A stretch of 64,000 nucleotides of DNA, from contig JAGWNY010000008.1 in the NCBI GenBank assembly GCA_028872915.1, positions 2,165 to 66,164 of the forward strand, written 5' to 3'. Positions 1 to 64,000 of this stretch are shown piece after piece. A program made the translations under genes and the position numbers. The notes below the pieces were generated by a model, which saw nothing but the letters and a program-made list of their open reading frames with translations, did not search any database and had not been told where the DNA came from. Each line of letters starts with the position of its first letter. Position 1 is the stretch's first letter. Source of the DNA: Verrucomicrobiota bacterium (lineage in GTDB: Bacteria; Verrucomicrobiota; Verrucomicrobiia; Limisphaerales; UBA11358).

Positions 1-81
1 TGTTAAGCCACATACAGCAGCGATTGGTGTTGGTCTGTGGCGGCGAATGTGCCGATGATTTTGTTCATGCTACATCCGTTG

Positions 82-471
82 ACAGGATGGACGGGATTTA
101 CAGGATGGTGTTTTTCCCTGTTTTGATTTTTTGTCATCATGTCCATCTTGCCAATCCTGTCTGCTTTGTTTCTGACGTTCAGCATTTGGCTTTCGGTCTT
201 TGGTGGTTCCGTTGTTACTCTTTTTGTTGCGCTCTTTCAAGGGTAATATCGTTTTTCGCCATTTCGCGCACGGACGCGGCTGCGGAATGGACAGGATGAA
301 CGGAATGATTTCACCACAGAGGCGCGGAGAACACGGAGGGGCGGAAGGCGGAAAGGCTAAAGGCGTGGCGACAGGATGGACAGGATGAGCGGGATTTACA
401 GGATGGGATTTCATCGGAACTGCTGTTGTTTGTCTTTTATCCTGGTCGTCCTGTTCATCCTGTCCTGATTC
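82..471. repeat. Cluster of tandem and inverted 9-bp ACAGGATGR units in apparently non-coding DNA
   Basis: Forward units lie at 82-108, 283-308 and 371-406 (acaggatgg/acaggatga/gcgggattt). Reverse-complement units lie at 439-465 (atcctggtc gtcctgttc atcctgtcc), with a degenerate reverse copy at 139-167. GGACAGGATGA (378-388) is exactly complementary to TCATCCTGTCC (455-465). Confidence 0.8.
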
Positions 472-534
472 TTTCGCGGACCCGCCGGCGGCCATTTGAC
501 AAACGGCGGCGGTTGCTGGCACATTGTCAGCGTC

Positions 535-786
535 ATGAGCATTACCGTTCAACTGGATTTGCCGGAGGCACTGGTGAACGAGGCCCGCGCCAACGGCCTG
601 CTGAATTCCGCGCCGCTGGGCGGTTTGCTTGCCGCCGAGTTGCGTCGGCGCAAGGCCGCCGCTGAATTGAACGGCGTGCTGGCTGGCATCCGCGCGCAGC
701 CCGGCGAGGCGATGTCCGAAGCGGACCTCGCCGCCGAGATCAAGGCCGCCCGAAAGGAGCGGCGGGCGCGTGAAACTGGTCGTTGA
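535..786 (+). CDS. Putative antitoxin paired with the downstream PIN toxin
   Basis: Small ORF (MSITVQLDLPEALVNEARANGLL...) whose end overlaps the GTG start of the PIN gene at 770. The size and position fit a type II antitoxin. The start was chosen at the internal Met of ORF 496..786. Confidence 0.55.
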   Translation: MSITVQLDLPEALVNEARANGLLNSAPLGGLLAAELRRRKAAAELNGVLAGIRAQPGEAMSEADLAAEIKAARKERRARETGR

Positions 787-1426
787 CACGAACACGATCA
801 TCTCCGGCTCGCTTTGGCAGGGACCGCCCGCACGATTAATTTCCGCCGCACTGGCCGGGCAAGCGCAGATGTTTCTTTCCCTGCCGATGCTTCTGGAATT
901 GCAGGAAACCTTCCAACGTCCAAAATTTGCGCGACGTCTGGCTTCCCAGGGCGAAACACCGGTTTCATTGGCGGCCCGGTTCCGCGCCGCCTGCCACGAA
1001 GCCGTGCCCGCCCGCATCATCCCTCCCGCCGAATTGCGTGATCCCGATGACGTGCATGTTTTGGCGTGCGCGGTCTCTGCCGAAGCCGATGCCATCGTGA
1101 CCGGCGACAAGGATTTGCTGGCGATGAAAACTTTCCAAGGCATCCCCATCATCGAGGCGTCGGAAGCATTGAAACGGCTGGGGCCGATGGGTGAAGGCGG
1201 AAGGCGGGACGACAGGATGAACAGGATGAACAGGATGAAAGACATTGGCGGAACAATCCGGCCGCGGATTTTTTGGGGAAAGCGGTGTCACGGCCACCGC
1301 ACTCCACGACGGCAAGCGGTTGTGCAAAGGCTGTTCACCACGGAGGCACCAGAAAAATTGTCAAATTGTCAGATTATCAGATTGCGGCGCGGCGCCGGTT
1401 ACCAATCTTTGATGGGGGTGTTTTGA
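770..1426 (+). CDS. PIN-domain toxin (toxin-antitoxin system toxin component, PIN family) with an atypical ~80-aa C-terminal extension
   Basis: N-terminus MKLVVDTNTIISGSLW and ...DDVHVLACAVSAEADAIVTGDKDLL are typical PIN acidic-residue motifs. After ~aa 135 the frame runs through the 9-mer repeat (DRMNRMNRMK) to a stop at 1426. Confidence 0.75.
   Translation: MKLVVDTNTIISGSLWQGPPARLISAALAGQAQMFLSLPMLLELQETFQRPKFARRLASQGETPVSLAARFRAACHEAVPARIIPPAELRDPDDVHVLACAVSAEADAIVTGDKDLLAMKTFQGIPIIEASEALKRLGPMGEGGRRDDRMNRMNRMKDIGGTIRPRIFWGKRCHGHRTPRRQAVVQRLFTTEAPEKLSNCQIIRLRRGAGYQSLMGVF
1212..1238. repeat. Three perfect tandem ACAGGATGA units
   Basis: acaggatga x3 at 1212-1238. This is the same unit as in the 82-471 cluster and lies inside the 3' extension of the PIN ORF. 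Confidence 0.9.
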
Positions 1427-1938
1427 GGGGGCGGAGGCTTGGGTTTCAATTGCAGAAATTGTTCGTTGTCTTTTTGAGAATCCAAGAGGCGTTTGGCCTG
1501 GCTGGGCGTCATTTTATCCTGGAGGGCGGCCTGGGATTGGGTTTGGGATTGTTTTTGGGCGGAGGACTGTTTTTGATCGGGTTGGCCGTTTTGGGGTTTT
1601 GGCGGGCTGGACTGATTGCCGGAATTTTGAGGGGAGGGGTTCTGGGGTTGCGGGTTTTTGGGCTGGTTTTGGCGGGATTGGTTTTGTTGGTTTTTGTTTT
1701 GCTGGGATTGGCTTTGTTGGTTTTGTTTCTGTTGTTGCTTGAGCAATTTTTCGAGTTTTTGAAGTTCGACGTTGGCAGGATAAAGTTTCAAGCCGGCCTC
1801 GGTTTTTTGGAGGGCGGCGGGGACGTTGTTGGAGATGTAGAGTTGGGCGCCGCTGTTAAAGAAGGCGGCGGGGGACTGGGCAGTGGCGGCAAGGGCGGCC
1901 AGGAGCAATTCAAGGATGATGAGGAGTCGCGATGGCAT
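1399..1938 (-). CDS. Secreted Q/N/P-rich protein, terminal gene of the Bat-type operon (BatC-like position)
   Basis: Signal-peptide-like N-terminus MPSRLLIILELLLAALAATAQS, then one TPR-like helix pair, then a low-complexity stretch QQQKQNQQSQSQQNKNQQNQ. The gene overlaps the batB stop and is on the same strand as the operon. Confidence 0.5.
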   Translation of the reverse strand: MPSRLLIILELLLAALAATAQSPAAFFNSGAQLYISNNVPAALQKTEAGLKLYPANVELQKLEKLLKQQQKQNQQSQSQQNKNQQNQSRQNQPKNPQPQNPSPQNSGNQSSPPKPQNGQPDQKQSSAQKQSQTQSQAALQDKMTPSQAKRLLDSQKDNEQFLQLKPKPPPPQNTPIKDW

Positions 1939-3640
1939 CTATGTTTTGGAGGCGTTTGGTGTAGTCGTGGAATTGTTTGGCGGCGACGGTTTTTTCGAGG
2001 GGCAGCATGATTTCGAGGGCCTTGTGAAATTCGGCGCGGCGGACGGCGGCGTCGGCCTGGCTCTTGGCGCGCAGCAGGATTGCGCGGAGGCGTTTGATTT
2101 GTTCGACGGCATTTTTGACGAAGGCGAGGTTGAAGGCGGCGTCGGTGTCGTTGGTGTCGAGCAGGACGGCGTGTTGATAGCTTTTTTGGGCGGTTTCGAG
2201 GCCGGCGAGCAGTCCATCAAGGTCGGGGGCGGATTTGGCGAGTTGGAACCGGGCATTGCCGAGATTGAACATGGCCTTTTGCTGGAGGCGCAGGTCGGGG
2301 GAGAGGGCGGCCTGCTGGAAGAAGGCGGCGGCTTGATCGAAATTGGTGGCGCGATAGGCGGCGTCGCCGGCATCGAAGGCGAGGCGGAGGTCGTTGGTAT
2401 CCAGATCGGCGAGGCGCGAGAATTCGGCCAGGGCGTTTGTGTAATTGGCGGAACGATAGTCGTGAAGCGCGGCGGAGGGGGAGGCGAGGGCGGAGAGGGG
2501 CAGGAGGAGGAGAAGGGCGAGTGGGATGACACCGAGAGCCACGCCGGGGCGAGGAAGCGGCGGGGTTTGCGGCGCGGTTTGCGGGGCGGGCCGTGCATTG
2601 GCGGCGGGAGCGGCTTGAGGAGGGGAGGTTTTTCGGCGTTCGGGCAGAAAAATTTCGGCCAGGAGGAGGGCGATGGCGGCGGCGAGGGGCCATTGGTATT
2701 GTTCGTGCCAGCGGCGGATGACGAGACCCTGGCCAACTGTTTTGGGCAGGAGGGCCAGGCCGCGGGAATAGAGGGTGTCCATGGCGGCGGCGCCGCGCAA
2801 GGGGAGATAAAACGCGCCGGTGGTTTGGGCGATTTGGCGAAGGAGGGAAGCGTCCAAATGGGATTTGACCACGTTGCCCTGGGCGTCGCGGACGTAATCG
2901 GAATTTCCATTGGCGTCCTCGACCCGGAGCAGGTCGCCGGTTTTTGTGCCGATGCCGACGGTGAAAATTTTGAGGCCGGTTTTGGCGGCGGCCTGGGCGG
3001 CCTGGAGGGCGGCGGCGGGGTTGACGGTGTCCTCGCCATCGGTGAGCAGCACCAAGGCCTGATGGCCGGCGGCGCGGGCAAAGGCGGTTTGGGCGGTTTG
3101 AATGGCGGCGGCGATGTCGGTGCCGCCCAGGGGGAGTGAATTGACGTCGAGGGCCTGAACGCTTTCCTGAAAGGCGGTGTTGTCAATGGTCATGGGGCAT
3201 TCGAGGAAGGCATCGCCGGCGAAGGCGACGAGGCCGAGGCGGTCGGATTGGGCGTCCTGCATCAATTCGAGGGCGGCGAGTTTGGCGCGTTCCAGGCGGT
3301 CCGGGGCGATGTCGCGGGCCAACATGCTTTTGGAAACGTCAATGGCAACGATGATGTCGAGGCCGCGTTGCTGGACGGGTTGGAGGTCGAAGCCATGTTG
3401 GGGGCGGGCGAGGGCGACGATGAGAAGGGCGGCAGCGAGAACGAGGAGGGAAAAACGGATTTTGCGCCGGAGGGGCGAGACGCCGGCGGTGAGGACGGGC
3501 AGCAGGCGGGCCTGGACGAATTGGACCAGGAGCTTGCGGCGCCCCCGTTCGCGCCACCAGAAAAAGAGGGCCAAAGCCGGCGGAATGACCAGCAGGAGCC
3601 AGAGGAGATGGGGGTTTTGGAAGCGCATGGGGGACTTCAA
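1910..3640 (-). CDS. batB: BatB-like von Willebrand factor A domain plus TPR membrane protein
   Basis: N-terminal TM segments, then a VWA core (DIIVAIDVSKSM...LVLLTDGEDT...KIFTVGIG), then C-terminal TPR-like repeats. It follows batA in a moxR/DUF58 operon. Confidence 0.8.
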   Translation of the reverse strand: MKSPMRFQNPHLLWLLLVIPPALALFFWWRERGRRKLLVQFVQARLLPVLTAGVSPLRRKIRFSLLVLAAALLIVALARPQHGFDLQPVQQRGLDIIVAIDVSKSMLARDIAPDRLERAKLAALELMQDAQSDRLGLVAFAGDAFLECPMTIDNTAFQESVQALDVNSLPLGGTDIAAAIQTAQTAFARAAGHQALVLLTDGEDTVNPAAALQAAQAAAKTGLKIFTVGIGTKTGDLLRVEDANGNSDYVRDAQGNVVKSHLDASLLRQIAQTTGAFYLPLRGAAAMDTLYSRGLALLPKTVGQGLVIRRWHEQYQWPLAAAIALLLAEIFLPERRKTSPPQAAPAANARPAPQTAPQTPPLPRPGVALGVIPLALLLLLPLSALASPSAALHDYRSANYTNALAEFSRLADLDTNDLRLAFDAGDAAYRATNFDQAAAFFQQAALSPDLRLQQKAMFNLGNARFQLAKSAPDLDGLLAGLETAQKSYQHAVLLDTNDTDAAFNLAFVKNAVEQIKRLRAILLRAKSQADAAVRRAEFHKALEIMLPLEKTVAAKQFHDYTKRLQNIDAIATPHHP

Positions 3641-3665
3641 GAATGGATTTGGGCCGATGCGAACT

Positions 3666-4637
3666 TCACGGGAGCCTCCTCAAGATGGTTTGGGCCAGAC
3701 CCGCCTCGGCGAGGAGGAGGGCCAGGCCGGTGGAAACCAGCCAGGGAAAGAACTCCTTGTATTGGGTGAATTTACTAATGGTTTCGGTGGATTTTTCGAG
3801 TTTGTTAATGTCGCCGTAAATGGCCTTGAGTTCGCCGGTATTGCGGGCGCGATAGAATTTGCCGTCCGTGACGCGCGCGATGTTTTGAAGCAAGTCCGTG
3901 TCGGGCAGATAATCGGCGGGCAGACCCATTTCTTCGACGAGCTGACGGTTGCCGAGGCCGATGGTGTAAATTTTGACGCCGAGGGCGGCAGCGGCCTGGG
4001 CGGCGGCGACGGGGTCCGTCCGGCCCGCGTTGTTTCCACCGTCGGTCATGAGGATGATGATTTTGCTTTTGGCCTTGAGATCGCGGAGGCGGTTGAGAGC
4101 GGTGACGAGGCCATCGCCGATGGCGGTAGAATCCGGGTCAATGACGCCGATGGAAAGGCGGTTGAGGTCTTCGAGGAGGAAATTGTGGTCGAGGGTGAGG
4201 GGCGTGGCGATGAAGGCGCGCTTTGCAAATGCCACCAGGCCGATGCGGTCGTCGGGGCGTCCGGCGATGAATTTTTCGAGGACGGTTTTGGCGACGTTGA
4301 AGCGGCTGATCTGCCCGTTATTAATTACGTAGTCGGGGGTGTTCATGCTGCCGGAAAGGTCGAAGGCGACGGCGATGTCAATGCCGCTGGCTTTGACAAC
4401 GGTCCGGCTTTTCATCCAATGCGGCCGGGCGAGGGCGACGATGAGGAGGGCCAGGGCGAGCCAGCGCAACGCGGCGAGGAAGCGCCCGGCGCGGGAGCGG
4501 CGGATGCTGGAGAGGCCCTCAATCAATTTCAGCGAGGAATAGAGGAATGCCGGGGAACTGCCGCGGCGTCCCTTGAGCCAGATGGCGGGGGGCAGGAGGA
4601 GGAGAAGCCAGAGAAAATAAGGATGGGCAAATTGCAT
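3666..4637 (-). CDS. batA: BatA-like VWA domain membrane protein
   Basis: MQFAHPYFLWLLLLLP N-terminus. VWA MIDAS region IDIAVAFDLSGSM, then IILMTDGGNNAG and KIYTIGLG, with a C-terminal TM segment. Confidence 0.85.
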   Translation of the reverse strand: MQFAHPYFLWLLLLLPPAIWLKGRRGSSPAFLYSSLKLIEGLSSIRRSRAGRFLAALRWLALALLIVALARPHWMKSRTVVKASGIDIAVAFDLSGSMNTPDYVINNGQISRFNVAKTVLEKFIAGRPDDRIGLVAFAKRAFIATPLTLDHNFLLEDLNRLSIGVIDPDSTAIGDGLVTALNRLRDLKAKSKIIILMTDGGNNAGRTDPVAAAQAAAALGVKIYTIGLGNRQLVEEMGLPADYLPDTDLLQNIARVTDGKFYRARNTGELKAIYGDINKLEKSTETISKFTQYKEFFPWLVSTGLALLLAEAGLAQTILRRLP

Positions 4638-4643
4638 TTTCGA

Positions 4644-5228
4644 TTATGAATTTGACACTTCGGCAGGAAGAGGCGGCGGAACGGCGGTTGGGGCGGCCGG
4701 AGCGGCCGGAGCGGCCGGGCCTTCCATGCCTTTGGGTTCGGTTTCATCCACGAGTTGAAGGGCGGATTGGTGGAGAGCGAGCAATTCATTTTCGCGAGGT
4801 TCATATTTGGCGAATTTGACGAGGTCGCAGCTTTCCAGGAATTGGGCGAGACTTTGTTTTTGGCCTGGGGTGAGGCGGTCGGTCCGGGTGAGTTCGCGAA
4901 GGAATTCCTCGGTGGTGCGTTCCGGGGCGCGGAAGTCGAACCGTTGTTCGAGATAGACGCGGATGGCATGGGAAACGAGGGTGCAAAAGGGCTTTGGCTG
5001 GCCGATGAATTGGAGGGCCTTTTCGAGCATTTGGCGGGCGCGAACGTGGGAAGGAACGGGGGGCACGATGGGAACGCGGGCGCGACGCCTGCGCCAGGCG
5101 CGCCAGGCGACGAACAAGGCGGCCAGAACGGTGATGGCGGCGACGGCCCACCAAAGGGGCGTCCATTCGTTGGGGATGGGAATGGGCGGCTTGATGTCGC
5201 GGATGTCGTTGGGCGTTGCCGTGGTCAC
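4644..5228 (-). CDS. DUF4381-type single-pass membrane protein of MoxR/Bat operons
   Basis: DIRDIKPPIPIP followed by a TM helix and WRRRR. The conserved C-terminal part contains CDLVKFAKY. It sits between the DUF58 gene and batA. Confidence 0.7.
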   Translation of the reverse strand: MTTATPNDIRDIKPPIPIPNEWTPLWWAVAAITVLAALFVAWRAWRRRRARVPIVPPVPSHVRARQMLEKALQFIGQPKPFCTLVSHAIRVYLEQRFDFRAPERTTEEFLRELTRTDRLTPGQKQSLAQFLESCDLVKFAKYEPRENELLALHQSALQLVDETEPKGMEGPAAPAAPAAPTAVPPPLPAEVSNS

Positions 5229-5261
5229 AAGCTTTTCACCAATGGAGCGGGGAGGGGCGCA

Positions 5262-6245
5262 TCAGCCGCGCAGCCGCCGTCGTTCGCGCGTTTCAAAAAA
5301 TCCGCCCAGGGCGGCGTTGTACGGTTCGTCGGTGCGCAATTGGATGGAATCAATTCCGGCGGAGCGGAGTTGGCGGGCGACGAGGGCGATTTGGCGAGCT
5401 CGCCGGGCGGCAAAGGCCTGGCGGTTGCGGGCGTTGCCGGTGTGCAATTCGAGGATTTCGCCGGTTTCAGCATCTTCAAGGACGAGGCGTCCGAGCGCGG
5501 GCAGTTCCAGTTCGTAGCGGTCGGTGATTTGGACGGCGACGACGTCGTGGCGGCGATTGGCCATGCGCAAGGCGGTCTGGACGCGCTGGGACAATGGCAT
5601 TTCGGCCAGGGCAGACGGCGGAGGAGGAGCGGCGGGGCGAGCGGGGCGCGGAAGGGGGGCGGGGAGGGGCGGGGGCGCGGCATTGCGCTCGAGAAAATCG
5701 GAGATGACGACGGCGATGGCCTTATGCGTGAGAACGCGGCCCATAAATTCGAGGGCGGCGGCAAGATCGGTGCCGCGGCCGCGGGGTTCGAAGAAAAGGA
5801 CTTCGCGAATGACGCGCAGGACATGGCCGCGGCCCTTGCGGGGCGGGATGAATTTTTCGACGTCGTCGGTGAAGAGGAGGAGGCCGACTTTATCGTTGTT
5901 GCGGATGGCGGAGAAAGCGAGGACGGAGGCGATTTCGGCGGCGAGTTCGCGTTTGGATTGGGCGCGTGAGCCGAAGAGGCCGGAGCCGCTGACGTCCACA
6001 ACGAGGATGAGGGTGAGTTCGCGCTCCTCGACGAACTTTTTGATGAAGGGATGGTTCATGCGGGCGGTGACGTTCCAATCAATGGAACGGACGTCATCGC
6101 CGGGCTGATATTCGCGGACTTCATCGAAATTCATGCCCTGGCCCTTGAAGACGCTGTGATAGGCGCCGGCGAGGGATTCGCTGACAAGCCGGTTGGTGCG
6201 GATTTCGATCTGGCGGATTTTTTTGAGGATATCGCGTGGGATCAT
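5262..6245 (-). CDS. DUF58 domain protein (MoxR-associated, VWA-like)
   Basis: MIPRDILKKIRQIEIRTNRLV...FKGQGMNFDEVREYQPGDDVRSIDWNVTAR...LILVVDVSGS is the classic DUF58 signature. There is an internal Pro/Ala-rich insertion. Confidence 0.9.
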   Translation of the reverse strand: MIPRDILKKIRQIEIRTNRLVSESLAGAYHSVFKGQGMNFDEVREYQPGDDVRSIDWNVTARMNHPFIKKFVEERELTLILVVDVSGSGLFGSRAQSKRELAAEIASVLAFSAIRNNDKVGLLLFTDDVEKFIPPRKGRGHVLRVIREVLFFEPRGRGTDLAAALEFMGRVLTHKAIAVVISDFLERNAAPPPLPAPLPRPARPAAPPPPSALAEMPLSQRVQTALRMANRRHDVVAVQITDRYELELPALGRLVLEDAETGEILELHTGNARNRQAFAARRARQIALVARQLRSAGIDSIQLRTDEPYNAALGGFFETRERRRLRG

Positions 6246-6246
6246 G
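6198..6246. repeat. Direct repeat copy 1 (functional 5' end of the DUF58 gene)
   Basis: GCGGATTTCGATCTGGCGGATTTTTTTGAGGATATCGCGTGGGATCATG. On the minus strand this encodes MIPRDILKKIRQIEIR. Confidence 0.95.
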
Positions 6247-6249
6247 GGC

Positions 6250-6277
6250 TTGCAAAAAGCACAACGGCAGGTAGGTT
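6250..6277 (+). promoter_or_regulatory. Candidate sigma70-like promoter of TA cassette 1
   Basis: TTGCAA (6250-6255), a 16-nt spacer, then TAGGTT (6272-6277), just upstream of the ATG at 6285. The region is homologous to the head of cassette 2. Confidence 0.3.
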
Positions 6278-6284
6278 TGGGTTC

Positions 6285-6506
6285 ATGGATTCGGAATATG
6301 TATTAAAGGAAGCCCGCGCGCTGCCGTTCGCGGAACAAGTGGAATTGTGCCGCAACCTCTGGAACGACATCGTCCATTCGCACGAACTTTCACCCGGTGA
6401 AGCCGAAGTCATTGACCGCCGTCTCCAGGAGCATCTCGACCATCCCGACGACATTGTTTCGTTGGCCGAAGCCAAAGCCAGGCTCGACGCGAAATACGGG
6501 AAATGA
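6285..6506 (+). CDS. Putative addiction-module antitoxin component
   Basis: MDSEYVLKEARALPFAEQVELCRNLWNDI...EAEVIDRRLQEHLDHPDD resembles the small helical 'putative addiction module component' family. Its stop overlaps the toxin start (ATGA). Confidence 0.65.
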   Translation: MDSEYVLKEARALPFAEQVELCRNLWNDIVHSHELSPGEAEVIDRRLQEHLDHPDDIVSLAEAKARLDAKYGK

Positions 6507-6799
6507 ACCGCCGGTTTGTTCTTCGGCGCGTTGCGGAACAGGAGTTTGAACATTCCATTGCCTGGTATGAAAACCAGCGCAAAAGCCTGGGACAGAAATT
6601 TCGCTCCACGATTGAGGATTACTTTCAACAAATTGCGGACCACCCGGAATGGTTCACCAAAGTGCGAGGCGAAGTTCGCCGCGCCGTCGTCCGACGCTTT
6701 CCGTTTGTGATTCACTTTCTCGTCGAGAAGGAAGGCATTGTGATATTGTCTGTCTTCCACACGAGTCGCGACCCGGAGCAATTGAAATACCGACGATAA
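6503..6799 (+). CDS. ParE/RelE-superfamily type II toxin
   Basis: 98 aa. AEQEFEHSIAWYENQRKSLGQKF...ADHPEWF...RRFPFVIHFLVEKEGIVILSVFHTSRDP matches the ParE/RelE fold pattern. Confidence 0.75.
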   Translation: MNRRFVLRRVAEQEFEHSIAWYENQRKSLGQKFRSTIEDYFQQIADHPEWFTKVRGEVRRAVVRRFPFVIHFLVEKEGIVILSVFHTSRDPEQLKYRR

Positions 6800-6820
6800 A
6801 ATTTTCACGAGCAGCCTGGC

Positions 6821-6869
6821 GCGGATTTCGATCTGGCGGATTTTTTTGAGGATATCGCGGGGGATCATG
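6821..6869. repeat. Direct repeat copy 2 (orphan copy of the DUF58 5' end)
   Basis: Differs from copy 1 at one position within the 49-bp core (T>G). There is no DUF58 body behind it. Confidence 0.95.
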
Positions 6870-6941
6870 CGGTGGAAAAGGATGAAGGTTGCATGACGAA
6901 TGACGAATCCGCCGATCTCGGTTGTGGTTGGGAATTACCCC

Positions 6942-6969
6942 TTGCAGACACGGCAAATGAGGTTACAAT
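6942..6969 (+). promoter_or_regulatory. Candidate sigma70-like promoter of TA cassette 2
   Basis: TTGCAG (6942-6947), a 16-nt spacer, then TACAAT (6964-6969), 11 nt before the ATG at 6980. Confidence 0.35.
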
Positions 6970-6979
6970 TTGAATCAGG

Positions 6980-7198
6980 ATGAAAACGGTTGAAGCGATC
7001 ATTGAAACCAATGGCGAGGTGCATTTGGTCGAGCCGATTCGTGTTTTATCACCGCGTCGCGCACTGGTCACGATTCTTGAAGAAGCTCCGACCGCGCATG
7101 ACGCATCGCTGTTAAGCGAGGCGGCGCTGGCCGAGGATTGGAATCGCGCCGAGGAGGACGCCGCATGGGCACATTTGCAGCCGGCCAAGTCGTCATAG
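6980..7198 (+). CDS. Putative antitoxin of the MazF/PemK module
   Basis: 72-aa ORF directly upstream of, and overlapping, the MazF-like gene. The acidic C-terminus (EDWNRAEEDAAW) is typical of antitoxin tails. Confidence 0.55.
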   Translation: MKTVEAIIETNGEVHLVEPIRVLSPRRALVTILEEAPTAHDASLLSEAALAEDWNRAEEDAAWAHLQPAKSS

Positions 7199-7500
7199 TT
7201 CATTTCCCTTTCTCCGATCTCACGGCATCCAAGCTCCGGCCCGCGGTGGTGCTGGCGGAAGCCGGACGCGGCGATTGGATTCTCTGCCAGATCACCAGCA
7301 AATCCTACGGCGATGAAAAGGCCATTGCCTTGAACGCTTCCGATTTCGCACATGGCTCGCTTCGCCTGACCAGTTACGCGCGTCCCGGCAAACTGTTCAC
7401 CGCGCACAGCAGCCTCGTCGCCAATCAGGCGGGCGAATTGCAACCCGGAAAATTCTCCGCCGTGCGTGACGCCGTGGTCCGAATGATACAAAAGGGTTGA
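7165..7500 (+). CDS. MazF/PemK-family type II toxin (endoribonuclease)
   Basis: MGTFAAGQVVIVHFPFSDLTASKLRPAVVLAEAG...ILCQITSK...RPGKLFT is the PemK/MazF SH3-like signature. The start was taken at the internal Met of ORF 7138..7500. Confidence 0.8.
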   Translation: MGTFAAGQVVIVHFPFSDLTASKLRPAVVLAEAGRGDWILCQITSKSYGDEKAIALNASDFAHGSLRLTSYARPGKLFTAHSSLVANQAGELQPGKFSAVRDAVVRMIQKG

Positions 7501-7567
7501 AAGCGGCCGCCCGCAACGCGCGAAATGACGCGCAACGTTTCTCGAAACGCCCACGATGCGGTTCATC

Positions 7568-7615
7568 CGGATTTCGATCTGGCGGATTTTTTTGAGGATG
7601 TCGCGGGGGATCATG
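7568..7615. repeat. Direct repeat copy 3 (orphan copy of the DUF58 5' end, 11 nt downstream of the moxR stop)
   Basis: CGGATTTCGATCTGGCGGATTTTTTTGAGGATGTCGCGGGGGATCATG differs from copy 1 at two positions. Weaker similarity continues beyond the core (RMNRIVG versus RTNRLVS). Confidence 0.95.
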
Positions 7616-7625
7616 GGAGGATGGA

Positions 7626-8681
7626 TCAGGGCACGGGCAATTCATCCAGGATTTTTTGGATGACGATTTCGCCGGTTTTTTCCTCGGCCTCGGCTTCGTA
7701 AGTGATGGCGACGCGATGGCGGAGGACGTCCATGGCGATGCTTTTGACATCCTGCGGCGTGACATAGCCGCGGCCCTTGAGGAAGGCGAAGGCCCTAGCG
7801 GCGAGGGCGAGGGCGATGGTGGCGCGGGGGGAGGCGCCCAACTGGATGAATTCGCCGACGGCGATTTTGTATTGGTCGGGATCGCGGGTGGCGCAGACGA
7901 GGTCCACGATGTAATCCTTGACTTTATCATCCACGTAGATGTCGTTGATGACTTCGCGGGCGCGGAGGATGTCGGCGGGGTCGACGACGGGCCGGGTGAC
8001 GGGGGCGCCGGAGGTGCGGGCCATCAATTCGAGGATTTTGCGTTCCTCGTCGCGGGCGGGGTAACCGATTTTCAATTTCAACATGAAGCGGTCCACCTGG
8101 GCTTCGGGGAGGGGGTAGGTGCCTTCCTGTTCGATGGGGTTTTGAGTGGCCAGGACGAGGAACGGCTCGTCCAATTTGAAGGTTTGTTCGCCGATGGTGA
8201 CCTGTTTTTCCTGCATGGCTTCGAGGAGGGCGCTTTGGACCTTGGCGGGGGCGCGGTTGATTTCGTCGGCGAGAATGAGATTGGCGAAGATGGGGCCGCG
8301 GCGGGTGGTGAAGCCGCCGGACTGGGGGTTGTAAATCTGGGTGCCGATGACATCGGCGGGGAGCATGTCGGGTGTGAATTGGAGGCGGGCGAATTTGACG
8401 TGGATGCAGGAGGCGAGGGATTTGACAGCGAGGGTTTTGGCGAGGCCGGGGACGCCTTCGAGGAGGACGTGGCCATTGGCGAGGAGGCCAATGACGAGGC
8501 GTTCGGTCAGATAATTCTGGCCGACGATGACTTTGCCGAGTTCGGTGAAAAGCGGGTGCGTAAAAGCGGCCGCCTGTTTGACAGCTTCGTTCAGTGAAGA
8601 AATGCCTGTATTCATCTGTAGATTGTTTTTTCCGACAAAAGATTTTGCGGTTTGTTCAACAAAAATTTTTCCGATTTCCAA
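7626..8681 (-). CDS. MoxR-family AAA+ ATPase
   Basis: HVLLEGVPGLAKT (Walker A), ILADEINRA (Walker B) and VLATQNPIEQEGTYPLPEAQVDRF. Confidence 0.95.
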   Translation of the reverse strand: MEIGKIFVEQTAKSFVGKNNLQMNTGISSLNEAVKQAAAFTHPLFTELGKVIVGQNYLTERLVIGLLANGHVLLEGVPGLAKTLAVKSLASCIHVKFARLQFTPDMLPADVIGTQIYNPQSGGFTTRRGPIFANLILADEINRAPAKVQSALLEAMQEKQVTIGEQTFKLDEPFLVLATQNPIEQEGTYPLPEAQVDRFMLKLKIGYPARDEERKILELMARTSGAPVTRPVVDPADILRAREVINDIYVDDKVKDYIVDLVCATRDPDQYKIAVGEFIQLGASPRATIALALAARAFAFLKGRGYVTPQDVKSIAMDVLRHRVAITYEAEAEEKTGEIVIQKILDELPVP

Positions 8682-8717
8682 ATTTTCCGAAAGACGTGGG
8701 CGCGAAGCGGGATGCCA

Positions 8718-9473
8718 TCACGCGCCCGGGACAATGGCGATCTGACCGGATGAGAGCCAGCCGAATTTTCCGGAGTCGTTGACCTGGACCCAATTGCCGC
8801 GGCGGTCCAGAACGGGGAATTCCGCGCCATCGCGCGCGGCAAACGTTTGCCGGGCATCAGCGAAGGGGCCGCTGCGCGCCACCGCGCGCGGCTGGACGAC
8901 GACGGCGATGGATTTGGAAAAATGCACGACGGCTTGCGCGGCGAGCGCCGAGCCGAAAAGGAGGGCGAGGAGAATGGAAAGTGCGGCGGCGGGACGAAGC
9001 GTCCGGCGGAGAGCGGGCCGGATTTGGGCGGCGGCAAACAAGAGGAACGCCAGCCAGAAGGCCGCGGCCGCCAGGCAGGTCCATTCATTAAGGGTCAACT
9101 GGCCCAGCCAATCCTCCCAGACGGGCGGGGCGGTATTGTCGCCGGCCTGCTTGCGGACAAAGTCGAGGTTGGCGCGGATGTCCGGGTCGCGGGGGGCGAG
9201 GCGTTCGGCGCGGAGAAAGGCGGCAATGGCTTTGCCATTATTGCCGAGCCTGAACTCGGCATTGCCGTCGTTGAAAAGGAGATTCGCGGAAACGCGGCCG
9301 GAAGCGAGAAGTTTTTGGTACAGGCCCGCCGCGTCGGCAAATTTCCCCCGGGCATAAAGGCGATTGGCGGTGGAAAAACCGGCGGCGAAATCGTCCGCGG
9401 CCATTGCGCTGCCGCGCGGGAAAAGCGCGACAAGAATTAAAAAGAGACTGGCGATGTTTCGATGGTTTTTCAC
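8718..9473 (-). CDS. BatE-like TPR plus SH3 domain protein
   Basis: Signal/TM segment, TPR repeats (YARGKFADAAGLYQKLL..., NDGNAEFRLGNNGKAIAAF), two TM helices, and a C-terminal bacterial SH3-like NWVQVNDSGKFGWLSSGQI. The GTG start at 9473 overlaps the batD stop. Confidence 0.7.
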   Translation of the reverse strand: MKNHRNIASLFLILVALFPRGSAMAADDFAAGFSTANRLYARGKFADAAGLYQKLLASGRVSANLLFNDGNAEFRLGNNGKAIAAFLRAERLAPRDPDIRANLDFVRKQAGDNTAPPVWEDWLGQLTLNEWTCLAAAAFWLAFLLFAAAQIRPALRRTLRPAAALSILLALLFGSALAAQAVVHFSKSIAVVVQPRAVARSGPFADARQTFAARDGAEFPVLDRRGNWVQVNDSGKFGWLSSGQIAIVPGA

Positions 9474-11257
9474 GAGGGCAATTCGCGCAATTGGCGGGCA
9501 ACGGTTTCGAATTTGGCGGCCACGGAATGAAGTTCGGCGACGCCGCGCACGGGGGCGTAACGGGCCTGGTTGCAAAGCTGGAACAACCCGCGCAATTCAT
9601 CGAGCAAGGCTTCGGGGGCGCCGCTTCGGGCCAGTTGGCCATCCACGGCTTCCTCGGTGACGGAGGCGGCGGGGCAATCGAGGCGTTCGCCCAAGGTCTC
9701 CTGCAACAAGCGAAACAGGGCGGCAAAAAACTGGTCGGGATTATTTTCGGCGGCGAGGCGCTTGAGATCGGCGATGCCGTTTTCGACAAGGGCCTGGACG
9801 CGAAGGCGGCGGCGGAGACGGGGATTATTGGCCAGGCTGTCGGCGCGCCTGCGCCAGAGGAGAGCGCCGAGAAAGGCGAGGACGGGCAATGACTGCGCGG
9901 CCAGGAAGAGGGGGCGGGAGAGGAGCGGCGGGCCGATTTGGGCAAGAACGCCGGGATTTTCCCTGATGGGCAGAATGTCCCCGGCGGTTTGGGACTTTTG
10001 GGACGGCTGGACGCCAGCCAGGGTTGGCGCGGGGGCGGCGCCGGCGGCATGAACGACGAGCGGAATGGGCGGCTGGGCGAGGACGTGATAGCGTCCATCG
10101 CCGGGATCAAAGAAGGAGAAGGAAAATTCGGGGAGGGCGCGGACATTCGGGTCCTGGGGCGTAACGATTTGTTCAAAGGTTTTTGTTCCCTGGAAGCCGA
10201 GTTGGCCGGTTGTTTCGGTCCTGGCGGTTGGGGCAAAGGTTTTGAAGCCGGTCCAGGCGGATGGAGCGGGAGGCTGGAGGGAGGCAATGGCGCCAGAGCC
10301 GGCAATTTGGAGATGGACGGTGACGGGGTCGCCAGCGGTGACATTGGTGGGGCCGGCGGTGACGGTCATGGTATAGCTGCCGACGGCGCCCGTGAAGCCG
10401 GCGGGGACATTATCGGCCGGCAGGGGCAAGGCATCGGCATGGGCCTGGCCGCTGGCGATGGAGATTTGCTCCTGGCGAACCGGCGCAAATGGATTCGCCA
10501 TGCCAAACTGCTGGAAAAAGGAATCCTGCTGCTGTCCGGGGGACGGGAGGACGAGGGTCAACGCGGCGGTGAAAGGACCGAGGGTGAGCGGGCCGGCCCT
10601 GTTGACGGTCAATCCGATGGCGGCTGGAAGGACGGTATAAACGCGGCTGCCAATCTGGGTGCGATATCGCGCCCCATAAACGCCCTTGCCAACGTTGAAT
10701 CCATCGGCAGTCATGGCGGAAAAATTCGGCTGCGAAAAGTTTTGGACGTCGTCACGCAGATAGATTTTCAATTGGGCGGCGAGGGTCTGGCCGACGTAAA
10801 TTTTTTGGGCGGGCAGGGCGAGGGTCATGAAGGCGATCTGGCTGCCGGACTGGATGGCCGAGGCGGTGGGGGCGTTTGGCTGGACGACGGTCAAGGAGAG
10901 AGGCTGGCTGGAGACTTGATGGCCGTCAATGTCCACGGTGAGCGCGGGGATGGCAAAGCTGCCAACTCGCCGGGGCGTTACGGAGTAAGTGATCGTGACC
11001 GACGAGGTCATCTCGCCGTTGATAAGAGAGAGGTTTTGTGATTCACCGGTGCGGGTGATGTCCAGGCCGGGGACGCCGGGGGTGGGAACATTGGCCGGCG
11101 AACCGCCTTCAAAAGAAAGCGAGAGCGTGGCGGTCTGGCCGAGGGAAATATTCGACTGATCGAGCGAGGCCGTGAAGGTGGCCGCGCGCGCCCAAGCCGC
11201 CAGCCACAAGACCATGATGGCCGCGGTCGAAACCAGTTTCAGCCGTTTTTTTCTCAA
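9470..11257 (-). CDS. batD: BatD-like (oxygen tolerance) protein
   Basis: Signal peptide, repeated Ig-like segments (FTASLDQSNISLGQTATLSLSFEG..., YSVTPRRVGSFAIPALTV) and a late TM helix, as in BatD. Confidence 0.8.
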   Translation of the reverse strand: MRKKRLKLVSTAAIMVLWLAAWARAATFTASLDQSNISLGQTATLSLSFEGGSPANVPTPGVPGLDITRTGESQNLSLINGEMTSSVTITYSVTPRRVGSFAIPALTVDIDGHQVSSQPLSLTVVQPNAPTASAIQSGSQIAFMTLALPAQKIYVGQTLAAQLKIYLRDDVQNFSQPNFSAMTADGFNVGKGVYGARYRTQIGSRVYTVLPAAIGLTVNRAGPLTLGPFTAALTLVLPSPGQQQDSFFQQFGMANPFAPVRQEQISIASGQAHADALPLPADNVPAGFTGAVGSYTMTVTAGPTNVTAGDPVTVHLQIAGSGAIASLQPPAPSAWTGFKTFAPTARTETTGQLGFQGTKTFEQIVTPQDPNVRALPEFSFSFFDPGDGRYHVLAQPPIPLVVHAAGAAPAPTLAGVQPSQKSQTAGDILPIRENPGVLAQIGPPLLSRPLFLAAQSLPVLAFLGALLWRRRADSLANNPRLRRRLRVQALVENGIADLKRLAAENNPDQFFAALFRLLQETLGERLDCPAASVTEEAVDGQLARSGAPEALLDELRGLFQLCNQARYAPVRGVAELHSVAAKFETVARQLRELPS

Positions 11258-11403
11258 GCGTGATTAAGAGATTCAATGTCAATTCCAACGCAATTCCATG
11301 CGCAATAACAGACATATTTGCGAAAAAAACGTTCAGAACGGGGGTCCGGGGAATGCCCGGAAGCGGTTTTACACGGCGACGGAAAATCGTATAATGACGG
11401 AGC

Positions 11404-12486
11404 GTGAAGTTGCAAAAGCGGCAAAGGGTTGTGTGCGGCATGAGCGGCGGGGTGGACTCGTCGGCGACGGCGGCGCTATTGTTGGAAGAGGGATGGGAGG
11501 TGATTGGGGTGACGCTGAAGCTGTGGCCGCAGGATTGCGTGAACCGGGCGGAGGACAAGTGCTGCGGGCCGCAAGCGGTGACGGACGCGCGGGCGGTTTG
11601 CCACAAGCTGGGGATTCCGTATTACCTGATTGATGAAGCGGCGGAGTTTCAAAGGCACGTGATCCAATACTTTGCGGATGAATACAAGGCCGGGCGCACG
11701 CCCAACCCATGCGTGATGTGCAACCAGAACCTGAAATTCGGCCGGTTGATTGATCGCGCGGCGCAGTTGGGGGCGGATTTCATTGCCACGGGACATTTTG
11801 CGCGCATCGAACACGGCGCCAATGGGCGATATTTGCTCAAGCGGGGACGGGACTTGAGGAAGGACCAGAGTTATTTTTTGTTTTCGTTGCGGCAGGATCA
11901 ACTGGCGCGGGCGCTGTTTCCGCTGGGCGAACGGACGAAGGATGGGGCGCGGGAAGTGGCGCGGCAATGCCGGCTGAAGACGGCGGAGAAGGAGGAAAGC
12001 ATGGAGATTTGTTTCGTGCCGGACAACGATTATGGCGGTTTCCTGCGGCAGGCGAACCTGGCGCAGGGCCGCCGCGGAGAGATCGTGGACACGGAGGGCC
12101 GCGTGCTGGGACACCATGAGGGGATCGAGTTTTACACGATTGGACAGCGGCGAGGGCTGGGGATCACGACTCCAAAGCCGGTTTATGTGGTGGAGCTGGA
12201 CGCGGAGCGGAACCGGGTGGTGGTGGGGGATGAGGCGGCCTTGGAGCGCGATGAATTGGTGGCGACCCATTGCAATTGGATTCCTTTCGACCGGCCGGTC
12301 GGGCCGATGCAGGTCATGGCAAAAATCCGTTACAATCATCCGGGCGCGGCGGCCACGGTGACGCCGGCGGGCGGCGGGACGGTGAAGGTAAAATTCGAGT
12401 CGGCGCAGCGGGCGATTGCTCCGGGCCAGGCGGCGGTGTTTTACGAGGATGACTGCGTGGTGGGAGGCGGTTGGATAGCGGGATAA
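11404..12486 (+). CDS. mnmA: tRNA 2-thiouridine(34) synthase MnmA
   Basis: [14 protein letters not shown]-loop, [18 protein letters not shown] and YFLF motifs. Confidence 0.95.
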
Positions 12487-12541
12487 AGCTGTTTCTGAAT
12501 TGATTCTTGCCAATGGGGGCGTTTCTTCGCTTCATTTTGGC

Positions 12542-13036
12542 ATGAGCGAATCTTCCAAGCCGGTGGCGGGCATTTTGATGGGGAGCGATTCGGATTGGCC
12601 GACGATGAAGGCGGCCGCCGAGGCGCTGAAAGAATTCGGGATTGCGAGCGAGGCGCGGGTGATTTCGGCGCATCGGGACCCGCGCGGGCTGGAGGAATAC
12701 GTTGGCAGCGCGGCGCGACGCGGGCTGCGGTGCATCATTGCCGGGGCGGGGGGCGCGGCGCATCTGCCGGGTGTGGCGGCGGCGTTGACGTGGCTGCCCG
12801 TGATAGGCGTGCCGATTGAAAGCAAATCGCTGAAGGGACTGGATTCGTTGCTGTCCATCGTGCAGATGCCGCCGGGCGTGCCTGTGGCGACGGTGGGGAT
12901 AGGGGCGGCGCGCAACGCGGGGATTTTGGCGGCGCAGATTCTGTCGGCGGGCGAGCCGCGGCTTGAAAAGGCGTTGAAGGAGTTCAAGGAACGGCTCGCC
13001 ATGGAGTCCCGCGCGAAGAATAAAAACCTGAAGTAA
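12542..13036 (+). CDS. purE: 5-(carboxyamino)imidazole ribonucleotide mutase PurE
   Basis: [12 protein letters not shown]...VISAHRDP...[25 protein letters not shown]. Confidence 0.95.
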
Positions 13037-13161
13037 GGACCGCGCCGGATGGCGCCGGAGGACCGGGACGTTGCCGGGGGGGCGGGTGATCGGCCAAAAA
13101 AGGCCGAAACCTTCCCAAGAAACGTTGAGTCCGGCAAGCGCGGCAACGGTAACTTGAACTG

Positions 13162-15018
13162 ATGAATGAAGCCGCCCTGCCCTGGGAATCCGCCGCGGAC
13201 GCCCTGTCGCGCCTGCGGAACGGAATGCGAATACTTATCGGGTCCGGTTGCGCGGCGCCACAGGCGCTGGTGGAGGCGCTGGCGGCGCGGGCGGAGGACG
13301 TGTACGACGTGGAGATTTTGCACATTCTCACGCACGGCCCGGCGCCGTACGCGCACAAGGGCCTTTTGGAGCATTTCCGCCAAAACTCATTTTTTATCGG
13401 CCCCAACGTGCGGAGCGCGGTGAACGAATGCGTTGCGGATTACACGCCGCTTTTTCTGTCGGAAATTCCGCGGCTGTTCCGGGAGAAACGGTTGCATCTG
13501 GACGTGGCGCTGGTGCAGGTCAGTCCGCCGGACGCGCATGGTTTTTGCAGCTTTGGAGTCTCGGTGGACGTGGTGAAGGCGGCGGTGGAATCGGCGGATT
13601 GCGTGATCGCGGAGGTCAACCCGAACATGCCGCGGACGCTGGGTGACAGTTTCGTACACGCGAGCGCGCTGGACGCGATGGTTCGGAGCGAGCGGCCGTT
13701 GCTGGAATTTCCGATGGAGCCGATCACAGCGGAGGCGGAGCAGATAGCGGCGTTCATTGAAACGCTGGTGCCTGACGGCGCCACGCTCCAGACGGGCATC
13801 GGCAACATACCGAGCGCGGTGCTCGCGGCATTGGCGCATAAACGCAACCTGGGCGTACACACGGAAATGGTGACCGAAGCGGTGACGCCGCTGATCGAAT
13901 CGGGCGTGCTGAACGGAAGCCGCAAGACGCTGCTGCCGCGAAAGATCGTGACGAGTTTTTGCTTCGGCAACCGCAAATTTTACGATTACATCCACGACAA
14001 CCCCGCGTTTGAATTCCGGCCGACGGAATTTACGAACGATCCGTTTCAAATTGCGCGCAACCGGAACATGATTGCGATCAGTTCGGCGATTGAAGTGGAT
14101 TTGACGGGACAGATTTGCGCGGATTCGATCGGCGGCAAATTTTACAGCGGGTTCGGCGGGCAGGTGGATTTTGTGCGGGGCGCGGCGCGGGCGGAGGGGG
14201 GCAAGCCGATCATCGCGCTGCCTTCCACGACGCGGGAGGGAAAAATTTCGCGGATCGTGCCGTGGCTAAAAACGGGCGCGGGCGTGGTCACGACGCGGGG
14301 GGACGTTCATTACGTGGTGACGGAATACGGCATAGCCTATTTGCACGGCAAGACGGTGCGGGAACGGGCGCTGGCGCTGATACATATCGCGCATCCGAAG
14401 TTCCGCGATGACCTGATGCGGCAGGCGCGGGAAGCGCGGCTGGTGCATCCGAACCAGATCGCGCTGCCGGCGGGGTTGCTGCCCTATCCCAGGAAGTTCG
14501 AGGTGGACAGGGGATTTGCGGGCGATCTGAAGGTGCATTTCCGTCCAATCCAACCGATGGACGAGGGGATGCTGAAGGAATTGTTTTATTCGCACACGCC
14601 GGCGACGATTTATCAGCGATATTTTTCGCAATTGAAGTATCTGCCGCATGAAACGCTACAGCGGCTGGTGACGCTGGATTATCACGACGCGATGGCGATC
14701 GTGGGAGAGATTCCATGGGAAGGACGGCAACGACTGATCGCGGTGGGGCGGTATTACCGCAATCCGGCGACGCAATGGGCGGAGGTGGCGGTGGTGGTGC
14801 AGGAAGATTTTCAACGGCGTGGAATCGCGGCGTTTCTGCTGCGGCACCTGGCAACGGTGGCATCGGAGCAAGGCATCCAGGGGTTCGTGGCAAACGTGCT
14901 GCCGGACAACGCGGCCATGCTGGATACATTCCGGAAAATCGCGGCGCCGATCCAGATAGACTTTCAGCCGGGGGCGGCCACGGTGCGGTTTGAACTGAAG
15001 GCGGTCCGGCGGGACTGA
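13162..15018 (+). CDS. Acetyl-CoA hydrolase/transferase family protein fused to a C-terminal GNAT acetyltransferase domain
   Basis: The N-terminal ~430 aa match the acetyl-CoA hydrolase/transferase pattern ([18 protein letters not shown]). The C-terminal ~170 aa contain a GNAT motif ([13 protein letters not shown]). Confidence 0.8.
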
Positions 15019-15083
15019 AATCAATTCTCCCACGGCATTCATTTTGGACACGCGGCGCCTGGTTTGATACGCTCGCGCGGGTT

Positions 15084-16862
15084 ATGGAACCGGAAAATAA
15101 AGAGGCGCCGTCGGATTTCATCCGCGACATCGTGGCGGGGGACGTTGCCGAAAAAAAATACGCGCATATCCACACGCGGTTTCCGCCGGAGCCGAACGGT
15201 TACCTGCACATCGGACACGCGAAGAGCATCTGCCTGAATTTTGGCATCGCGCGGGAGTTTGGCGGCATCTGCAACCTGCGCATGGACGACACGAATCCGG
15301 CGAAGGAGGACGTGGAATACGTGGATTCGATCCGGGAGGATGTGAATTGGCTCATTGGCGGATGGGCGGAGGGCCAGTTGGGCTTGAAGGAGAAAGGCAA
15401 AACACCGGAAACGATGGCGTCCAACGGCAGCCGGGATTTTTATCTTCCAGCGGTTGCGGAAAGAGCAAGGGGGGCGGCGCTGGAGCCATTTTATGCGTCG
15501 GATTATTTCGACCAGCTTTACGATTACGCGGAGCAACTGATTGAAAGGGGGCGGGCGTTCGTGTGCGATTTGCCGCCGGAGGAGACGGATGAATACCGGC
15601 GCCAGGCGAAGGAAAGTCCGTGGCGCAATCGGAGCGCGGAGGAGAACCTGGATTTGTTCCGGCGGATGAAGGCGGGAGAATTTCCGGACGGCAAACGGTC
15701 GTTGCGGGCGAAAATTGACGTGGCCTCGCCGAACGTCTGGATGCGGGACCCGCTGCTGTATCGCATCCGCCACGCGGAACATCATCACACGGGCAATCGT
15801 TGGCGGATATATCCAATGTATGATTTTGCGCATTGCCTGAGCGATTACATTGAAGGCATCACGCACAGCATTTGCACGCTGGAATTCGAGGTGCATCGTC
15901 CGCTCTACGACTGGATTTTGGAATCGCTGAGCCTGCCGCGCCGCCTGCCGAGGCAGTATGAATTTGCGCGCCTGAGCGTCAGTTACACGGTCATGAGCAA
16001 GCGCAAATTGCTGCAACTTGTCGAGGAAGGAGTGGTGGCGGGGTGGGACGATCCGCGGATGCCGACGATTTCGGGCATCCGGCGGCGCGGAGTGCCGGCG
16101 GAAGCGTTGCGGGCGTTTGCTTATAACATCGGCATCACGAAATACAACGGCCTGACGGACGTGGCCGTCCTGGAACATGCCGTGCGGGAAGATTTGAACA
16201 AGCGGGCGCTGCGCCGCCTGGCGGTGTTGCGTCCGGTCAAAGTGGTCCTCACGAATTTTCCGGCGGGAAAGGTGGAGGAAGTGGAAGCGGTCAACAATCC
16301 GGAGGAGCCGGGCGCCGGCACGCGCAAAGTTCCGTTCAGCCGTGAATTGTTCATCGAGCGGGACGATTTCATGGAGGCGGCGCCGCCGAAATTTTTCAGG
16401 CTCAAGCCCGGCGGCGACGCGCGGTTAAAATACGCGTATATCATCCGGTGCGATGAAGTGATCAAAGGAGCGGACGGGGGCATCGTGGAATTGCGATGCA
16501 CCGCCGACCTGGACAGCAGGACGGGCGGCGCGACGGCGAACCGAAAGATCAAAGGAACCATTCATTGGGTGAGCGCGGCACACGCCATTGACGCCGAGGT
16601 GCGCCTCTATGACCGGCTGTTTACGGAGGCTGAGCCGGACAAGGACGGAAGGGATTTCAAGTCCGTCCTCAATCCAGACTCGCTGCAAGTGGTGACGGCA
16701 AAATGCGAACCGGCTTTAAAGGAAGCGCGACCGGAATTGCGTTATCAATTTGAGCGGCTGGGGTACTTCGCGCCGGACAAGGACAGCGGAGAAAAGTTGA
16801 TTTTCAACCGGACCATTACGATGAGGGACGCGTGGGCGAAGGAATGGCAAAAGAAAGGCTGA
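15084..16862 (+). CDS. glnS: Glutamine--tRNA ligase
   Basis: [18 protein letters not shown] (HIGH) and VMSKRKL (KMSKS). Full-length GlnRS architecture. Confidence 0.95.
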
Positions 16863-16891
16863 AGGCGAAAGCCAAAGGCTGAATTTTTCTT

Positions 16892-17929
16892 TCATGCTTC
16901 AGCTTTGATTGTCCGACTGCATAAATCCGCGAGGCAGGCAAAGACTTGCTCCGGGGAAATGGCCGCCAGGCAATGATTGGCGCCGTGGCAGACGGAAGCG
17001 CTGGCGCCGCATGAACAAGTCTTGACCTCCAGCGCTTTGTGGCGATTGCCAATGGGCGCCCAACGCGCCGCGGAACTGGGGCCGAACAGGGAAATCGTCG
17101 GCACGCCGAGTCCGGCTGCAAAATGGAGCGGGCCGGTGTCGCCGGAAATGAAAGCCGACGCGCGCGCCAGGAGCGCCAGGAACAGGGGCAATCGGGGGAT
17201 GGGCGGCAGGATGATGGCGACCGACGCCAGTTTTTTCAGGTCGGTCATTTGTGACACCCCGCGTTGTCCCAAGGCGGTGGTAAACGCGACGTTCATTCCG
17301 GCGCCGGCGGCCAACTGCTGAAATTTTGCCCAATGAGAAAGAGGCCACTCCCTGTTCGGCTGGCTGGATGCCGCGTGGCAGATCACCGCGCGCTCCATGC
17401 CAAGGACATTTTTTGCGGCATCACCCAGCGCCGGGTCGGCCCGGATTTCGAGTTCGAGGGAATCGGGCGGCGGCACGTTCCAGGCGGACAGGAGGGCCGC
17501 CAGGCGCGCGGGTTCGTAGAGAACGCCGCCTGGGGGCGGCACACGCTCCGTATAGCAAAAACGCCGCCCAAAAAATCCGCCCGCCTCGTCCCAACCCAGC
17601 CGCCGGCGCGCCCCGATCATGCGGCTTACAATGGCGCCGCGATCGTTCGAGGCAAAATCCACTGAACCATCAAAACGCTCGCGGCGCAGGGCGCGAATGA
17701 TCGGCCAATTCTCCCGCAAGGTCGCCCGCCCGCGACGCCGCCGCATGGGCCAGACGCGATGGAACCAGGGCAGATGCTGAAAAATGGGGGAGATTTCCTC
17801 CGGAACAAGGATGTCCAACGCGGCACCGGGGAAATGCTCGTGAATGGCACGGAGGGCGGGCGTGAGCAGGACGGCATCGCCGAAGTATTTGAATTGAACG
17901 GCGAGAATTTTTTCAGGCGGCGCGTTCAC
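16892..17929 (-). CDS. Glycosyltransferase family 9 (LPS heptosyltransferase-like)
   Basis: ILAVQFKYFGDAVLLTPALRAI N-terminus and C-terminal FISGDTGPLHFAAGLGVPTISLFGPS. Confidence 0.85.
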   Translation of the reverse strand: MNAPPEKILAVQFKYFGDAVLLTPALRAIHEHFPGAALDILVPEEISPIFQHLPWFHRVWPMRRRRGRATLRENWPIIRALRRERFDGSVDFASNDRGAIVSRMIGARRRLGWDEAGGFFGRRFCYTERVPPPGGVLYEPARLAALLSAWNVPPPDSLELEIRADPALGDAAKNVLGMERAVICHAASSQPNREWPLSHWAKFQQLAAGAGMNVAFTTALGQRGVSQMTDLKKLASVAIILPPIPRLPLFLALLARASAFISGDTGPLHFAAGLGVPTISLFGPSSAARWAPIGNRHKALEVKTCSCGASASVCHGANHCLAAISPEQVFACLADLCSRTIKAEA

Positions 17930-17952
17930 GGTGACGGTCCGGCAATGGCGGA

Positions 17953-19827
<1,875 letters not shown>

Positions 19828-20030
19828 GCCGGATCAGGGTATTGCGGCGTTCAGGGAGTTCCATGGTTGCGGCTTGGATAAGGGCGCTGCACGGCAAAAG
19901 TTTAAAAGTTTTTTGAATTCAGGCGAACATAAAATTTGCCGTTGGCTCCGTTTAGAGCGGTAAAGGAATAACGAGTGGCGCGGTTGGGAAGAAGGGAGCA
20001 GCGGTTTTTTGGGCAAGACTTTGCGAACGG

Positions 20031-20064
20031 AAAAAAGCGAGGCCGGAATTGCTTCCGGCCTCGC
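20031..20064 (-). terminator. Rho-independent terminator downstream of groEL
   Basis: Minus strand reads GCGAGGCCGGAA-GCAA-TTCCGGCCTCGC followed by TTTTTT, 28 nt after the groEL stop. Confidence 0.85.
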
Positions 20065-20091
20065 GTGATTCGAGTTGCTCCGATCGGTTCC

Positions 20092-21747
<1,656 letters not shown>

Positions 21748-21767
21748 TCAGTTTGGGTTAAATGGGA

Positions 21768-22061
21768 TCAGTCAAGCACGGCCAGGATGTCGTCCGAGGA
21801 AAGGATTTTGTATTCCTTGCCGTCAATTTTGATTTCCGTGCCGCCGTATTTGGAGACCAGCACGCGGTCGCCAACCTTCACTTCGAACGGAATCTTTTTG
21901 CCGTCCTCGTTGGTCTTGCCGGTGCCGAGGGCGCGAATGATCCCCTCCTGCGGTTTTTCCTTGGCGGTATCGGGAATGATGATGCCGCCCTTTTTGAGCT
22001 CTTTTTCTTCGACCGGCTCGACCAGGATACGGTCGCCGATCGGTTTAACGTTTAGTGCCAT
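21768..22061 (-). CDS. groS: Co-chaperonin GroES
   Basis: [19 protein letters not shown]...[16 protein letters not shown]. Confidence 0.98.
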
Positions 22062-22139
22062 AGTTTGTTTTTCCAGTTGTTGTTTTTTTTGTTTTTCGGA
22101 ATCATCTCCCTGTCCGCACTCGCGGCAGGGATAAATCTT

Positions 22140-22826
22140 TCAACGCTTCTCCGCCGGAACCAATCCGCCCGGCAACGGTTCAAATTGCGGCAGCGCCTCG
22201 CCGATTGTCGAATTGACTTCCTTCATCAATCGCTTCTTCACCGCTTCGGGCAGCGACGGCAAATCGCCGTCGTCGAAATAACCCAGCGCCCGCAGTGAAA
22301 TGTGCGAATTAAACTCGCCGTTGAACACGGCATAAGCCGCGCCCAACCCATTCTTCAAACCCACGCCCTGCCGTAACAATTCGTCAATATCCAAAAAATC
22401 CTTCATCTGGCCGCGCATCCAGATCGTCCGCAATTTCGTCGCCAGCAAATCCAGCGGCGACGCCACCCGCAACACCTTGTCGTCAGTCTCCAAGGGGTCA
22501 CCCACCCGGCGATGCGACAGTCCGCCGAGAAATTGAATTCTTATTGCCTCGCCGCGCACCACTTCGACTTCGAGCGTGTTCGTCGCGGCTTGCAGCGGCT
22601 TGCCGCCGCGCAGAAACCCAAGCGACCGCATCAACTCATCCGGATTCACCGGTTCGGAGGTGAAAAAATCAAAATCAGCCGATGCCCGGTGTCCGTAATG
22701 CAACGCGACCGCCGTGCCGCCATACAGCACAAAATGTTTCGGCACCCGCGCCATTTCCGGCCACAGCTTCCGTTGCGGCGCGGGCAGCGATTCGAGCTTC
22801 GGCGCGAAGCTCATGTCAAAGACCAA
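22140..22826 (-). CDS. Nucleotidyltransferase AbiEii/AbiGii toxin-family protein
   Basis: HFVLYGGTAVALHYGHRASADFDFF is the minimal nucleotidyltransferase motif (GG...D.D) in the AbiEii family context. 228 aa. Confidence 0.7.
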   Translation of the reverse strand: MVFDMSFAPKLESLPAPQRKLWPEMARVPKHFVLYGGTAVALHYGHRASADFDFFTSEPVNPDELMRSLGFLRGGKPLQAATNTLEVEVVRGEAIRIQFLGGLSHRRVGDPLETDDKVLRVASPLDLLATKLRTIWMRGQMKDFLDIDELLRQGVGLKNGLGAAYAVFNGEFNSHISLRALGYFDDGDLPSLPEAVKKRLMKEVNSTIGEALPQFEPLPGGLVPAEKR

Positions 22827-23109
22827 ATTCCTTCAGAAATGCCCGCTTCGGCAGTTCCGGCGCGGGCAGTTCGAAAAAATGATGCCACATCGTCCATGAC
22901 TTGATGTCGAACAATCCCGGCTCGGCGTTCACCAGCGCGTCACGGAACGCCTCCCAGCCGAAGGCTTGCCTGAACGCGGCGACTTCCGGCCAGTCCCCCC
23001 GCGTCATCACTTGGCCCAGCAACCGGCGCGGCTGGCCGAGTGAAACCTCCGCCGGCTGCCACCAGATCAATTTCGCGGCCAGGCGTTTCAATTGTTCGTC
23101 ATTGGCCAT
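22816..23109 (-). CDS. Small uncharacterised protein, probable partner (antitoxin) of the AbiEii-like gene
   Basis: 97-aa ORF overlapping the downstream AbiEii-like gene by 11 nt on the same strand. I recognise no motif; the call rests on context. Confidence 0.45.
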
Positions 23110-23118
23110 GGGCAGGCC

Positions 23119-25059
23119 TTACTTCTTCTCATCCACCACTTCGGCGTCAATCACGCCTTCGTCTTTTTTCTTTTCTTCGGCTTTGGCCTCCCCGCCCGGT
23201 TGTCCGCCGGCCGGGCCGCCCTGGCCCTTTTGGGCCTGGGCCTGGGCCGCGGCAGCCTTGTATAACTCGGCGCTCACGGCCTGCCAGGCTTCGTTCAGTT
23301 TTTCGGAAGCGGATTTGATGGCCGCCGCGTCGCCCCCCTTGAGGGCCTCCTTCACGTCCGCGACCGCCTTTTCTATCTTGCTCCGGTCGCCTTCGGCGAT
23401 TTTATCCTTGTTGTCCTTGAGCATCTTTTCGGAGCGATACACCGCGCTGTCCGCTTCGTTCCGAACCTCCACTTCTTCCCGTTGTTTTTTGTCCTCCTCG
23501 GCGTGCGCTTCCGCGTCTTTGCGCATTTTTTCGACTTCATCCTTCGAAAGCCCGCTGCTGGCGGTGATGGTGATCTTTTGTTCCTTGCCCGTGCCCAGGT
23601 CCTTGGCGCCCACGTGCAGGATGCCGTTGGCGTCAATGTCAAAGGTCACCTCGATCTGGGGCACGCCGCGCGGCGCGGGCGGGATGTCCGCCAGATGAAA
23701 CTTGCCAATGGTTTTATTGTCACGGGCAAACTGGCGTTCGCCCTGAAGCACGTGGATTTCGACGCCGGGCTGGTTGTCGCTGGCCGTCGAAAAAATTTCC
23801 GACTTGCGCGTGGGAATGGTCGTGTTGCGCTCGATGAGCCGGGTGAAAACGCCGCCGAGGGTCTCAATGCCCAGCGAAAGCGGGGTCACGTCCAGCAACA
23901 ACACGTCCTTGACCTCGCCCTTGAGCACGCCGGCCTGGATGGCCGCGCCCACCGCGACGACTTCGTCCGGGTTCACGCCCTGGTGCGGAGGCTTGTTGAC
24001 CAGCGAGCGGGCCGTGTCCACGACGCGCGGCATGCGCGTCATGCCGCCGACGAGCACGAGCTCGTCAATTTTGCCGGCCTCAATTCCGGCATCGGTCAGG
24101 CATGCTTTGACGGGCTTGATGGTGCGCTCGAACAATTCATCGGTCAGTTGCTCCATCTTCGCGCGCGTGAGGCTTTTTTGAATGTGTTTGGGGCCGCTGG
24201 CGTCCGCGGTGATAAACGGCAGATTGATTTCGTACTGTTGGGAGCTGGACAGCGAGATTTTGGCCTTTTCGGCTTCTTCCTTGATGCGCTGAAGGGCGTC
24301 GGGCTGCTTGCGCAGGTCCATGCCGGCGTCCTTTTTGAATTCTTCCAGAATCCAGTCCATGATGCGATTGTCCCAATCATCGCCGCCCAGGTGCGTATCG
24401 CCATTGGTGGCCTTGACCTCGAAAACCCCGTCGCCAATCTCAAGAACGGAAATATCGAACGTGCCGCCGCCCAGGTCATAGACGGCGATTTTTTCGTCTT
24501 TCCTTTTGTCCAAACCGTAGGCGAGCGAAGCCGCCGTCGGTTCATTGATGATGCGCAGGACTTCCAGGCCGGCGATTTTGCCCGCGTCCTTGGTGGCCTG
24601 GCGCTGGGAATCATTGAAATAAGCCGGCACGGTGATGACGGCTTGGGAAATCTTTTCGCCAAGCCGCATTTCGGCATCGGCTTTGAGCTTGGCCAGGATC
24701 ATGGCCGAAATTTCCGGGGGCGAGAATTGGCTTGCTTTGCCTTCCATCTCCACCTCAACCGCAGCGTCGCCGTTGGATGCCTTGACGACCCGGTAAGGCA
24801 CCCGTTTGATTTCCTCGGACACTTCATCAAATTTGCGGCCCATGAACCGCTTGATGGAATAAATGGTATTACGGGAATTGGTAACCGCCTGGCGCTTGGC
24901 CGCCTCGCCCACGAGCCGCTCGCCGCTCTTACTAAAGGCCACCACGCTCGGAGTCGTCCGTTTGCCCTCCGAATTTTCCAAAACCAACGGCTCGCCGCCT
25001 TCCATGACTGACATGCAGGAATTCGTCGTGCCCAAATCAATACCTAAAACTTTTGCCAT
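23119..25059 (-). CDS. dnaK: Molecular chaperone DnaK (Hsp70)
   Basis: [26 protein letters not shown] and [10 protein letters not shown]. The start was taken at the internal Met ([10 protein letters not shown]) of ORF 23119..25143. Confidence 0.98.
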
Positions 25060-25384
25060 AAATTCAATAAAGTCATTTTTCAATGGCTTGTCTCTGGCCG
25101 ACGACAAGCCGGATTCAGTCCATGCAATAATGATGCCGGACAAAAAAGTATTTCAAACAAGGCGAAAACAAAGGGAAACAGCGCGATTTTAGGAATTTTT
25201 GGAAAATTGCAAATTGCGCCAGGAGAGCCGGAATGGCACAGCATTGGATACATATTGGCACATAATGAAAAACCCGAATGACGGGGAGAAAAGGCATTTT
25301 ATCCGCAAATCTCGCCAGCCCGGCCATGCAGTTGGGAGGGATGGAGAGGCAGAAACCGGGATTTTTGACAGGATGTCAAAAATG

Positions 25385-26401
25385 TCAAAAAAATTTCTGC
25401 TGGCTGCCGGGGGAGGCCTTCAGGCCGAGTTTCTTGTAGCTTAATTCGGTGGCGACGCGGCCCTGGGGAGTGCGATTGAGGAAGCCTTCCATGATCAAAT
25501 AAGGCTCATAGACTTCCTCAATGGTATCCGGCTCTTCGCCAACGGCCACGGCCAGCGAATTGACGCCCACGGGGCCGCCGCCGAACTTGACGATGATGGT
25601 TTCCAAAATCCGCTTGTCCATTTCGTCGAGGCCGTTTTGGTCAATTTCCAGCATGGCCAGGGCGCGGTCGGCCACTTCGGCGGTAATGCGTCCGTCGTGG
25701 CGGACTTGGGCGTAATCGCGGACGCGGCGCAACAGGTTGTTGGCGATGCGCGGCGTGCCGCGGCTGCGACGGGCGATTTCATGCGCGCCGGACGGCTCAA
25801 TATCCACGGCCAACAAGTTCGCGGAGCGCCGGACGATTTTTTCCAGGTCCTGCGCGGCGTAATAATCCAGGCGTTCGCGCATGGCGAAGCGCGTCAGGAG
25901 CGGCGCGCTCAACAGGCCGCTGCGCGTCGTGGCGCCAATGAGCGTGAAGCGCGGCAGATTGAGCCGGACGCTGCGGGCGTTCGGCCCCTGGTCAATGATG
26001 ATGTCCAGCTTGAAATCCTCCATCGCCGGATACAGATATTCCTCGATGGTTTTTTGGAGGCGATGGATTTCATCAATGAACAGCACGTCGCCTTCTTCGA
26101 GATTGGTCAGCAGGCCGGCGAGGTCGCCGGCTTTTTCAATGGTCGGGCCGCTGGTGCATTTGAGGTTTGCGCCCATTGATTTTGCGAGGATATGGGCCAG
26201 TGTCGTTTTGCCGAGGCCCGGAGGCCCATTGAGCAGGATATGGTCCAGCGATTCCTTTCTCTTTTTGGCGGCGGCGACGGCAATTTCGAGCCGTTCCTTG
26301 ACCTTGGGCTGGCCGGTGAAATCGGAAAAGAGGGACGGCCGCAGCGTTATTTCCAACGCCGCGTCAGGTTTGGCAATGGCAGCCAGGGCGCGTTCGGACA
26401 T
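25385..26401 (-). CDS. ruvB: Holliday junction branch migration helicase RuvB
   Basis: [39 protein letters not shown] and GATTRSGLL. The start at MSERAL (26401) trims an implausible 112-aa leader from the ORF. Confidence 0.97.
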
Positions 26402-26648
26402 TTCCTGGTTGAGAATGAAACACTCCCCGCGCAGCGGCAAGGGGATTTGCGGGAACCCCGTCCGCGTTTCCGCGCCTTCGTCGCGACGACCCGGTTGGCG
26501 ATGCGCGTGATTGTGGAAACAATCACGCCGGAGCAAGGTCGGCTGCCGTATCCGCCCGAACCACTTGCGCCCCGGTGCAATTTTTTCAATAAAAAATGCT
26601 GGAAAATCACAGTCATCTGGTGCAGAATTGCTGTCTTTGCGGGATTTT

Positions 26649-29141
26649 ATGGGATTGAAGAGAAAGATTGTGGGAGGCGCAAGTCTCTTGTTTGCAATGA
26701 CATCCGCCAGCACTGCGTTTGCGGGCGACGAGGACATTGCGTTGCCGGATTTGAATCGCGTTTCCTACGCCAATGGCGCGCTGGGCGGACACGCTGTTTT
26801 ATTTTTTGGACTGGCGGTGTGCGTGATTGGCGCGCTGTTCGGCCTGTTCGAGTATCGCCAAATGCGGGCGCTGCCGGTGCATCGGCTGATGGGGGACGTT
26901 TCGAATATCATCTGGGAAACGTGCAAGACGTATTTGCAGCAGCAGGGAAAATTTCTGCTGGCGCTGTGGATTCTGATTGCGCTGTGCATTGTTTATTATT
27001 TTTCGTTTTTGCGCCACGAATCCGGGGCGGCGGTTTTGATGGTGCTGGGCTGTTCCATTCTCGGAATCCTGGGAAGCTACGGCGTGGCCTGGTTCGGAAT
27101 CCGCATCAATACCACCGCCAACTCGCGCACCGCCTTCGCGGCGCTGGCAAACAATTCCCTCAAAACGCTTTTCATTCCGCTCAAGGCGGGCATCAGCATC
27201 GGCTTGTTGCTGGTGTGCGTCGAATTGTTTTGCATGATTTGCATCCTGGCATTCATTCCGAGCGAGTTGGCCGGACCCTGCTTTATTGGGTTTGCGATTG
27301 GCGAATCGCTCGGCGCTGCGGCGCTGCGGGTGGGCGGCGGCATTTTTACCAAGATCGCGGACATTGGCAGCGACCTGATGAAAATTGTCTTCAACCTGCC
27401 CGAAGATGATCCGAAAAATCCGGGCGTGATTGCCGACTGCACCGGGGACAACGCCGGTGATTCGGTGGGGCCCACTGCCGACGGTTTCGAGACGTATGGC
27501 GTGACCAGCGTGGCGCTGATTGCCTTTCTGGCCCTGTCGCTTTCGGCGTCGCCCGTTCCGTGCGGCAAATTGATCATCTGGCTGTTTGCCATTCAGAGCT
27601 GCATGCTGATCGCGTCGCTGGCGGCATTTTACCTGAACATGGCCGCCAGCCGCGCGCGATATGGGGGACGGAAGGATTTTGACTGGGAATCGCCCTTGTC
27701 GAGCCTGGTCTGGACGAACTGCATTTTGGCCATTGGCACGGCCTTCGTGGTGAGCTGGTTGTTGCTGGGCGACTTCACGCAAGCCGATCAAACGCCCCTC
27801 CCGAACCTCTGGTGGACGCTGCCGGCCATCATTTCCTGCGGGGCCGTGTCCGCCGCCCTCATCATGGTCTTCACGAAAATTTTCGTCAGCACCCATTCGC
27901 GCCACGTCCAGGAAATCACGCGCTCATCGGAGCAGGGCGGGGCGTCCCTGAACATATTGTCGGGGTTCGTGGCCGGAAATTTTTCGGCCTTTTGGATGGG
28001 CCTGGTGATTCTCTCGCTCATGCTGATTGCGTATCTGATTTCGCGGCTGGGCAATCTGCCGGCGCTGATGCCGCCGGAATTTGCCTTTGCGGCGCCGATT
28101 TTTGCCTTTGGCCTGGTCGCGTTTGGCTTCCTCGCCATGGCGCCGGTGATTATTGCCGTGGACAGCTTCGGCCCCGTGACGGACAACGCCCAATCGGTAT
28201 TTGAGTTGAGCCGCATCGAGGCGGCGCCGGGCATTGAGGCGGAGATCGAGAAGGATTTTGGATTCAAACCGGCTTTTGACCACGCCAAGCTGGAACTGGA
28301 AAAAGGGGACGGCACCGGCAACACGTTCAAGGCCACGGCCAAGCCCGTGCTGATCGGCACGGCGGTCGTGGGCGCCACGACCATGATTTTCGGCATCATC
28401 ATGCTTCTTGAAAAGACATTTGGGAACGCGCAGAGCAGCCTGAGCCTGATCGAGCCGCAGATTGTTTTCGGCCTGCTGATGGGCGGGGCGGTGATTTATT
28501 GGTTTACCGGCGCGAGCACCCAGGCGGTCGTCACCGGCGCGTATCGCGCCGTGGTTTTCATCAAGAAAAATCTGGACCTGGAAAAGGAAGCCGCCTCGAT
28601 AGCCGATAGCAAGAAGGTCGTGGAAATCTGCACGATTTACGCCCAACGCGGCCTGGTAAATATCTTCATCGTCGTATTCGCGCTGGCGCTTGGGCTGCCG
28701 TTTTTCAACCAATACTTTTTCATCGGCTATTTGATTGGCATCGCCTTTTTTGGATTGTTTCAGGCCATCTTCATGGCGAACGCGGGCGGGGCATGGGACA
28801 ACGCCAAGAAAATTGTCGAAGTGGACCTGCGCCAGAAGGGAACGGAATTGCATGCCGCCACCGTCGTCGGCGACACGGTGGGCGATCCGTTCAAGGACAC
28901 CTCATCGGTGGCCATGAATCCCATCATCAAGTTCACCACGCTTTTCGGCCTGCTCGCGGTGGAAATTGCCGTGGGGATGAAAAAGGCCAACCCCACCTCG
29001 CATGTCTCCTATTTCATCGGAACGGCCTGTTTTGTTGTGGCGCTGATTTTCGTCTATCGCTCCTTCTACGCGATGCGGATTCCCAACGAGAAATCGGCCA
29101 CGGAACAAGCCGGTAAAGAAACCGCGAATCACGGCAAATAA
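26649..29141 (+). CDS. hppA: Membrane-bound proton/sodium-translocating pyrophosphatase
   Basis: About 16 TM helices. Motifs: [42 protein letters not shown] and [12 protein letters not shown]. Confidence 0.93.
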
Positions 29142-29153
29142 CCGCGGAGAGCG

Positions 29154-30371
29154 TCAAATCATGTCGGCGGCGAGGATGCGGACCATTTCCTCCAGGCTTG
29201 TTCGTCCGGTCACCACCCTCTTGACGCCGCTTTGCCACAGCGTCTTCATCCCTTGTCCAATGGCGACTTCTTCGAGCGCCCTCGTCGGCACTTTTTTCAA
29301 CACGGCCTCGCGAAACGGTTCGTCCACCACGAGCACTTCAGTCACGGGAATGCGGCCGGCAAAACCGGTCCCGCCGCACTGCTCGCAGCCCGCCCCCTTG
29401 CGGAATTGCGCTCCGGCGAGCATCTCTTCGGGCACAACTTTGAGCAGACTCGGCTCCGGTTCGTAAGGCTGGGAACAATTCGGACAATTCGCCCGCAGCA
29501 GCCGCAGTCCAAAAACCCCCAGAATGGACGAGGCCAGCATAAACGGTTCGATTTGCATGTTGATGAGCCGGGTGAAGGCGCCGGCGGAAACGCCGGAGTG
29601 AATGGTGCTGATGACCAGATGGCCCGTCAGCCCGGCTTGCACGGCTATCGCCGCCGTTTCCGGGTCCCGGATTTCTCCGACCATGATCACTTCCGGGTCC
29701 TGGCGCATGAGGCTGCGCAGGGCGGCGGCGTAGGTGAATTCCTGGGCCGGATTGATCTGCGTCTGGCTGACCATCGGCAAATTGAATTCCACGGGGTCCT
29801 CCACCGTGCTGATGCTGATGCTCGTGCCGTCGCGCTGCATGATGTAGCAAAGGGACGAATACATCGTGCTGGTCTTGCCCGATCCCGTGGGGCCGGTGAA
29901 CAGCAGCAGGCCGCTGGAGCGCTTCAAGAGTTTTGTGAGGCCATGCAACGTATCATCGTCGAAACCCAGGCTGTCCAACTCGAAACGCCGGTCCCGCGGA
30001 TCAAACAGCCGCACCACGACTTTTTCACCGCGGGTCGTGGGAAAAATTGAAACGCGCAATTGGACGCCGTCCAGTTCAGGGCCGCAAATGGCGGCGCCAT
30101 CCTGGGGCGTGCCGGCCTGATACGTGACAAGATTGGACATCACCTTGAATCGCGTGGAGATTTTATCGAGCAGGTCCAATGGCAGATGGGCGATTTCGCC
30201 GAGCACGCCATTGACGCGGGCGCGGACGCAAATGGACTTTTCCCACGGCTCCACGTGCACATCGCTGGCCGCCAGATGAATGGCGTCCTGGATCATGCAG
30301 TTGACAAGCACGGGAATTTCAAGGGACTGTTGGGCGGCTTCGGAGTGGAAATATTGCTCGGTATATCCCAT
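29154..30371 (-). CDS. GspE/PilB-family secretion ATPase (short form, no N1 domain)
   Basis: GPTGSGKTST (Walker A), DPEVIMVGEIRD (Walker B/Asp box), His box GHLVISTIHS, and tetracysteine CPNC...CEQCGGTG. Confidence 0.88.
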   Translation of the reverse strand: MGYTEQYFHSEAAQQSLEIPVLVNCMIQDAIHLAASDVHVEPWEKSICVRARVNGVLGEIAHLPLDLLDKISTRFKVMSNLVTYQAGTPQDGAAICGPELDGVQLRVSIFPTTRGEKVVVRLFDPRDRRFELDSLGFDDDTLHGLTKLLKRSSGLLLFTGPTGSGKTSTMYSSLCYIMQRDGTSISISTVEDPVEFNLPMVSQTQINPAQEFTYAAALRSLMRQDPEVIMVGEIRDPETAAIAVQAGLTGHLVISTIHSGVSAGAFTRLINMQIEPFMLASSILGVFGLRLLRANCPNCSQPYEPEPSLLKVVPEEMLAGAQFRKGAGCEQCGGTGFAGRIPVTEVLVVDEPFREAVLKKVPTRALEEVAIGQGMKTLWQSGVKRVVTGRTSLEEMVRILAADMI

Positions 30372-30598
30372 GACAGGAGGGATTAGACAGCAACATGCCT
30401 GGGATGGCAAGGATGGGCTTGGATTTTCAGGGATGCCACCCCTGCCGGAAGAGACTATTTTGACGGATTGGGGCTTGTGTCAATCGCCCCTCAATCTTCA
30501 TTCCGTTTTGCAAGGTTCATACCGGACGGCAACTTCCCCGGGGCGGAAAGCGGTAAAATCCGGCGCGCGCACAAGCCTGAATTTCGTGGACGTTGGCA

Positions 30599-30626
30599 TT
30601 GACAATATGCCGGGAAAACCTATCCT
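30599..30626 (+). promoter_or_regulatory. Candidate sigma70-type promoter for rpsU
   Basis: TTGACA (30599-30604), a 16-nt spacer, then TATCCT (30621-30626), ~55 nt upstream of the rpsU ATG. Confidence 0.35.
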
Positions 30627-30680
30627 TTTGGTTCCGTTGAATTGCGGGTTTTTGCCCGCGCGAGAAAGGACGTGAGTTGC

Positions 30681-30878
30681 ATGACCGAAATTAGATTAAA
30701 AAAAGGCGAACCAGTTGACCGCGCGCTGCGGCGGCTGAAAAAGAAAGTGGACCGCGAAGGCACGCTCAAGGTCGTGCGCAATCACCGGCACTTTGAGAAG
30801 CCCAGCGAACGCCGCCGGCGCAAGGAAAAAGCCGCGCGCTTTTCCGCCATGCTGTCGGCCCGCTACGCGGACCTCTAA
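30681..30878 (+). CDS. rpsU: 30S ribosomal protein S21
   Basis: MTEIRLKKGEPVDRALRRLKKKVDREGTLKVVRNHRHFEKPSERRRRK. Confidence 0.95.
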   Translation: MTEIRLKKGEPVDRALRRLKKKVDREGTLKVVRNHRHFEKPSERRRRKEKAARFSAMLSARYADL

Positions 30879-30947
30879 CCGTCTTTTCCCCGGTTCGAAC
30901 TCCGGGCCATTGAAACGCCGTCTTTAAAGGGGCGGCCCGACTGCGGA

Positions 30948-31862
30948 ATGTATTCGCTTTCCACCTGCTGGAATTCCCACCGTCACGCCGACGGACGTTC
31001 CATGCTGCGCGAAATCCGCGACCTGGGCTTCCGCCATGCGGAATTGAGCCACGGCATTCGCGCAGGCCTTGTGCCCGGCATCCTCGAAGCCGTTGACGCC
31101 GGAGAAATCAAAATCTCCAGCCTTCACAACTTCTGCCCGCTGCCGTTGGGCGTCAATCATGCCGCGCCCAATCTCTATGAGTTTTCCGATGAGCGTCCGC
31201 GGGAACGCGAATTGGCCGTCAAACATACGCTTAAAACGTTTGATTTCGCGGTGCGCGTCGGCGCGCCGCTGGTGGTCCTGCACCTGGGCCGCATTGAAAT
31301 GAAGGATTACACCGGCAAACTGGGCGCCATGCTCGAACGGGAAGGCACGCGGACGCCCAAATATGAGAAACTGCGCGCGGCGGCGGTCAAAGCCCGCGAC
31401 ACAAAAAAGGCAAAGCCGTTTGAGCGCACCCTCCGGGCCCTCCGCCAACTGCTGCCCGAAGCGGAAAAACGCGGCTTGAAGCTCGGCTGCGAAAATCGCC
31501 AGGCCATTGAAGAGCTTCCCGCGGAGGACGATTTTCGATTTTTATTCCAGGAATTGTCCAGCGCCGGTCTCTGCTACTGGCATGACACCGGCCACGGCCA
31601 AATAAAGGAAAACCTGGGCATTCTTCACGTGGCCACTCATTTGAAGTCGTTGCGGGATCGGCTGGCCGGATTTCATGTCCACGACGTGGAATTTCCCATT
31701 CGCGACCATGCCGCGCCTGGAACGGGCGGAATTGATTTTGCCGCTCTCAAGCCGTTCATCCAACCTTCGCACGCAAAGGTTTTTGAACTCAGTCCTTCCC
31801 TGAAAACGGACGCCGTCCACGCCGCCGTGGCGCATGTCAAGGCGACCTGGGGCAGCGAATAG
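30948..31862 (+). CDS. Sugar phosphate isomerase/epimerase (xylose isomerase-like TIM barrel)
   Basis: Length and pattern (LVVLHLG..., LGCENR..., WHDTGHGQ..., FHVHD) fit the AP endonuclease 2 / TIM-barrel family. Confidence 0.7.
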   Translation: MYSLSTCWNSHRHADGRSMLREIRDLGFRHAELSHGIRAGLVPGILEAVDAGEIKISSLHNFCPLPLGVNHAAPNLYEFSDERPRERELAVKHTLKTFDFAVRVGAPLVVLHLGRIEMKDYTGKLGAMLEREGTRTPKYEKLRAAAVKARDTKKAKPFERTLRALRQLLPEAEKRGLKLGCENRQAIEELPAEDDFRFLFQELSSAGLCYWHDTGHGQIKENLGILHVATHLKSLRDRLAGFHVHDVEFPIRDHAAPGTGGIDFAALKPFIQPSHAKVFELSPSLKTDAVHAAVAHVKATWGSE

Positions 31863-32200
31863 ACAACAGCGGATAAGCGCCCGCGGACGCCAATAAAAGT
31901 GAACGAGTTGGATTTCATTCAGGACCGGGTTCCGCCGCCGCCACAAACTTTTCCACGAACGGTCCCGATGAATCCAAACTGCAATTGTCGGCCAACACGC
32001 CATCGCAGGTGTTGCTGTTTGATCTGAAATGATGGAAAGGCATCAAGTTCGCCACCGGGACGCGGAGACGCCGGGAACGGGAATTTTCACGGGATGAGCA
32101 GGATGGGGTGAGTCGTCGGAATTGGTGAGTTGCCGTGCCGGGACGGCGCGCTCAACCAATTCTGCTTTGCCTGCCCGCCGGTTTGCCCGAAAATCCCGCC

Positions 32201-33532
32201 GTGAGCCCTTCGCCGCGCAAAACGGCCATTGAAATCATCCGACGCCTGCAAAAGGCGGGTTTCACGGCTTTTTGGGTGGGGGGTTGCGTGCGCGACTTCC
32301 TCCTGGGACGCCAACCGCAGGATTTCGACATTGCCACCGAAGCGCGGCCGGAGCAAATCGAAGGTTTGTTCGCCCAAACCATCGCGGTGGGCAGGAAATT
32401 TGGCGTGATGGTCGTGGTGGAAGGCGGTCACAATTTTCAAGTGGCCACGTTTCGCGCCGAGGCGGAATACGCCGATGGCCGGCGACCGGGCCGGGTGACG
32501 TTTGCCGACGCGCGGGCCGATGCCTTGCGCCGCGATTTCACCATCAACGGCCTTTTTTACGATCCGTTGTCCAAAAGAACCTACGATTGGGTGGGCGGCG
32601 CCGTGGATTTGAAGGCCGGCATCATCCGGACCATCGGCGTGCCGGAAGAACGGTTCGCGGAAGATCATTTGCGCCTGCTGCGGGCCGTCCGGTTCGCGGC
32701 ACAGTTGAATTTTCAAATCGAGCCGCATGTCTCCGCCGCCATTCAATCGCTCGCGCCGCGCATCCAGGCGATCAGCGCCGAACGGGTGCGGGATGAATTG
32801 TTGAAATTGTTCGCGCCGCCGCACGCGGCGCGCGGCCTGGCGCTGTTGCGCAATAGCGGCCTGCTCGAATACATTCTCCCGGAACTGGCGGCGACCATTT
32901 CCTGCGAGCAATCGCCGGATTATCACCCGGAGGGCGTCGTCTTTGAGCATATCCGCCTGATGCTTGAAAAATTGCCCAAAAGTTGCCCCGAATCCCTCCC
33001 TTGGGCCGTTTTGCTGCACGACATCGCCAAACCGGTCACGGCCACGCGCGACGCCCAAACCGGCGCGATCCACTTTTACGGCCACGAGAAAGTCGGCGCG
33101 GTCATGGCGGGTGAAATTCTGCGGCGATTGCGGTTTCCGCGGCGGCAGATGGATGAGATTGTAGTCTGTGTCAAAAACCACATGCAGTTCAAGGACGCCA
33201 GGGAAATGCGCAAGGCGACGTTGAGGCGGCTGTTGCTGCGCGAAACATTTCCCACTGAATTAGAGTTGCACCGGCTGGATTGCCTGGCATCGCACGGGTC
33301 GTTGGAAATTTACGATTTTCTCGTTGAACAGGCGGAGGAGCTCAAGAAAAAGCCCGCCATCCGGCCGCCGCTGTTGACTGGTCGCGATCTGATTGCCTTG
33401 GGCATGACGCCCGGGCCGGCCCTGGGGGCGTTGCTGAACGACGTCCGTGAAAAACAATTGGCTGAGGAATTGAAGACGCGGCGGGAAGCCAGGGCATGGG
33501 CGAAAAGAAAGCTTGGCGGGGAGACAGGCTAA
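32201..33532 (+). CDS. cca: CCA tRNA nucleotidyltransferase / poly(A) polymerase-family protein with HD domain
   Basis: GFTAFWVGGCVRDFLLG..PQDFDIAT, RAEAEYADGRRP, RRDFTINGLFYD and an HD region LLHDIAKP. The GTG start at 32201 is uncertain. Confidence 0.8.
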   Translation: MSPSPRKTAIEIIRRLQKAGFTAFWVGGCVRDFLLGRQPQDFDIATEARPEQIEGLFAQTIAVGRKFGVMVVVEGGHNFQVATFRAEAEYADGRRPGRVTFADARADALRRDFTINGLFYDPLSKRTYDWVGGAVDLKAGIIRTIGVPEERFAEDHLRLLRAVRFAAQLNFQIEPHVSAAIQSLAPRIQAISAERVRDELLKLFAPPHAARGLALLRNSGLLEYILPELAATISCEQSPDYHPEGVVFEHIRLMLEKLPKSCPESLPWAVLLHDIAKPVTATRDAQTGAIHFYGHEKVGAVMAGEILRRLRFPRRQMDEIVVCVKNHMQFKDAREMRKATLRRLLLRETFPTELELHRLDCLASHGSLEIYDFLVEQAEELKKKPAIRPPLLTGRDLIALGMTPGPALGALLNDVREKQLAEELKTRREARAWAKRKLGGETG

Positions 33533-33588
33533 TCCAAAACGGGAAAGACGCTGGCGAAGCGCGGCCGGTTTTGCTATTCTCGGGGGCA

Positions 33589-34560
33589 ATGGAAAACAAG
33601 CGAATTGCGGCAAAGGCCGGCCTATTCGTATTCATTGGGCTGGCGCTGATGGGCCTTGGGCTGATTGAATTCAGCAAAGGCGCCAGCTTTTTCCGCGGCG
33701 TTTATGAGTTGCGGCTGCACGCCGCAAACGTGGGGGGCCTCAAACCCCGCGCGTCCGTGCGACTGGCGGGCGTGGAGGTGGGCAATGTTTCGGGCGTCCA
33801 ACTGGCTCCTGACGGCCGGAGCGTCACCATCATCCTGAAAATCTATGACCGTTACAAAAACAAAATTTATTCCGACGCCCAATTTGCCATCCAACAATCC
33901 GGTTTTCTGGGCGATGAATATGTCGCCATCATTCCCACGGCCAACCAGGGCGGGGTGCTGACCAATGGCGCTTCGGTCAAATGCGAGCCCCCCTTCAACA
34001 TGCAGGAGGCCGCGCGGTCGGCGGTCGGCTTCATCCAGCGCATTGACACGATTGCCAAAAAGCTCGATGCCTCCGTCACGGAGATGCAACAGGTGGTGCT
34101 CAACGCGCATACCATGACCAATTTTACGGTCACCGTGGACAATATGCGGGAGTTTTCGGCGCAGGCCCTTGATTCCGTCGCCCAAATCAACGGCTTGATT
34201 GTGACCAACGGCACGCAAGTGAACCTGGCGTTGAGCAACGTCCTGTTCTTTTCGTCGCAATTGACGCTCCTGGCCTCGTCCGCGCGCGGTGTTCTGGTGA
34301 CCAATGGCGTGGAAATCACCGCGGCAACAAAAAACATTGAATCATCCACGGAAATCCTGAAAGAATTGATGACCAATCTGCAAGCCGGCAAAGGCCTGGC
34401 CGGCGCAGTCCTGCGGGACCAGGAATTGTCCGCCAACGTGCAAGCCGCCGCAAACAATCTGGCTGTCGCATCGAGCAACCTCAACCGTCTCGGTTTGTGG
34501 GGCTTTTTGTGGCACAAGGAACCCGTCCAAAAACCGCCGCCCCGGCCACGAAAGCCGTGA
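33589..34560 (+). CDS. MlaD/MCE-family protein
   Basis: N-terminal TM helix followed by an MCE domain (LKPRASVRLAGVEVGNVSGVQL) and a long helical C-terminus. Confidence 0.8.
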   Translation: MENKRIAAKAGLFVFIGLALMGLGLIEFSKGASFFRGVYELRLHAANVGGLKPRASVRLAGVEVGNVSGVQLAPDGRSVTIILKIYDRYKNKIYSDAQFAIQQSGFLGDEYVAIIPTANQGGVLTNGASVKCEPPFNMQEAARSAVGFIQRIDTIAKKLDASVTEMQQVVLNAHTMTNFTVTVDNMREFSAQALDSVAQINGLIVTNGTQVNLALSNVLFFSSQLTLLASSARGVLVTNGVEITAATKNIESSTEILKELMTNLQAGKGLAGAVLRDQELSANVQAAANNLAVASSNLNRLGLWGFLWHKEPVQKPPPRPRKP

Positions 34561-35576
34561 AACAACTCTGGCCCATTCGCATTCTGTTCCTGGCCCTGTG
34601 CGTCATGGCGGGCTATGCCATCAGCCAGGTGGGCGAGGAGTTTGTGAACATTCCGCACAGCGGCGTCTTTGGAATGCTCATGGGCTTCGGATTCGGCGGC
34701 CTGCTCATTGCCCTGGACGAAATGCTCAAGGGGTTTTCCCTGCGGGCTTTTTCCGCCATCACCTTCGGCCTGATGCTCGGCACTCTCGTGGCCCTGTTGC
34801 TGGATCGTTCAGGGCTGTTTGAACATGTCCCCGACCCGCAACGTTGGCTCGTCCGGCTCGGCCTTTTCCTCAGCTTCGGCTATATCGGAATGATTCTGGC
34901 GATGCGCAGCAACAAGGAGGATTTTTCACTCATCATTCCCTATGTCCGTTTTTCGCCGCAAAACAAGCCCGACAAGCTCCTGCTTTTGGACACCAGCGTG
35001 ATCATTGACGGGCGCATCGCCGATTTGATTGGCACTCACGTTCTGGAAGGAATGGTGGTGGTTCCCCGCTTTGTTCTCCGGGAAATCCAGCAAGTGGCGG
35101 ATTCCGGCGACGCCATCAAGCGCGGCCGGGGCCGGCGCGGATTGGAAATGCTCAACCGCATCCAGCGCAATTCCGACATCGAAGTACGCATTCACGATGG
35201 CGATTTTCCGGATGAAAAGGACGTGGACAGCAAATTGATCCGCCTGGCGCGCAACCTGAATGCGCGGCTTTTTACCAACGATTTTAACCTGGCCAAGGTC
35301 GCCTCCTTTCAAAAGGTGGATTGCATCAACATCCATGAAGTCGCCAAATGCCTGAAAGCCATCCTGCTGCCGGGCGAGGTGCTCCAATTGAAAATCGTCC
35401 GCGAAGGAAAGGACAAGGGACAGGGGGTTGGTTATCTGCCCGATGGCACCATGGTTGTGGTCAACAACGGCCAGTCCAGGATTGGGGAACAGGTTGAAGT
35501 GGAAGTGCAGACACTGCTCCAGACGGGCGCGGGCATCATTGTTTTTGCCGATTTGCGCGCGGCGGCGCCGGTGTGA
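34557..35576 (+). CDS. PIN/TRAM domain membrane-anchored protein (YacL-like)
   Basis: Four TM helices, a PIN domain (LLLLDTSVIIDGRI...LFTNDFNL) and a C-terminal TRAM (GQGVGYLPDGTMVVV). The GTG start overlaps the mlaD-like stop. Confidence 0.8.
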   Translation: MKQLWPIRILFLALCVMAGYAISQVGEEFVNIPHSGVFGMLMGFGFGGLLIALDEMLKGFSLRAFSAITFGLMLGTLVALLLDRSGLFEHVPDPQRWLVRLGLFLSFGYIGMILAMRSNKEDFSLIIPYVRFSPQNKPDKLLLLDTSVIIDGRIADLIGTHVLEGMVVVPRFVLREIQQVADSGDAIKRGRGRRGLEMLNRIQRNSDIEVRIHDGDFPDEKDVDSKLIRLARNLNARLFTNDFNLAKVASFQKVDCINIHEVAKCLKAILLPGEVLQLKIVREGKDKGQGVGYLPDGTMVVVNNGQSRIGEQVEVEVQTLLQTGAGIIVFADLRAAAPV

Positions 35577-35607
35577 TTTTTCCCGTCCGTCAAATTCCCT
35601 GGCACGA

Positions 35608-36588
35608 TCAAACTTCCACGCGGAGCAATTCGGCGGCGGATTTGGTTAAGATTTCGGTTTGCGCGAGGCAGGCGGGAACCAGGGCGAATTGACCGGCTTG
35701 TAAAATCACCGACTCCGACCCGCCACGGATTTGAGATGTTCCAGAAGTGACGGCCACGATTTGCAATCGTTGGGGCGCAAGCGGCGCGGGGGCGTCCGGC
35801 CCCAGTTTCCAGTGTTCGGCACAGAAAAGGGCATCGTTCACGAGCGGACGCTTGAGGGCCATTCCGTCCGGCCTGTAACCGCCGCCGATCAATTGAGGCT
35901 CAAAGTCGTCGAAGTTGACGTTGGCAAGAGCTTCGGCTACGTGCAATTCCCGCGGCCTGCCGTCGAGTCCGCCGCGGTTCCAATCAAAAACGCGATAGGT
36001 GGTATCTGAATTTTGTTGAATCTCGAAGATGACCAAACCGGCCCCAATGCCGTGAACCCTGCCGCTGGGCAAAAAAATGGCGTCCCCGGCACGAACGGAC
36101 AGCCGATGAAAACAGTCGGCGACGCTGCCTTCCATGAGTTTGGTTTTGAATTCAGATTGTGAAACTCCCCGTTTCAGCCCCACAAAAAGTTCCGCGCCGG
36201 GCGCGGCGTGGGCTATAAACCACATCTCCGATTTCGGCTCCCTTTTCGGGTCGCTTATGGCGCCGGCGATTCCAGGAGCCGGATGGACCTGTAGCGAGAG
36301 TTTGTCGCGCGCGTCCAGGATTTTGCAAAGCAATGGAAACCGGCCGGCCGGCGCCATTTTGGTCTCTCCGGCCAATTCAGACGAAAAATTTTCCATCAAC
36401 CAGCGCAGGCTCTTGCCGGCGAACCGGCCATTGCCGATGATGCTTTGGTCGCCGGGCCGGTCTGAAATTTCCCAGGATTCGCCAATGGCGCCGCCCTGCG
36501 GCAGGTTTTTTCCAAACAGCCTTTCCAATTCGCGCCCGCCCCATAGGCGCTCCTTGAAAATGGGTTGGAAAGTGAGCGGATAAAGCAC
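35608..36588 (-). CDS. manA: Class I mannose-6-phosphate isomerase
   Basis: MLYPLTFQPIFKERLWGG...GESWEISD...LLCKILDA...LSLQVHP...IFLPSGRVHGIG. Confidence 0.85.
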   Translation of the reverse strand: MLYPLTFQPIFKERLWGGRELERLFGKNLPQGGAIGESWEISDRPGDQSIIGNGRFAGKSLRWLMENFSSELAGETKMAPAGRFPLLCKILDARDKLSLQVHPAPGIAGAISDPKREPKSEMWFIAHAAPGAELFVGLKRGVSQSEFKTKLMEGSVADCFHRLSVRAGDAIFLPSGRVHGIGAGLVIFEIQQNSDTTYRVFDWNRGGLDGRPRELHVAEALANVNFDDFEPQLIGGGYRPDGMALKRPLVNDALFCAEHWKLGPDAPAPLAPQRLQIVAVTSGTSQIRGGSESVILQAGQFALVPACLAQTEILTKSAAELLRVEV

Positions 36589-36599
36589 GGGAACTGGAT

Positions 36600-37601
36600 T
36601 CAGGCGGCCGCCTGCGCCGCGCCATTGCCTTGCATGTCCTTTTTTTCCACAAACCGGCCATGAGCGCGGTATTTCTCGTAACGCTTTTTCAATCGCTCCG
36701 GCGCGGGCAAGGCCAGAAGCTCTTCCAGGTTTTTGAGCAGCCGCTGCTTCAGATTTTCCGCGGCGGCAGGCGGGTCCGTGTGCGCTCCACCGAGCGGTTC
36801 GGGAACAATTTCGTCAATTAGGCCCAGTTCCAGCAAATTTTGGGCGGTGATCTTGAGGGCGGCCGCGGCCTTGGGCGCCGCCACGCGGTCCTTCCACAAT
36901 ATCGCGGCGCATCCTTCGGGACTAATGACGGAGTAGTAGGCATTTTCAAGGACCAGCACGCGATCGGCGACGCCAATGCCCAGCGCGCCGCCTGAACCGC
37001 CCTCGCCGATGACGGCGGCAACGATGGGCGGCTCGAAAAGGATCATTTCCCGCAGGTTCACCGCTATGGCTTCGGCAATGTGGCGTTCCTCCGCTCCTAT
37101 GCCGGGATACGCTCCCGCCGTGTCAATGAGCGTGATAATGGGAAGATTGAATTTATTGGCCAGCCGCATCAACCGCAGGGCCTTGCGATAACCTTCGGGA
37201 TGCGCGGAGCCAAAGTTTCTGAGAATGTTCTCCTTCGTGTCCCGCCCTTTCTGGGTGCCAATGACCACGACACGGTGGTCTCCCAACTTCGCAAAACCGC
37301 CGACCATGGCCCGATCCTCGGCAAACAGGCGGTCTCCGTGCAATTCATGAAAATCGGTGAAGGCGGATGCGATGTAATCAAGGCTATAAGGTCGTTTTGG
37401 CCGGCGCGCCAGTTGGACCCTCTGCCACGCCGTCAGATTGGCAAATATATGCCGCCGGGTTTCCTCCAATTTCTTTTCGATCAAACGGATTTCTTCTTCG
37501 AAATTGACTCCCAACGAATGCTTTTCCGGATGTTTGCGGAGGTCGTCCAGTTTGTCCTGCAGTTCGATGATCGGTTTCTCGAAATCGAGCTGATTCTTCA
37601 T
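36600..37601 (-). CDS. accA: Acetyl-CoA carboxylase carboxyltransferase subunit alpha
   Basis: LDFEKPIIELQDKL, RPYSLDY, DTAGAYPG and GEGGSGGAL. Confidence 0.96.
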   Translation of the reverse strand: MKNQLDFEKPIIELQDKLDDLRKHPEKHSLGVNFEEEIRLIEKKLEETRRHIFANLTAWQRVQLARRPKRPYSLDYIASAFTDFHELHGDRLFAEDRAMVGGFAKLGDHRVVVIGTQKGRDTKENILRNFGSAHPEGYRKALRLMRLANKFNLPIITLIDTAGAYPGIGAEERHIAEAIAVNLREMILFEPPIVAAVIGEGGSGGALGIGVADRVLVLENAYYSVISPEGCAAILWKDRVAAPKAAAALKITAQNLLELGLIDEIVPEPLGGAHTDPPAAAENLKQRLLKNLEELLALPAPERLKKRYEKYRAHGRFVEKKDMQGNGAAQAAA

Positions 37602-37663
37602 GCGAAATGGATGGTAGATGGTCTATGGCGCCAAATCAACGCGGATTTCAAGGCTGATTAAGT

Positions 37664-37695
37664 GAAAAGACGAAAGGCCGGACTTGCGTCCGGCC
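37664..37695 (-). terminator. Rho-independent terminator (minus strand)
   Basis: Minus strand reads GGCCGGAC-GCAA-GTCCGGCC followed by TTTCGTCTTTTC. It lies ~250 nt downstream of the pgl stop. Confidence 0.75.
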
Positions 37696-37946
37696 TCTCA
37701 CGGTGACGAGGTTTATACGCCTTCACCCAGGCGCTCAGAAGGGCGACACAGCCAACTTGGGGGTCGCTGTCCGAGCTGCGCCGCGAGCAAAACCTCTATG
37801 CCAACCCTAAACGGACAGCGAAATCTGGATGTTTGACCCCACCACCGTCCGTTCGTTCAAACTTTAGCCGATTTTCTTTTTTAGGTCATGGGGTGTTCAC
37901 CCCACCCCTTCCGCAAAACGTAATTCTACCAACTAGCGCCGTTGCT

Positions 37947-38723
37947 TCAAGTAAAAAATGGAGAAAAATTAATGTCGCTGAAAATCGTTGTCCGGCTGCG
38001 AGACCGAAGGACCCGGGCCAATGGCGTGTGGCCATCCGGTTTGAGCGATTGTTTCAGCGCCTCCTCTTTGCCCGCCGACGATACCAGAACCCAAACCTGT
38101 TTAGCCGCGGCAATGGCCGCATAGCTGAGGGAAATGCGGTTTGGCGGCGGTTTGGGGGCGGTTTTCACGCCTACGAACGGTTCTTCAACGGCCAATATTT
38201 CCGGCACGGCGTTTGGAAATAGAGACGCGACGTGTCCGTCCTCTCCCATACCAAGGAAAATCAGGTCAAGAGAGGGCAAATTGCCGCTGGAACCCGCAAT
38301 TTGCCGCAAGTCCCGCCCGGCCGCCTGAACAGCGGCATTCTGTGGCGCCTCTCCACGAATGCGATGGATGCGGTTGGCGGCAATGTTCAACGGCGCTAGG
38401 AGAAAATCGTTTGCCAGCTTGAAATTGCTTTCGGAATCGTCGGGTGGCAGACACCGCTCATCCGCCCAAAAAAAATGGACGTTTTCCAGCAAGACGGTTC
38501 CCGTTTTGGCTTGCTGGACGATTGAAATGAAAAGCGTTTTGGCAATGCGCCCGCCGGAAAGGGCCGTGCAATAAGGCTGGCCGGCGCGATTGGCCGCCTG
38601 GACCTCTTTGAGCCAGCGCTGCGCGGCCGCCGCAGCCAACGCCTCCGGATCGGAAAAGGAGAGCACCCGGTAATTTTTCATCATCCTGGCCGGCGCGCGC
38701 CGCTCCGGGTCGCGCTCCATCAT
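37947..38723 (-). CDS. pgl: 6-phosphogluconolactonase
   Basis: ALSGGRIAKTLF, WADERCLPPDDSESN, DLIFLGMGEDGHVASLFP and RISLSY. The start overlaps the zwf stop (ATGA). Confidence 0.92.
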   Translation of the reverse strand: MMERDPERRAPARMMKNYRVLSFSDPEALAAAAAQRWLKEVQAANRAGQPYCTALSGGRIAKTLFISIVQQAKTGTVLLENVHFFWADERCLPPDDSESNFKLANDFLLAPLNIAANRIHRIRGEAPQNAAVQAAGRDLRQIAGSSGNLPSLDLIFLGMGEDGHVASLFPNAVPEILAVEEPFVGVKTAPKPPPNRISLSYAAIAAAKQVWVLVSSAGKEEALKQSLKPDGHTPLARVLRSRSRTTIFSDINFSPFFT

Positions 38724-40231
38724 GCTATCACCAGCGGCTCATGCCATGCGTGGCCGCTTTGCGCGAGCAAATCGTCGGCCGCAACCGGCCCCCAGGTGCC
38801 GGCGGCATAAAATTCCCGGTTGCTCAGGGCCTTCCCGCTCCAACCGGCCCGGATGGAATCCACAATCTGCCATGCCGTCTCCACTTCATCGCGACGGATG
38901 AACAAGGTGGCGTCGCCGGCCACGGCTTCCAGCAGCAATCGTTCATAGGCCTCGGGTGTGTAGGCGCCAAATTCCGAATCGTAGCTGAAGTGCATGCGGA
39001 CGGGTCGCACACCCACGCTGAGGCCCGGCACCTTGCCGTTAAAACGCAGCGAGATGCCTTCGTTCGGCTGGAGGCGGAGGGTCAAGGCATTGGGATCAAG
39101 CTTGTGTTCGCATTGGGCCGCGAACAGGACGCTGGGTGTGGGACGAAACCGGATGCGCACCTCGCTGGCGCTCATGGGGAGGTTCTTGCCGGTGCGCAAA
39201 TAAAACGGCACGTCCGACCAGCGCCAGTTGTCAATCAACAACTTGAGCGCGACGTAGGTTTCCACATTCGAATCCGTTTTCACCTTGGGTTCCTGGCGAT
39301 AGCCTGGACGCGGCTCGCCGTTGACGACGCCGGCGAAATACTGGCCGCGCACCACCTGCCTGGCGACGTCGGCGGGGCGAAGCGGCCGGATGGATTTGAG
39401 CAATTTGACCTTTTCGTCGCGCACGGATTCGGCTTCGAGCGAAACGGGCGGTTCCATGGCGATGAGGGCCAGGACCTGGAGGATATGGTTCTGCACCATG
39501 TCGCGCAGGGCGCCGGCTTCCTCGTAATAACCGCCGCGTTCACCCACGCCGAGTCGTTCGCTAACGGTGATCTGAACATACTCGACGGAATTGCGGTTCC
39601 AGAGTTTCTCGAAAATGGAATTGGAAAAACGGAACATCAAAATGTTCTGGACGGTTTCCTTGCCCAGGTAATGGTCTATGCGAAAGACCTGCCGTTCCTG
39701 GGCGAACCGGGTCAGCTCGCCATTGAGCGAGTGCGCGGATTGAAGATCGTGGCCAAACGGTTTTTCAACGACGAGGCGTTGCCAGCCGGGGTGGCCGTCG
39801 TGAGAAAGCAGGTGTGAATCATGCAGTTTTTCGATGACGACGCCGAACTGGCTCGGCTGCGTGGCCAGATAGAACAGCAGGTTTCGGCGCAGAGGCTGGC
39901 TCTGAAAGCCGCTCAACTTTTTTTCCAGCGCATCGTATGCCGCGGCGTCGGTGAGATCGCCCCGGCAATACGAGAGATTGGCTGCAAAATCGCCCCAGAC
40001 TTTTTCGTCAACGGGCTTGGTGCGGGAAAACTCCTCCAGCGCCGCGCGGAGTTCCTGCCGCCAGGAATCATCGGTCTTTTCGCGCCGGGCAAATCCAATG
40101 ATGCGAAAGGCGGGCGGCATCAATTGATCCTTGAAGAGATGATAGAGCGCCGGGATCAATTTGCGGGCAGTCAGGTCGCCACTGGCGCCGAATATGATGA
40201 TGGAACACGGCTCGGTGAGCTTGCGTTCCAT
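38720..40231 (-). CDS. zwf: Glucose-6-phosphate dehydrogenase
   Basis: IIIFGASGDLTARKL, RIDHYLGKE and NHILQVL. The start was taken at MERKL; upstream Mets at 40273 and 40291 are possible alternatives. Confidence 0.95.
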   Translation of the reverse strand: MERKLTEPCSIIIFGASGDLTARKLIPALYHLFKDQLMPPAFRIIGFARREKTDDSWRQELRAALEEFSRTKPVDEKVWGDFAANLSYCRGDLTDAAAYDALEKKLSGFQSQPLRRNLLFYLATQPSQFGVVIEKLHDSHLLSHDGHPGWQRLVVEKPFGHDLQSAHSLNGELTRFAQERQVFRIDHYLGKETVQNILMFRFSNSIFEKLWNRNSVEYVQITVSERLGVGERGGYYEEAGALRDMVQNHILQVLALIAMEPPVSLEAESVRDEKVKLLKSIRPLRPADVARQVVRGQYFAGVVNGEPRPGYRQEPKVKTDSNVETYVALKLLIDNWRWSDVPFYLRTGKNLPMSASEVRIRFRPTPSVLFAAQCEHKLDPNALTLRLQPNEGISLRFNGKVPGLSVGVRPVRMHFSYDSEFGAYTPEAYERLLLEAVAGDATLFIRRDEVETAWQIVDSIRAGWSGKALSNREFYAAGTWGPVAADDLLAQSGHAWHEPLVIA

Positions 40232-40304
40232 GCCGATGTTGCAGGCCGGGCCGTTGTGTTCGTCAGGCGTCATCCGCCAACAATGGCGCAATCACCTGAA
40301 AAGT

Positions 40305-41447
40305 TCAATGCGCGACATTGGCGCATTCAAGAACGGCCTGGACGACGGATTCGACGCCGATGCGCGTCATGCACCGGAAATCAATGGGGCATTCGCGCAA
40401 GAAACAGGGCGAGCAGGGAACGCCGGCATTGAGTATTTTTTGGGCCGCGCCGGAGGAAAGCGGGCCGGTCAGTTCCGGAGAGGTGCTTCCATAAATGGCG
40501 ATGACCGGCACGCTGAGGGCCGCGGCCACGTGCATGGGGCCTGTGTCGTTGGTGAGCAGAAGCCGGCAGAGTTTCAACAAGGCCATCAGTTCGCGCAGGG
40601 TGGTCCTGCCGGCCAGGTTCAGCGCCGCGCAAGCGCCCAACGCCGACTCAATGACGTTCGCGAGCGCGACATCGTTGTTTCCTCCAAACAGGATCCATCG
40701 GCAATGGGTTTGGGACTGGATCAGCCTTGCGGCTGCAATGAAGTTTTCCAATGGCCAACGTTTGGCCGGACCGTATTCAGCGCCCGGATTGAGGCCAAAA
40801 ACAGGGGCTTGGACGGCATCCAATGCAAATTGAGTCCTCGCAGCCGCCAATTCTTCCTCCGCCACAAAGAGTTGGGGCGGCAACGGGGCGGGATTGGCGC
40901 CGAAGGCGGCGGCCAGGTGGAGATAATCGTTTGCCTGGTGGGAAAGGGGATGGTTTTGAGATTCGAGGCCGTTTGCCGAACTCATAAGCCTTTTTATTTC
41001 GGCGACGGGTCTTTTTCGCATTTGGACGGCGCCGCGACGGGACGGGAGAGGATGGGTCAGGAAAAAGTTTCGCCAGGGACGGGCGTAGCCGATGCGCTGC
41101 GGTACACGGGCCAGGAATGGTTCCAGGGCGGAGCGCGGTGAATTGGGCAGCGCCAGCGCGGCATCAAAGTTCCCGCGCCGCAGGCGGCCGGCGATGCCAA
41201 AAACTGTTTCTTGCGGCCGCGGGCATAGAAGTTCATCAATGGCCGGATGCAGGCGGCCGGCGCCGGGCGCGGCCGGCCAGAGATCGCGGAGTTTTTCGGG
41301 GGTGAGCAGGGCAATGTGAGCATCGGGAAATTTCTCGCGCAATCGCATGAGGGCGGGAATGGTCATCACGGCATCGCCCAGCCAGTTTGTTCCACGAACC
41401 AGGATTCGCGGTTTGGCAGGCAGGGAAATGGAGGATGGCGCGGTCAT
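40305..41447 (-). CDS. waaF: LPS heptosyltransferase II (GT9)
   Basis: ILVRGTNWLGDAVMTIPALMRL and C-terminal LLLTNDTGPMHVAAALSVPVIAIYGSTSP. Confidence 0.85.
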   Translation of the reverse strand: MTAPSSISLPAKPRILVRGTNWLGDAVMTIPALMRLREKFPDAHIALLTPEKLRDLWPAAPGAGRLHPAIDELLCPRPQETVFGIAGRLRRGNFDAALALPNSPRSALEPFLARVPQRIGYARPWRNFFLTHPLPSRRGAVQMRKRPVAEIKRLMSSANGLESQNHPLSHQANDYLHLAAAFGANPAPLPPQLFVAEEELAAARTQFALDAVQAPVFGLNPGAEYGPAKRWPLENFIAAARLIQSQTHCRWILFGGNNDVALANVIESALGACAALNLAGRTTLRELMALLKLCRLLLTNDTGPMHVAAALSVPVIAIYGSTSPELTGPLSSGAAQKILNAGVPCSPCFLRECPIDFRCMTRIGVESVVQAVLECANVAH

Positions 41448-42067
41448 TCAACAGACGAGGCATGAGGACGCGAAGTCAATGAACCGCCGCGGCGCCGGCT
41501 TTCGTTGTGCTTTCCTCTGCATTTCCGTCTGGCGGTTCATTTTCGACCGTCAATTCCAGTAACATCAGCGGCGATGATGGTGGCAAATTCCGCCGGCGCC
41601 GCAAGGCTTCGTTCCTGATCAAATCCGAGGCGCGTGGCGGGAGGCGGTAAAGATGCAATCACGCCAGGCGCGCGAACGTTGCGGACAAAATAGCGGAAGG
41701 AGAAAACCGCGCCAAAAATTGATACCTGCCCCCGATGGCGGTGAAACGGGAATGCGATGGATGCGTCGGGATTGCTTACACTTTGCCGGTTTGCGAATTG
41801 TTGTTTGAAGGACAATGGGTTGCGTGCTGAAAAACCAGGCCTGCGAAATAATCGTCGGGATTCCTTACAATTCGGCCACGCCGGGAGTTCTTGAAGAAGA
41901 TAAAGGATCGGAACCACTATTCTGCCATCCTGTTATCCTCCAGATACTTACAAATCCTGCTCCGGCGACAACACCAAGGAGGATTGCCGCGCTGGCTTGG
42001 TTTGTGCTTAAATTGCCGTTTTGAGTCGCACGACCGAGGTGGATTACCGATTCAAGGATTTGAGATT

Positions 42068-42979
42068 ATGAGAACGACGACCTATAAACGCACAGGCCCA
42101 GGCATTGCGACCATTGTCGGCGCGGCCGGGATGGCCATTTTGCTGTGCCAGGGCGTTACGGCGGAGGCTCTGCCGGTGGACCTGGGTTCCGCGGGTCCGG
42201 GCAACTGGGCGGTGCTGGAAACGGGGAATCATGCCGGCAATGCAAACGTGAGCATTGCCAACGCTTCGAACGCGGGCTACATAAACGGGAACGTGGGCAT
42301 GAACAGCAGGGGCGGCATTTCGGACAGTGGTACGCCGATCACGGGAAACGTTTATCTTGGCAGCAGCGCCGGCGCGAATGGGAATCTGGCGGCCAACGTG
42401 TCGGGGAGCGTTTACAAAAATGCAGGCTCTCAAACGCGGGTGAGCCAGGCTGCCGCTGACGCGGCAAGCGTGGCGTCCGCCGCCTCGGCATTGTCGGGAT
42501 CGTCCATCGGTGACATCACCACCGGCGGAACATTTTCTCACGCGCCGGGCGTGTATTTTCTGAACAGCATCAATTTGAGCGGCGTGACGCTTACGCTGGA
42601 TGGGACGGCAAACGAGTATTACGTCTTTAACATCGCCGACGCGCTGACTTTGAGCCATGCCTCAATTCTGCTGAGCGGCGGGCTGACGGCTCAGAACGTG
42701 CTGTTTAACATCACGCGCACCGGCGGCACGGGTTTGGGGATGAGCGGCGGATTGGCAACGGAGTCGGTATTGTATGGGATCGTTTTGGCGGACAGTTCGC
42801 AAATTCAAGAGTCTCCCGGGCTTGTGGTGGGGGAAATGATCTGCGGCGACAACATGAGCATTTCTTCCGGGGCGCAGGTTCAGGGAATTAAGGTACCCGA
42901 TGGCGGTGAGACGGCGGCGCTGCTTGGAGCGGCGCTGCTGGGCATTGCCGGTCTGAGGCGGAAACTGCGCCAGGGCTGA
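42068..42979 (+). CDS. Secreted ice-binding-like (DUF3494-type) protein with a PEP-CTERM sorting signal
   Basis: Signal peptide, LGSAGPGNWAVLETG, repetitive beta-helix-like G/N/S-rich body, and C-terminal VPDGGETAALLGAALLGIAGLRRKLRQG. Confidence 0.75.
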   Translation: MRTTTYKRTGPGIATIVGAAGMAILLCQGVTAEALPVDLGSAGPGNWAVLETGNHAGNANVSIANASNAGYINGNVGMNSRGGISDSGTPITGNVYLGSSAGANGNLAANVSGSVYKNAGSQTRVSQAAADAASVASAASALSGSSIGDITTGGTFSHAPGVYFLNSINLSGVTLTLDGTANEYYVFNIADALTLSHASILLSGGLTAQNVLFNITRTGGTGLGMSGGLATESVLYGIVLADSSQIQESPGLVVGEMICGDNMSISSGAQVQGIKVPDGGETAALLGAALLGIAGLRRKLRQG

Positions 42980-43075
42980 GGGGAACTTCAACCGAAAATC
43001 GGACGCGCAACGGGACCGTGAACCAAGCAGGTCCCACGCGGCGCTCTTCACGATTCCGACCGCCGATGCTTAAGT

Positions 43076-43960
43076 TCATTGTCCCGCGCCGCCTTTCCAG
43101 CGGCGATGCACCCAGAACCAATCGGCGGGGTCGCGGCGCACGGCGGTTTCGAAGACGCGGTTGATGTCGCGCATGATGGCTTCGACTTTCCTGGGGCGGC
43201 CGTTTTCGAACGTGGGGATTTCATCGCCGGCTTCGAGCCGCCATTGGGCGGAAGCGACGCGGAAGCAAAAACCCGTAAACAGCGGGCATTTGTAGCGCAA
43301 CGCCAGGATTGCCGGCGCCGCTGATGTCATGCAATCGTGGCCGAGAAAAGGGATACGAATGCCGCCACGCCCTTCGTGCTGGTCGGCGAAAAGGCCGAGC
43401 AGGACGCCCTTTTGGGACATGAAAGCGCGCAACGCGGCGCCCTCGCTGCGCCGTTCAAAGAAACGACAGCCGGTGTGGCTACGCAGCGATTGCAACAGGC
43501 GATTGATGGCAGGCTGGTTCAATGCGCGATAGGTGGTGGCGCATTTGAAAGAGGGGGCGAATTGCGCGTAGCGGGAGTAAAGTTCGAAGTTGCCGAAATG
43601 GCCGATGGCCATGATAAGACTCCGGGGCGCTGCTCCGGGCGGCGGCTCAATTTTATCGGCGCCAACAAATTCAACGTGTGGTTTGAGGGCCGCCGCATCC
43701 ATGGCGGCGGTCTTGACGGCGCAGCAGTAGGCCTCGCCGATGCGTTTGAAATTTTCCATTGCCAGGGCGCGGATTTCGGGGACTGATTTTTCGCCGCTGA
43801 AGCATAGGGACAGGTTTTGGAGAGCAACGCGCCGATGCCGGCCATCCAGGCCGAAAGCGGCGCAGCCGGCAAGCCGGCCCACCCGCGCCACCAGGCGCAA
43901 CGGCAGTGTCTGAATCAACACCACAAGGCCGCGCGCGGCGAAATAGAGAATCGTATCCAT
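43076..43960 (-). CDS. Lipid A biosynthesis (Kdo)2-lipid IVA acyltransferase family (LpxL/HtrB-like)
   Basis: Family pattern: N-terminal hydrophobic helix, MAIGHFGNFEL (H-box region) and LFADQHEGRGGIRIPFLG. It lies immediately downstream of lpxK. Confidence 0.75.
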   Translation of the reverse strand: MDTILYFAARGLVVLIQTLPLRLVARVGRLAGCAAFGLDGRHRRVALQNLSLCFSGEKSVPEIRALAMENFKRIGEAYCCAVKTAAMDAAALKPHVEFVGADKIEPPPGAAPRSLIMAIGHFGNFELYSRYAQFAPSFKCATTYRALNQPAINRLLQSLRSHTGCRFFERRSEGAALRAFMSQKGVLLGLFADQHEGRGGIRIPFLGHDCMTSAAPAILALRYKCPLFTGFCFRVASAQWRLEAGDEIPTFENGRPRKVEAIMRDINRVFETAVRRDPADWFWVHRRWKGGAGQ

Positions 43961-44021
43961 TGTACTAAGATAAATATAGAGCCGCGGAGACACAGCCGCC
44001 GCGGCGAAACGTTTTTCCCCT

Positions 44022-45194
44022 TCATTTGAAACAGATTTTTCGGACGCAGTCCTGAAAGTCATTGGCGCCGCTGACAATCTGGATTTCAACGCGCATGAAA
44101 AAGATCGGCAGGTCGCGCCGGTCAATTTTTGGAAAACGCACGGCGTCTTTCTGCGTGGTAATGATGGTTTGGGCCTGGCGCTTTTTGCCGCGGTTGATCA
44201 CGTTGATGACTTCCTGCTGCGAAAACCGGTGATGGTCGGCGAATCGCTTGGAATACACCAGTTCGGCGCCGAGGTTTCTGAGACTTTGCTCAAAGCTTTC
44301 AGGCTGGGCAATGCCGCTCAGTGAGGCGACTTTTTTTCCGCGCAAGAATTCCAGATCGAGCCGTTCGGCGGTAAAAACGTCCTCCAGATATAAAGGATGA
44401 TGGACGCATTCGATAATGGCCGCATCGGAATTGAAGCCGGCCAGGCGTTCACGCAAGGCAGCCGTTTTGCCGTCGCTTTTCGTGATGAAGATCGTCTGGG
44501 CGCGCGCCAGATGCGAAGCCGGTTCGCGCAACGTTCCGCGGGGCAGCAGATGCTCATTTCCAAATGGCTGCTGGCGGTCAACGAGCACCACGTCGTGCCG
44601 GCGCCCGCGCAGGTCCCAGTACTGGAAACCGTCGTCGAGCAACAACGTGTCGCAACCAAATTTTTCGATCGCGTAACGCCCGCTTTTCACGCGATCCTTG
44701 TCCACCAGCACCACGACGTCCTTGAGATTTGAGGCAAGCATGTACGGCTCGTCGCCGGCCATCTCCGAATCCAGCAGCAGCGATTTCCCATCGGAAACCA
44801 CGCGGGGCGGCGTCTGATCTTCCTGGAAAAAAATCGCGCTGAGAAACCACTGGTGAAAAGGCCGCGGTTTCGAGCGATAGCCGCGCGAGAGGATGGCCAC
44901 GTTGCGGCCCGCGTCGCGCAGTTCGCGGGCGAATTTCTCCACGACGGGTGTCTTGCCGGTGCCGCCGACCGTCAAATTCCCGATGGCGATCACCTGGACA
45001 CCCAGGGTTTTATCCCGCAGCAGGCGCACATTGTAAAGCCACCGGCGCAGCTTGACGCCCACTTGGAACACCTTCGAGCAGCCGAACAGCAAGCCGCGGG
45101 TAACCCTGGCCCGAAAATCGCCACGTTCCTCGAAAATGACTTCGAGGACGAATGTTTCCAGATTTTCTGCCCATTCGCGAAAGAGTTCCCGCAT
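44022..45194 (-). CDS. lpxK: Tetraacyldisaccharide 4'-kinase
   Basis: [24 protein letters not shown] and LLDDGFQ. Confidence 0.93.
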
Positions 45195-45492
45195 TGCGAG
45201 ATTATGGCGGAAGGAGCCGGGACAGAAAAGACAAAGGAACGGCCGCGGCGCATTGCGGACGGCAGGCCGGCCTTAACGTTTTTCCTGATGGAACGTAAGT
45301 ATGAGGAAAAATAGCATTAGAACAAATGGCGCCGCAAATAGAAGAATATTCATAGCGTGGTTGGCCTGATCTGATTCCGCATGTTGTTGATATAGCATGA
45401 TTTGGGCCAAAACGCAAATCGGAGCGGGGGCGACCGCCGCGCGCCTTTGGACTTTTGCGCCTTGGTTTTTTCCGTATATTCCCCGGCGAAAG

Positions 45493-46293
45493 ATGAGTTT
45501 ACCCGCTGATTATCACATGCACTCCCCACTTTGCCGCCATGCAACCGGCGAACCGGAGGATTATGCCCGGCAGGCCGTCGCCGCGAGATTGACGGAAATT
45601 GGTTTCTCGGACCATGCCCCGATGCGCCAGGACAATTTTGACCAATGGCGCATGAATGCCGCCCAACTCGATGAATATGTGGAAAAGGTGCAAAAGGCGC
45701 GGGCGGCATTTCCGCGGCTTGTCATCCGGCTTGGCTTGGAAGTGGATTTCATGCCGGGCCAGGAAGCGTGGATCGCCGAATTGGCCGGCCGACATCCCTG
45801 GGATTACTTCATCGGTTCAGTCCATTATGTCTCGGATGACTGGGCCGTGGATGATCCGCAAAAGCTCTCCGAATGGAATAGTCGCGACCCGTTCGACGTA
45901 TGGCGGATTTATTTCACCCGGCTGACAATGGCGGCGGAATCGAAGTTGTTTGATATCATCGGCCATGCCGATTTGCCCAAGAAATTCGGGCATCGGCCCG
46001 CGCAGGATTGTCGCCCGTTGTATGCCAAATTTTTGGACGCCGCGGCGGCATCCGGCTGCGCCATCGAACTGAACACCGCGGGGTTGCGCAAGGATTGCAA
46101 GGAGATTTATCCGAACCGGACGCTCCTGGAAATGGCCTTTGAACGGAACGTGGCCATCACGTTCGGCTCCGATGCGCATGCGCCGGACGAGGTGGGAAAA
46201 AATTTTGACGAGGCCGTCGCGCTGGCGCGATCCGCGGGCTACCGCGTATGCCGGCGGATGGCGCGGCGCCAAAGCCGCCTGGTCGAATTTTAG
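45493..46293 (+). CDS. Histidinol-phosphatase HisJ-family PHP domain protein
   Basis: MSLPADYHMHSPLCRHA, GFSDHAPM, GSVHYV, GHADL and FGSDAH. Confidence 0.85.
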   Translation: MSLPADYHMHSPLCRHATGEPEDYARQAVAARLTEIGFSDHAPMRQDNFDQWRMNAAQLDEYVEKVQKARAAFPRLVIRLGLEVDFMPGQEAWIAELAGRHPWDYFIGSVHYVSDDWAVDDPQKLSEWNSRDPFDVWRIYFTRLTMAAESKLFDIIGHADLPKKFGHRPAQDCRPLYAKFLDAAAASGCAIELNTAGLRKDCKEIYPNRTLLEMAFERNVAITFGSDAHAPDEVGKNFDEAVALARSAGYRVCRRMARRQSRLVEF

Positions 46294-46910
46294 ACGCGGT
46301 TCGCCGCGTGAATCGTCTCCTTGATTTCCTTCAACAATTCCCCGAGCGATCCCACCGCCTTGAACTGCGGAAACTCCCGTTGCACGTTTTCCGGCGCGTG
46401 AATCAAAAACCCCGCGTTCGCTTCCATCAGCATCGCCGTGTCGTTGTAGGAATCCCCGGCCGAAATGACGTGATAATTCAATCCTTTGAGCGCGGCCACC
46501 GCCTTCCGTTTCTGGTCCGGCGTCCGTAACCGATAATCGGCTATCCGCCCATCCTTTATGACCAGCTTGTGGCACAACAACGTCGGCCAATTCAATTGCC
46601 GCATCAGCGGCCCCGCAAATTCCTCGAAGGTATCCGACAAAATGATCACTTGAACCAGCGGACGCAACTCATCCAGAAATTCCCTCGCGCCCTCCAGCGG
46701 TCGCAATGAACCAATCACCGCCTGAATGTCCGCCAGCTTCAATCCGTGCTGGTCCAGAATCCCAAGCCGCCCGCGCATGAGCTTGTCGTAATCCGGCTCG
46801 TCCCGTGTCGTCCGCCGCAATTCGGCGATGCCCGTCTTTTCAGCCACCGCAATCCAGATTTCCGGCGTCAGCACCCCCTCCATGTCCAATGTCACGATGG
46901 ACTGTTTCAT
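46290..46910 (-). CDS. thrH: Phosphoserine phosphatase / homoserine phosphotransferase ThrH
   Basis: IVTLDMEGVLTPEIWIAVAEKTGI...LRRTTRDEPDYDKLM...VISAGDSYNDTAML. Confidence 0.88.
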   Translation of the reverse strand: MKQSIVTLDMEGVLTPEIWIAVAEKTGIAELRRTTRDEPDYDKLMRGRLGILDQHGLKLADIQAVIGSLRPLEGAREFLDELRPLVQVIILSDTFEEFAGPLMRQLNWPTLLCHKLVIKDGRIADYRLRTPDQKRKAVAALKGLNYHVISAGDSYNDTAMLMEANAGFLIHAPENVQREFPQFKAVGSLGELLKEIKETIHAANRV

Positions 46911-47036
46911 CGCGGGAGTGTTTCAAAAGTCATTGCCGCTGTCCAGCCATGCGGGCACGGAAAACACGGAGCCTCGGTGGCAAAATCCCTCCCACTAACC
47001 ATGAATTGGCTTGGGATGGCAATTTAGGGTCAGTTT

Positions 47037-47381
47037 TTGGCAATCCAACGGCAGCAGCCCCGAAGCCGGGCAGGTAGATTCATCCCAAAAGCTGTGAATA
47101 CGGCCCGCCAAACTTCCGCCAACTGGATTCCCCTGCCGGATTTGCGTCCGCGAGTCTGCGGCATCGTGCGGAGCGTGGAATCGGATGACGAAGAGGCGCT
47201 CCGGTTGAAGGCGCTGGGCGTGTGCGCGGGCAGGCGGGTGGAGTTGGTGCGCCGAGGCGACCCGGTCATTCTGAAGGTCTTTGGCACCCGGCTGGGTTTA
47301 TCGGCGGCGCTGGCGTCGCGCGTGAAGGTTGAGATTTGCACGCCGGCGAATTGCCTGACGTTGAATGCGGAAAACCCATGA
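47037..47381 (+). CDS. feoA: Ferrous iron transport protein A (FeoA); start uncertain
   Basis: SH3-like FeoA core LPDLRPRVCGIVRSV...LKALGVCAGRRVELVRRGDPVILKV. The stop overlaps the feoB start. Confidence 0.8.
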   Translation: MAIQRQQPRSRAGRFIPKAVNTARQTSANWIPLPDLRPRVCGIVRSVESDDEEALRLKALGVCAGRRVELVRRGDPVILKVFGTRLGLSAALASRVKVEICTPANCLTLNAENP

Positions 47382-49453
47382 GCAATTGCTGCCATGACGA
47401 TGAGGTCACGGATGAGAGCGGGCGCCGTCCAGGCGCGGACGACGGCCGCGGCCGCATAACGATTGCTCCGCTGCGCAAGGCCATCACCATCGCGCTCATC
47501 GGCAACCCCAATGCAGGCAAGACCACGCTCTTCAACGCCCTGACGGGTTTGCGGGCGCGGACGGCGAATTTTCCGGGAACGACCATCGAACGAAAACTGG
47601 GGCGGCTGGTGATAGGGGAAGTGAACGTGATGCTCATGGATTTGCCCGGCCTTTACAGCCTGGACAGCGGCGCGCCGGAGGAAAAAGTGGCCGGCGACGC
47701 CTTGCGCGGGCGCCTGGCGGAGCAGCGCGCCCCTGACGCGGTGATGGTGGTCGTGGATGCCACCAACCTGGAGCGGAATCTATTTTTGGTCAGTCAGGTG
47801 TTGGAATTGAACAAGCCGGTCATTGTGGCATTGACCATGATGGACGTGGCCGCACGCGACGGTTTGCGGATTGACGTGGCCGCGTTGCGCAAGGAATTGG
47901 GCTGCGCCGTCACGGCCGTTTCAGGCCGGGATGGAACAGGAATTGAGGAACTGAAGGCGGAGATCGTCCGGCTCATCCCGAGTGGCCCGATGGCGGCGGG
48001 GCATCCGGCGCGGGCGTCCGCCTTTCCGGGCTGCGCGGGCTGTTCGGGGTGCGCTTTTCAGGCCCGTTATGAATGGACGGAAAAAATTTCCACCCGGGTG
48101 CTGGATGCGCGGGCGTCGCGGCGTCCGGTTTGGACGGACCGATTGGACCGGGTCTTTACCCATCCGGTGGGCGGTGTGATTGTATTTACGGCCGTCATGC
48201 TGTCGCTCTTTGCGCTGATTTTCTGGGTGGCGAAGATTCCGATGGATTTGATTGATCATTGGTTTGCCGCAATGGGCATTTGGGCGGGCGGCATGATTCC
48301 GCGGGGAGACCTTCAAAGCCTGATTGTGAACGGTGTGATCGGGGGCGTGGGCGGCATTTTGGTGTTTTTGCCGCAGATTTGCATTTTGTTTTTCGCCTTG
48401 TCGTTGCTCGAGGACACCGGATACCTCGCCCGCGCGGCGTTTGTCATGGACAAGGTCATGCGACGGTTTGGGCTGCCGGGCAAGGCGTTTGTGCCGCTGC
48501 TCTCGGCCCATGCGTGCGCCATTCCCGCGGTCATGGCCACGCGCGTCATTGCCAATCCGCGCGACCGCCTGGTAACGATATTAATCGCGCCCCTGATGAC
48601 GTGTTCGGCCCGCATTCCGGTTTACGCCATGGTCACGGCATTGATCTTTCCGGCGTCGCCCATCAAGGCGGCCCTGGTTTTTACGGGCGCGTACGCCACG
48701 GGCGTGGCCGCGGCGCTGGGCGCGGCCCTGGTTTTCCGGCGGACGATCCTGCCCGGAGGGAGCAAGCCTTTGATTATGGAATTGCCGCAATACCGCGTGC
48801 CGGGGTTGCGGACTGCCCTGCTGCACACCCTGGATCGGGCCAAAGTTTTCGTGAAACAGGCCGGGACCATCATTCTCCTGGTTTCCGTCACCCTCTGGGC
48901 GCTCTCCTATTATCCGAAATCGGCGGCGCCGCCGGCCGCGGCCGCTTTGAACGTGCGCGCAGCCGCAGCCGAACAGGCCGGCCGGATTCAACAGGCGGCG
49001 GACCTGAGGGCGCAAGCCGACCGCTTCACCCGGCAGTTCGCCCTGCAACATTCGTTTGCGGGCAAAATCGGACGTGTGATTGAGCCGGTAATCAAGCCGC
49101 TGGGTTATGACTGGCAGATTGGCATCGGCATCATCAGTTCATTTGCGGCCCGCGAGGTGATTGTTTCCACGCTGTCGGTGGTCTATGGCGTCGGCGGGAA
49201 TGGGGCGCACGGTTCACTTTACGCGACGTTGCGGAATGCCACGCGGTCGGATGGCACGCCCATCTTTGACGTAGCCACGTGCGCGAGCCTGCTCGTATTC
49301 TATATTCTCGCCGCGCAATGCCTTTCCACCACCGCCGTGATCCGCCGCGAAACCAATGGCTGGAAATGGCCGTTGTTTCAGATCGCCTACATGACGGGCC
49401 TGGCCTACGTGGCCGCGTTGATTGTCTATCAAACGCTGCGCCACCTGGCGTGA
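47378..49453 (+). CDS. feoB: Ferrous iron transporter FeoB
   Basis: IALIGNPNAGKTTLFNALTG, DLPG and a polytopic membrane domain with gate motifs. Confidence 0.96.
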   Translation: MSNCCHDDEVTDESGRRPGADDGRGRITIAPLRKAITIALIGNPNAGKTTLFNALTGLRARTANFPGTTIERKLGRLVIGEVNVMLMDLPGLYSLDSGAPEEKVAGDALRGRLAEQRAPDAVMVVVDATNLERNLFLVSQVLELNKPVIVALTMMDVAARDGLRIDVAALRKELGCAVTAVSGRDGTGIEELKAEIVRLIPSGPMAAGHPARASAFPGCAGCSGCAFQARYEWTEKISTRVLDARASRRPVWTDRLDRVFTHPVGGVIVFTAVMLSLFALIFWVAKIPMDLIDHWFAAMGIWAGGMIPRGDLQSLIVNGVIGGVGGILVFLPQICILFFALSLLEDTGYLARAAFVMDKVMRRFGLPGKAFVPLLSAHACAIPAVMATRVIANPRDRLVTILIAPLMTCSARIPVYAMVTALIFPASPIKAALVFTGAYATGVAAALGAALVFRRTILPGGSKPLIMELPQYRVPGLRTALLHTLDRAKVFVKQAGTIILLVSVTLWALSYYPKSAAPPAAAALNVRAAAAEQAGRIQQAADLRAQADRFTRQFALQHSFAGKIGRVIEPVIKPLGYDWQIGIGIISSFAAREVIVSTLSVVYGVGGNGAHGSLYATLRNATRSDGTPIFDVATCASLLVFYILAAQCLSTTAVIRRETNGWKWPLFQIAYMTGLAYVAALIVYQTLRHLA

Positions 49454-49547
49454 TCCCGGGTGGCTTTCAAAACCCTGCGAACCGCCCCCTCACTCGTCCT
49501 TCGCGGAAATCCGGCGAGAGAGTCTGGGTGAGGGGGTGCCCGGGATC
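49452..49547. repeat. Nested imperfect palindrome at the feoB / low-GC island junction
   Basis: GATCCCGGG (49452-49460) pairs with CCCGGGATC (49539-49547). CCCCCTCAC (49485-49493) pairs with GTGAGGGGG (49528-49536). There is an inner TCGCGGAAATCCGGCGA hairpin. Confidence 0.7.
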
Positions 49548-49644
49548 GTGTTTCCTAAAGAAAACAACTTTTTGGTTCCAAATCTGCGAAAGTCGGGTTA
49601 GGACCCGCCGCCGAACAGATGGGCGAGATTGTCCTTTATGACAC

Positions 49645-50805
49645 TCAAGCCCTTTTCCCTGCAAAAAGGTTGCCCAACGGTTTCGCGTCACCAAACACGT
49701 CCACCATCCAGTTTCCAGATGCCGGAATGATTTTTTTACGTGCCCGCACCTGTCCGAATGAAGCATTCACGTTTTTGATGTAGCGAACCGTTCGGTGGAT
49801 CATGCGATTCACGATTCCGGTTCTTCCTCGACTGGAGCGGTCATTAAAATCGGCGGTAATAAAAGAACATTTTGTTCTTCCCAAAATGCGTTGCGCATCC
49901 TTTTCGGTTGGCAGTTTGACTCTTCCCAAATTGAACGGTGCGAGCATGGCCACGGGTTCGCTGATTAACATTTCCGTCCAAACCGCCCCATACTCGCCCG
50001 TTTCAGAACCATGATGAGGAATTTTGAACAGTGAAGCTTTCCCGTCAGGGCGCTCTGAAGATTCCACAATCAATTTCCATCCCCCGAACGGATTGCCTTT
50101 TTGTTCCATATCGGCCCCAAGCAGCATCCGGATGTCTCCCACCCGCAACCACAACACGACCGAAAATAGATTCGGACGCTGCGGTATTGGCCGCGTAAGA
50201 ATCTCCCCGGCTGGAAACAGTGAAGCGATCATCTCCAAAGATTTTTTTATGGCAGCGTCCGACGGGGACAAAGAATGCAGTTCGGCGGAGGTGTCGTGGC
50301 TGGTGTCGCTCACAGCACGCCGACGCCAGAGGCATTGATTGTGGGCGGCAAAACCAAATGGATACTCGCCTTCGCCGCCTTTCAGGGCTTCCGCCGAACG
50401 CGCCAGCGTCTCGATAACCTGGCTCAATTCATTTACCGGCGATGATGGCAGCCCGGTTTTTTTCCAGAGGTCCGTGAGCGTAACAAATTCCTTTGACCAC
50501 AACGCCTGCGAACAAATGAACTTGGCCGACGAACAGGCTGAAACCGTTTGTGCCAAGCCGCGCACGTGATCCTGGTGCCAATGGGTCGCCACAACGCGCT
50601 TTACAGACGTGGAGGCATCCACCCCAAGCCGCTTTAGATAAGCCAACCCCGCGGGCGTTCGACCATCCGGTGCAATGCAGGAGTCCACAATGATCCAATC
50701 GCCCCACCCGACGTGCGCAACAATGCACTCGCCGAACCCCGGCCCAAAAAGGGAAATTTCCAGTTCGTCGCCGTCAGGCGGGATGGTTGGCTCGTTCGAG
50801 ATCAA
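49645..50805 (-). CDS. Stand-alone ComEC/Rec2-type metallo-beta-lactamase-fold hydrolase (predicted nuclease) with an extra ~120-aa C-terminal region
   Basis: LEISLFGPGFGECIVAHVG, ATHWHQDHVRGL (HxHxDH) and FKIPHHGSETG (the HHGS motif of the ComEC-like MBL clade). Confidence 0.75.
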   Translation of the reverse strand: MISNEPTIPPDGDELEISLFGPGFGECIVAHVGWGDWIIVDSCIAPDGRTPAGLAYLKRLGVDASTSVKRVVATHWHQDHVRGLAQTVSACSSAKFICSQALWSKEFVTLTDLWKKTGLPSSPVNELSQVIETLARSAEALKGGEGEYPFGFAAHNQCLWRRRAVSDTSHDTSAELHSLSPSDAAIKKSLEMIASLFPAGEILTRPIPQRPNLFSVVLWLRVGDIRMLLGADMEQKGNPFGGWKLIVESSERPDGKASLFKIPHHGSETGEYGAVWTEMLISEPVAMLAPFNLGRVKLPTEKDAQRILGRTKCSFITADFNDRSSRGRTGIVNRMIHRTVRYIKNVNASFGQVRARKKIIPASGNWMVDVFGDAKPLGNLFAGKRA

Positions 50806-51421
50806 GGAAAGAAAGGAAGATTGCCGCGGCCTCCTTGGTTCGCTCTATTTCGCCCCGTGACCACCCGGGCAATCTTTGAAAGCGAATCATGGAAAAACGG
50901 TAAACTTGTCCGTATTCTTCACGCCGGTAGCCCATCACCCAGTAAAACACGGCGCCTGGCTTCACCAAGTCTTGATCTCCGGGCATGACTTCAGCGAGGG
51001 GAATCTCGGCTTCCTCCTCGCAATTGGCATTGGTCTTGTCCACCAATCGCGCCACGAACGAATCACCTTGCACCGACCGGACTATGCCCTCAAACTTTTG
51101 AAGAACGTGGAATTCCTGAAGACTTGGCGGTATCACCGGTACCCAGACAACGGCTGGCTTCTCGGCTGATTCTGCGCGAAGCCGTTTCAAGTCCATCGTG
51201 TCACTGCAAAAGGGAAGCACGTTGCCCTCCGGCGATTTGAATCTCCGCAAGGCCTGTGGGTCGGACAAAAAACCCCGGTATTCCATACGCGAGCCGGTCA
51301 GATTGGCAAATTCTTCGTCCACCGACAGCGTAGCTTTGTCCCGGACAAGCCGCCGGCTAGACGACAAATCCGCCGCCACACCGTGTGATGATTCCAAAAC
51401 TGCTTCGCCACCCGATTTCAT
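50774..51421 (-). CDS. Hypothetical protein (middle gene of the low-GC three-gene operon)
   Basis: 215-aa ORF. Its start overlaps the upstream gene's stop (ATGA) and its end overlaps the MBL gene by 32 nt. I recognise no motif; the true start may be an internal Met. Confidence 0.55.
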   Translation of the reverse strand: MKSGGEAVLESSHGVAADLSSSRRLVRDKATLSVDEEFANLTGSRMEYRGFLSDPQALRRFKSPEGNVLPFCSDTMDLKRLRAESAEKPAVVWVPVIPPSLQEFHVLQKFEGIVRSVQGDSFVARLVDKTNANCEEEAEIPLAEVMPGDQDLVKPGAVFYWVMGYRREEYGQVYRFSMIRFQRLPGWSRGEIERTKEAAAIFLSFLDLERANHPA

Positions 51422-52074
51422 AACTTCATTAAAGTTTGCATGATGCGAACGGAGCGTTCAAGCGAGATTTGCCAGGACGCAGCGAGAATTTTCATCATCC
51501 GCTCGCACTCGTCCGCCTTCACCTCCGCGTCATTATCATAATGGTCGTTTACCTCAATATAGGCGCCAAACGGTTTGACGAGGACCGATGGCTCGACCAC
51601 CACGGAGATTCTGCCTTTGTAGTCGTCCGGCCTGACGCCTTGCATCTGAATGCGCTTCATGCCCGGCTTCTCCAGGAGACCAGCCCATGGTTCTTTGGGG
51701 GCCAGACGATGACCAAGCTGATGCCAAGCGTCTTCGCTTGCACTTCGGAAATGTGCAATACGGTTGATGCCCATTTGCTTGACCGGCGTGTGACAGAGCA
51801 AGCCAAACGTTCCGCGCACGAGATCGCGTAACGGTTCGAGATTCTGAATTTGGGAGGTGCGGGCGGCAAAACGGTCCTGCGTCACGTCCACCGTTAGCCA
51901 TCCGATGGAAAACATGGAAATATCGGGCGACACGATTTTTATGTCTGCCCGCTCGGCTTCAACCTGCTGAATCAATTTCTGGTGTGCAAACCAGACGGGA
52001 TGAAAAATGGCTGGATTGAACGAGCCAACCAGCACGATGATCACTTCTTCATGTTCTGGTTTCAGGTCGGACAC
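51418..52074 (-). CDS. Hypothetical protein (first gene of the low-GC three-gene operon)
   Basis: 218-aa ORF with a GTG start at 52074. I recognise no motif (VIIVLVGSFNPAIFHPVWF...). It is judged coding from length, coupling and lack of a competing ORF. Confidence 0.6.
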   Translation of the reverse strand: MSDLKPEHEEVIIVLVGSFNPAIFHPVWFAHQKLIQQVEAERADIKIVSPDISMFSIGWLTVDVTQDRFAARTSQIQNLEPLRDLVRGTFGLLCHTPVKQMGINRIAHFRSASEDAWHQLGHRLAPKEPWAGLLEKPGMKRIQMQGVRPDDYKGRISVVVEPSVLVKPFGAYIEVNDHYDNDAEVKADECERMMKILAASWQISLERSVRIMQTLMKL

Positions 52075-52524
52075 AGGATTAAGTTTTGCACATTAGCAGC
52101 AATCCGGCGGGCGAAATCAAGCGGTATTTTTTGATTACATCGCAATTTGAAAGCTGACGCTTGCTGAAATCCATCGGCAGCAACTGCGTTGGCGCAGCAG
52201 GTTCCGGATTTTTCCGCTGGTGATCAGGGGAAAGGCTAAAGCAAGGCAAGGGAGCCGTGTTGGAGTTGCGCGGCGGACTTTTCCTGTTTCATGCGTGGTG
52301 CCGAGGGATCGGTGGCTGAAGAACGCGGGTTGATTCGCGGTTTTGAACGCAGCGCCGGTCTGGTGGCTTTACGTTGGATTTGGTTTTCGATAAGCAGCGG
52401 AATTAATATAAGATGCTGATATTAACCATGTTACATATCATCCTTTTCCGGGTTGCGTTGGCGATTTGGCTCCTTTATCCTGTGGCGACCGTTTAGGCAT
52501 GAAGCTGGACGGCCAAAAATTTTT

Positions 52525-52707
52525 ATGGCGGAAGGATATTGCGTCAAGTGCAAGGCAAAAAAAGAAATTGCCAACGGCGTTGAGGAGACCATGAAAAACG
52601 GGCGCAAGGCCATCAAGGGCAAGTGCCCGACGTGTGGCACGGTCATGTTCAAAATACTTGGGAAGGCCGCGTCTTCGCCCACATCGCAGCCATCGTCCGG
52701 GGGTTGA
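52525..52707 (+). CDS. Small zinc-ribbon protein (DUF5679-like)
   Basis: MAEGYCVKCKAKKEI...GKCPTCGTVMFKILG has two CxxC pairs. Confidence 0.65.
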   Translation: MAEGYCVKCKAKKEIANGVEETMKNGRKAIKGKCPTCGTVMFKILGKAASSPTSQPSSGG

Positions 52708-52724
52708 AGGCTCCGGGCAAAATT

Positions 52725-53903
52725 ATGTCAGAACAACTGGCTTACGTCATTGTCACACCCTATTCACTCTACAAATCCCGCACCGGGGGAATTCTCAGCC
52801 GTTTGATTTCTCGCACGGGTCTGGACCTGGCGGCCATGCGCATGTTCGCGCCAAGCCCCGAACTCGCCAGGGAATACGCCGACACCATTGTTTCCGCCGC
52901 CGACCCCAACGACCGCAAAATCCAGGAGGAACTCGCCGCTTACGTTTTCAAGAATCTCTCGCCCGACCCGAAAACCGGCCGCCGGCGGCGCGTGATGATG
53001 TTGTTGTTTCAGGGCCAGGATGCCGTGCGCAAGGTGCGGTCCGTGGTCGGCAACTTAAGCCCGGACCGGCGCGGGGGCGAAACCATCCGGGATACCTACA
53101 GCGACTTGATCATGGACGACGATACCGGCGGCGTGCGCTATTTCGAGCCGGCCGTGTTGGCCGCGCCCAATGAAGCGGAGGCGGAGCGGAAACTGAAGTT
53201 GTGGGCGCGTTTTTCGGACGCGGACGGGGGCATACTGGAAAACGTGATCGTGTATCCCGCGGGCCAGGCGCCCGAACGGACCCTCGTGCTCATCAAGCCC
53301 GACAATTTCAAGTTTCCCACGGGTCGGCCGGGAAACGTGATTGATTTCTTTTCGCGGACAGGCCTTTACATCGTGGGTGTCAAGGTGCTGCACATGAGCG
53401 TCGCGCAGGCAATGGAATTTTACGGGCCGGTCCGGGAGATATTGCGCACGAAATTGAAAGAGGGGGTGAGCGAGCGCGCCAAAACGGTGCTGGAAAAGGA
53501 ATTGAACGTAAAAATTACGCCGGAGGCGCAGGCGGCGCTGGGCGAGGTGCTGGGACCCTTGCACGGGGACAATCAATTTGACGTGATCATGCGCTTCATG
53601 ACCGGCTACACGCCTTCCGAGCGGCCGAGCGACGCGGAGCGAAAATCCCCCGGAACGCAAAAGTGTATTGCGCTGGTGTATGAGGGAGTGAACGCCGTGC
53701 GAAAAATCCGGGACGTGCTGGGGCCTACGGACCCGTCCAAGGCGCCGCCCGGCTCGATCCGCCGTGAATTTGGCTCGAATATCACCGTGAACGCCGCCCA
53801 CGCGAGCGATTCGGTCGAGAACGCCCGGAGGGAATTTGCCATTGTCAATCCCGGCGAAAACAATTTCAAACACGTGGTTGAAGCGGCCTTTGGAAAGGTA
53901 TGA
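52725..53903 (+). CDS. Tandem-domain nucleoside-diphosphate kinase-like protein
   Basis: The second half has NDK hallmarks (RTLVLIKPDNF..., GPTDPSKAPPGSIRREFG, NAAHASDS). The first half is NDK-like but contains no histidine. Confidence 0.8.
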   Translation: MSEQLAYVIVTPYSLYKSRTGGILSRLISRTGLDLAAMRMFAPSPELAREYADTIVSAADPNDRKIQEELAAYVFKNLSPDPKTGRRRRVMMLLFQGQDAVRKVRSVVGNLSPDRRGGETIRDTYSDLIMDDDTGGVRYFEPAVLAAPNEAEAERKLKLWARFSDADGGILENVIVYPAGQAPERTLVLIKPDNFKFPTGRPGNVIDFFSRTGLYIVGVKVLHMSVAQAMEFYGPVREILRTKLKEGVSERAKTVLEKELNVKITPEAQAALGEVLGPLHGDNQFDVIMRFMTGYTPSERPSDAERKSPGTQKCIALVYEGVNAVRKIRDVLGPTDPSKAPPGSIRREFGSNITVNAAHASDSVENARREFAIVNPGENNFKHVVEAAFGKV

Positions 53904-53937
53904 AGGACCGCGGCCGCAAAGGGGCGGAGGCGCACGA

Positions 53938-54729
53938 GTGAAGCGATATTTATCCATTTATGCCGCGCTCTGGAGCAATTCAGTCGCGCGCGAGATGTCG
54001 TTCAAGGCGAATTTCATTTTATGGATTTTTGTGGAGGTGCTGTGGTTTGGATTGCAGTTGAGCCTGATCGCCATTCTCTATTCGCAGACCAACGCGGTGG
54101 GCACGTGGACAAAATGGCAGATGGTGCTGCTGGCGGGGGCGAGCAGCCTCATCACGCAGGTTTTCCAGGCGTTTTTTCTTACAAACTGCACCGCCTTGTC
54201 GGAACTGGTGCGGACTGGAAAGATGGATTTTCTGCTCGCTCTGCCCGTAAACACGCGGTTTATGGTGTCGTTGCGGCAGGTGGATTTGGGCGCGTTTTTC
54301 AACGCGGCGCTGGCCGTGGCGGTCATGGTGTTCGCGGCGGGGCGGCTCCATCTGCATCCCACCCCGCCGCAACTCGCCGGCTTCGCCGGATTATGCGTGG
54401 CGGGTATTTTGGTCCATTATTCGCTCATGTTCATGCTGGCGGCGGTGAGCTTCTGGACGGTGCGGGCGCAGGGAATCGTGTGGGGCTACTACAATTTGTT
54501 CAACATTGCCCGCCTGCCGGATGAAGCCTTTCGCGGCGCGTTCAAGGCGGTGTTCACGTTTGCGCTGCCCATGTTGCTGGTCTCGAACGTGCCGGTTCGC
54601 GTGCTGGCCGATAAGATAACGTCGCCGGCAATGTGGCTGCTGCTGGTCGGGCTGGGACTCGCGTGGGCTGCCGCCTCGGAATGGTTCTGGCGGTTTTCGC
54701 TGCGCCGTTACACGAGCGCCAGCACGTAG
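53938..54729 (+). CDS. ABC-2 family transporter permease-like membrane protein (DUF990 type)
   Basis: Six predicted TM helices and a GKMDFLLALPV motif. The GTG start is uncertain. Confidence 0.65.
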   Translation: MKRYLSIYAALWSNSVAREMSFKANFILWIFVEVLWFGLQLSLIAILYSQTNAVGTWTKWQMVLLAGASSLITQVFQAFFLTNCTALSELVRTGKMDFLLALPVNTRFMVSLRQVDLGAFFNAALAVAVMVFAAGRLHLHPTPPQLAGFAGLCVAGILVHYSLMFMLAAVSFWTVRAQGIVWGYYNLFNIARLPDEAFRGAFKAVFTFALPMLLVSNVPVRVLADKITSPAMWLLLVGLGLAWAAASEWFWRFSLRRYTSAST

Positions 54730-54751
54730 AAAACCAACCGCAACCCCGGCA

Positions 54752-56173
54752 ATGGAAAGGATGATCCCCATTCGTTTTGGCACCGACGGCTGGCGCGCCG
54801 TCATCGCCGAGGGTTTCACGTTTGAAAACGTCGCCATCGCCGCCCAGGCAACGGCCGATTATTGGAATCAGGAAATGGCAAGGCCCGCATCGGAAATTTT
54901 CGGGCGTGGCGCGGGCGTGGTCGTGGGTTACGACCGCCGTTTCTTTTCGGACCGGTTCGCGCGCGTCGCGGCGGACGTTTTTTCCGGAAACGGCTTTGAC
55001 GTGATCCTGACCCCCTCTCCCACCCCCACGCCTTCCGTCTCCCACGCGGTCAAACATCTTGGCGCGATTGGCGGCATCATGATCACCGCAAGCCATAATC
55101 CGCCCATCTTCAACGGCTTCAAACTCAAATCCCACTACGGAGGTTCAAGCGATTCGGAGACCTGCCGGGCCGTGGAAACTTTCCTGGGCGTAAACCCGCC
55201 CCGCCAGGCCGCCGGCGCGCGAATCGAGGACGTGCGGCCCGCCCATTTTGCCGCGTTAAAGAAGCTGGTGGATTTCAAACGCATCGCCAATTCGCGCCTG
55301 CGGTTTGCGCACGACGCGCTGTTTGGAGTGGGCGCCGGTTGTTTTGAGCAATTGCTCGCCGGCACAACCTGCCGCGTGACCACCCTCAACGGCAGGCACG
55401 ACGTTTTGTTCGGCGGCATCAATCCCGAACCGATTGACAGGAATTACGGCCCGACGCGGAAATTTCTGCGGCGCCATCCGCACGACATCTGCCTGGTAAC
55501 GGACGGTGACGCCGACCGGGTCGGCGGCATGGACGGACGCGGCGGCTATTTCACGACGCACCAGATCATCTGCCTGTTGCTCCATCATTTCATTGCCAAC
55601 CGCAAAGCCCGGGGCCGGGTGGTGAAGGCGCTCACCACCACGTCCATGGTGGACAAAATCTGCGCGGCACACGGCTTGGAGTTGGTGGAGACGGGCGTGG
55701 GCTTCAAATATATTTGCGCGGAGATGCTCAAGGGCGGCGTGCTCTTGGGGGCCGAGGAGAGCGGCGGAATCGGTTTTCCGGGGCACATTCCCGAACGGGA
55801 CGGCATCGCGGCGGGCTTGATGCTGCTGGAGCTGCTGGCGGTGGAAAAAATTTCCGCGACCCGAATTTTGGCCGGACTGGAAAAACAATTCGGCGCGCAC
55901 CGATACGGCAGGATAGACACGCATTTTCCGCTGGAGCGGCGCGCCGCCCTCATGGAGTTCTTGAGAAACAATCCTCCGGCCCGGCTGCTGGGTTCGCCCC
56001 TCGCTGAAGTCAAGGCTTTTGACGGGGTCAAATTCATCGCACGGGACTCTTCATGGCTGATGTTGCGCGGCTCTGGAACCGAACCGGTGCTGCGGATTTA
56101 CGCGGAAGGCCGGTCGGCAGCGGATGCCGGAAAGCTGTTGCGGATGGGGGTGAATCTCGCCCGGCAGGTTTGA
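54752..56173 (+). CDS. Phosphoglucomutase/phosphomannomutase family protein
   Basis: FGTDGWRAVI, active-site TASHNPPIFNGFK, DGDADR and EESGG. Confidence 0.92.
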   Translation: MERMIPIRFGTDGWRAVIAEGFTFENVAIAAQATADYWNQEMARPASEIFGRGAGVVVGYDRRFFSDRFARVAADVFSGNGFDVILTPSPTPTPSVSHAVKHLGAIGGIMITASHNPPIFNGFKLKSHYGGSSDSETCRAVETFLGVNPPRQAAGARIEDVRPAHFAALKKLVDFKRIANSRLRFAHDALFGVGAGCFEQLLAGTTCRVTTLNGRHDVLFGGINPEPIDRNYGPTRKFLRRHPHDICLVTDGDADRVGGMDGRGGYFTTHQIICLLLHHFIANRKARGRVVKALTTTSMVDKICAAHGLELVETGVGFKYICAEMLKGGVLLGAEESGGIGFPGHIPERDGIAAGLMLLELLAVEKISATRILAGLEKQFGAHRYGRIDTHFPLERRAALMEFLRNNPPARLLGSPLAEVKAFDGVKFIARDSSWLMLRGSGTEPVLRIYAEGRSAADAGKLLRMGVNLARQV

Positions 56174-56288
56174 CGCCGGTTTGACTTCAACGCGGCGCGA
56201 ATTTCCACGATGGAAACGTCGCGCATTGAACCCCAATCCCTTCAGCCTTCGCGTGCTTCATCCGTGGCTGAAAAATGAATCCCCTGCT

Positions 56289-57770
56289 TTAACTCACAGC
56301 CATGTTGAGGAGGAACTCGATGTTGCTCTTGGTTTTCTTGAGCTTGCCGAGCATCAATTCCATGGCTTCCACCGGCGGCACGCCCGTGAGCGCGCGGCGC
56401 AAAATCACAACGCGATTGTATTCATCCGGATGATACAATAACTCTTCCTTCCGGGTGCCGGAGCGTTCGATGTTGATCGAGGGAAAAATCCGGCGGTCCA
56501 CAAGAGCGCGGTCCAGATGCACCTCCATGTTGCCCGTGCCCTTGAATTCTTCGAAGATCACTTCGTCCATGCGCGAACCGGTGTCCACCAGGGCGGTGGC
56601 CATGATGGTAAGCGAGCCGCCTTCCTCGATGTTTCGCGCCGCCCCGAAAAAACGCTTCGGTTTGTGCAGCGCGTTGGCGTCCACGCCCCCGGAAAGAATT
56701 TTGCCGGAATGCGGCTGGATCGTGTTGTAGGCGCGGGCCAGGCGCGTGATCGAATCAAGCAAAATGACGACGTCGCGCTTGTGCTCGACCATCCGCCGGG
56801 CTTTTTCAATGACCATTTCCGCCACCTGCACGTGCCGTTCGGGCGGCTCGTCGAAGGTGGAGGAAATCACTTCGGCGCCCTTGCAGGTCCGCTCCATGTC
56901 CGTGACTTCCTCGGGCCGCTCGTCAATGAGCAGGATGAACAGGTACGCTTCCGGATTGTTCTTGAGGATGGCGTTGGCGATTTTTTGCATCAGCACCGTC
57001 TTGCCCGTGCGCGGCGGCGCGACAATCAATCCCCGTGTGCCCTTGCCAATCGGGCAAACCAAATCCAGCACCCGCGTGTTGACCTCCTCCGCTGCCGTTT
57101 CCAAAATGAACCGCCGGTTCGGAAAAAGCGGCGTCAGGTTGTCGAATAGTGTTTTTTCCTTCGCCTTGTCGGGATCTTCGCCATCCACGGCTTCGACCTT
57201 CAACAGGGCGAAAAATTTTTCCTTTTCCTTGGGCGGACGTATCTGGCCCGCGATCAGGTTGCCCGTCTGCAAATCGAACCGGCGGATTTGCGAGGGCGAA
57301 ATGTATATGTCCTCCGGGCACGGCAGATAATTGAAGCTTTGGGAGCGCAGAAAGCCAAAGCCTTCCGGCAAAATTTCCAGCACGCCTTCCGAAAAAAGAA
57401 CGCCGGCCCGCTCCGCGTTTTTCTGGAGAATGTGAAAAATCACCTCGTGCTTGCGCATGGTCCCGAAGTTCTCCACGCCATATTCCCTCGCCATCACGTT
57501 CAACTCCCCCATTTGCATCCCCTGAAGCTTCGCTATGTTCAGCGAGGCGGCGATCTTGTCGCGCCCATGGCCGCGGCGCTCGTCGCGTTCGGCCAAAATG
57601 AATTCCGTGTCGGGCGTCGGCTCGATGGGGGTGGATGGCGGTTGCAGCGCCGGCTCCGGCTTGGGCGGCGTTTCCACCTCGGCCGGCGCGGGCGCGCTGT
57701 CCACGGACGCTTCAGCCGGCGGCTCGGCAGCCGTCTTGGTCCTGGGTTTTTTGGATGAAACTCTCGGCAT
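56289..57770 (-). CDS. rho: Transcription termination factor Rho with a ~75-aa disordered N-terminal extension
   Basis: [23 protein letters not shown] and [13 protein letters not shown]-terminal Pro/Glu/Ala-rich extension. Confidence 0.97.
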
Positions 57771-58123
57771 AAAAATATGTTGGAGCGGCTGGTTTTTTCC
57801 CCCGCGCGGCGACCGGCGGCAAAGCCCTCACCTCTTGGACGGCTTGCGCCCGCTACGGTTCAAACGACGCTGGATGAAGTTGTCCTCATGGCAGGGGAAA
57901 TTCGCAGTCAACTCACCGACACAGTGGCGCAGGAGCCTTTGCGTGTCAAATGATAATTTAATTCCCAATCTTCGGCGGGCGGAAGTCGCATCCGTTTGGA
58001 AATTTCCTTTTCGTCAGGCGCGGCTTTTGCCGGGAAAATGTCATGCCACCTCAATCTGCGCCGGAATTTGGCGGGGTCGGCGGGACCCGATGAGACAGAG
58101 GCGCGCGTCGAGGTTGGTGATGA

Positions 58124-58252
58124 GAAGGTGCTGCCTTGTGCGGCGAAGTGCGCTTGGCCCGCTGCCTCAAACCCGTTTCCTGCGTGAGTGTTGATGAGCC
58201 GGTCTTTATCGGACTGCGTCAAGACAAGTCCGCCCCGGAATTCGTGCGCGAA
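58124..58252 (+). pseudogene. Possible remnant of the C-terminus of an ATP-dependent DNA ligase (LigD-type OB domain)
   Basis: The frame translates to EGAALCGEVRLARCLKPVSCVSVDEPVFIGLRQDKSAPEFVRE. The ...P.F.GLR.DK....V..E ending is characteristic of ATP-dependent ligases. The frame is closed by two stops immediately upstream. Confidence 0.3.
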
Positions 58253-58267
58253 TTTCCCCCGCCGGCC

Positions 58268-60301
58268 TTACATGAAATAGTCAAAGTCCCGCTCGGTGCG
58301 CAGGTAACGCCGTAGGCGGAAGATGTGGGCGGGCGAAATGCGCGGGTCCAACTCCACGTAATTGCGCCCGCCTTTCCACAGGTAGCGTTCGTCCGTCAGC
58401 AAATCGTGCATTTGATAGGACCGGCGCCCCTCCAGGCCCAATTCCTCCAGCGGCAGGTCCAGCCATCCGCTGTGGCGATAATGCGGGCTTAAATTGACCA
58501 CCGTCAGGACGATATTGGCCCGGTCATCGGTGGTCTTCGTATAGGCGATCAATTCGGGATTGTCCGTGCGGTGAAAGCGCAGCCCGCGGTCCGATTGCAG
58601 CGCCGGATTCTCGCGCCGGACCTGGTTGACGCGCGCGATCAATGGCTCCAGGCTGTGCGGACTGTCCAGCTTCCACGCCTTCATCTCATACTTTTCCGAG
58701 TCCAAATACTCCTCCCCGCCGGCCTCGCGCGCCGCGTTTTCACAAAGTTCAAACGCCGGGCCATAAATGCCATAGCTCGCCCCCAGCGTCGCGGCAAGAA
58801 CCAGGCGGATGGCAAATGCCGGCGGGCCGTCCGTCTGCAAAAATTGCGTCAGGATGTCCGGGGTGTTGGGCCAGAGATTCGCGCGAAGAAATTCCGCGGC
58901 ATCCGTGCGCGTCAACTCGGCAAAGTAGGTTTCCAGTTCGTCCTTGGTGTTGCGCCAGGGGAAATAATTGTAGGATTGCGTGAAGCCGCTCTGGGCGAGC
59001 CGATACAGCGCCTTCGGCCGCGTAAACGCCTCGGAAAGGAATATCAGCCCCGGATTTTTTGCCTTCAACCCCCCCAGGCACCATTCCCAAAACGCAAACG
59101 GTTTCGTGTGCGGATTGTCCACGCGGAAAATCCTCACGCCCTGGTCCATCCAAAATTCAAAGATGCTTTTCAGTTCCAGCCACAACTCGCGCCACTGGTC
59201 GCATTCAAAATTGAACGGCACGATGTCCTGGTATCTTTTCGGCGGATTTTCCGCCGGTTGAATGCTCCCATCCGGCCGCCGCCGGAACCACTCCGGGTGT
59301 TCCGCCACGTAGGGATGGTCCGGCGCGCACTGGAACGCTATGTCCAGCGCTATTTCTATCTTAAATTCCCGCGCCTTTTCCACCAGCCGCCCGAAATCCT
59401 CCAGCGTTCCAAGTTCCGGATGCACCGCCTTGTGCCCGCCTTCCGCTGATCCAATCGCCCATGGACTCCCCGGATCATCCCGCCTGCATTCAGTCGCGTT
59501 GTTCTTCCCCTTGCGAAATGATCTGCCGATGGGATGCACCGGCGGCAGATACAGTACGTCGAAACCCATTCCCGCCACGCGCGGCAATTGTTCCACGCAC
59601 CCTTTCAATCCGCCAAAGGAACGCGGAAACATCTCGTACCATGCCCCGAACCGCGCGCGCTCCCGATCCACGACCACGCCCAATTCCTTTTCATATCGCG
59701 TGGCCGATTGCCGGTCGGGATGCCGCCCCATCAATCCCGCCAGTTCCTCAAGCTTCAACTCTTCACCCGCCACTCTTTCGGGCGCACTGGCTTCGGCCGA
59801 CGCCGCGGATGCCCCGCTCCTCTCCCTCTTGCCGGCGGCGCGAAGCGCACCGGCCCACTTCTGGAGCTTTTCGATATCCGCGCCGCGGGCCCGTCCCGCG
59901 GCGCCTTCCACCCGCTCTGCTCCCACCAGCCAATCCACGGATACATCCTGTCCGGCCCCCTGCTTCTTCTCCAAATCCGCCCGCCACGACCCGAAATGGT
60001 CCACCCACGCTTCAATGGTATAAAAGTAATTGCCGGTCTCCGAAACCGTGAATTCCCCGCGCCAGCGGTCGTTCTCCACGTGCTCCATCGCTGCCTCCAG
60101 CCATTCCCGTTGACGCTCGTGCCGGAACATAATCACCGCCGTCAGGGCGTCGTGCCCGTCCGCAAATATGTCCGCCTGCACTGCCACCCGTTCGCCGGCC
60201 ACCCGTTTGATCGCGTGGCGTCCGCCGTTGATTTCAGGCGCCACGTTCTCGATCACCACCCTCCGCCGTCCGTCCCCGGCAAAAATTTCCTGTTCCATCA
60301 T
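58268..60301 (-). CDS. glgE: Alpha-1,4-glucan:maltose-1-phosphate maltosyltransferase GlgE
   Basis: RVVIENVAPEINGGRHAIKRV, YFYTIEAWVDHF, FRVDNPHTKPF, and GH13 catalytic regions. The start was taken at MMEQEIF (60301). Confidence 0.93.
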   Translation of the reverse strand: MMEQEIFAGDGRRRVVIENVAPEINGGRHAIKRVAGERVAVQADIFADGHDALTAVIMFRHERQREWLEAAMEHVENDRWRGEFTVSETGNYFYTIEAWVDHFGSWRADLEKKQGAGQDVSVDWLVGAERVEGAAGRARGADIEKLQKWAGALRAAGKRERSGASAASAEASAPERVAGEELKLEELAGLMGRHPDRQSATRYEKELGVVVDRERARFGAWYEMFPRSFGGLKGCVEQLPRVAGMGFDVLYLPPVHPIGRSFRKGKNNATECRRDDPGSPWAIGSAEGGHKAVHPELGTLEDFGRLVEKAREFKIEIALDIAFQCAPDHPYVAEHPEWFRRRPDGSIQPAENPPKRYQDIVPFNFECDQWRELWLELKSIFEFWMDQGVRIFRVDNPHTKPFAFWEWCLGGLKAKNPGLIFLSEAFTRPKALYRLAQSGFTQSYNYFPWRNTKDELETYFAELTRTDAAEFLRANLWPNTPDILTQFLQTDGPPAFAIRLVLAATLGASYGIYGPAFELCENAAREAGGEEYLDSEKYEMKAWKLDSPHSLEPLIARVNQVRRENPALQSDRGLRFHRTDNPELIAYTKTTDDRANIVLTVVNLSPHYRHSGWLDLPLEELGLEGRRSYQMHDLLTDERYLWKGGRNYVELDPRISPAHIFRLRRYLRTERDFDYFM

Positions 60302-60651
60302 TCCAATTAACCCTTGCCGTCGCCTCCGCGCCACTGGAAATTTCAGCTTTTTCAAAAAATCGCCCAAAACGACAACCGTTCTCCGGCATCCGAAACCTCG
60401 TGCGCCTGTGGTAAAAGAGGGGGCAGCGAGCGCCGCTCCATCCCTTTTGCCCGTCTGGGCCGGCGTAAGAGCGGCAGGTTCAGCCGCCAAAAAGTCAGAT
60501 GCCCCCGCTTTGGGCATTGTGCGCTGTGCAACTTTTCATTCGCAAGCCTCTCCCCTATTTGACACTCTCCCCAGCGCGCGATGAACAGGTCCGCTTCTAA
60601 AAATCTGGCGGCGCGGTCTCCCGTCTCAATGCCGCCGCTAAAGCCCGGGTA

Positions 60652-62571
60652 ATGAACCTCGCCGCCCAAAATAACAATCCCCACGCACCCGACTGCGCCC
60701 GGAACGCTTTCCTCCGCCGCCGCGCGCCCGCCATCGGCCTTCTCATTGTGGCCGTGGTGTTCTTCGGTCTCGCCGCCCTGACATGGCGCAAATGGCCGGA
60801 CATCATCGTGGATTTCGGCGCGCAGCTCTACATCCCGTGGCGCCTTTCCCGGGGAGCTGTTTTATACAGGGACCTGTTTTATTTCGCCAGCGGCCCCCTC
60901 TCCCAGTATTACAATGCGTTGCTGTTCAAAATCTTTGGCGTCGGTTTTCTCACTCTCATCCTTTCAAACCTTGTCCTGGCCGCCGGCGTCCTGCTGCTCA
61001 TTTACCGCCGCTTTGTCGCCGCGGCGGATGCGATCACCGCCACGCTCATCGGCCTGGCAATCGTCGTCGTCTTCGCCTTCGCCAGCTATCTCACCATCGG
61101 AAATTACAATTACATCGCCCCCTACTCCTTTGAAGCCGTCCATGGGCTGTTCCTTTCCATCCTCGCCATCGCCTTGCTGGCCGATTGGATCAACAAAAAA
61201 CAATTGTTGTTCGCCGCGTTGGCCGGCCTTTGCGTCGGCATGGTTTTCCTCACAAAACCGGACATTTTCATCGCATTGTCCATGTCCGTCCTGGCCGCCT
61301 TTGTCTTGGCGCGCGCGACGGGCGGCGGCCCGGCGCACCCGTGGCGGGCGCTTGTCGCCTTCCTCGCCGCCGGCCTGGTCGCACCCGTGGGTTTCTTCCT
61401 CTATTTTCTGCGCGTCGAAGGCGCCCGGCAAAGCCTCCGTTCCCTTATCTTCGCCTGGCTCCCAGTGTTCAACAAGGCCGTCGTCGCCAGCGCCTTTTAC
61501 AAATGGTGCCTCGGCTTGGACCATCCGCTTCGTCATCTCGCGCAAATCGCCCTCTATTCCATCGCGCTCGCTGCCGTCGCGACCCTCTATGCCATCCTCT
61601 TCATTCGCCGCGCCGCCGCCAAATCCGCATGGTTGCGTTCCCCCGTCACGCTTCTTGCCCTCATCGCCCCGCTCCTGGCCTGGGCATTCTGCGCCGACTG
61701 GACTCGTTGCGGCTTTGCCCTCCCGCTGCTGGACATCGGTGCGTGCGTGCTTTCGGCGTGGCAATGGAAAAAATCGCGCGATTCACGATTGGCTTTTCCA
61801 TTCCTCTGGAGCGTCTTCGGCCTGGCCGCCCTCGCAAAAATGGGATTGTACCCCCGCGTCTGGCATTACGGTTTCGTGCTCGCCATGCCCGCCTTCGTCG
61901 CCGGTATTTTCCTCCTCTTCTGGCTGCTGCCGGCGCGGCTTCAAGGGAAATCCCCGGCCAGCGCACGCGATTTTCGCCTGGCCGTGCTGCTCGTGCTCTT
62001 GGCCGCCTTCGCCCGCCTCTTTGCCGTCTCCGAATCCGTCTATGCCCGCAAGCAATTGCCGGTGGGCGGCGGCCCCGACAAAATCATCGCCTTCGGCAGC
62101 CCGGACGCCCGCGGGCCGGCCTTTCGCGCCGCCCTCGACTGGATTGAAAATAACACGCCCGCAAACGCGACTCTGGCCGTGTTGCCCGAAGGCATCACCC
62201 TCAATTTCCTCGCCCGCCGTGTCAATCCCACGCCTTGCCTTTCCTGGGACCCCAACATGATGATCGTCTTCGGCCAGGCCCGGATGACCGCCGCCTTTGA
62301 GGCCCATCCTCCCGATTACGTCGTGCTCATCGAAAGAAACCAATCTGAATTCGACACTCCCGAATTTGGACACTCCGGCTATGGGCAGGCCCTGATGCAA
62401 TGGGTCACGACAAATTACAGCCCGGTCTTCCTCATAGGCCATCCCCCCCTTCAAAACGGCCGCTTCGGAATCCAAATCCTCCGCCGCCGCCCTGCCCAGC
62501 CGCCTCCCGCCCCGCCGCGGGATTCATCTGGACAAGATTCCAAATCTTCTGGTATGCAAACCGGCCTGTGA
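60652..62571 (+). CDS. Polytopic membrane glycosyltransferase-like protein (GT39/ArnT-like)
   Basis: About 12 TM helices in the N-terminal 450 aa, followed by a soluble C-terminal domain. The family assignment is by architecture only. Confidence 0.55.
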   Translation: MNLAAQNNNPHAPDCARNAFLRRRAPAIGLLIVAVVFFGLAALTWRKWPDIIVDFGAQLYIPWRLSRGAVLYRDLFYFASGPLSQYYNALLFKIFGVGFLTLILSNLVLAAGVLLLIYRRFVAAADAITATLIGLAIVVVFAFASYLTIGNYNYIAPYSFEAVHGLFLSILAIALLADWINKKQLLFAALAGLCVGMVFLTKPDIFIALSMSVLAAFVLARATGGGPAHPWRALVAFLAAGLVAPVGFFLYFLRVEGARQSLRSLIFAWLPVFNKAVVASAFYKWCLGLDHPLRHLAQIALYSIALAAVATLYAILFIRRAAAKSAWLRSPVTLLALIAPLLAWAFCADWTRCGFALPLLDIGACVLSAWQWKKSRDSRLAFPFLWSVFGLAALAKMGLYPRVWHYGFVLAMPAFVAGIFLLFWLLPARLQGKSPASARDFRLAVLLVLLAAFARLFAVSESVYARKQLPVGGGPDKIIAFGSPDARGPAFRAALDWIENNTPANATLAVLPEGITLNFLARRVNPTPCLSWDPNMMIVFGQARMTAAFEAHPPDYVVLIERNQSEFDTPEFGHSGYGQALMQWVTTNYSPVFLIGHPPLQNGRFGIQILRRRPAQPPPAPPRDSSGQDSKSSGMQTGL

Positions 62572-62595
62572 CCCGGATGCCGCCGGCCTGAACGA

Positions 62596-63627
62596 ATGAA
62601 ACCGAAATCCTCGCTTTTCAACGCCCTTTCGCCCTCGCGCGTCCGCCGCCTTCTCGCCGCCGCCGCAAAAACCCGTGTGCTCGTCGCGGGCGACGTCATG
62701 CTCGACCAGTTCATGTGGGGCAGCGTCGTCCGTATTTCGCCGGAAGCACCGGTCCCAGTCGTTGATTTTCAAAGCGAAAGCTTCATGCCCGGCGGCGCCG
62801 CAAACGTCGCCCGCAACGCCGCCGCGCTCGCCGCCCGCGTCGAATTGTTCGGCGTCATCGGCGATGATTGGTCCGGCCGCCGTCTGAAGGAACTGTTGGC
62901 CGCGCGCAATATCGGCTGCGGCGGCCTGGCCGTAAATCCCGCCCGCCACACCAGCATGAAGACCCGCATCGTGGCGCATCGGCAGCAGATCGTGCGCGTT
63001 GATCGCGAATCCCGCGGCGACCTCCACGCCGCCCTGGCCGCCAAACTGCTCGCCCGCCTCAAAGCCGGCCTGGCCGGCGCGGACGCCGTCATTGTCGCTG
63101 ACTATGGGAAGGGCGTCGTGACACAGCCCCTCCTCAACGAATTGAAGTCGCTTTGCCGCGATCAGGGCATCTGGTTGAGTTTCGACCCCAAGCCCGTCCG
63201 CCATTTGAACCTCGCCGGCCTTTCCCTCGTCACTCCCAACCGCAAGGAAGCCTTTGAACTGGCCAATCTCGCCGATGAAACCCCCAACCCCAATCCCTTT
63301 GCCGACACCAACCTCTTGCTCGCCGCCGAACGTTTGCTGAACGAACTGCGCCCCGCCGTCCTGCTCATCACGCTTGGCGAACTGGGAATGTTGCTCTGCC
63401 AGCGCGGACAAAAACCCTTTCATATTCCCACCGTCGCCCGCGAGGTCTTCGACGTTTCCGGCGCCGGCGACACCGTCATCGCCACCTTCACCCTCGCCAT
63501 TGCCGCGGGCGCGTCGCCCATTGAAGCAGCCGTCCTTTCCAATCACGCCGCGGGAATCGTCGTCGGAAAATTTGGCACCGCAACCGCCACCAATGCCGAA
63601 TTGCTCGCCAGTTTCGCCGGCCAATGA
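62596..63627 (+). CDS. rfaE1: D-glycero-beta-D-manno-heptose-7-phosphate kinase (RfaE domain I, PfkB family)
   Basis: VLVAGDVMLDQFMWGSVVRISPEAPVPVV, PGGAANVARN and DVSGAGDTV. Confidence 0.9.
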   Translation: MKPKSSLFNALSPSRVRRLLAAAAKTRVLVAGDVMLDQFMWGSVVRISPEAPVPVVDFQSESFMPGGAANVARNAAALAARVELFGVIGDDWSGRRLKELLAARNIGCGGLAVNPARHTSMKTRIVAHRQQIVRVDRESRGDLHAALAAKLLARLKAGLAGADAVIVADYGKGVVTQPLLNELKSLCRDQGIWLSFDPKPVRHLNLAGLSLVTPNRKEAFELANLADETPNPNPFADTNLLLAAERLLNELRPAVLLITLGELGMLLCQRGQKPFHIPTVAREVFDVSGAGDTVIATFTLAIAAGASPIEAAVLSNHAAGIVVGKFGTATATNAELLASFAGQ

Positions 63628-64000
63628 CCAAAATTACCATCCAAACCATCCGCGACATGAAAGCCCGCGGCGAAAAAATCCCCGCCCTCACCGCCTACGA
63701 CTATCCCATGGCCCGCCTCCTCGACGCCGCCGGTATTCCCTTTTTGCTCGTCGGCGACTCCCTCGGTATGGTCGTTTTGGGCTACCCGGACACGACCCAT
63801 GTCACCATGTCCGAAATGGAGCATCATGTCCGCGCCGTCGCGCGCGCCCGCCCCGCGGCGCTCGTCGGCGCCGATTTGCCCTTCAAAAGTTGCGAAACCC
63901 CGGCGGCCGCCGTCGAAAATGCAAGGCGTCTCGTCAATGCCGGGGCCGAATTTGTAAAAATGGAAGGCGGGCTGGAAATGCTGCCGCAGGCCCGCGCCAT
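63624..64000 (+). CDS. panB: 3-methyl-2-oxobutanoate hydroxymethyltransferase PanB (5' partial, runs off the window)
   Basis: My own translation from the ATG at 63624 (overlapping the rfaE1 stop, ATGA) is MTKITIQTIRDMKARGEKIPALTAYDYPMARLLDAAGIPFLLVGDSLGMVVLGY...FVKMEGG. It is absent from the ORF track because no stop codon lies in the window. Confidence 0.9.
   Translation, partial: MTKITIQTIRDMKARGEKIPALTAYDYPMARLLDAAGIPFLLVGDSLGMVVLGYPDTTHVTMSEMEHHVRAVARARPAALVGADLPFKSCETPAAAVENARRLVNAGAEFVKMEGGLEMLPQARA

Follow-up and report, generated by a model that had tools for sequence, protein, structure and literature searches.

The moxR–DUF58 boundary of a soil Verrucomicrobium holds two small toxin–antitoxin (TA) cassettes, each lying between copies of the first 48 nt of DUF58. 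The inserted 1.37 kb is not a dead antisense spacer: two stop-free ORFs run across it and link moxR to DUF58 via ATGA overlaps. An old landing pad, long target duplication and translated bridges together provide the best joint explanation of these features, with a probability that we put at roughly 0.6.

The interrupted operon and its 48-nt repeat

The stretch analysed here (the window, 64 kb) belongs to a group of Limisphaerales/Pedosphaera-like MAGs. Its moxR gene (7626–8615, minus strand) encodes an AAA+ ATPase with matches to Pfam AAA_3 (E = 5.2e-66) and AAA_lid_2 (E = 3.3e-23) and is the upstream operon gene. It is followed on the same strand by the DUF58/VWA gene (5262–6245; PF01882, E = 1.5e-80), then by a DUF4381 gene (4644–5228) and BatA (3666–4637), both assigned by Pfam, with further Bat-type genes beyond. 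The combination of AAA_3, DUF58, DUF4381, BatA and BatD, all on the minus strand, identifies a MoxR–DUF58–Bat (aerotolerance-type) operon. Because BatD (9470–11257, minus strand) and a TPR/SH3 gene (8718–9575, minus strand) lie upstream of moxR and not after DUF58, the gene order departs from the canonical one. Two inserts of 623 and 746 nt, both antisense to the operon, separate moxR from DUF58; their G+C content is 49–59%, compared with 60–70% in the flanks within the window. An independent assembly, GCA_018968965.1 (L001), has an identical layout.

A pattern search of the window for CGGATTTCGATCTGGCGGATTTTTTTGAGGATRTCGCGKGGGATCATG returned exactly three matches, at 6199–6246, 6822–6869 and 7568–7615, all on the plus strand in direct orientation, where 100 shuffles gave a chance expectation of none. 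No fourth copy was found in the 64 kb even when three mismatches were allowed, and the 48-nt core is the top direct-repeat family across the whole window. On the minus strand, every copy reads as an ATG followed by 15 codons, MIPRDILKKIRQIEIR, which are the first 16 codons of DUF58. Copy 1 is the functional DUF58 5′ end (ATG at 6245–6243) and the only one that leads into a DUF58 body. Copies 2 (ATG at 6868–6866) and 3 (ATG at 7614–7612, plus 15 codons) are duplicated starts, and the TGA stop of moxR lies 11 nt ahead of copy 3. A preliminary description of this DNA had reported the three-fold repeat, its coding content, the single copy that continues into DUF58, the 11-nt spacing and a decay of similarity past the core. 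All of this holds, the decay being visible in the copy alignment; of its coordinates, those of copy 3 are right and the first two starts are off by one (6199 and 6822 are correct).

On one side, the similarity between copies stops precisely at the ATG; on the other, it fades past +48. The window copies differ from each other at 1–2 of 48 nt, whereas the DUF58 starts of the window and of one relative (L004) differ at 9 of 48, as counted from the printed sequences. Asp5 is present in all three window copies, against Glu in the 80 relatives, and the core stretch shows only a mild rise in synonymous conservation across species. This pattern indicates that the repeats are kept alike by concerted evolution, in which gene conversion would homogenize their first 48 nt. 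Beyond the core, 7502–7567 (minus strand) reads as a decayed continuation of copy 3, equivalent to ~+48 to ~+80 of DUF58 (...MNRIVGVS...). Its local alignment score is 30 against the gene of a relative (L029) and 14 against the window's own DUF58, and it is nearer the relatives' consensus (NRIV) than the window's own gene. Repeat length within the DUF58 site ranges from 48 to ~81 nt. The segment 6869–6930 (minus strand) is a remnant of the native sequence found ahead of the DUF58 start in relatives, the right arm of a heptamer-repeat palindrome: its local alignment to the pre-ATG region of another relative (L003) scores 64, compared with a mean of 18 and a maximum of 31 for shuffles.

Cassettes at the junction and elsewhere

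Interval 1 encodes a 73-aa antitoxin of the Unstab_antitox family (6285–6506, plus strand; PF09720, E = 2.6e-5), which overlaps by 4 nt the start of a predicted ParE-family toxin of 98 aa (6503–6799, plus strand; PF05016, E = 1.5e-8). Profile scores of 35.5 bits for ParE (cut-off 23) and 24.6 bits for Unstab_antitox (cut-off 23.3) place both in their families. Interval 2 encodes a 72-aa antitoxin (6980–7198, plus strand), which has no Pfam match and is conserved together with its toxin at other loci, and a predicted PemK/MazF toxin (7165–7500, plus strand; PemK_toxin PF02452, E = 3.1e-6, 27.8 bits, cut-off 23.1). The toxin has 6,329 homologues, many of them source-labelled mRNA interferase MazF, and the PF02452 match with an upstream antitoxin identifies a type II TA pair of the MazF/PemK kind. 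The earlier assignment of an antitoxin plus a ParE-type toxin to interval 1 and of an antitoxin plus a MazF/PemK-type toxin to interval 2 was therefore correct, as was the placement of all four genes on the plus strand, opposite the operon.

The two cassettes have different distributions. The window ParE toxin has 338 homologues, and the contexts inspected are all moxR–DUF58 junctions. Compared with orthologues in three species, the ParE cassette is 79.0, 76.5 and 75.9% identical, and the DUF58 body of the same species is 79.2, 77.0 and 75.4% identical; none of the cassette pairs exceeds its own flanks in similarity. Divergence in step with the DUF58 flanks shows that the ParE cassette is old and inherited and not a recent arrival. 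The preliminary description had named a three-copy layout shared with relatives, its repeats diverged in step with the flanks, as a sign of ancient local duplication, and the ParE cassette of interval 1 goes part of the way towards this.

The MazF module, a transferable unit at 6931–7501 (plus strand) with a conserved promoter-like TTGCAG-N17-TACAAT, is absent from the moxR–DUF58 junction in all 80 relatives. It recurs at a different locus in L092 (2893–3463) with 88% nucleotide identity over 571 nt without gaps. That locus carries three TA cassettes, each between ~85-nt copies of the 5′ end of an NTP_transferase gene. About 20 other MazF loci are likewise flanked by 45–185-nt copies of local sequence, such as gyrA 5′, uvrA 3′ and tRNA 3′ ends. 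These comparisons show the MazF module to be a self-contained unit, found also at an unrelated gene whose 5′ end is likewise duplicated around it.

Among 80 species-level relatives, a strict criterion finds a single DUF58-start copy in 56 and two or three copies with other cassettes in 23, and further relatives have decayed copies. Arrays reach four copies, and the gap between moxR and DUF58 ranges from −4 nt to 3.7 kb. Four empty sites (L046, L055, L072 and L074) have the −4 gap, an ATGA overlap of moxR and DUF58. All 20 junction TA cassettes share one orientation, and their cassette-side junctions cluster at ~+60 to +81 of DUF58. The junction genes match the ParE/Unstab_antitox families for 16 of 19 toxins and 22 of 23 antitoxins, with deep ParE groups only 17–36% identical to the window toxin at the amino acid level and their hosts' DUF58 71–80% identical to the window's. 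Other content includes a same-strand VanY (L016) and an aspartyl protease (L067), both fused to decayed DUF58 starts, and a restriction–modification (RM) pair (TdeIII and a C5 methylase) at the junction of L062. The cassettes in the junction intervals are 47–62% G+C, below their flanks. Taken together, the relatives mark the moxR–DUF58 boundary as a hotspot for cassettes. The preliminary description had proposed repeated cassette entry into the DUF58 5′ end, with the start regenerated each time, and had pointed to relatives' junctions as the place to look for empty sites and different cassette content. Both were found there, and the relatives' arrays, the empty sites and the MazF module elsewhere support the proposal. 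As the empty sites come from different species and not strains (no empty/filled pair in near-identical genomes was found among the relatives), the insertion boundaries are not pinned down to single nucleotides. The species-specific core had no metagenome match. Contigs with an identical ParE toxin carry zero, one, two or at least three 272-nt units, copy differences for which assembly collapse in short-read contigs could account.

Stop-free bridge ORFs

Bridge ORF 1 (249 aa; 6865–7614, minus strand) begins at the ATG of copy 3, runs antisense across the MazF cassette and ends at a TGA within the ATGA of copy 2. Bridge ORF 2 (208 aa; 6242–6868, minus strand) begins at the ATG of copy 2, runs antisense across the ParE cassette and ends at a TGA within the ATGA of DUF58. 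The bridge frame contains no stops in either case, compared with 10 and 8 in the other frames of the first and 7 and 3 in those of the second. The same rule extends to the relatives: 23 of 26 intervals, which are not independent because the cassettes are related by descent, have a length of 2 mod 3, a stop-free frame from the upstream ATG and an end in the next start's ATGA, while the remaining two frames of junction intervals contain 1–28 stops each. It is seen in at least nine ParE types, whose deep groups share 17–36% amino acid identity, in MazF and in gene-free units of 272–557 nt. A stop-free bridge frame occurs in at least 12 cassette lineages, and the ORFs range from 91 to 377 aa.

The coding parts of the cassettes are by themselves weak evidence for this openness, since the toxin-aligned antisense frame is intrinsically stop-poor: synonymous-codon permutation of the TA genes left it open in 24–100% of trials per cassette, and three ParE control lineages have 0–3 stops. 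In non-TA cassette DNA (5,680 nt), the bridge frame has no stops compared with 62 and 63 in the other two. In the antitoxin genes, the bridge frame differs from the codon-aligned antisense frame, yet it again has no stops, compared with 17 in the aligned frame. As a control, the MazF module at other loci has one or two stops in the bridge-equivalent frame, arising from a TCA serine codon and an ATT-CAC codon pair where the window has GCC and ATT-CGT. Across 83 MazF modules elsewhere, this frame averages 2.8 stops and is open in only 7.

An overlapping stop and start (ATGA) couples translation, and untranslated operon RNA suffers Rho-dependent polarity. ATGA overlaps here join moxR, the bridge ORFs and DUF58, much as moxR and DUF58 overlap in the empty-site relatives; what sets the window apart from known coupling is that the coupled ORFs are apparently meaningless, antisense to foreign TA genes and seemingly open only as ribosome carriers. 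The bridge ORFs probably let ribosomes carry on to DUF58. With moxR and DUF58 co-transcribed and the bridges translated, ribosomes leaving moxR would pass through 1.37 kb of foreign antisense DNA, and termination would fall exactly where they restart on DUF58. Bridge translation would thereby preserve translational coupling within the operon and stop Rho from terminating its transcript. Rho polarity is plausible, as Rho is encoded in the window and the operon sense strand is C-rich (opposite-strand GC skew +0.2 to +0.45). Strict coupling is not essential, as many relatives tolerate 60–155 untranslated nucleotides, in strongly palindromic gaps, between moxR and DUF58.

Proposed mode of entry and relation to known systems

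To rationalize these observations, we propose that small and mostly selfish modules have long used the moxR–DUF58 boundary as a landing pad. A module would enter the first ~50–80 nt of DUF58 with duplication of the target from the ATG to ~+80, after which one target copy would stay beside moxR and the other restore DUF58. Entry would be the recombinase-free insertion with long target duplication known from RM systems. From then on, ordinary homologous recombination between the copies would probably expand and contract the arrays and exchange their contents. The TA pairs would keep their own promoters, and TA addiction would account for the cassettes not being deleted through their flanking repeats.

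Two other accounts of how the cassettes arrived deserve weight. A single ancient duplication of the DUF58 start with a ParE cassette, followed by in-place divergence and patchy loss with nothing mobile since, is unlikely but the strongest competitor. It fits the in-step divergence of orthologous cassettes and DUF58, the lack of any cassette pair exceeding its flanks in similarity, the common orientation, frame relation and junction of the ParE cassettes, and the fact that tandem duplication of units does occur. It fails to accommodate the unrelated MazF family, missing from this junction in the relatives and matched at 88% elsewhere, the VanY and aspartyl protease genes that begin with decayed DUF58 starts, or the RM system in L062. 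For the deep ParE groups (17–36% identity against 71–80% for DUF58), divergence in place would moreover require a clock much faster than that of the co-diverging orthologues. Still less probable is site-specific recombination, in which the core is an att or attC/attI-like site and integrase-less elements are mobilised in trans, even though it would suit the single orientation, the grouped cassette-side junctions and the tandem layout, with a repeat for every cassette and a restored gene after every insertion. Neither an integrase, including IntI, nor a transposase was found among the 41 large window ORFs (Pfam scan) or among the genes called at related loci, and no integrase-bearing element occupies the junction in the 80 relatives (gaps ≤3.7 kb). 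With flanks included, the repeat forms no hairpin and is less structured than its shuffled versions (z = +0.37 to +1.58, DNA parameters), no inverted repeat was found at the core copies, the core has no Rfam match and a degenerate core had no match in viral contigs. The preliminary description had itself seen no integrase, attC-like structure or transposase in the window, which is borne out; the att-site or integron-style mechanism to which it likened the array is not, as the repeats are unstructured, target-derived and locus-specific. They vary in length even at the DUF58 site, and a fixed att site cannot explain why the MazF module lies elsewhere between different target-derived repeats of 45–185 nt.

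As for the ORFs, it is very unlikely that they encode functional proteins such as MoxR-binding decoys or a third TA component. The first 16–26 residues are conserved in most copies, and such a start is also found fused to real same-strand genes (VanY in L016 and the aspartyl protease in L067), yet the sequence after the N terminus is set by the opposite strand and differs entirely between ParE, MazF and gene-free units. In addition, lengths vary from 91 to 377 aa, the peptide of older copies decays while the frame remains open, and no Pfam match was obtained for the single bridge ORF examined (L034, 245 aa). We give slightly less credence again to functionless shadow ORFs of G+C-rich coding DNA, with DUF58 expressed independently. 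Antisense overlapping or shadow ORFs occur in G+C-rich bacteria, long ones opposite real genes are common in the window, the toxin-aligned antisense frame is naturally stop-poor and relatives tolerate 60–155 untranslated nucleotides ahead of DUF58. This account leaves unexplained the absence of stops from non-coding cassette DNA, the open non-aligned antitoxin frame and gene-free units, and the 23 of 26 lengths with ends fixed exactly on functional signals, the duplicated ATG and the next ATGA. The cassettes are also lower in G+C than their flanks, their other frames contain stops and the MazF module elsewhere is interrupted in the equivalent frame.

Chromosomal integrons hold arrays that include TA cassettes, and the junction resembles them in its short promoter-bearing TA cassettes with one repeat each. 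It has neither an adjacent IntI nor an attC hairpin, and its repeat is the 5′ coding sequence of the neighbouring gene and specific to the target. Integrative and cis-mobilizable elements accrete tandemly at att sites in gene ends, and phages and islands carry a replacement gene end. Here, too, a gene terminus is duplicated, the target stays intact and three direct repeats surround two elements; unlike in that case, no integrase is nearby and the elements measure only 0.3–1.2 kb. Instead of a fixed core with a cognate integrase, the MazF module is flanked by copies of DUF58, NTP_transferase or other sequences, which implies that the repeat does not travel with the element.

The closest parallel is insertion with long target duplication, described for RM units (Nobusato et al. 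2000, cited in PMC2853133; Furuta, Abe and Kobayashi 2010, PMC2853133), with DNA breakage by RM systems as the suggested cause (PMC2853133). That cause cannot apply to MazF; Furuta et al. 2010 has no mention of toxins (PMC2853133), and a 2013 review attributes this mode to RM systems only. Furuta et al. 2010 looked for inserts <20 kb without a mobility gene, direct repeats >30 bp and a single-copy target in an insert-free relative (PMC2853133). The window has inserts of 623 and 746 nt, repeats of at least 48 nt and no mobility genes, and the target is single-copy in 56 relatives; four relatives have ATGA overlaps, these being species and not strains. Shared features are a small addictive module without a mobility gene and variable-length direct repeats of tens to hundreds of base pairs that correspond to a single-copy target in insert-free genomes and permit amplification. 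At our loci, the duplications span 48–81 nt at DUF58 and 45–185 nt elsewhere, with empty sites and tandem amplification of units. The differences are that the cargo consists of type II TA pairs (ParE/Unstab_antitox and MazF) and not RM genes, and that the cassettes lie inside an operon and a coding 5′ end, in arrays conserved across many species.

A broader generalization is tentative, at somewhat less than even odds: TA and RM modules may colonise gene ends without a recombinase, and those inside operons may survive only if they are translationally transparent, with a copy of the host gene's start driving a selected but otherwise meaningless bridge ORF through the antisense cassette to a restart at ATGA. 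A literature search found no published description of ORFs held open so that ribosomes can cross an insertion. Convergent transcription and translation might further link the activity of the toxins to that of the operon. If true, the bridges would represent a previously undescribed accommodation between selfish modules and operon expression.

Repeated DUF58 starts between moxR and DUF58

The moxR-DUF58 junction carries three direct copies of a 48-nt core (6199–6246, 6822–6869 and 7568–7615), as the preliminary description had reported. None is expected by chance, and a fourth copy was not found in the 64 kb with up to three mismatches allowed. Read on the minus strand, every copy encodes ATG plus 15 codons, MIPRDILKKIRQIEIR. 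Copy 1 (6199–6246) is the real start of the DUF58/VWA gene (5262–6245, minus strand, Pfam), which is followed downstream by DUF4381, BatA and Bat-type genes (Pfam); moxR (7626–8615, minus strand, Pfam AAA_3) lies beyond copy 3. The plus strand of interval 1 holds an Unstab_antitox antitoxin (6285–6506) and a ParE toxin (6503–6799), both assigned by Pfam, and that of interval 2 holds an antitoxin without a Pfam family (6980–7198), paired with a Pfam PemK/MazF toxin (7165–7500). The G+C content of the inserts is lower than that of the flanks. Elsewhere in the window, four ORFs without a Pfam match (49645–52074 and 70–1245) have a third-position G+C of 0.59–0.62, versus 0.7–0.8 in their neighbours, and may be foreign. 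The junction layout is identical in a second assembly, L001. An exact-protein look-up of the window's DUF58 and ParE toxin recovered a single contig, 2.6 kb long and identical in layout, and an exact search of metagenome contigs with the species-specific 48-mer gave no match and thus no near-identical genome in which the site is empty.

On the toxin-antitoxin (TA) strand, 7567–7592 resembles a weak intrinsic terminator (stem CCGGAT-TTCG-ATCTGG, then a run of seven T), as do the corresponding stretches of copies 1 and 2. This part of the core sits directly 3′ of each toxin gene; the scan found such signals no more often than expected by chance. No promoter passed a strict consensus sigma-70 scan. 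We propose a TA promoter from a conserved TTGCAG-N17-TACAAT motif common to the window and L092, a different locus.

The junction was compared with those of 80 species-level relatives (all Verrucomicrobia MAGs, 71–80% identical), found by a DUF58 protein search. The site is a hotspot across this clade: 23 of the 80 repeat the DUF58 start in two or three closely matching copies, and looser criteria bring out arrays with as many as four as well as older copies that have decayed. The spacing between the moxR stop and the start of DUF58 ranges from −4 nt to 3.7 kb; the −4 nt spacing, an ATGA overlap of the two genes in L046, L055, L072 and L074, is taken as the empty site. The commonest cargo between copies is an Unstab_antitox/ParE pair, always on the strand opposite to the operon, with family matches for 16 of 19 toxins (ParE) and 22 of 23 antitoxins (Unstab_antitox). 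These ParE toxins comprise about nine types, the deep groups being just 17–36% identical to the window toxin. Other occupants lie on the operon strand: VanY, DUF5069, a TPR protein, an S41 peptidase and, in L062 (937–3262), a TdeIII-type restriction endonuclease with a C5 cytosine methylase. Gene-free units of 272–557 nt also occur, and decayed DUF58 starts open VanY in L016 and an aspartyl protease in L067. The proposal that successive insertions regenerated the DUF58 start is borne out by these relatives, in which cassettes are bounded by start copies.

Several junctions carry structured DNA. Spacers of 90–150 nt in L021, L029, L036, L048, L060, L070 and others are long palindromes built of tandem heptamers (GAATGAA, GGAGTGC, GAATGAC and similar). 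The right arm of the palindrome lies directly 5′ of the DUF58 ATG and persists in the window upstream of copy 2 (6893–6915). Short gene-free units (L003, L004, L011, L017, L020, L052, L034, and L082 at original positions 3079–3623) contain G+C-rich, hairpin-rich filler. A recurrent piece of this filler, reading '...PPSSRPSPQGEGE...' in one frame, suggests a dispersed REP/MITE-like element.

Origin and age of the duplications

On one side the copies cease to be similar precisely at the ATG; on the opposite side similarity extends for 48 nt in the window and for up to about 81 nt in L029, L035, L042 and L049, in which the toxin stop directly adjoins it. The MazF module can be delimited in the window to 6931–7501, from the conserved TTGCAG-N17-TACAAT through the toxin stop, and aligns gap-free at 88% identity with a module in L092–L099. 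There, three sense-oriented TA cassettes (Unstab_antitox with a ParE-like toxin, VapBC/PIN and MazF; L092 1096–3576, also in L093–L099) lie upstream of an NTP_transferase gene, each bounded by an approximately 85-nt copy of that gene's 5′ end, the first copy being decayed and lacking the ATG. Among 80 further MazF loci (L104–L183, about 60 of them at least 1.5 kb long), some 20 hold the module tightly between local direct repeats of 45–185 nt. The repeats correspond, for example, to the first ~150 nt of gyrA (L172, 3342–3496/4371–4525), the uvrA 3′ end (L173, 3615–3669/4364–4418), the 3′ part of a tRNA (L150, 728–784/1546–1602; likewise L149), a carB fragment (L104) and an aaRS-like fragment; in L109 direct repeats at 41–216, 972–1144 and 1748–1915 flank the module, and some arrays mix other TA types. 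Because the repeats vary and copy local sequence at the MazF loci, they are derived from the target.

An att-site or integron-like origin had been considered for these arrays. It is not supported: the repeats are target-derived and variable, and an integrase or transposase was found neither among the window's 41 large ORFs nor in the related loci. The core shows no folding beyond background and no match in an Rfam scan, and its back-translation has no match in viral contigs, so no phage-borne attP was recovered. The junction cassettes instead fit the pattern of 'insertion with long target duplication' described for restriction-modification (RM) systems (PMC2853133). A 2013 review credits this process to RM systems only, and our literature search found the RM precedent but no report of TA modules with target duplication; the link of long target duplication to TA modules is new. 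An AbiEii-type (type IV TA) toxin gene also occurs in the window (22140–22826), between a chaperonin gene (20092–21726) and dnaK (23119–25143); a window-wide repeat scan found no long direct repeat flanking it.

Against its orthologues in L004, L019 and L032, the window's ParE cassette shows 79.0, 76.5 and 75.9% identity, and the DUF58 bodies show 79.2, 77.0 and 75.4% in the same comparisons. Recent horizontal transfer of this cassette is rejected, as in no pair of cassettes does similarity exceed that of the flanks. Carriers of the window's ParE type sit within one clade, interspersed with species lacking the cassette; together with the flank-level identity, this indicates an old ParE cassette that has been inherited and frequently lost. 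At this junction the MazF cassette occurs only in the window's lineage. Its promoter-side flank (6869–6930) retains the native pre-ATG element of relatives, and the decayed extension of copy 3 is closer to the relatives' consensus than to the window's own gene.

The three 48-nt cores differ from one another at only one or two positions, and all three encode Asp5, where 80 of 80 relatives have Glu; by hand count, the DUF58 genes of the window and L004 differ at 9 of 48 positions. Conservation of the core as an RNA or DNA element could also produce identical repeats. However, between species the DUF58 5′ end shows only a mild rise in synonymous conservation, at codons 10–18 (0.74 versus ~0.5–0.6), and this explanation was rejected. 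Mild conservation between species combined with near-identity of the cores implies that the copies were homogenised within the genome, most likely by gene conversion.

Open antisense frames across the cassettes

Each duplicated DUF58 ATG in the window opens a stop-free 'bridge' ORF running antisense across a cassette to the next ATGA. Bridge ORF 1 (7614→6865, minus strand, 249 aa) leads from the copy 3 ATG across the MazF cassette to the copy 2 ATGA, and bridge ORF 2 (6868→6242, minus strand, 208 aa) from the copy 2 ATG to the TGA within the ATGA of the real DUF58 start. A length of 2 modulo 3, zero bridge-frame stops and an ATGA end coincide in 23 of 26 intervals of the window and relatives, the cassettes being related by descent; the other two frames of those intervals contain 1–28 stops each. 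Every 272-nt gene-free unit likewise holds a 91-aa ORF and an ATGA. The number of these units varies from zero to at least three among contigs with an identical ParE toxin, a number that short-read assembly may affect.

A synonymous-codon permutation of the TA genes was dropped as a null for the open frame: 24–100% of permutations remain open, the test being weak because the genes already lack the offending codons. We replaced it with stop counts by frame class and in non-coding DNA, and with external MazF/ParE controls. In the cassettes, 5,680 nt lie outside the TA genes and beyond the core, and here the bridge frame contains 0 stops, versus 62 and 63 in the other frames; a hand-restricted set of fully annotated and gene-free cassettes (3,853 nt) gives 0 versus 46 and 53. 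Within toxin genes the bridge frame coincides with the antisense frame aligned to the codons, where stops are scarce by nature. Within antitoxin genes it differs from the aligned antisense frame and has 0 stops, versus 17 in the aligned one. The external controls are clearer than the permutation. At other loci the same MazF module has one or two stops in the equivalent frame, owing to a TCA codon and to the codon pair ATT-CAC, where the window's cassette has GCC and ATT-CGT; of 83 related MazF modules, only 7 are open. From these counts we conclude that the openness of the bridge frame and its end points are probably under selection.

The simplest reason would be that ribosomes must cross the insert, which would keep moxR and DUF58 coupled and shield the transcript from Rho. 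The sense strand of the operon is C-rich, and the window contains a Rho gene (56289–57770) whose product has about 80 additional N-terminal residues ahead of the Rho_N domain. Some relatives have 60–155 untranslated nt before DUF58; those spacers are strongly palindromic and may protect the RNA in another way.

Two further ORFs were noted. In L082 (original positions 4363–4803; also L083–L091), moxR is separated from the first DUF58 copy by a 146-aa ORF that matches no Pfam family, with a 4-nt overlap at each end, one with the moxR stop and one with the ATG of the copy; this ORF may be a genuine gene or a further bridge. In L104 (3581–4471), a MazF cassette lies antisense inside an array of carB-fragment repeats, with a stop-free antisense frame (277 aa) that ends in ATGA at an MKSVGEAM... 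start. It may be another bridge ORF; we rejected it as a second clean case, the locus being too tangled. A literature search found no report of bridging antisense ORFs, and the conserved bridge-ORF architecture is new.

Implications

The junction is a candidate example of how an operon survives an insertion: continued translation of the insert may be what allows two partner genes to be separated by a kilobase of foreign antisense DNA. Confirmation would mean that selection is able to keep a frame without coding meaning free of stops, through other genes, solely for the passage of ribosomes, with consequences for the annotation of antisense and 'shadow' ORFs. Long target duplication, a mode of gene mobility that has so far been linked with restriction enzymes and the DNA breaks they make, would reach TA modules, an extension that argues for a host-side mechanism. 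The series of junctions, with empty alleles, single cassettes, arrays and gene-free units, suits the study of array growth, gene conversion and addiction-based retention.
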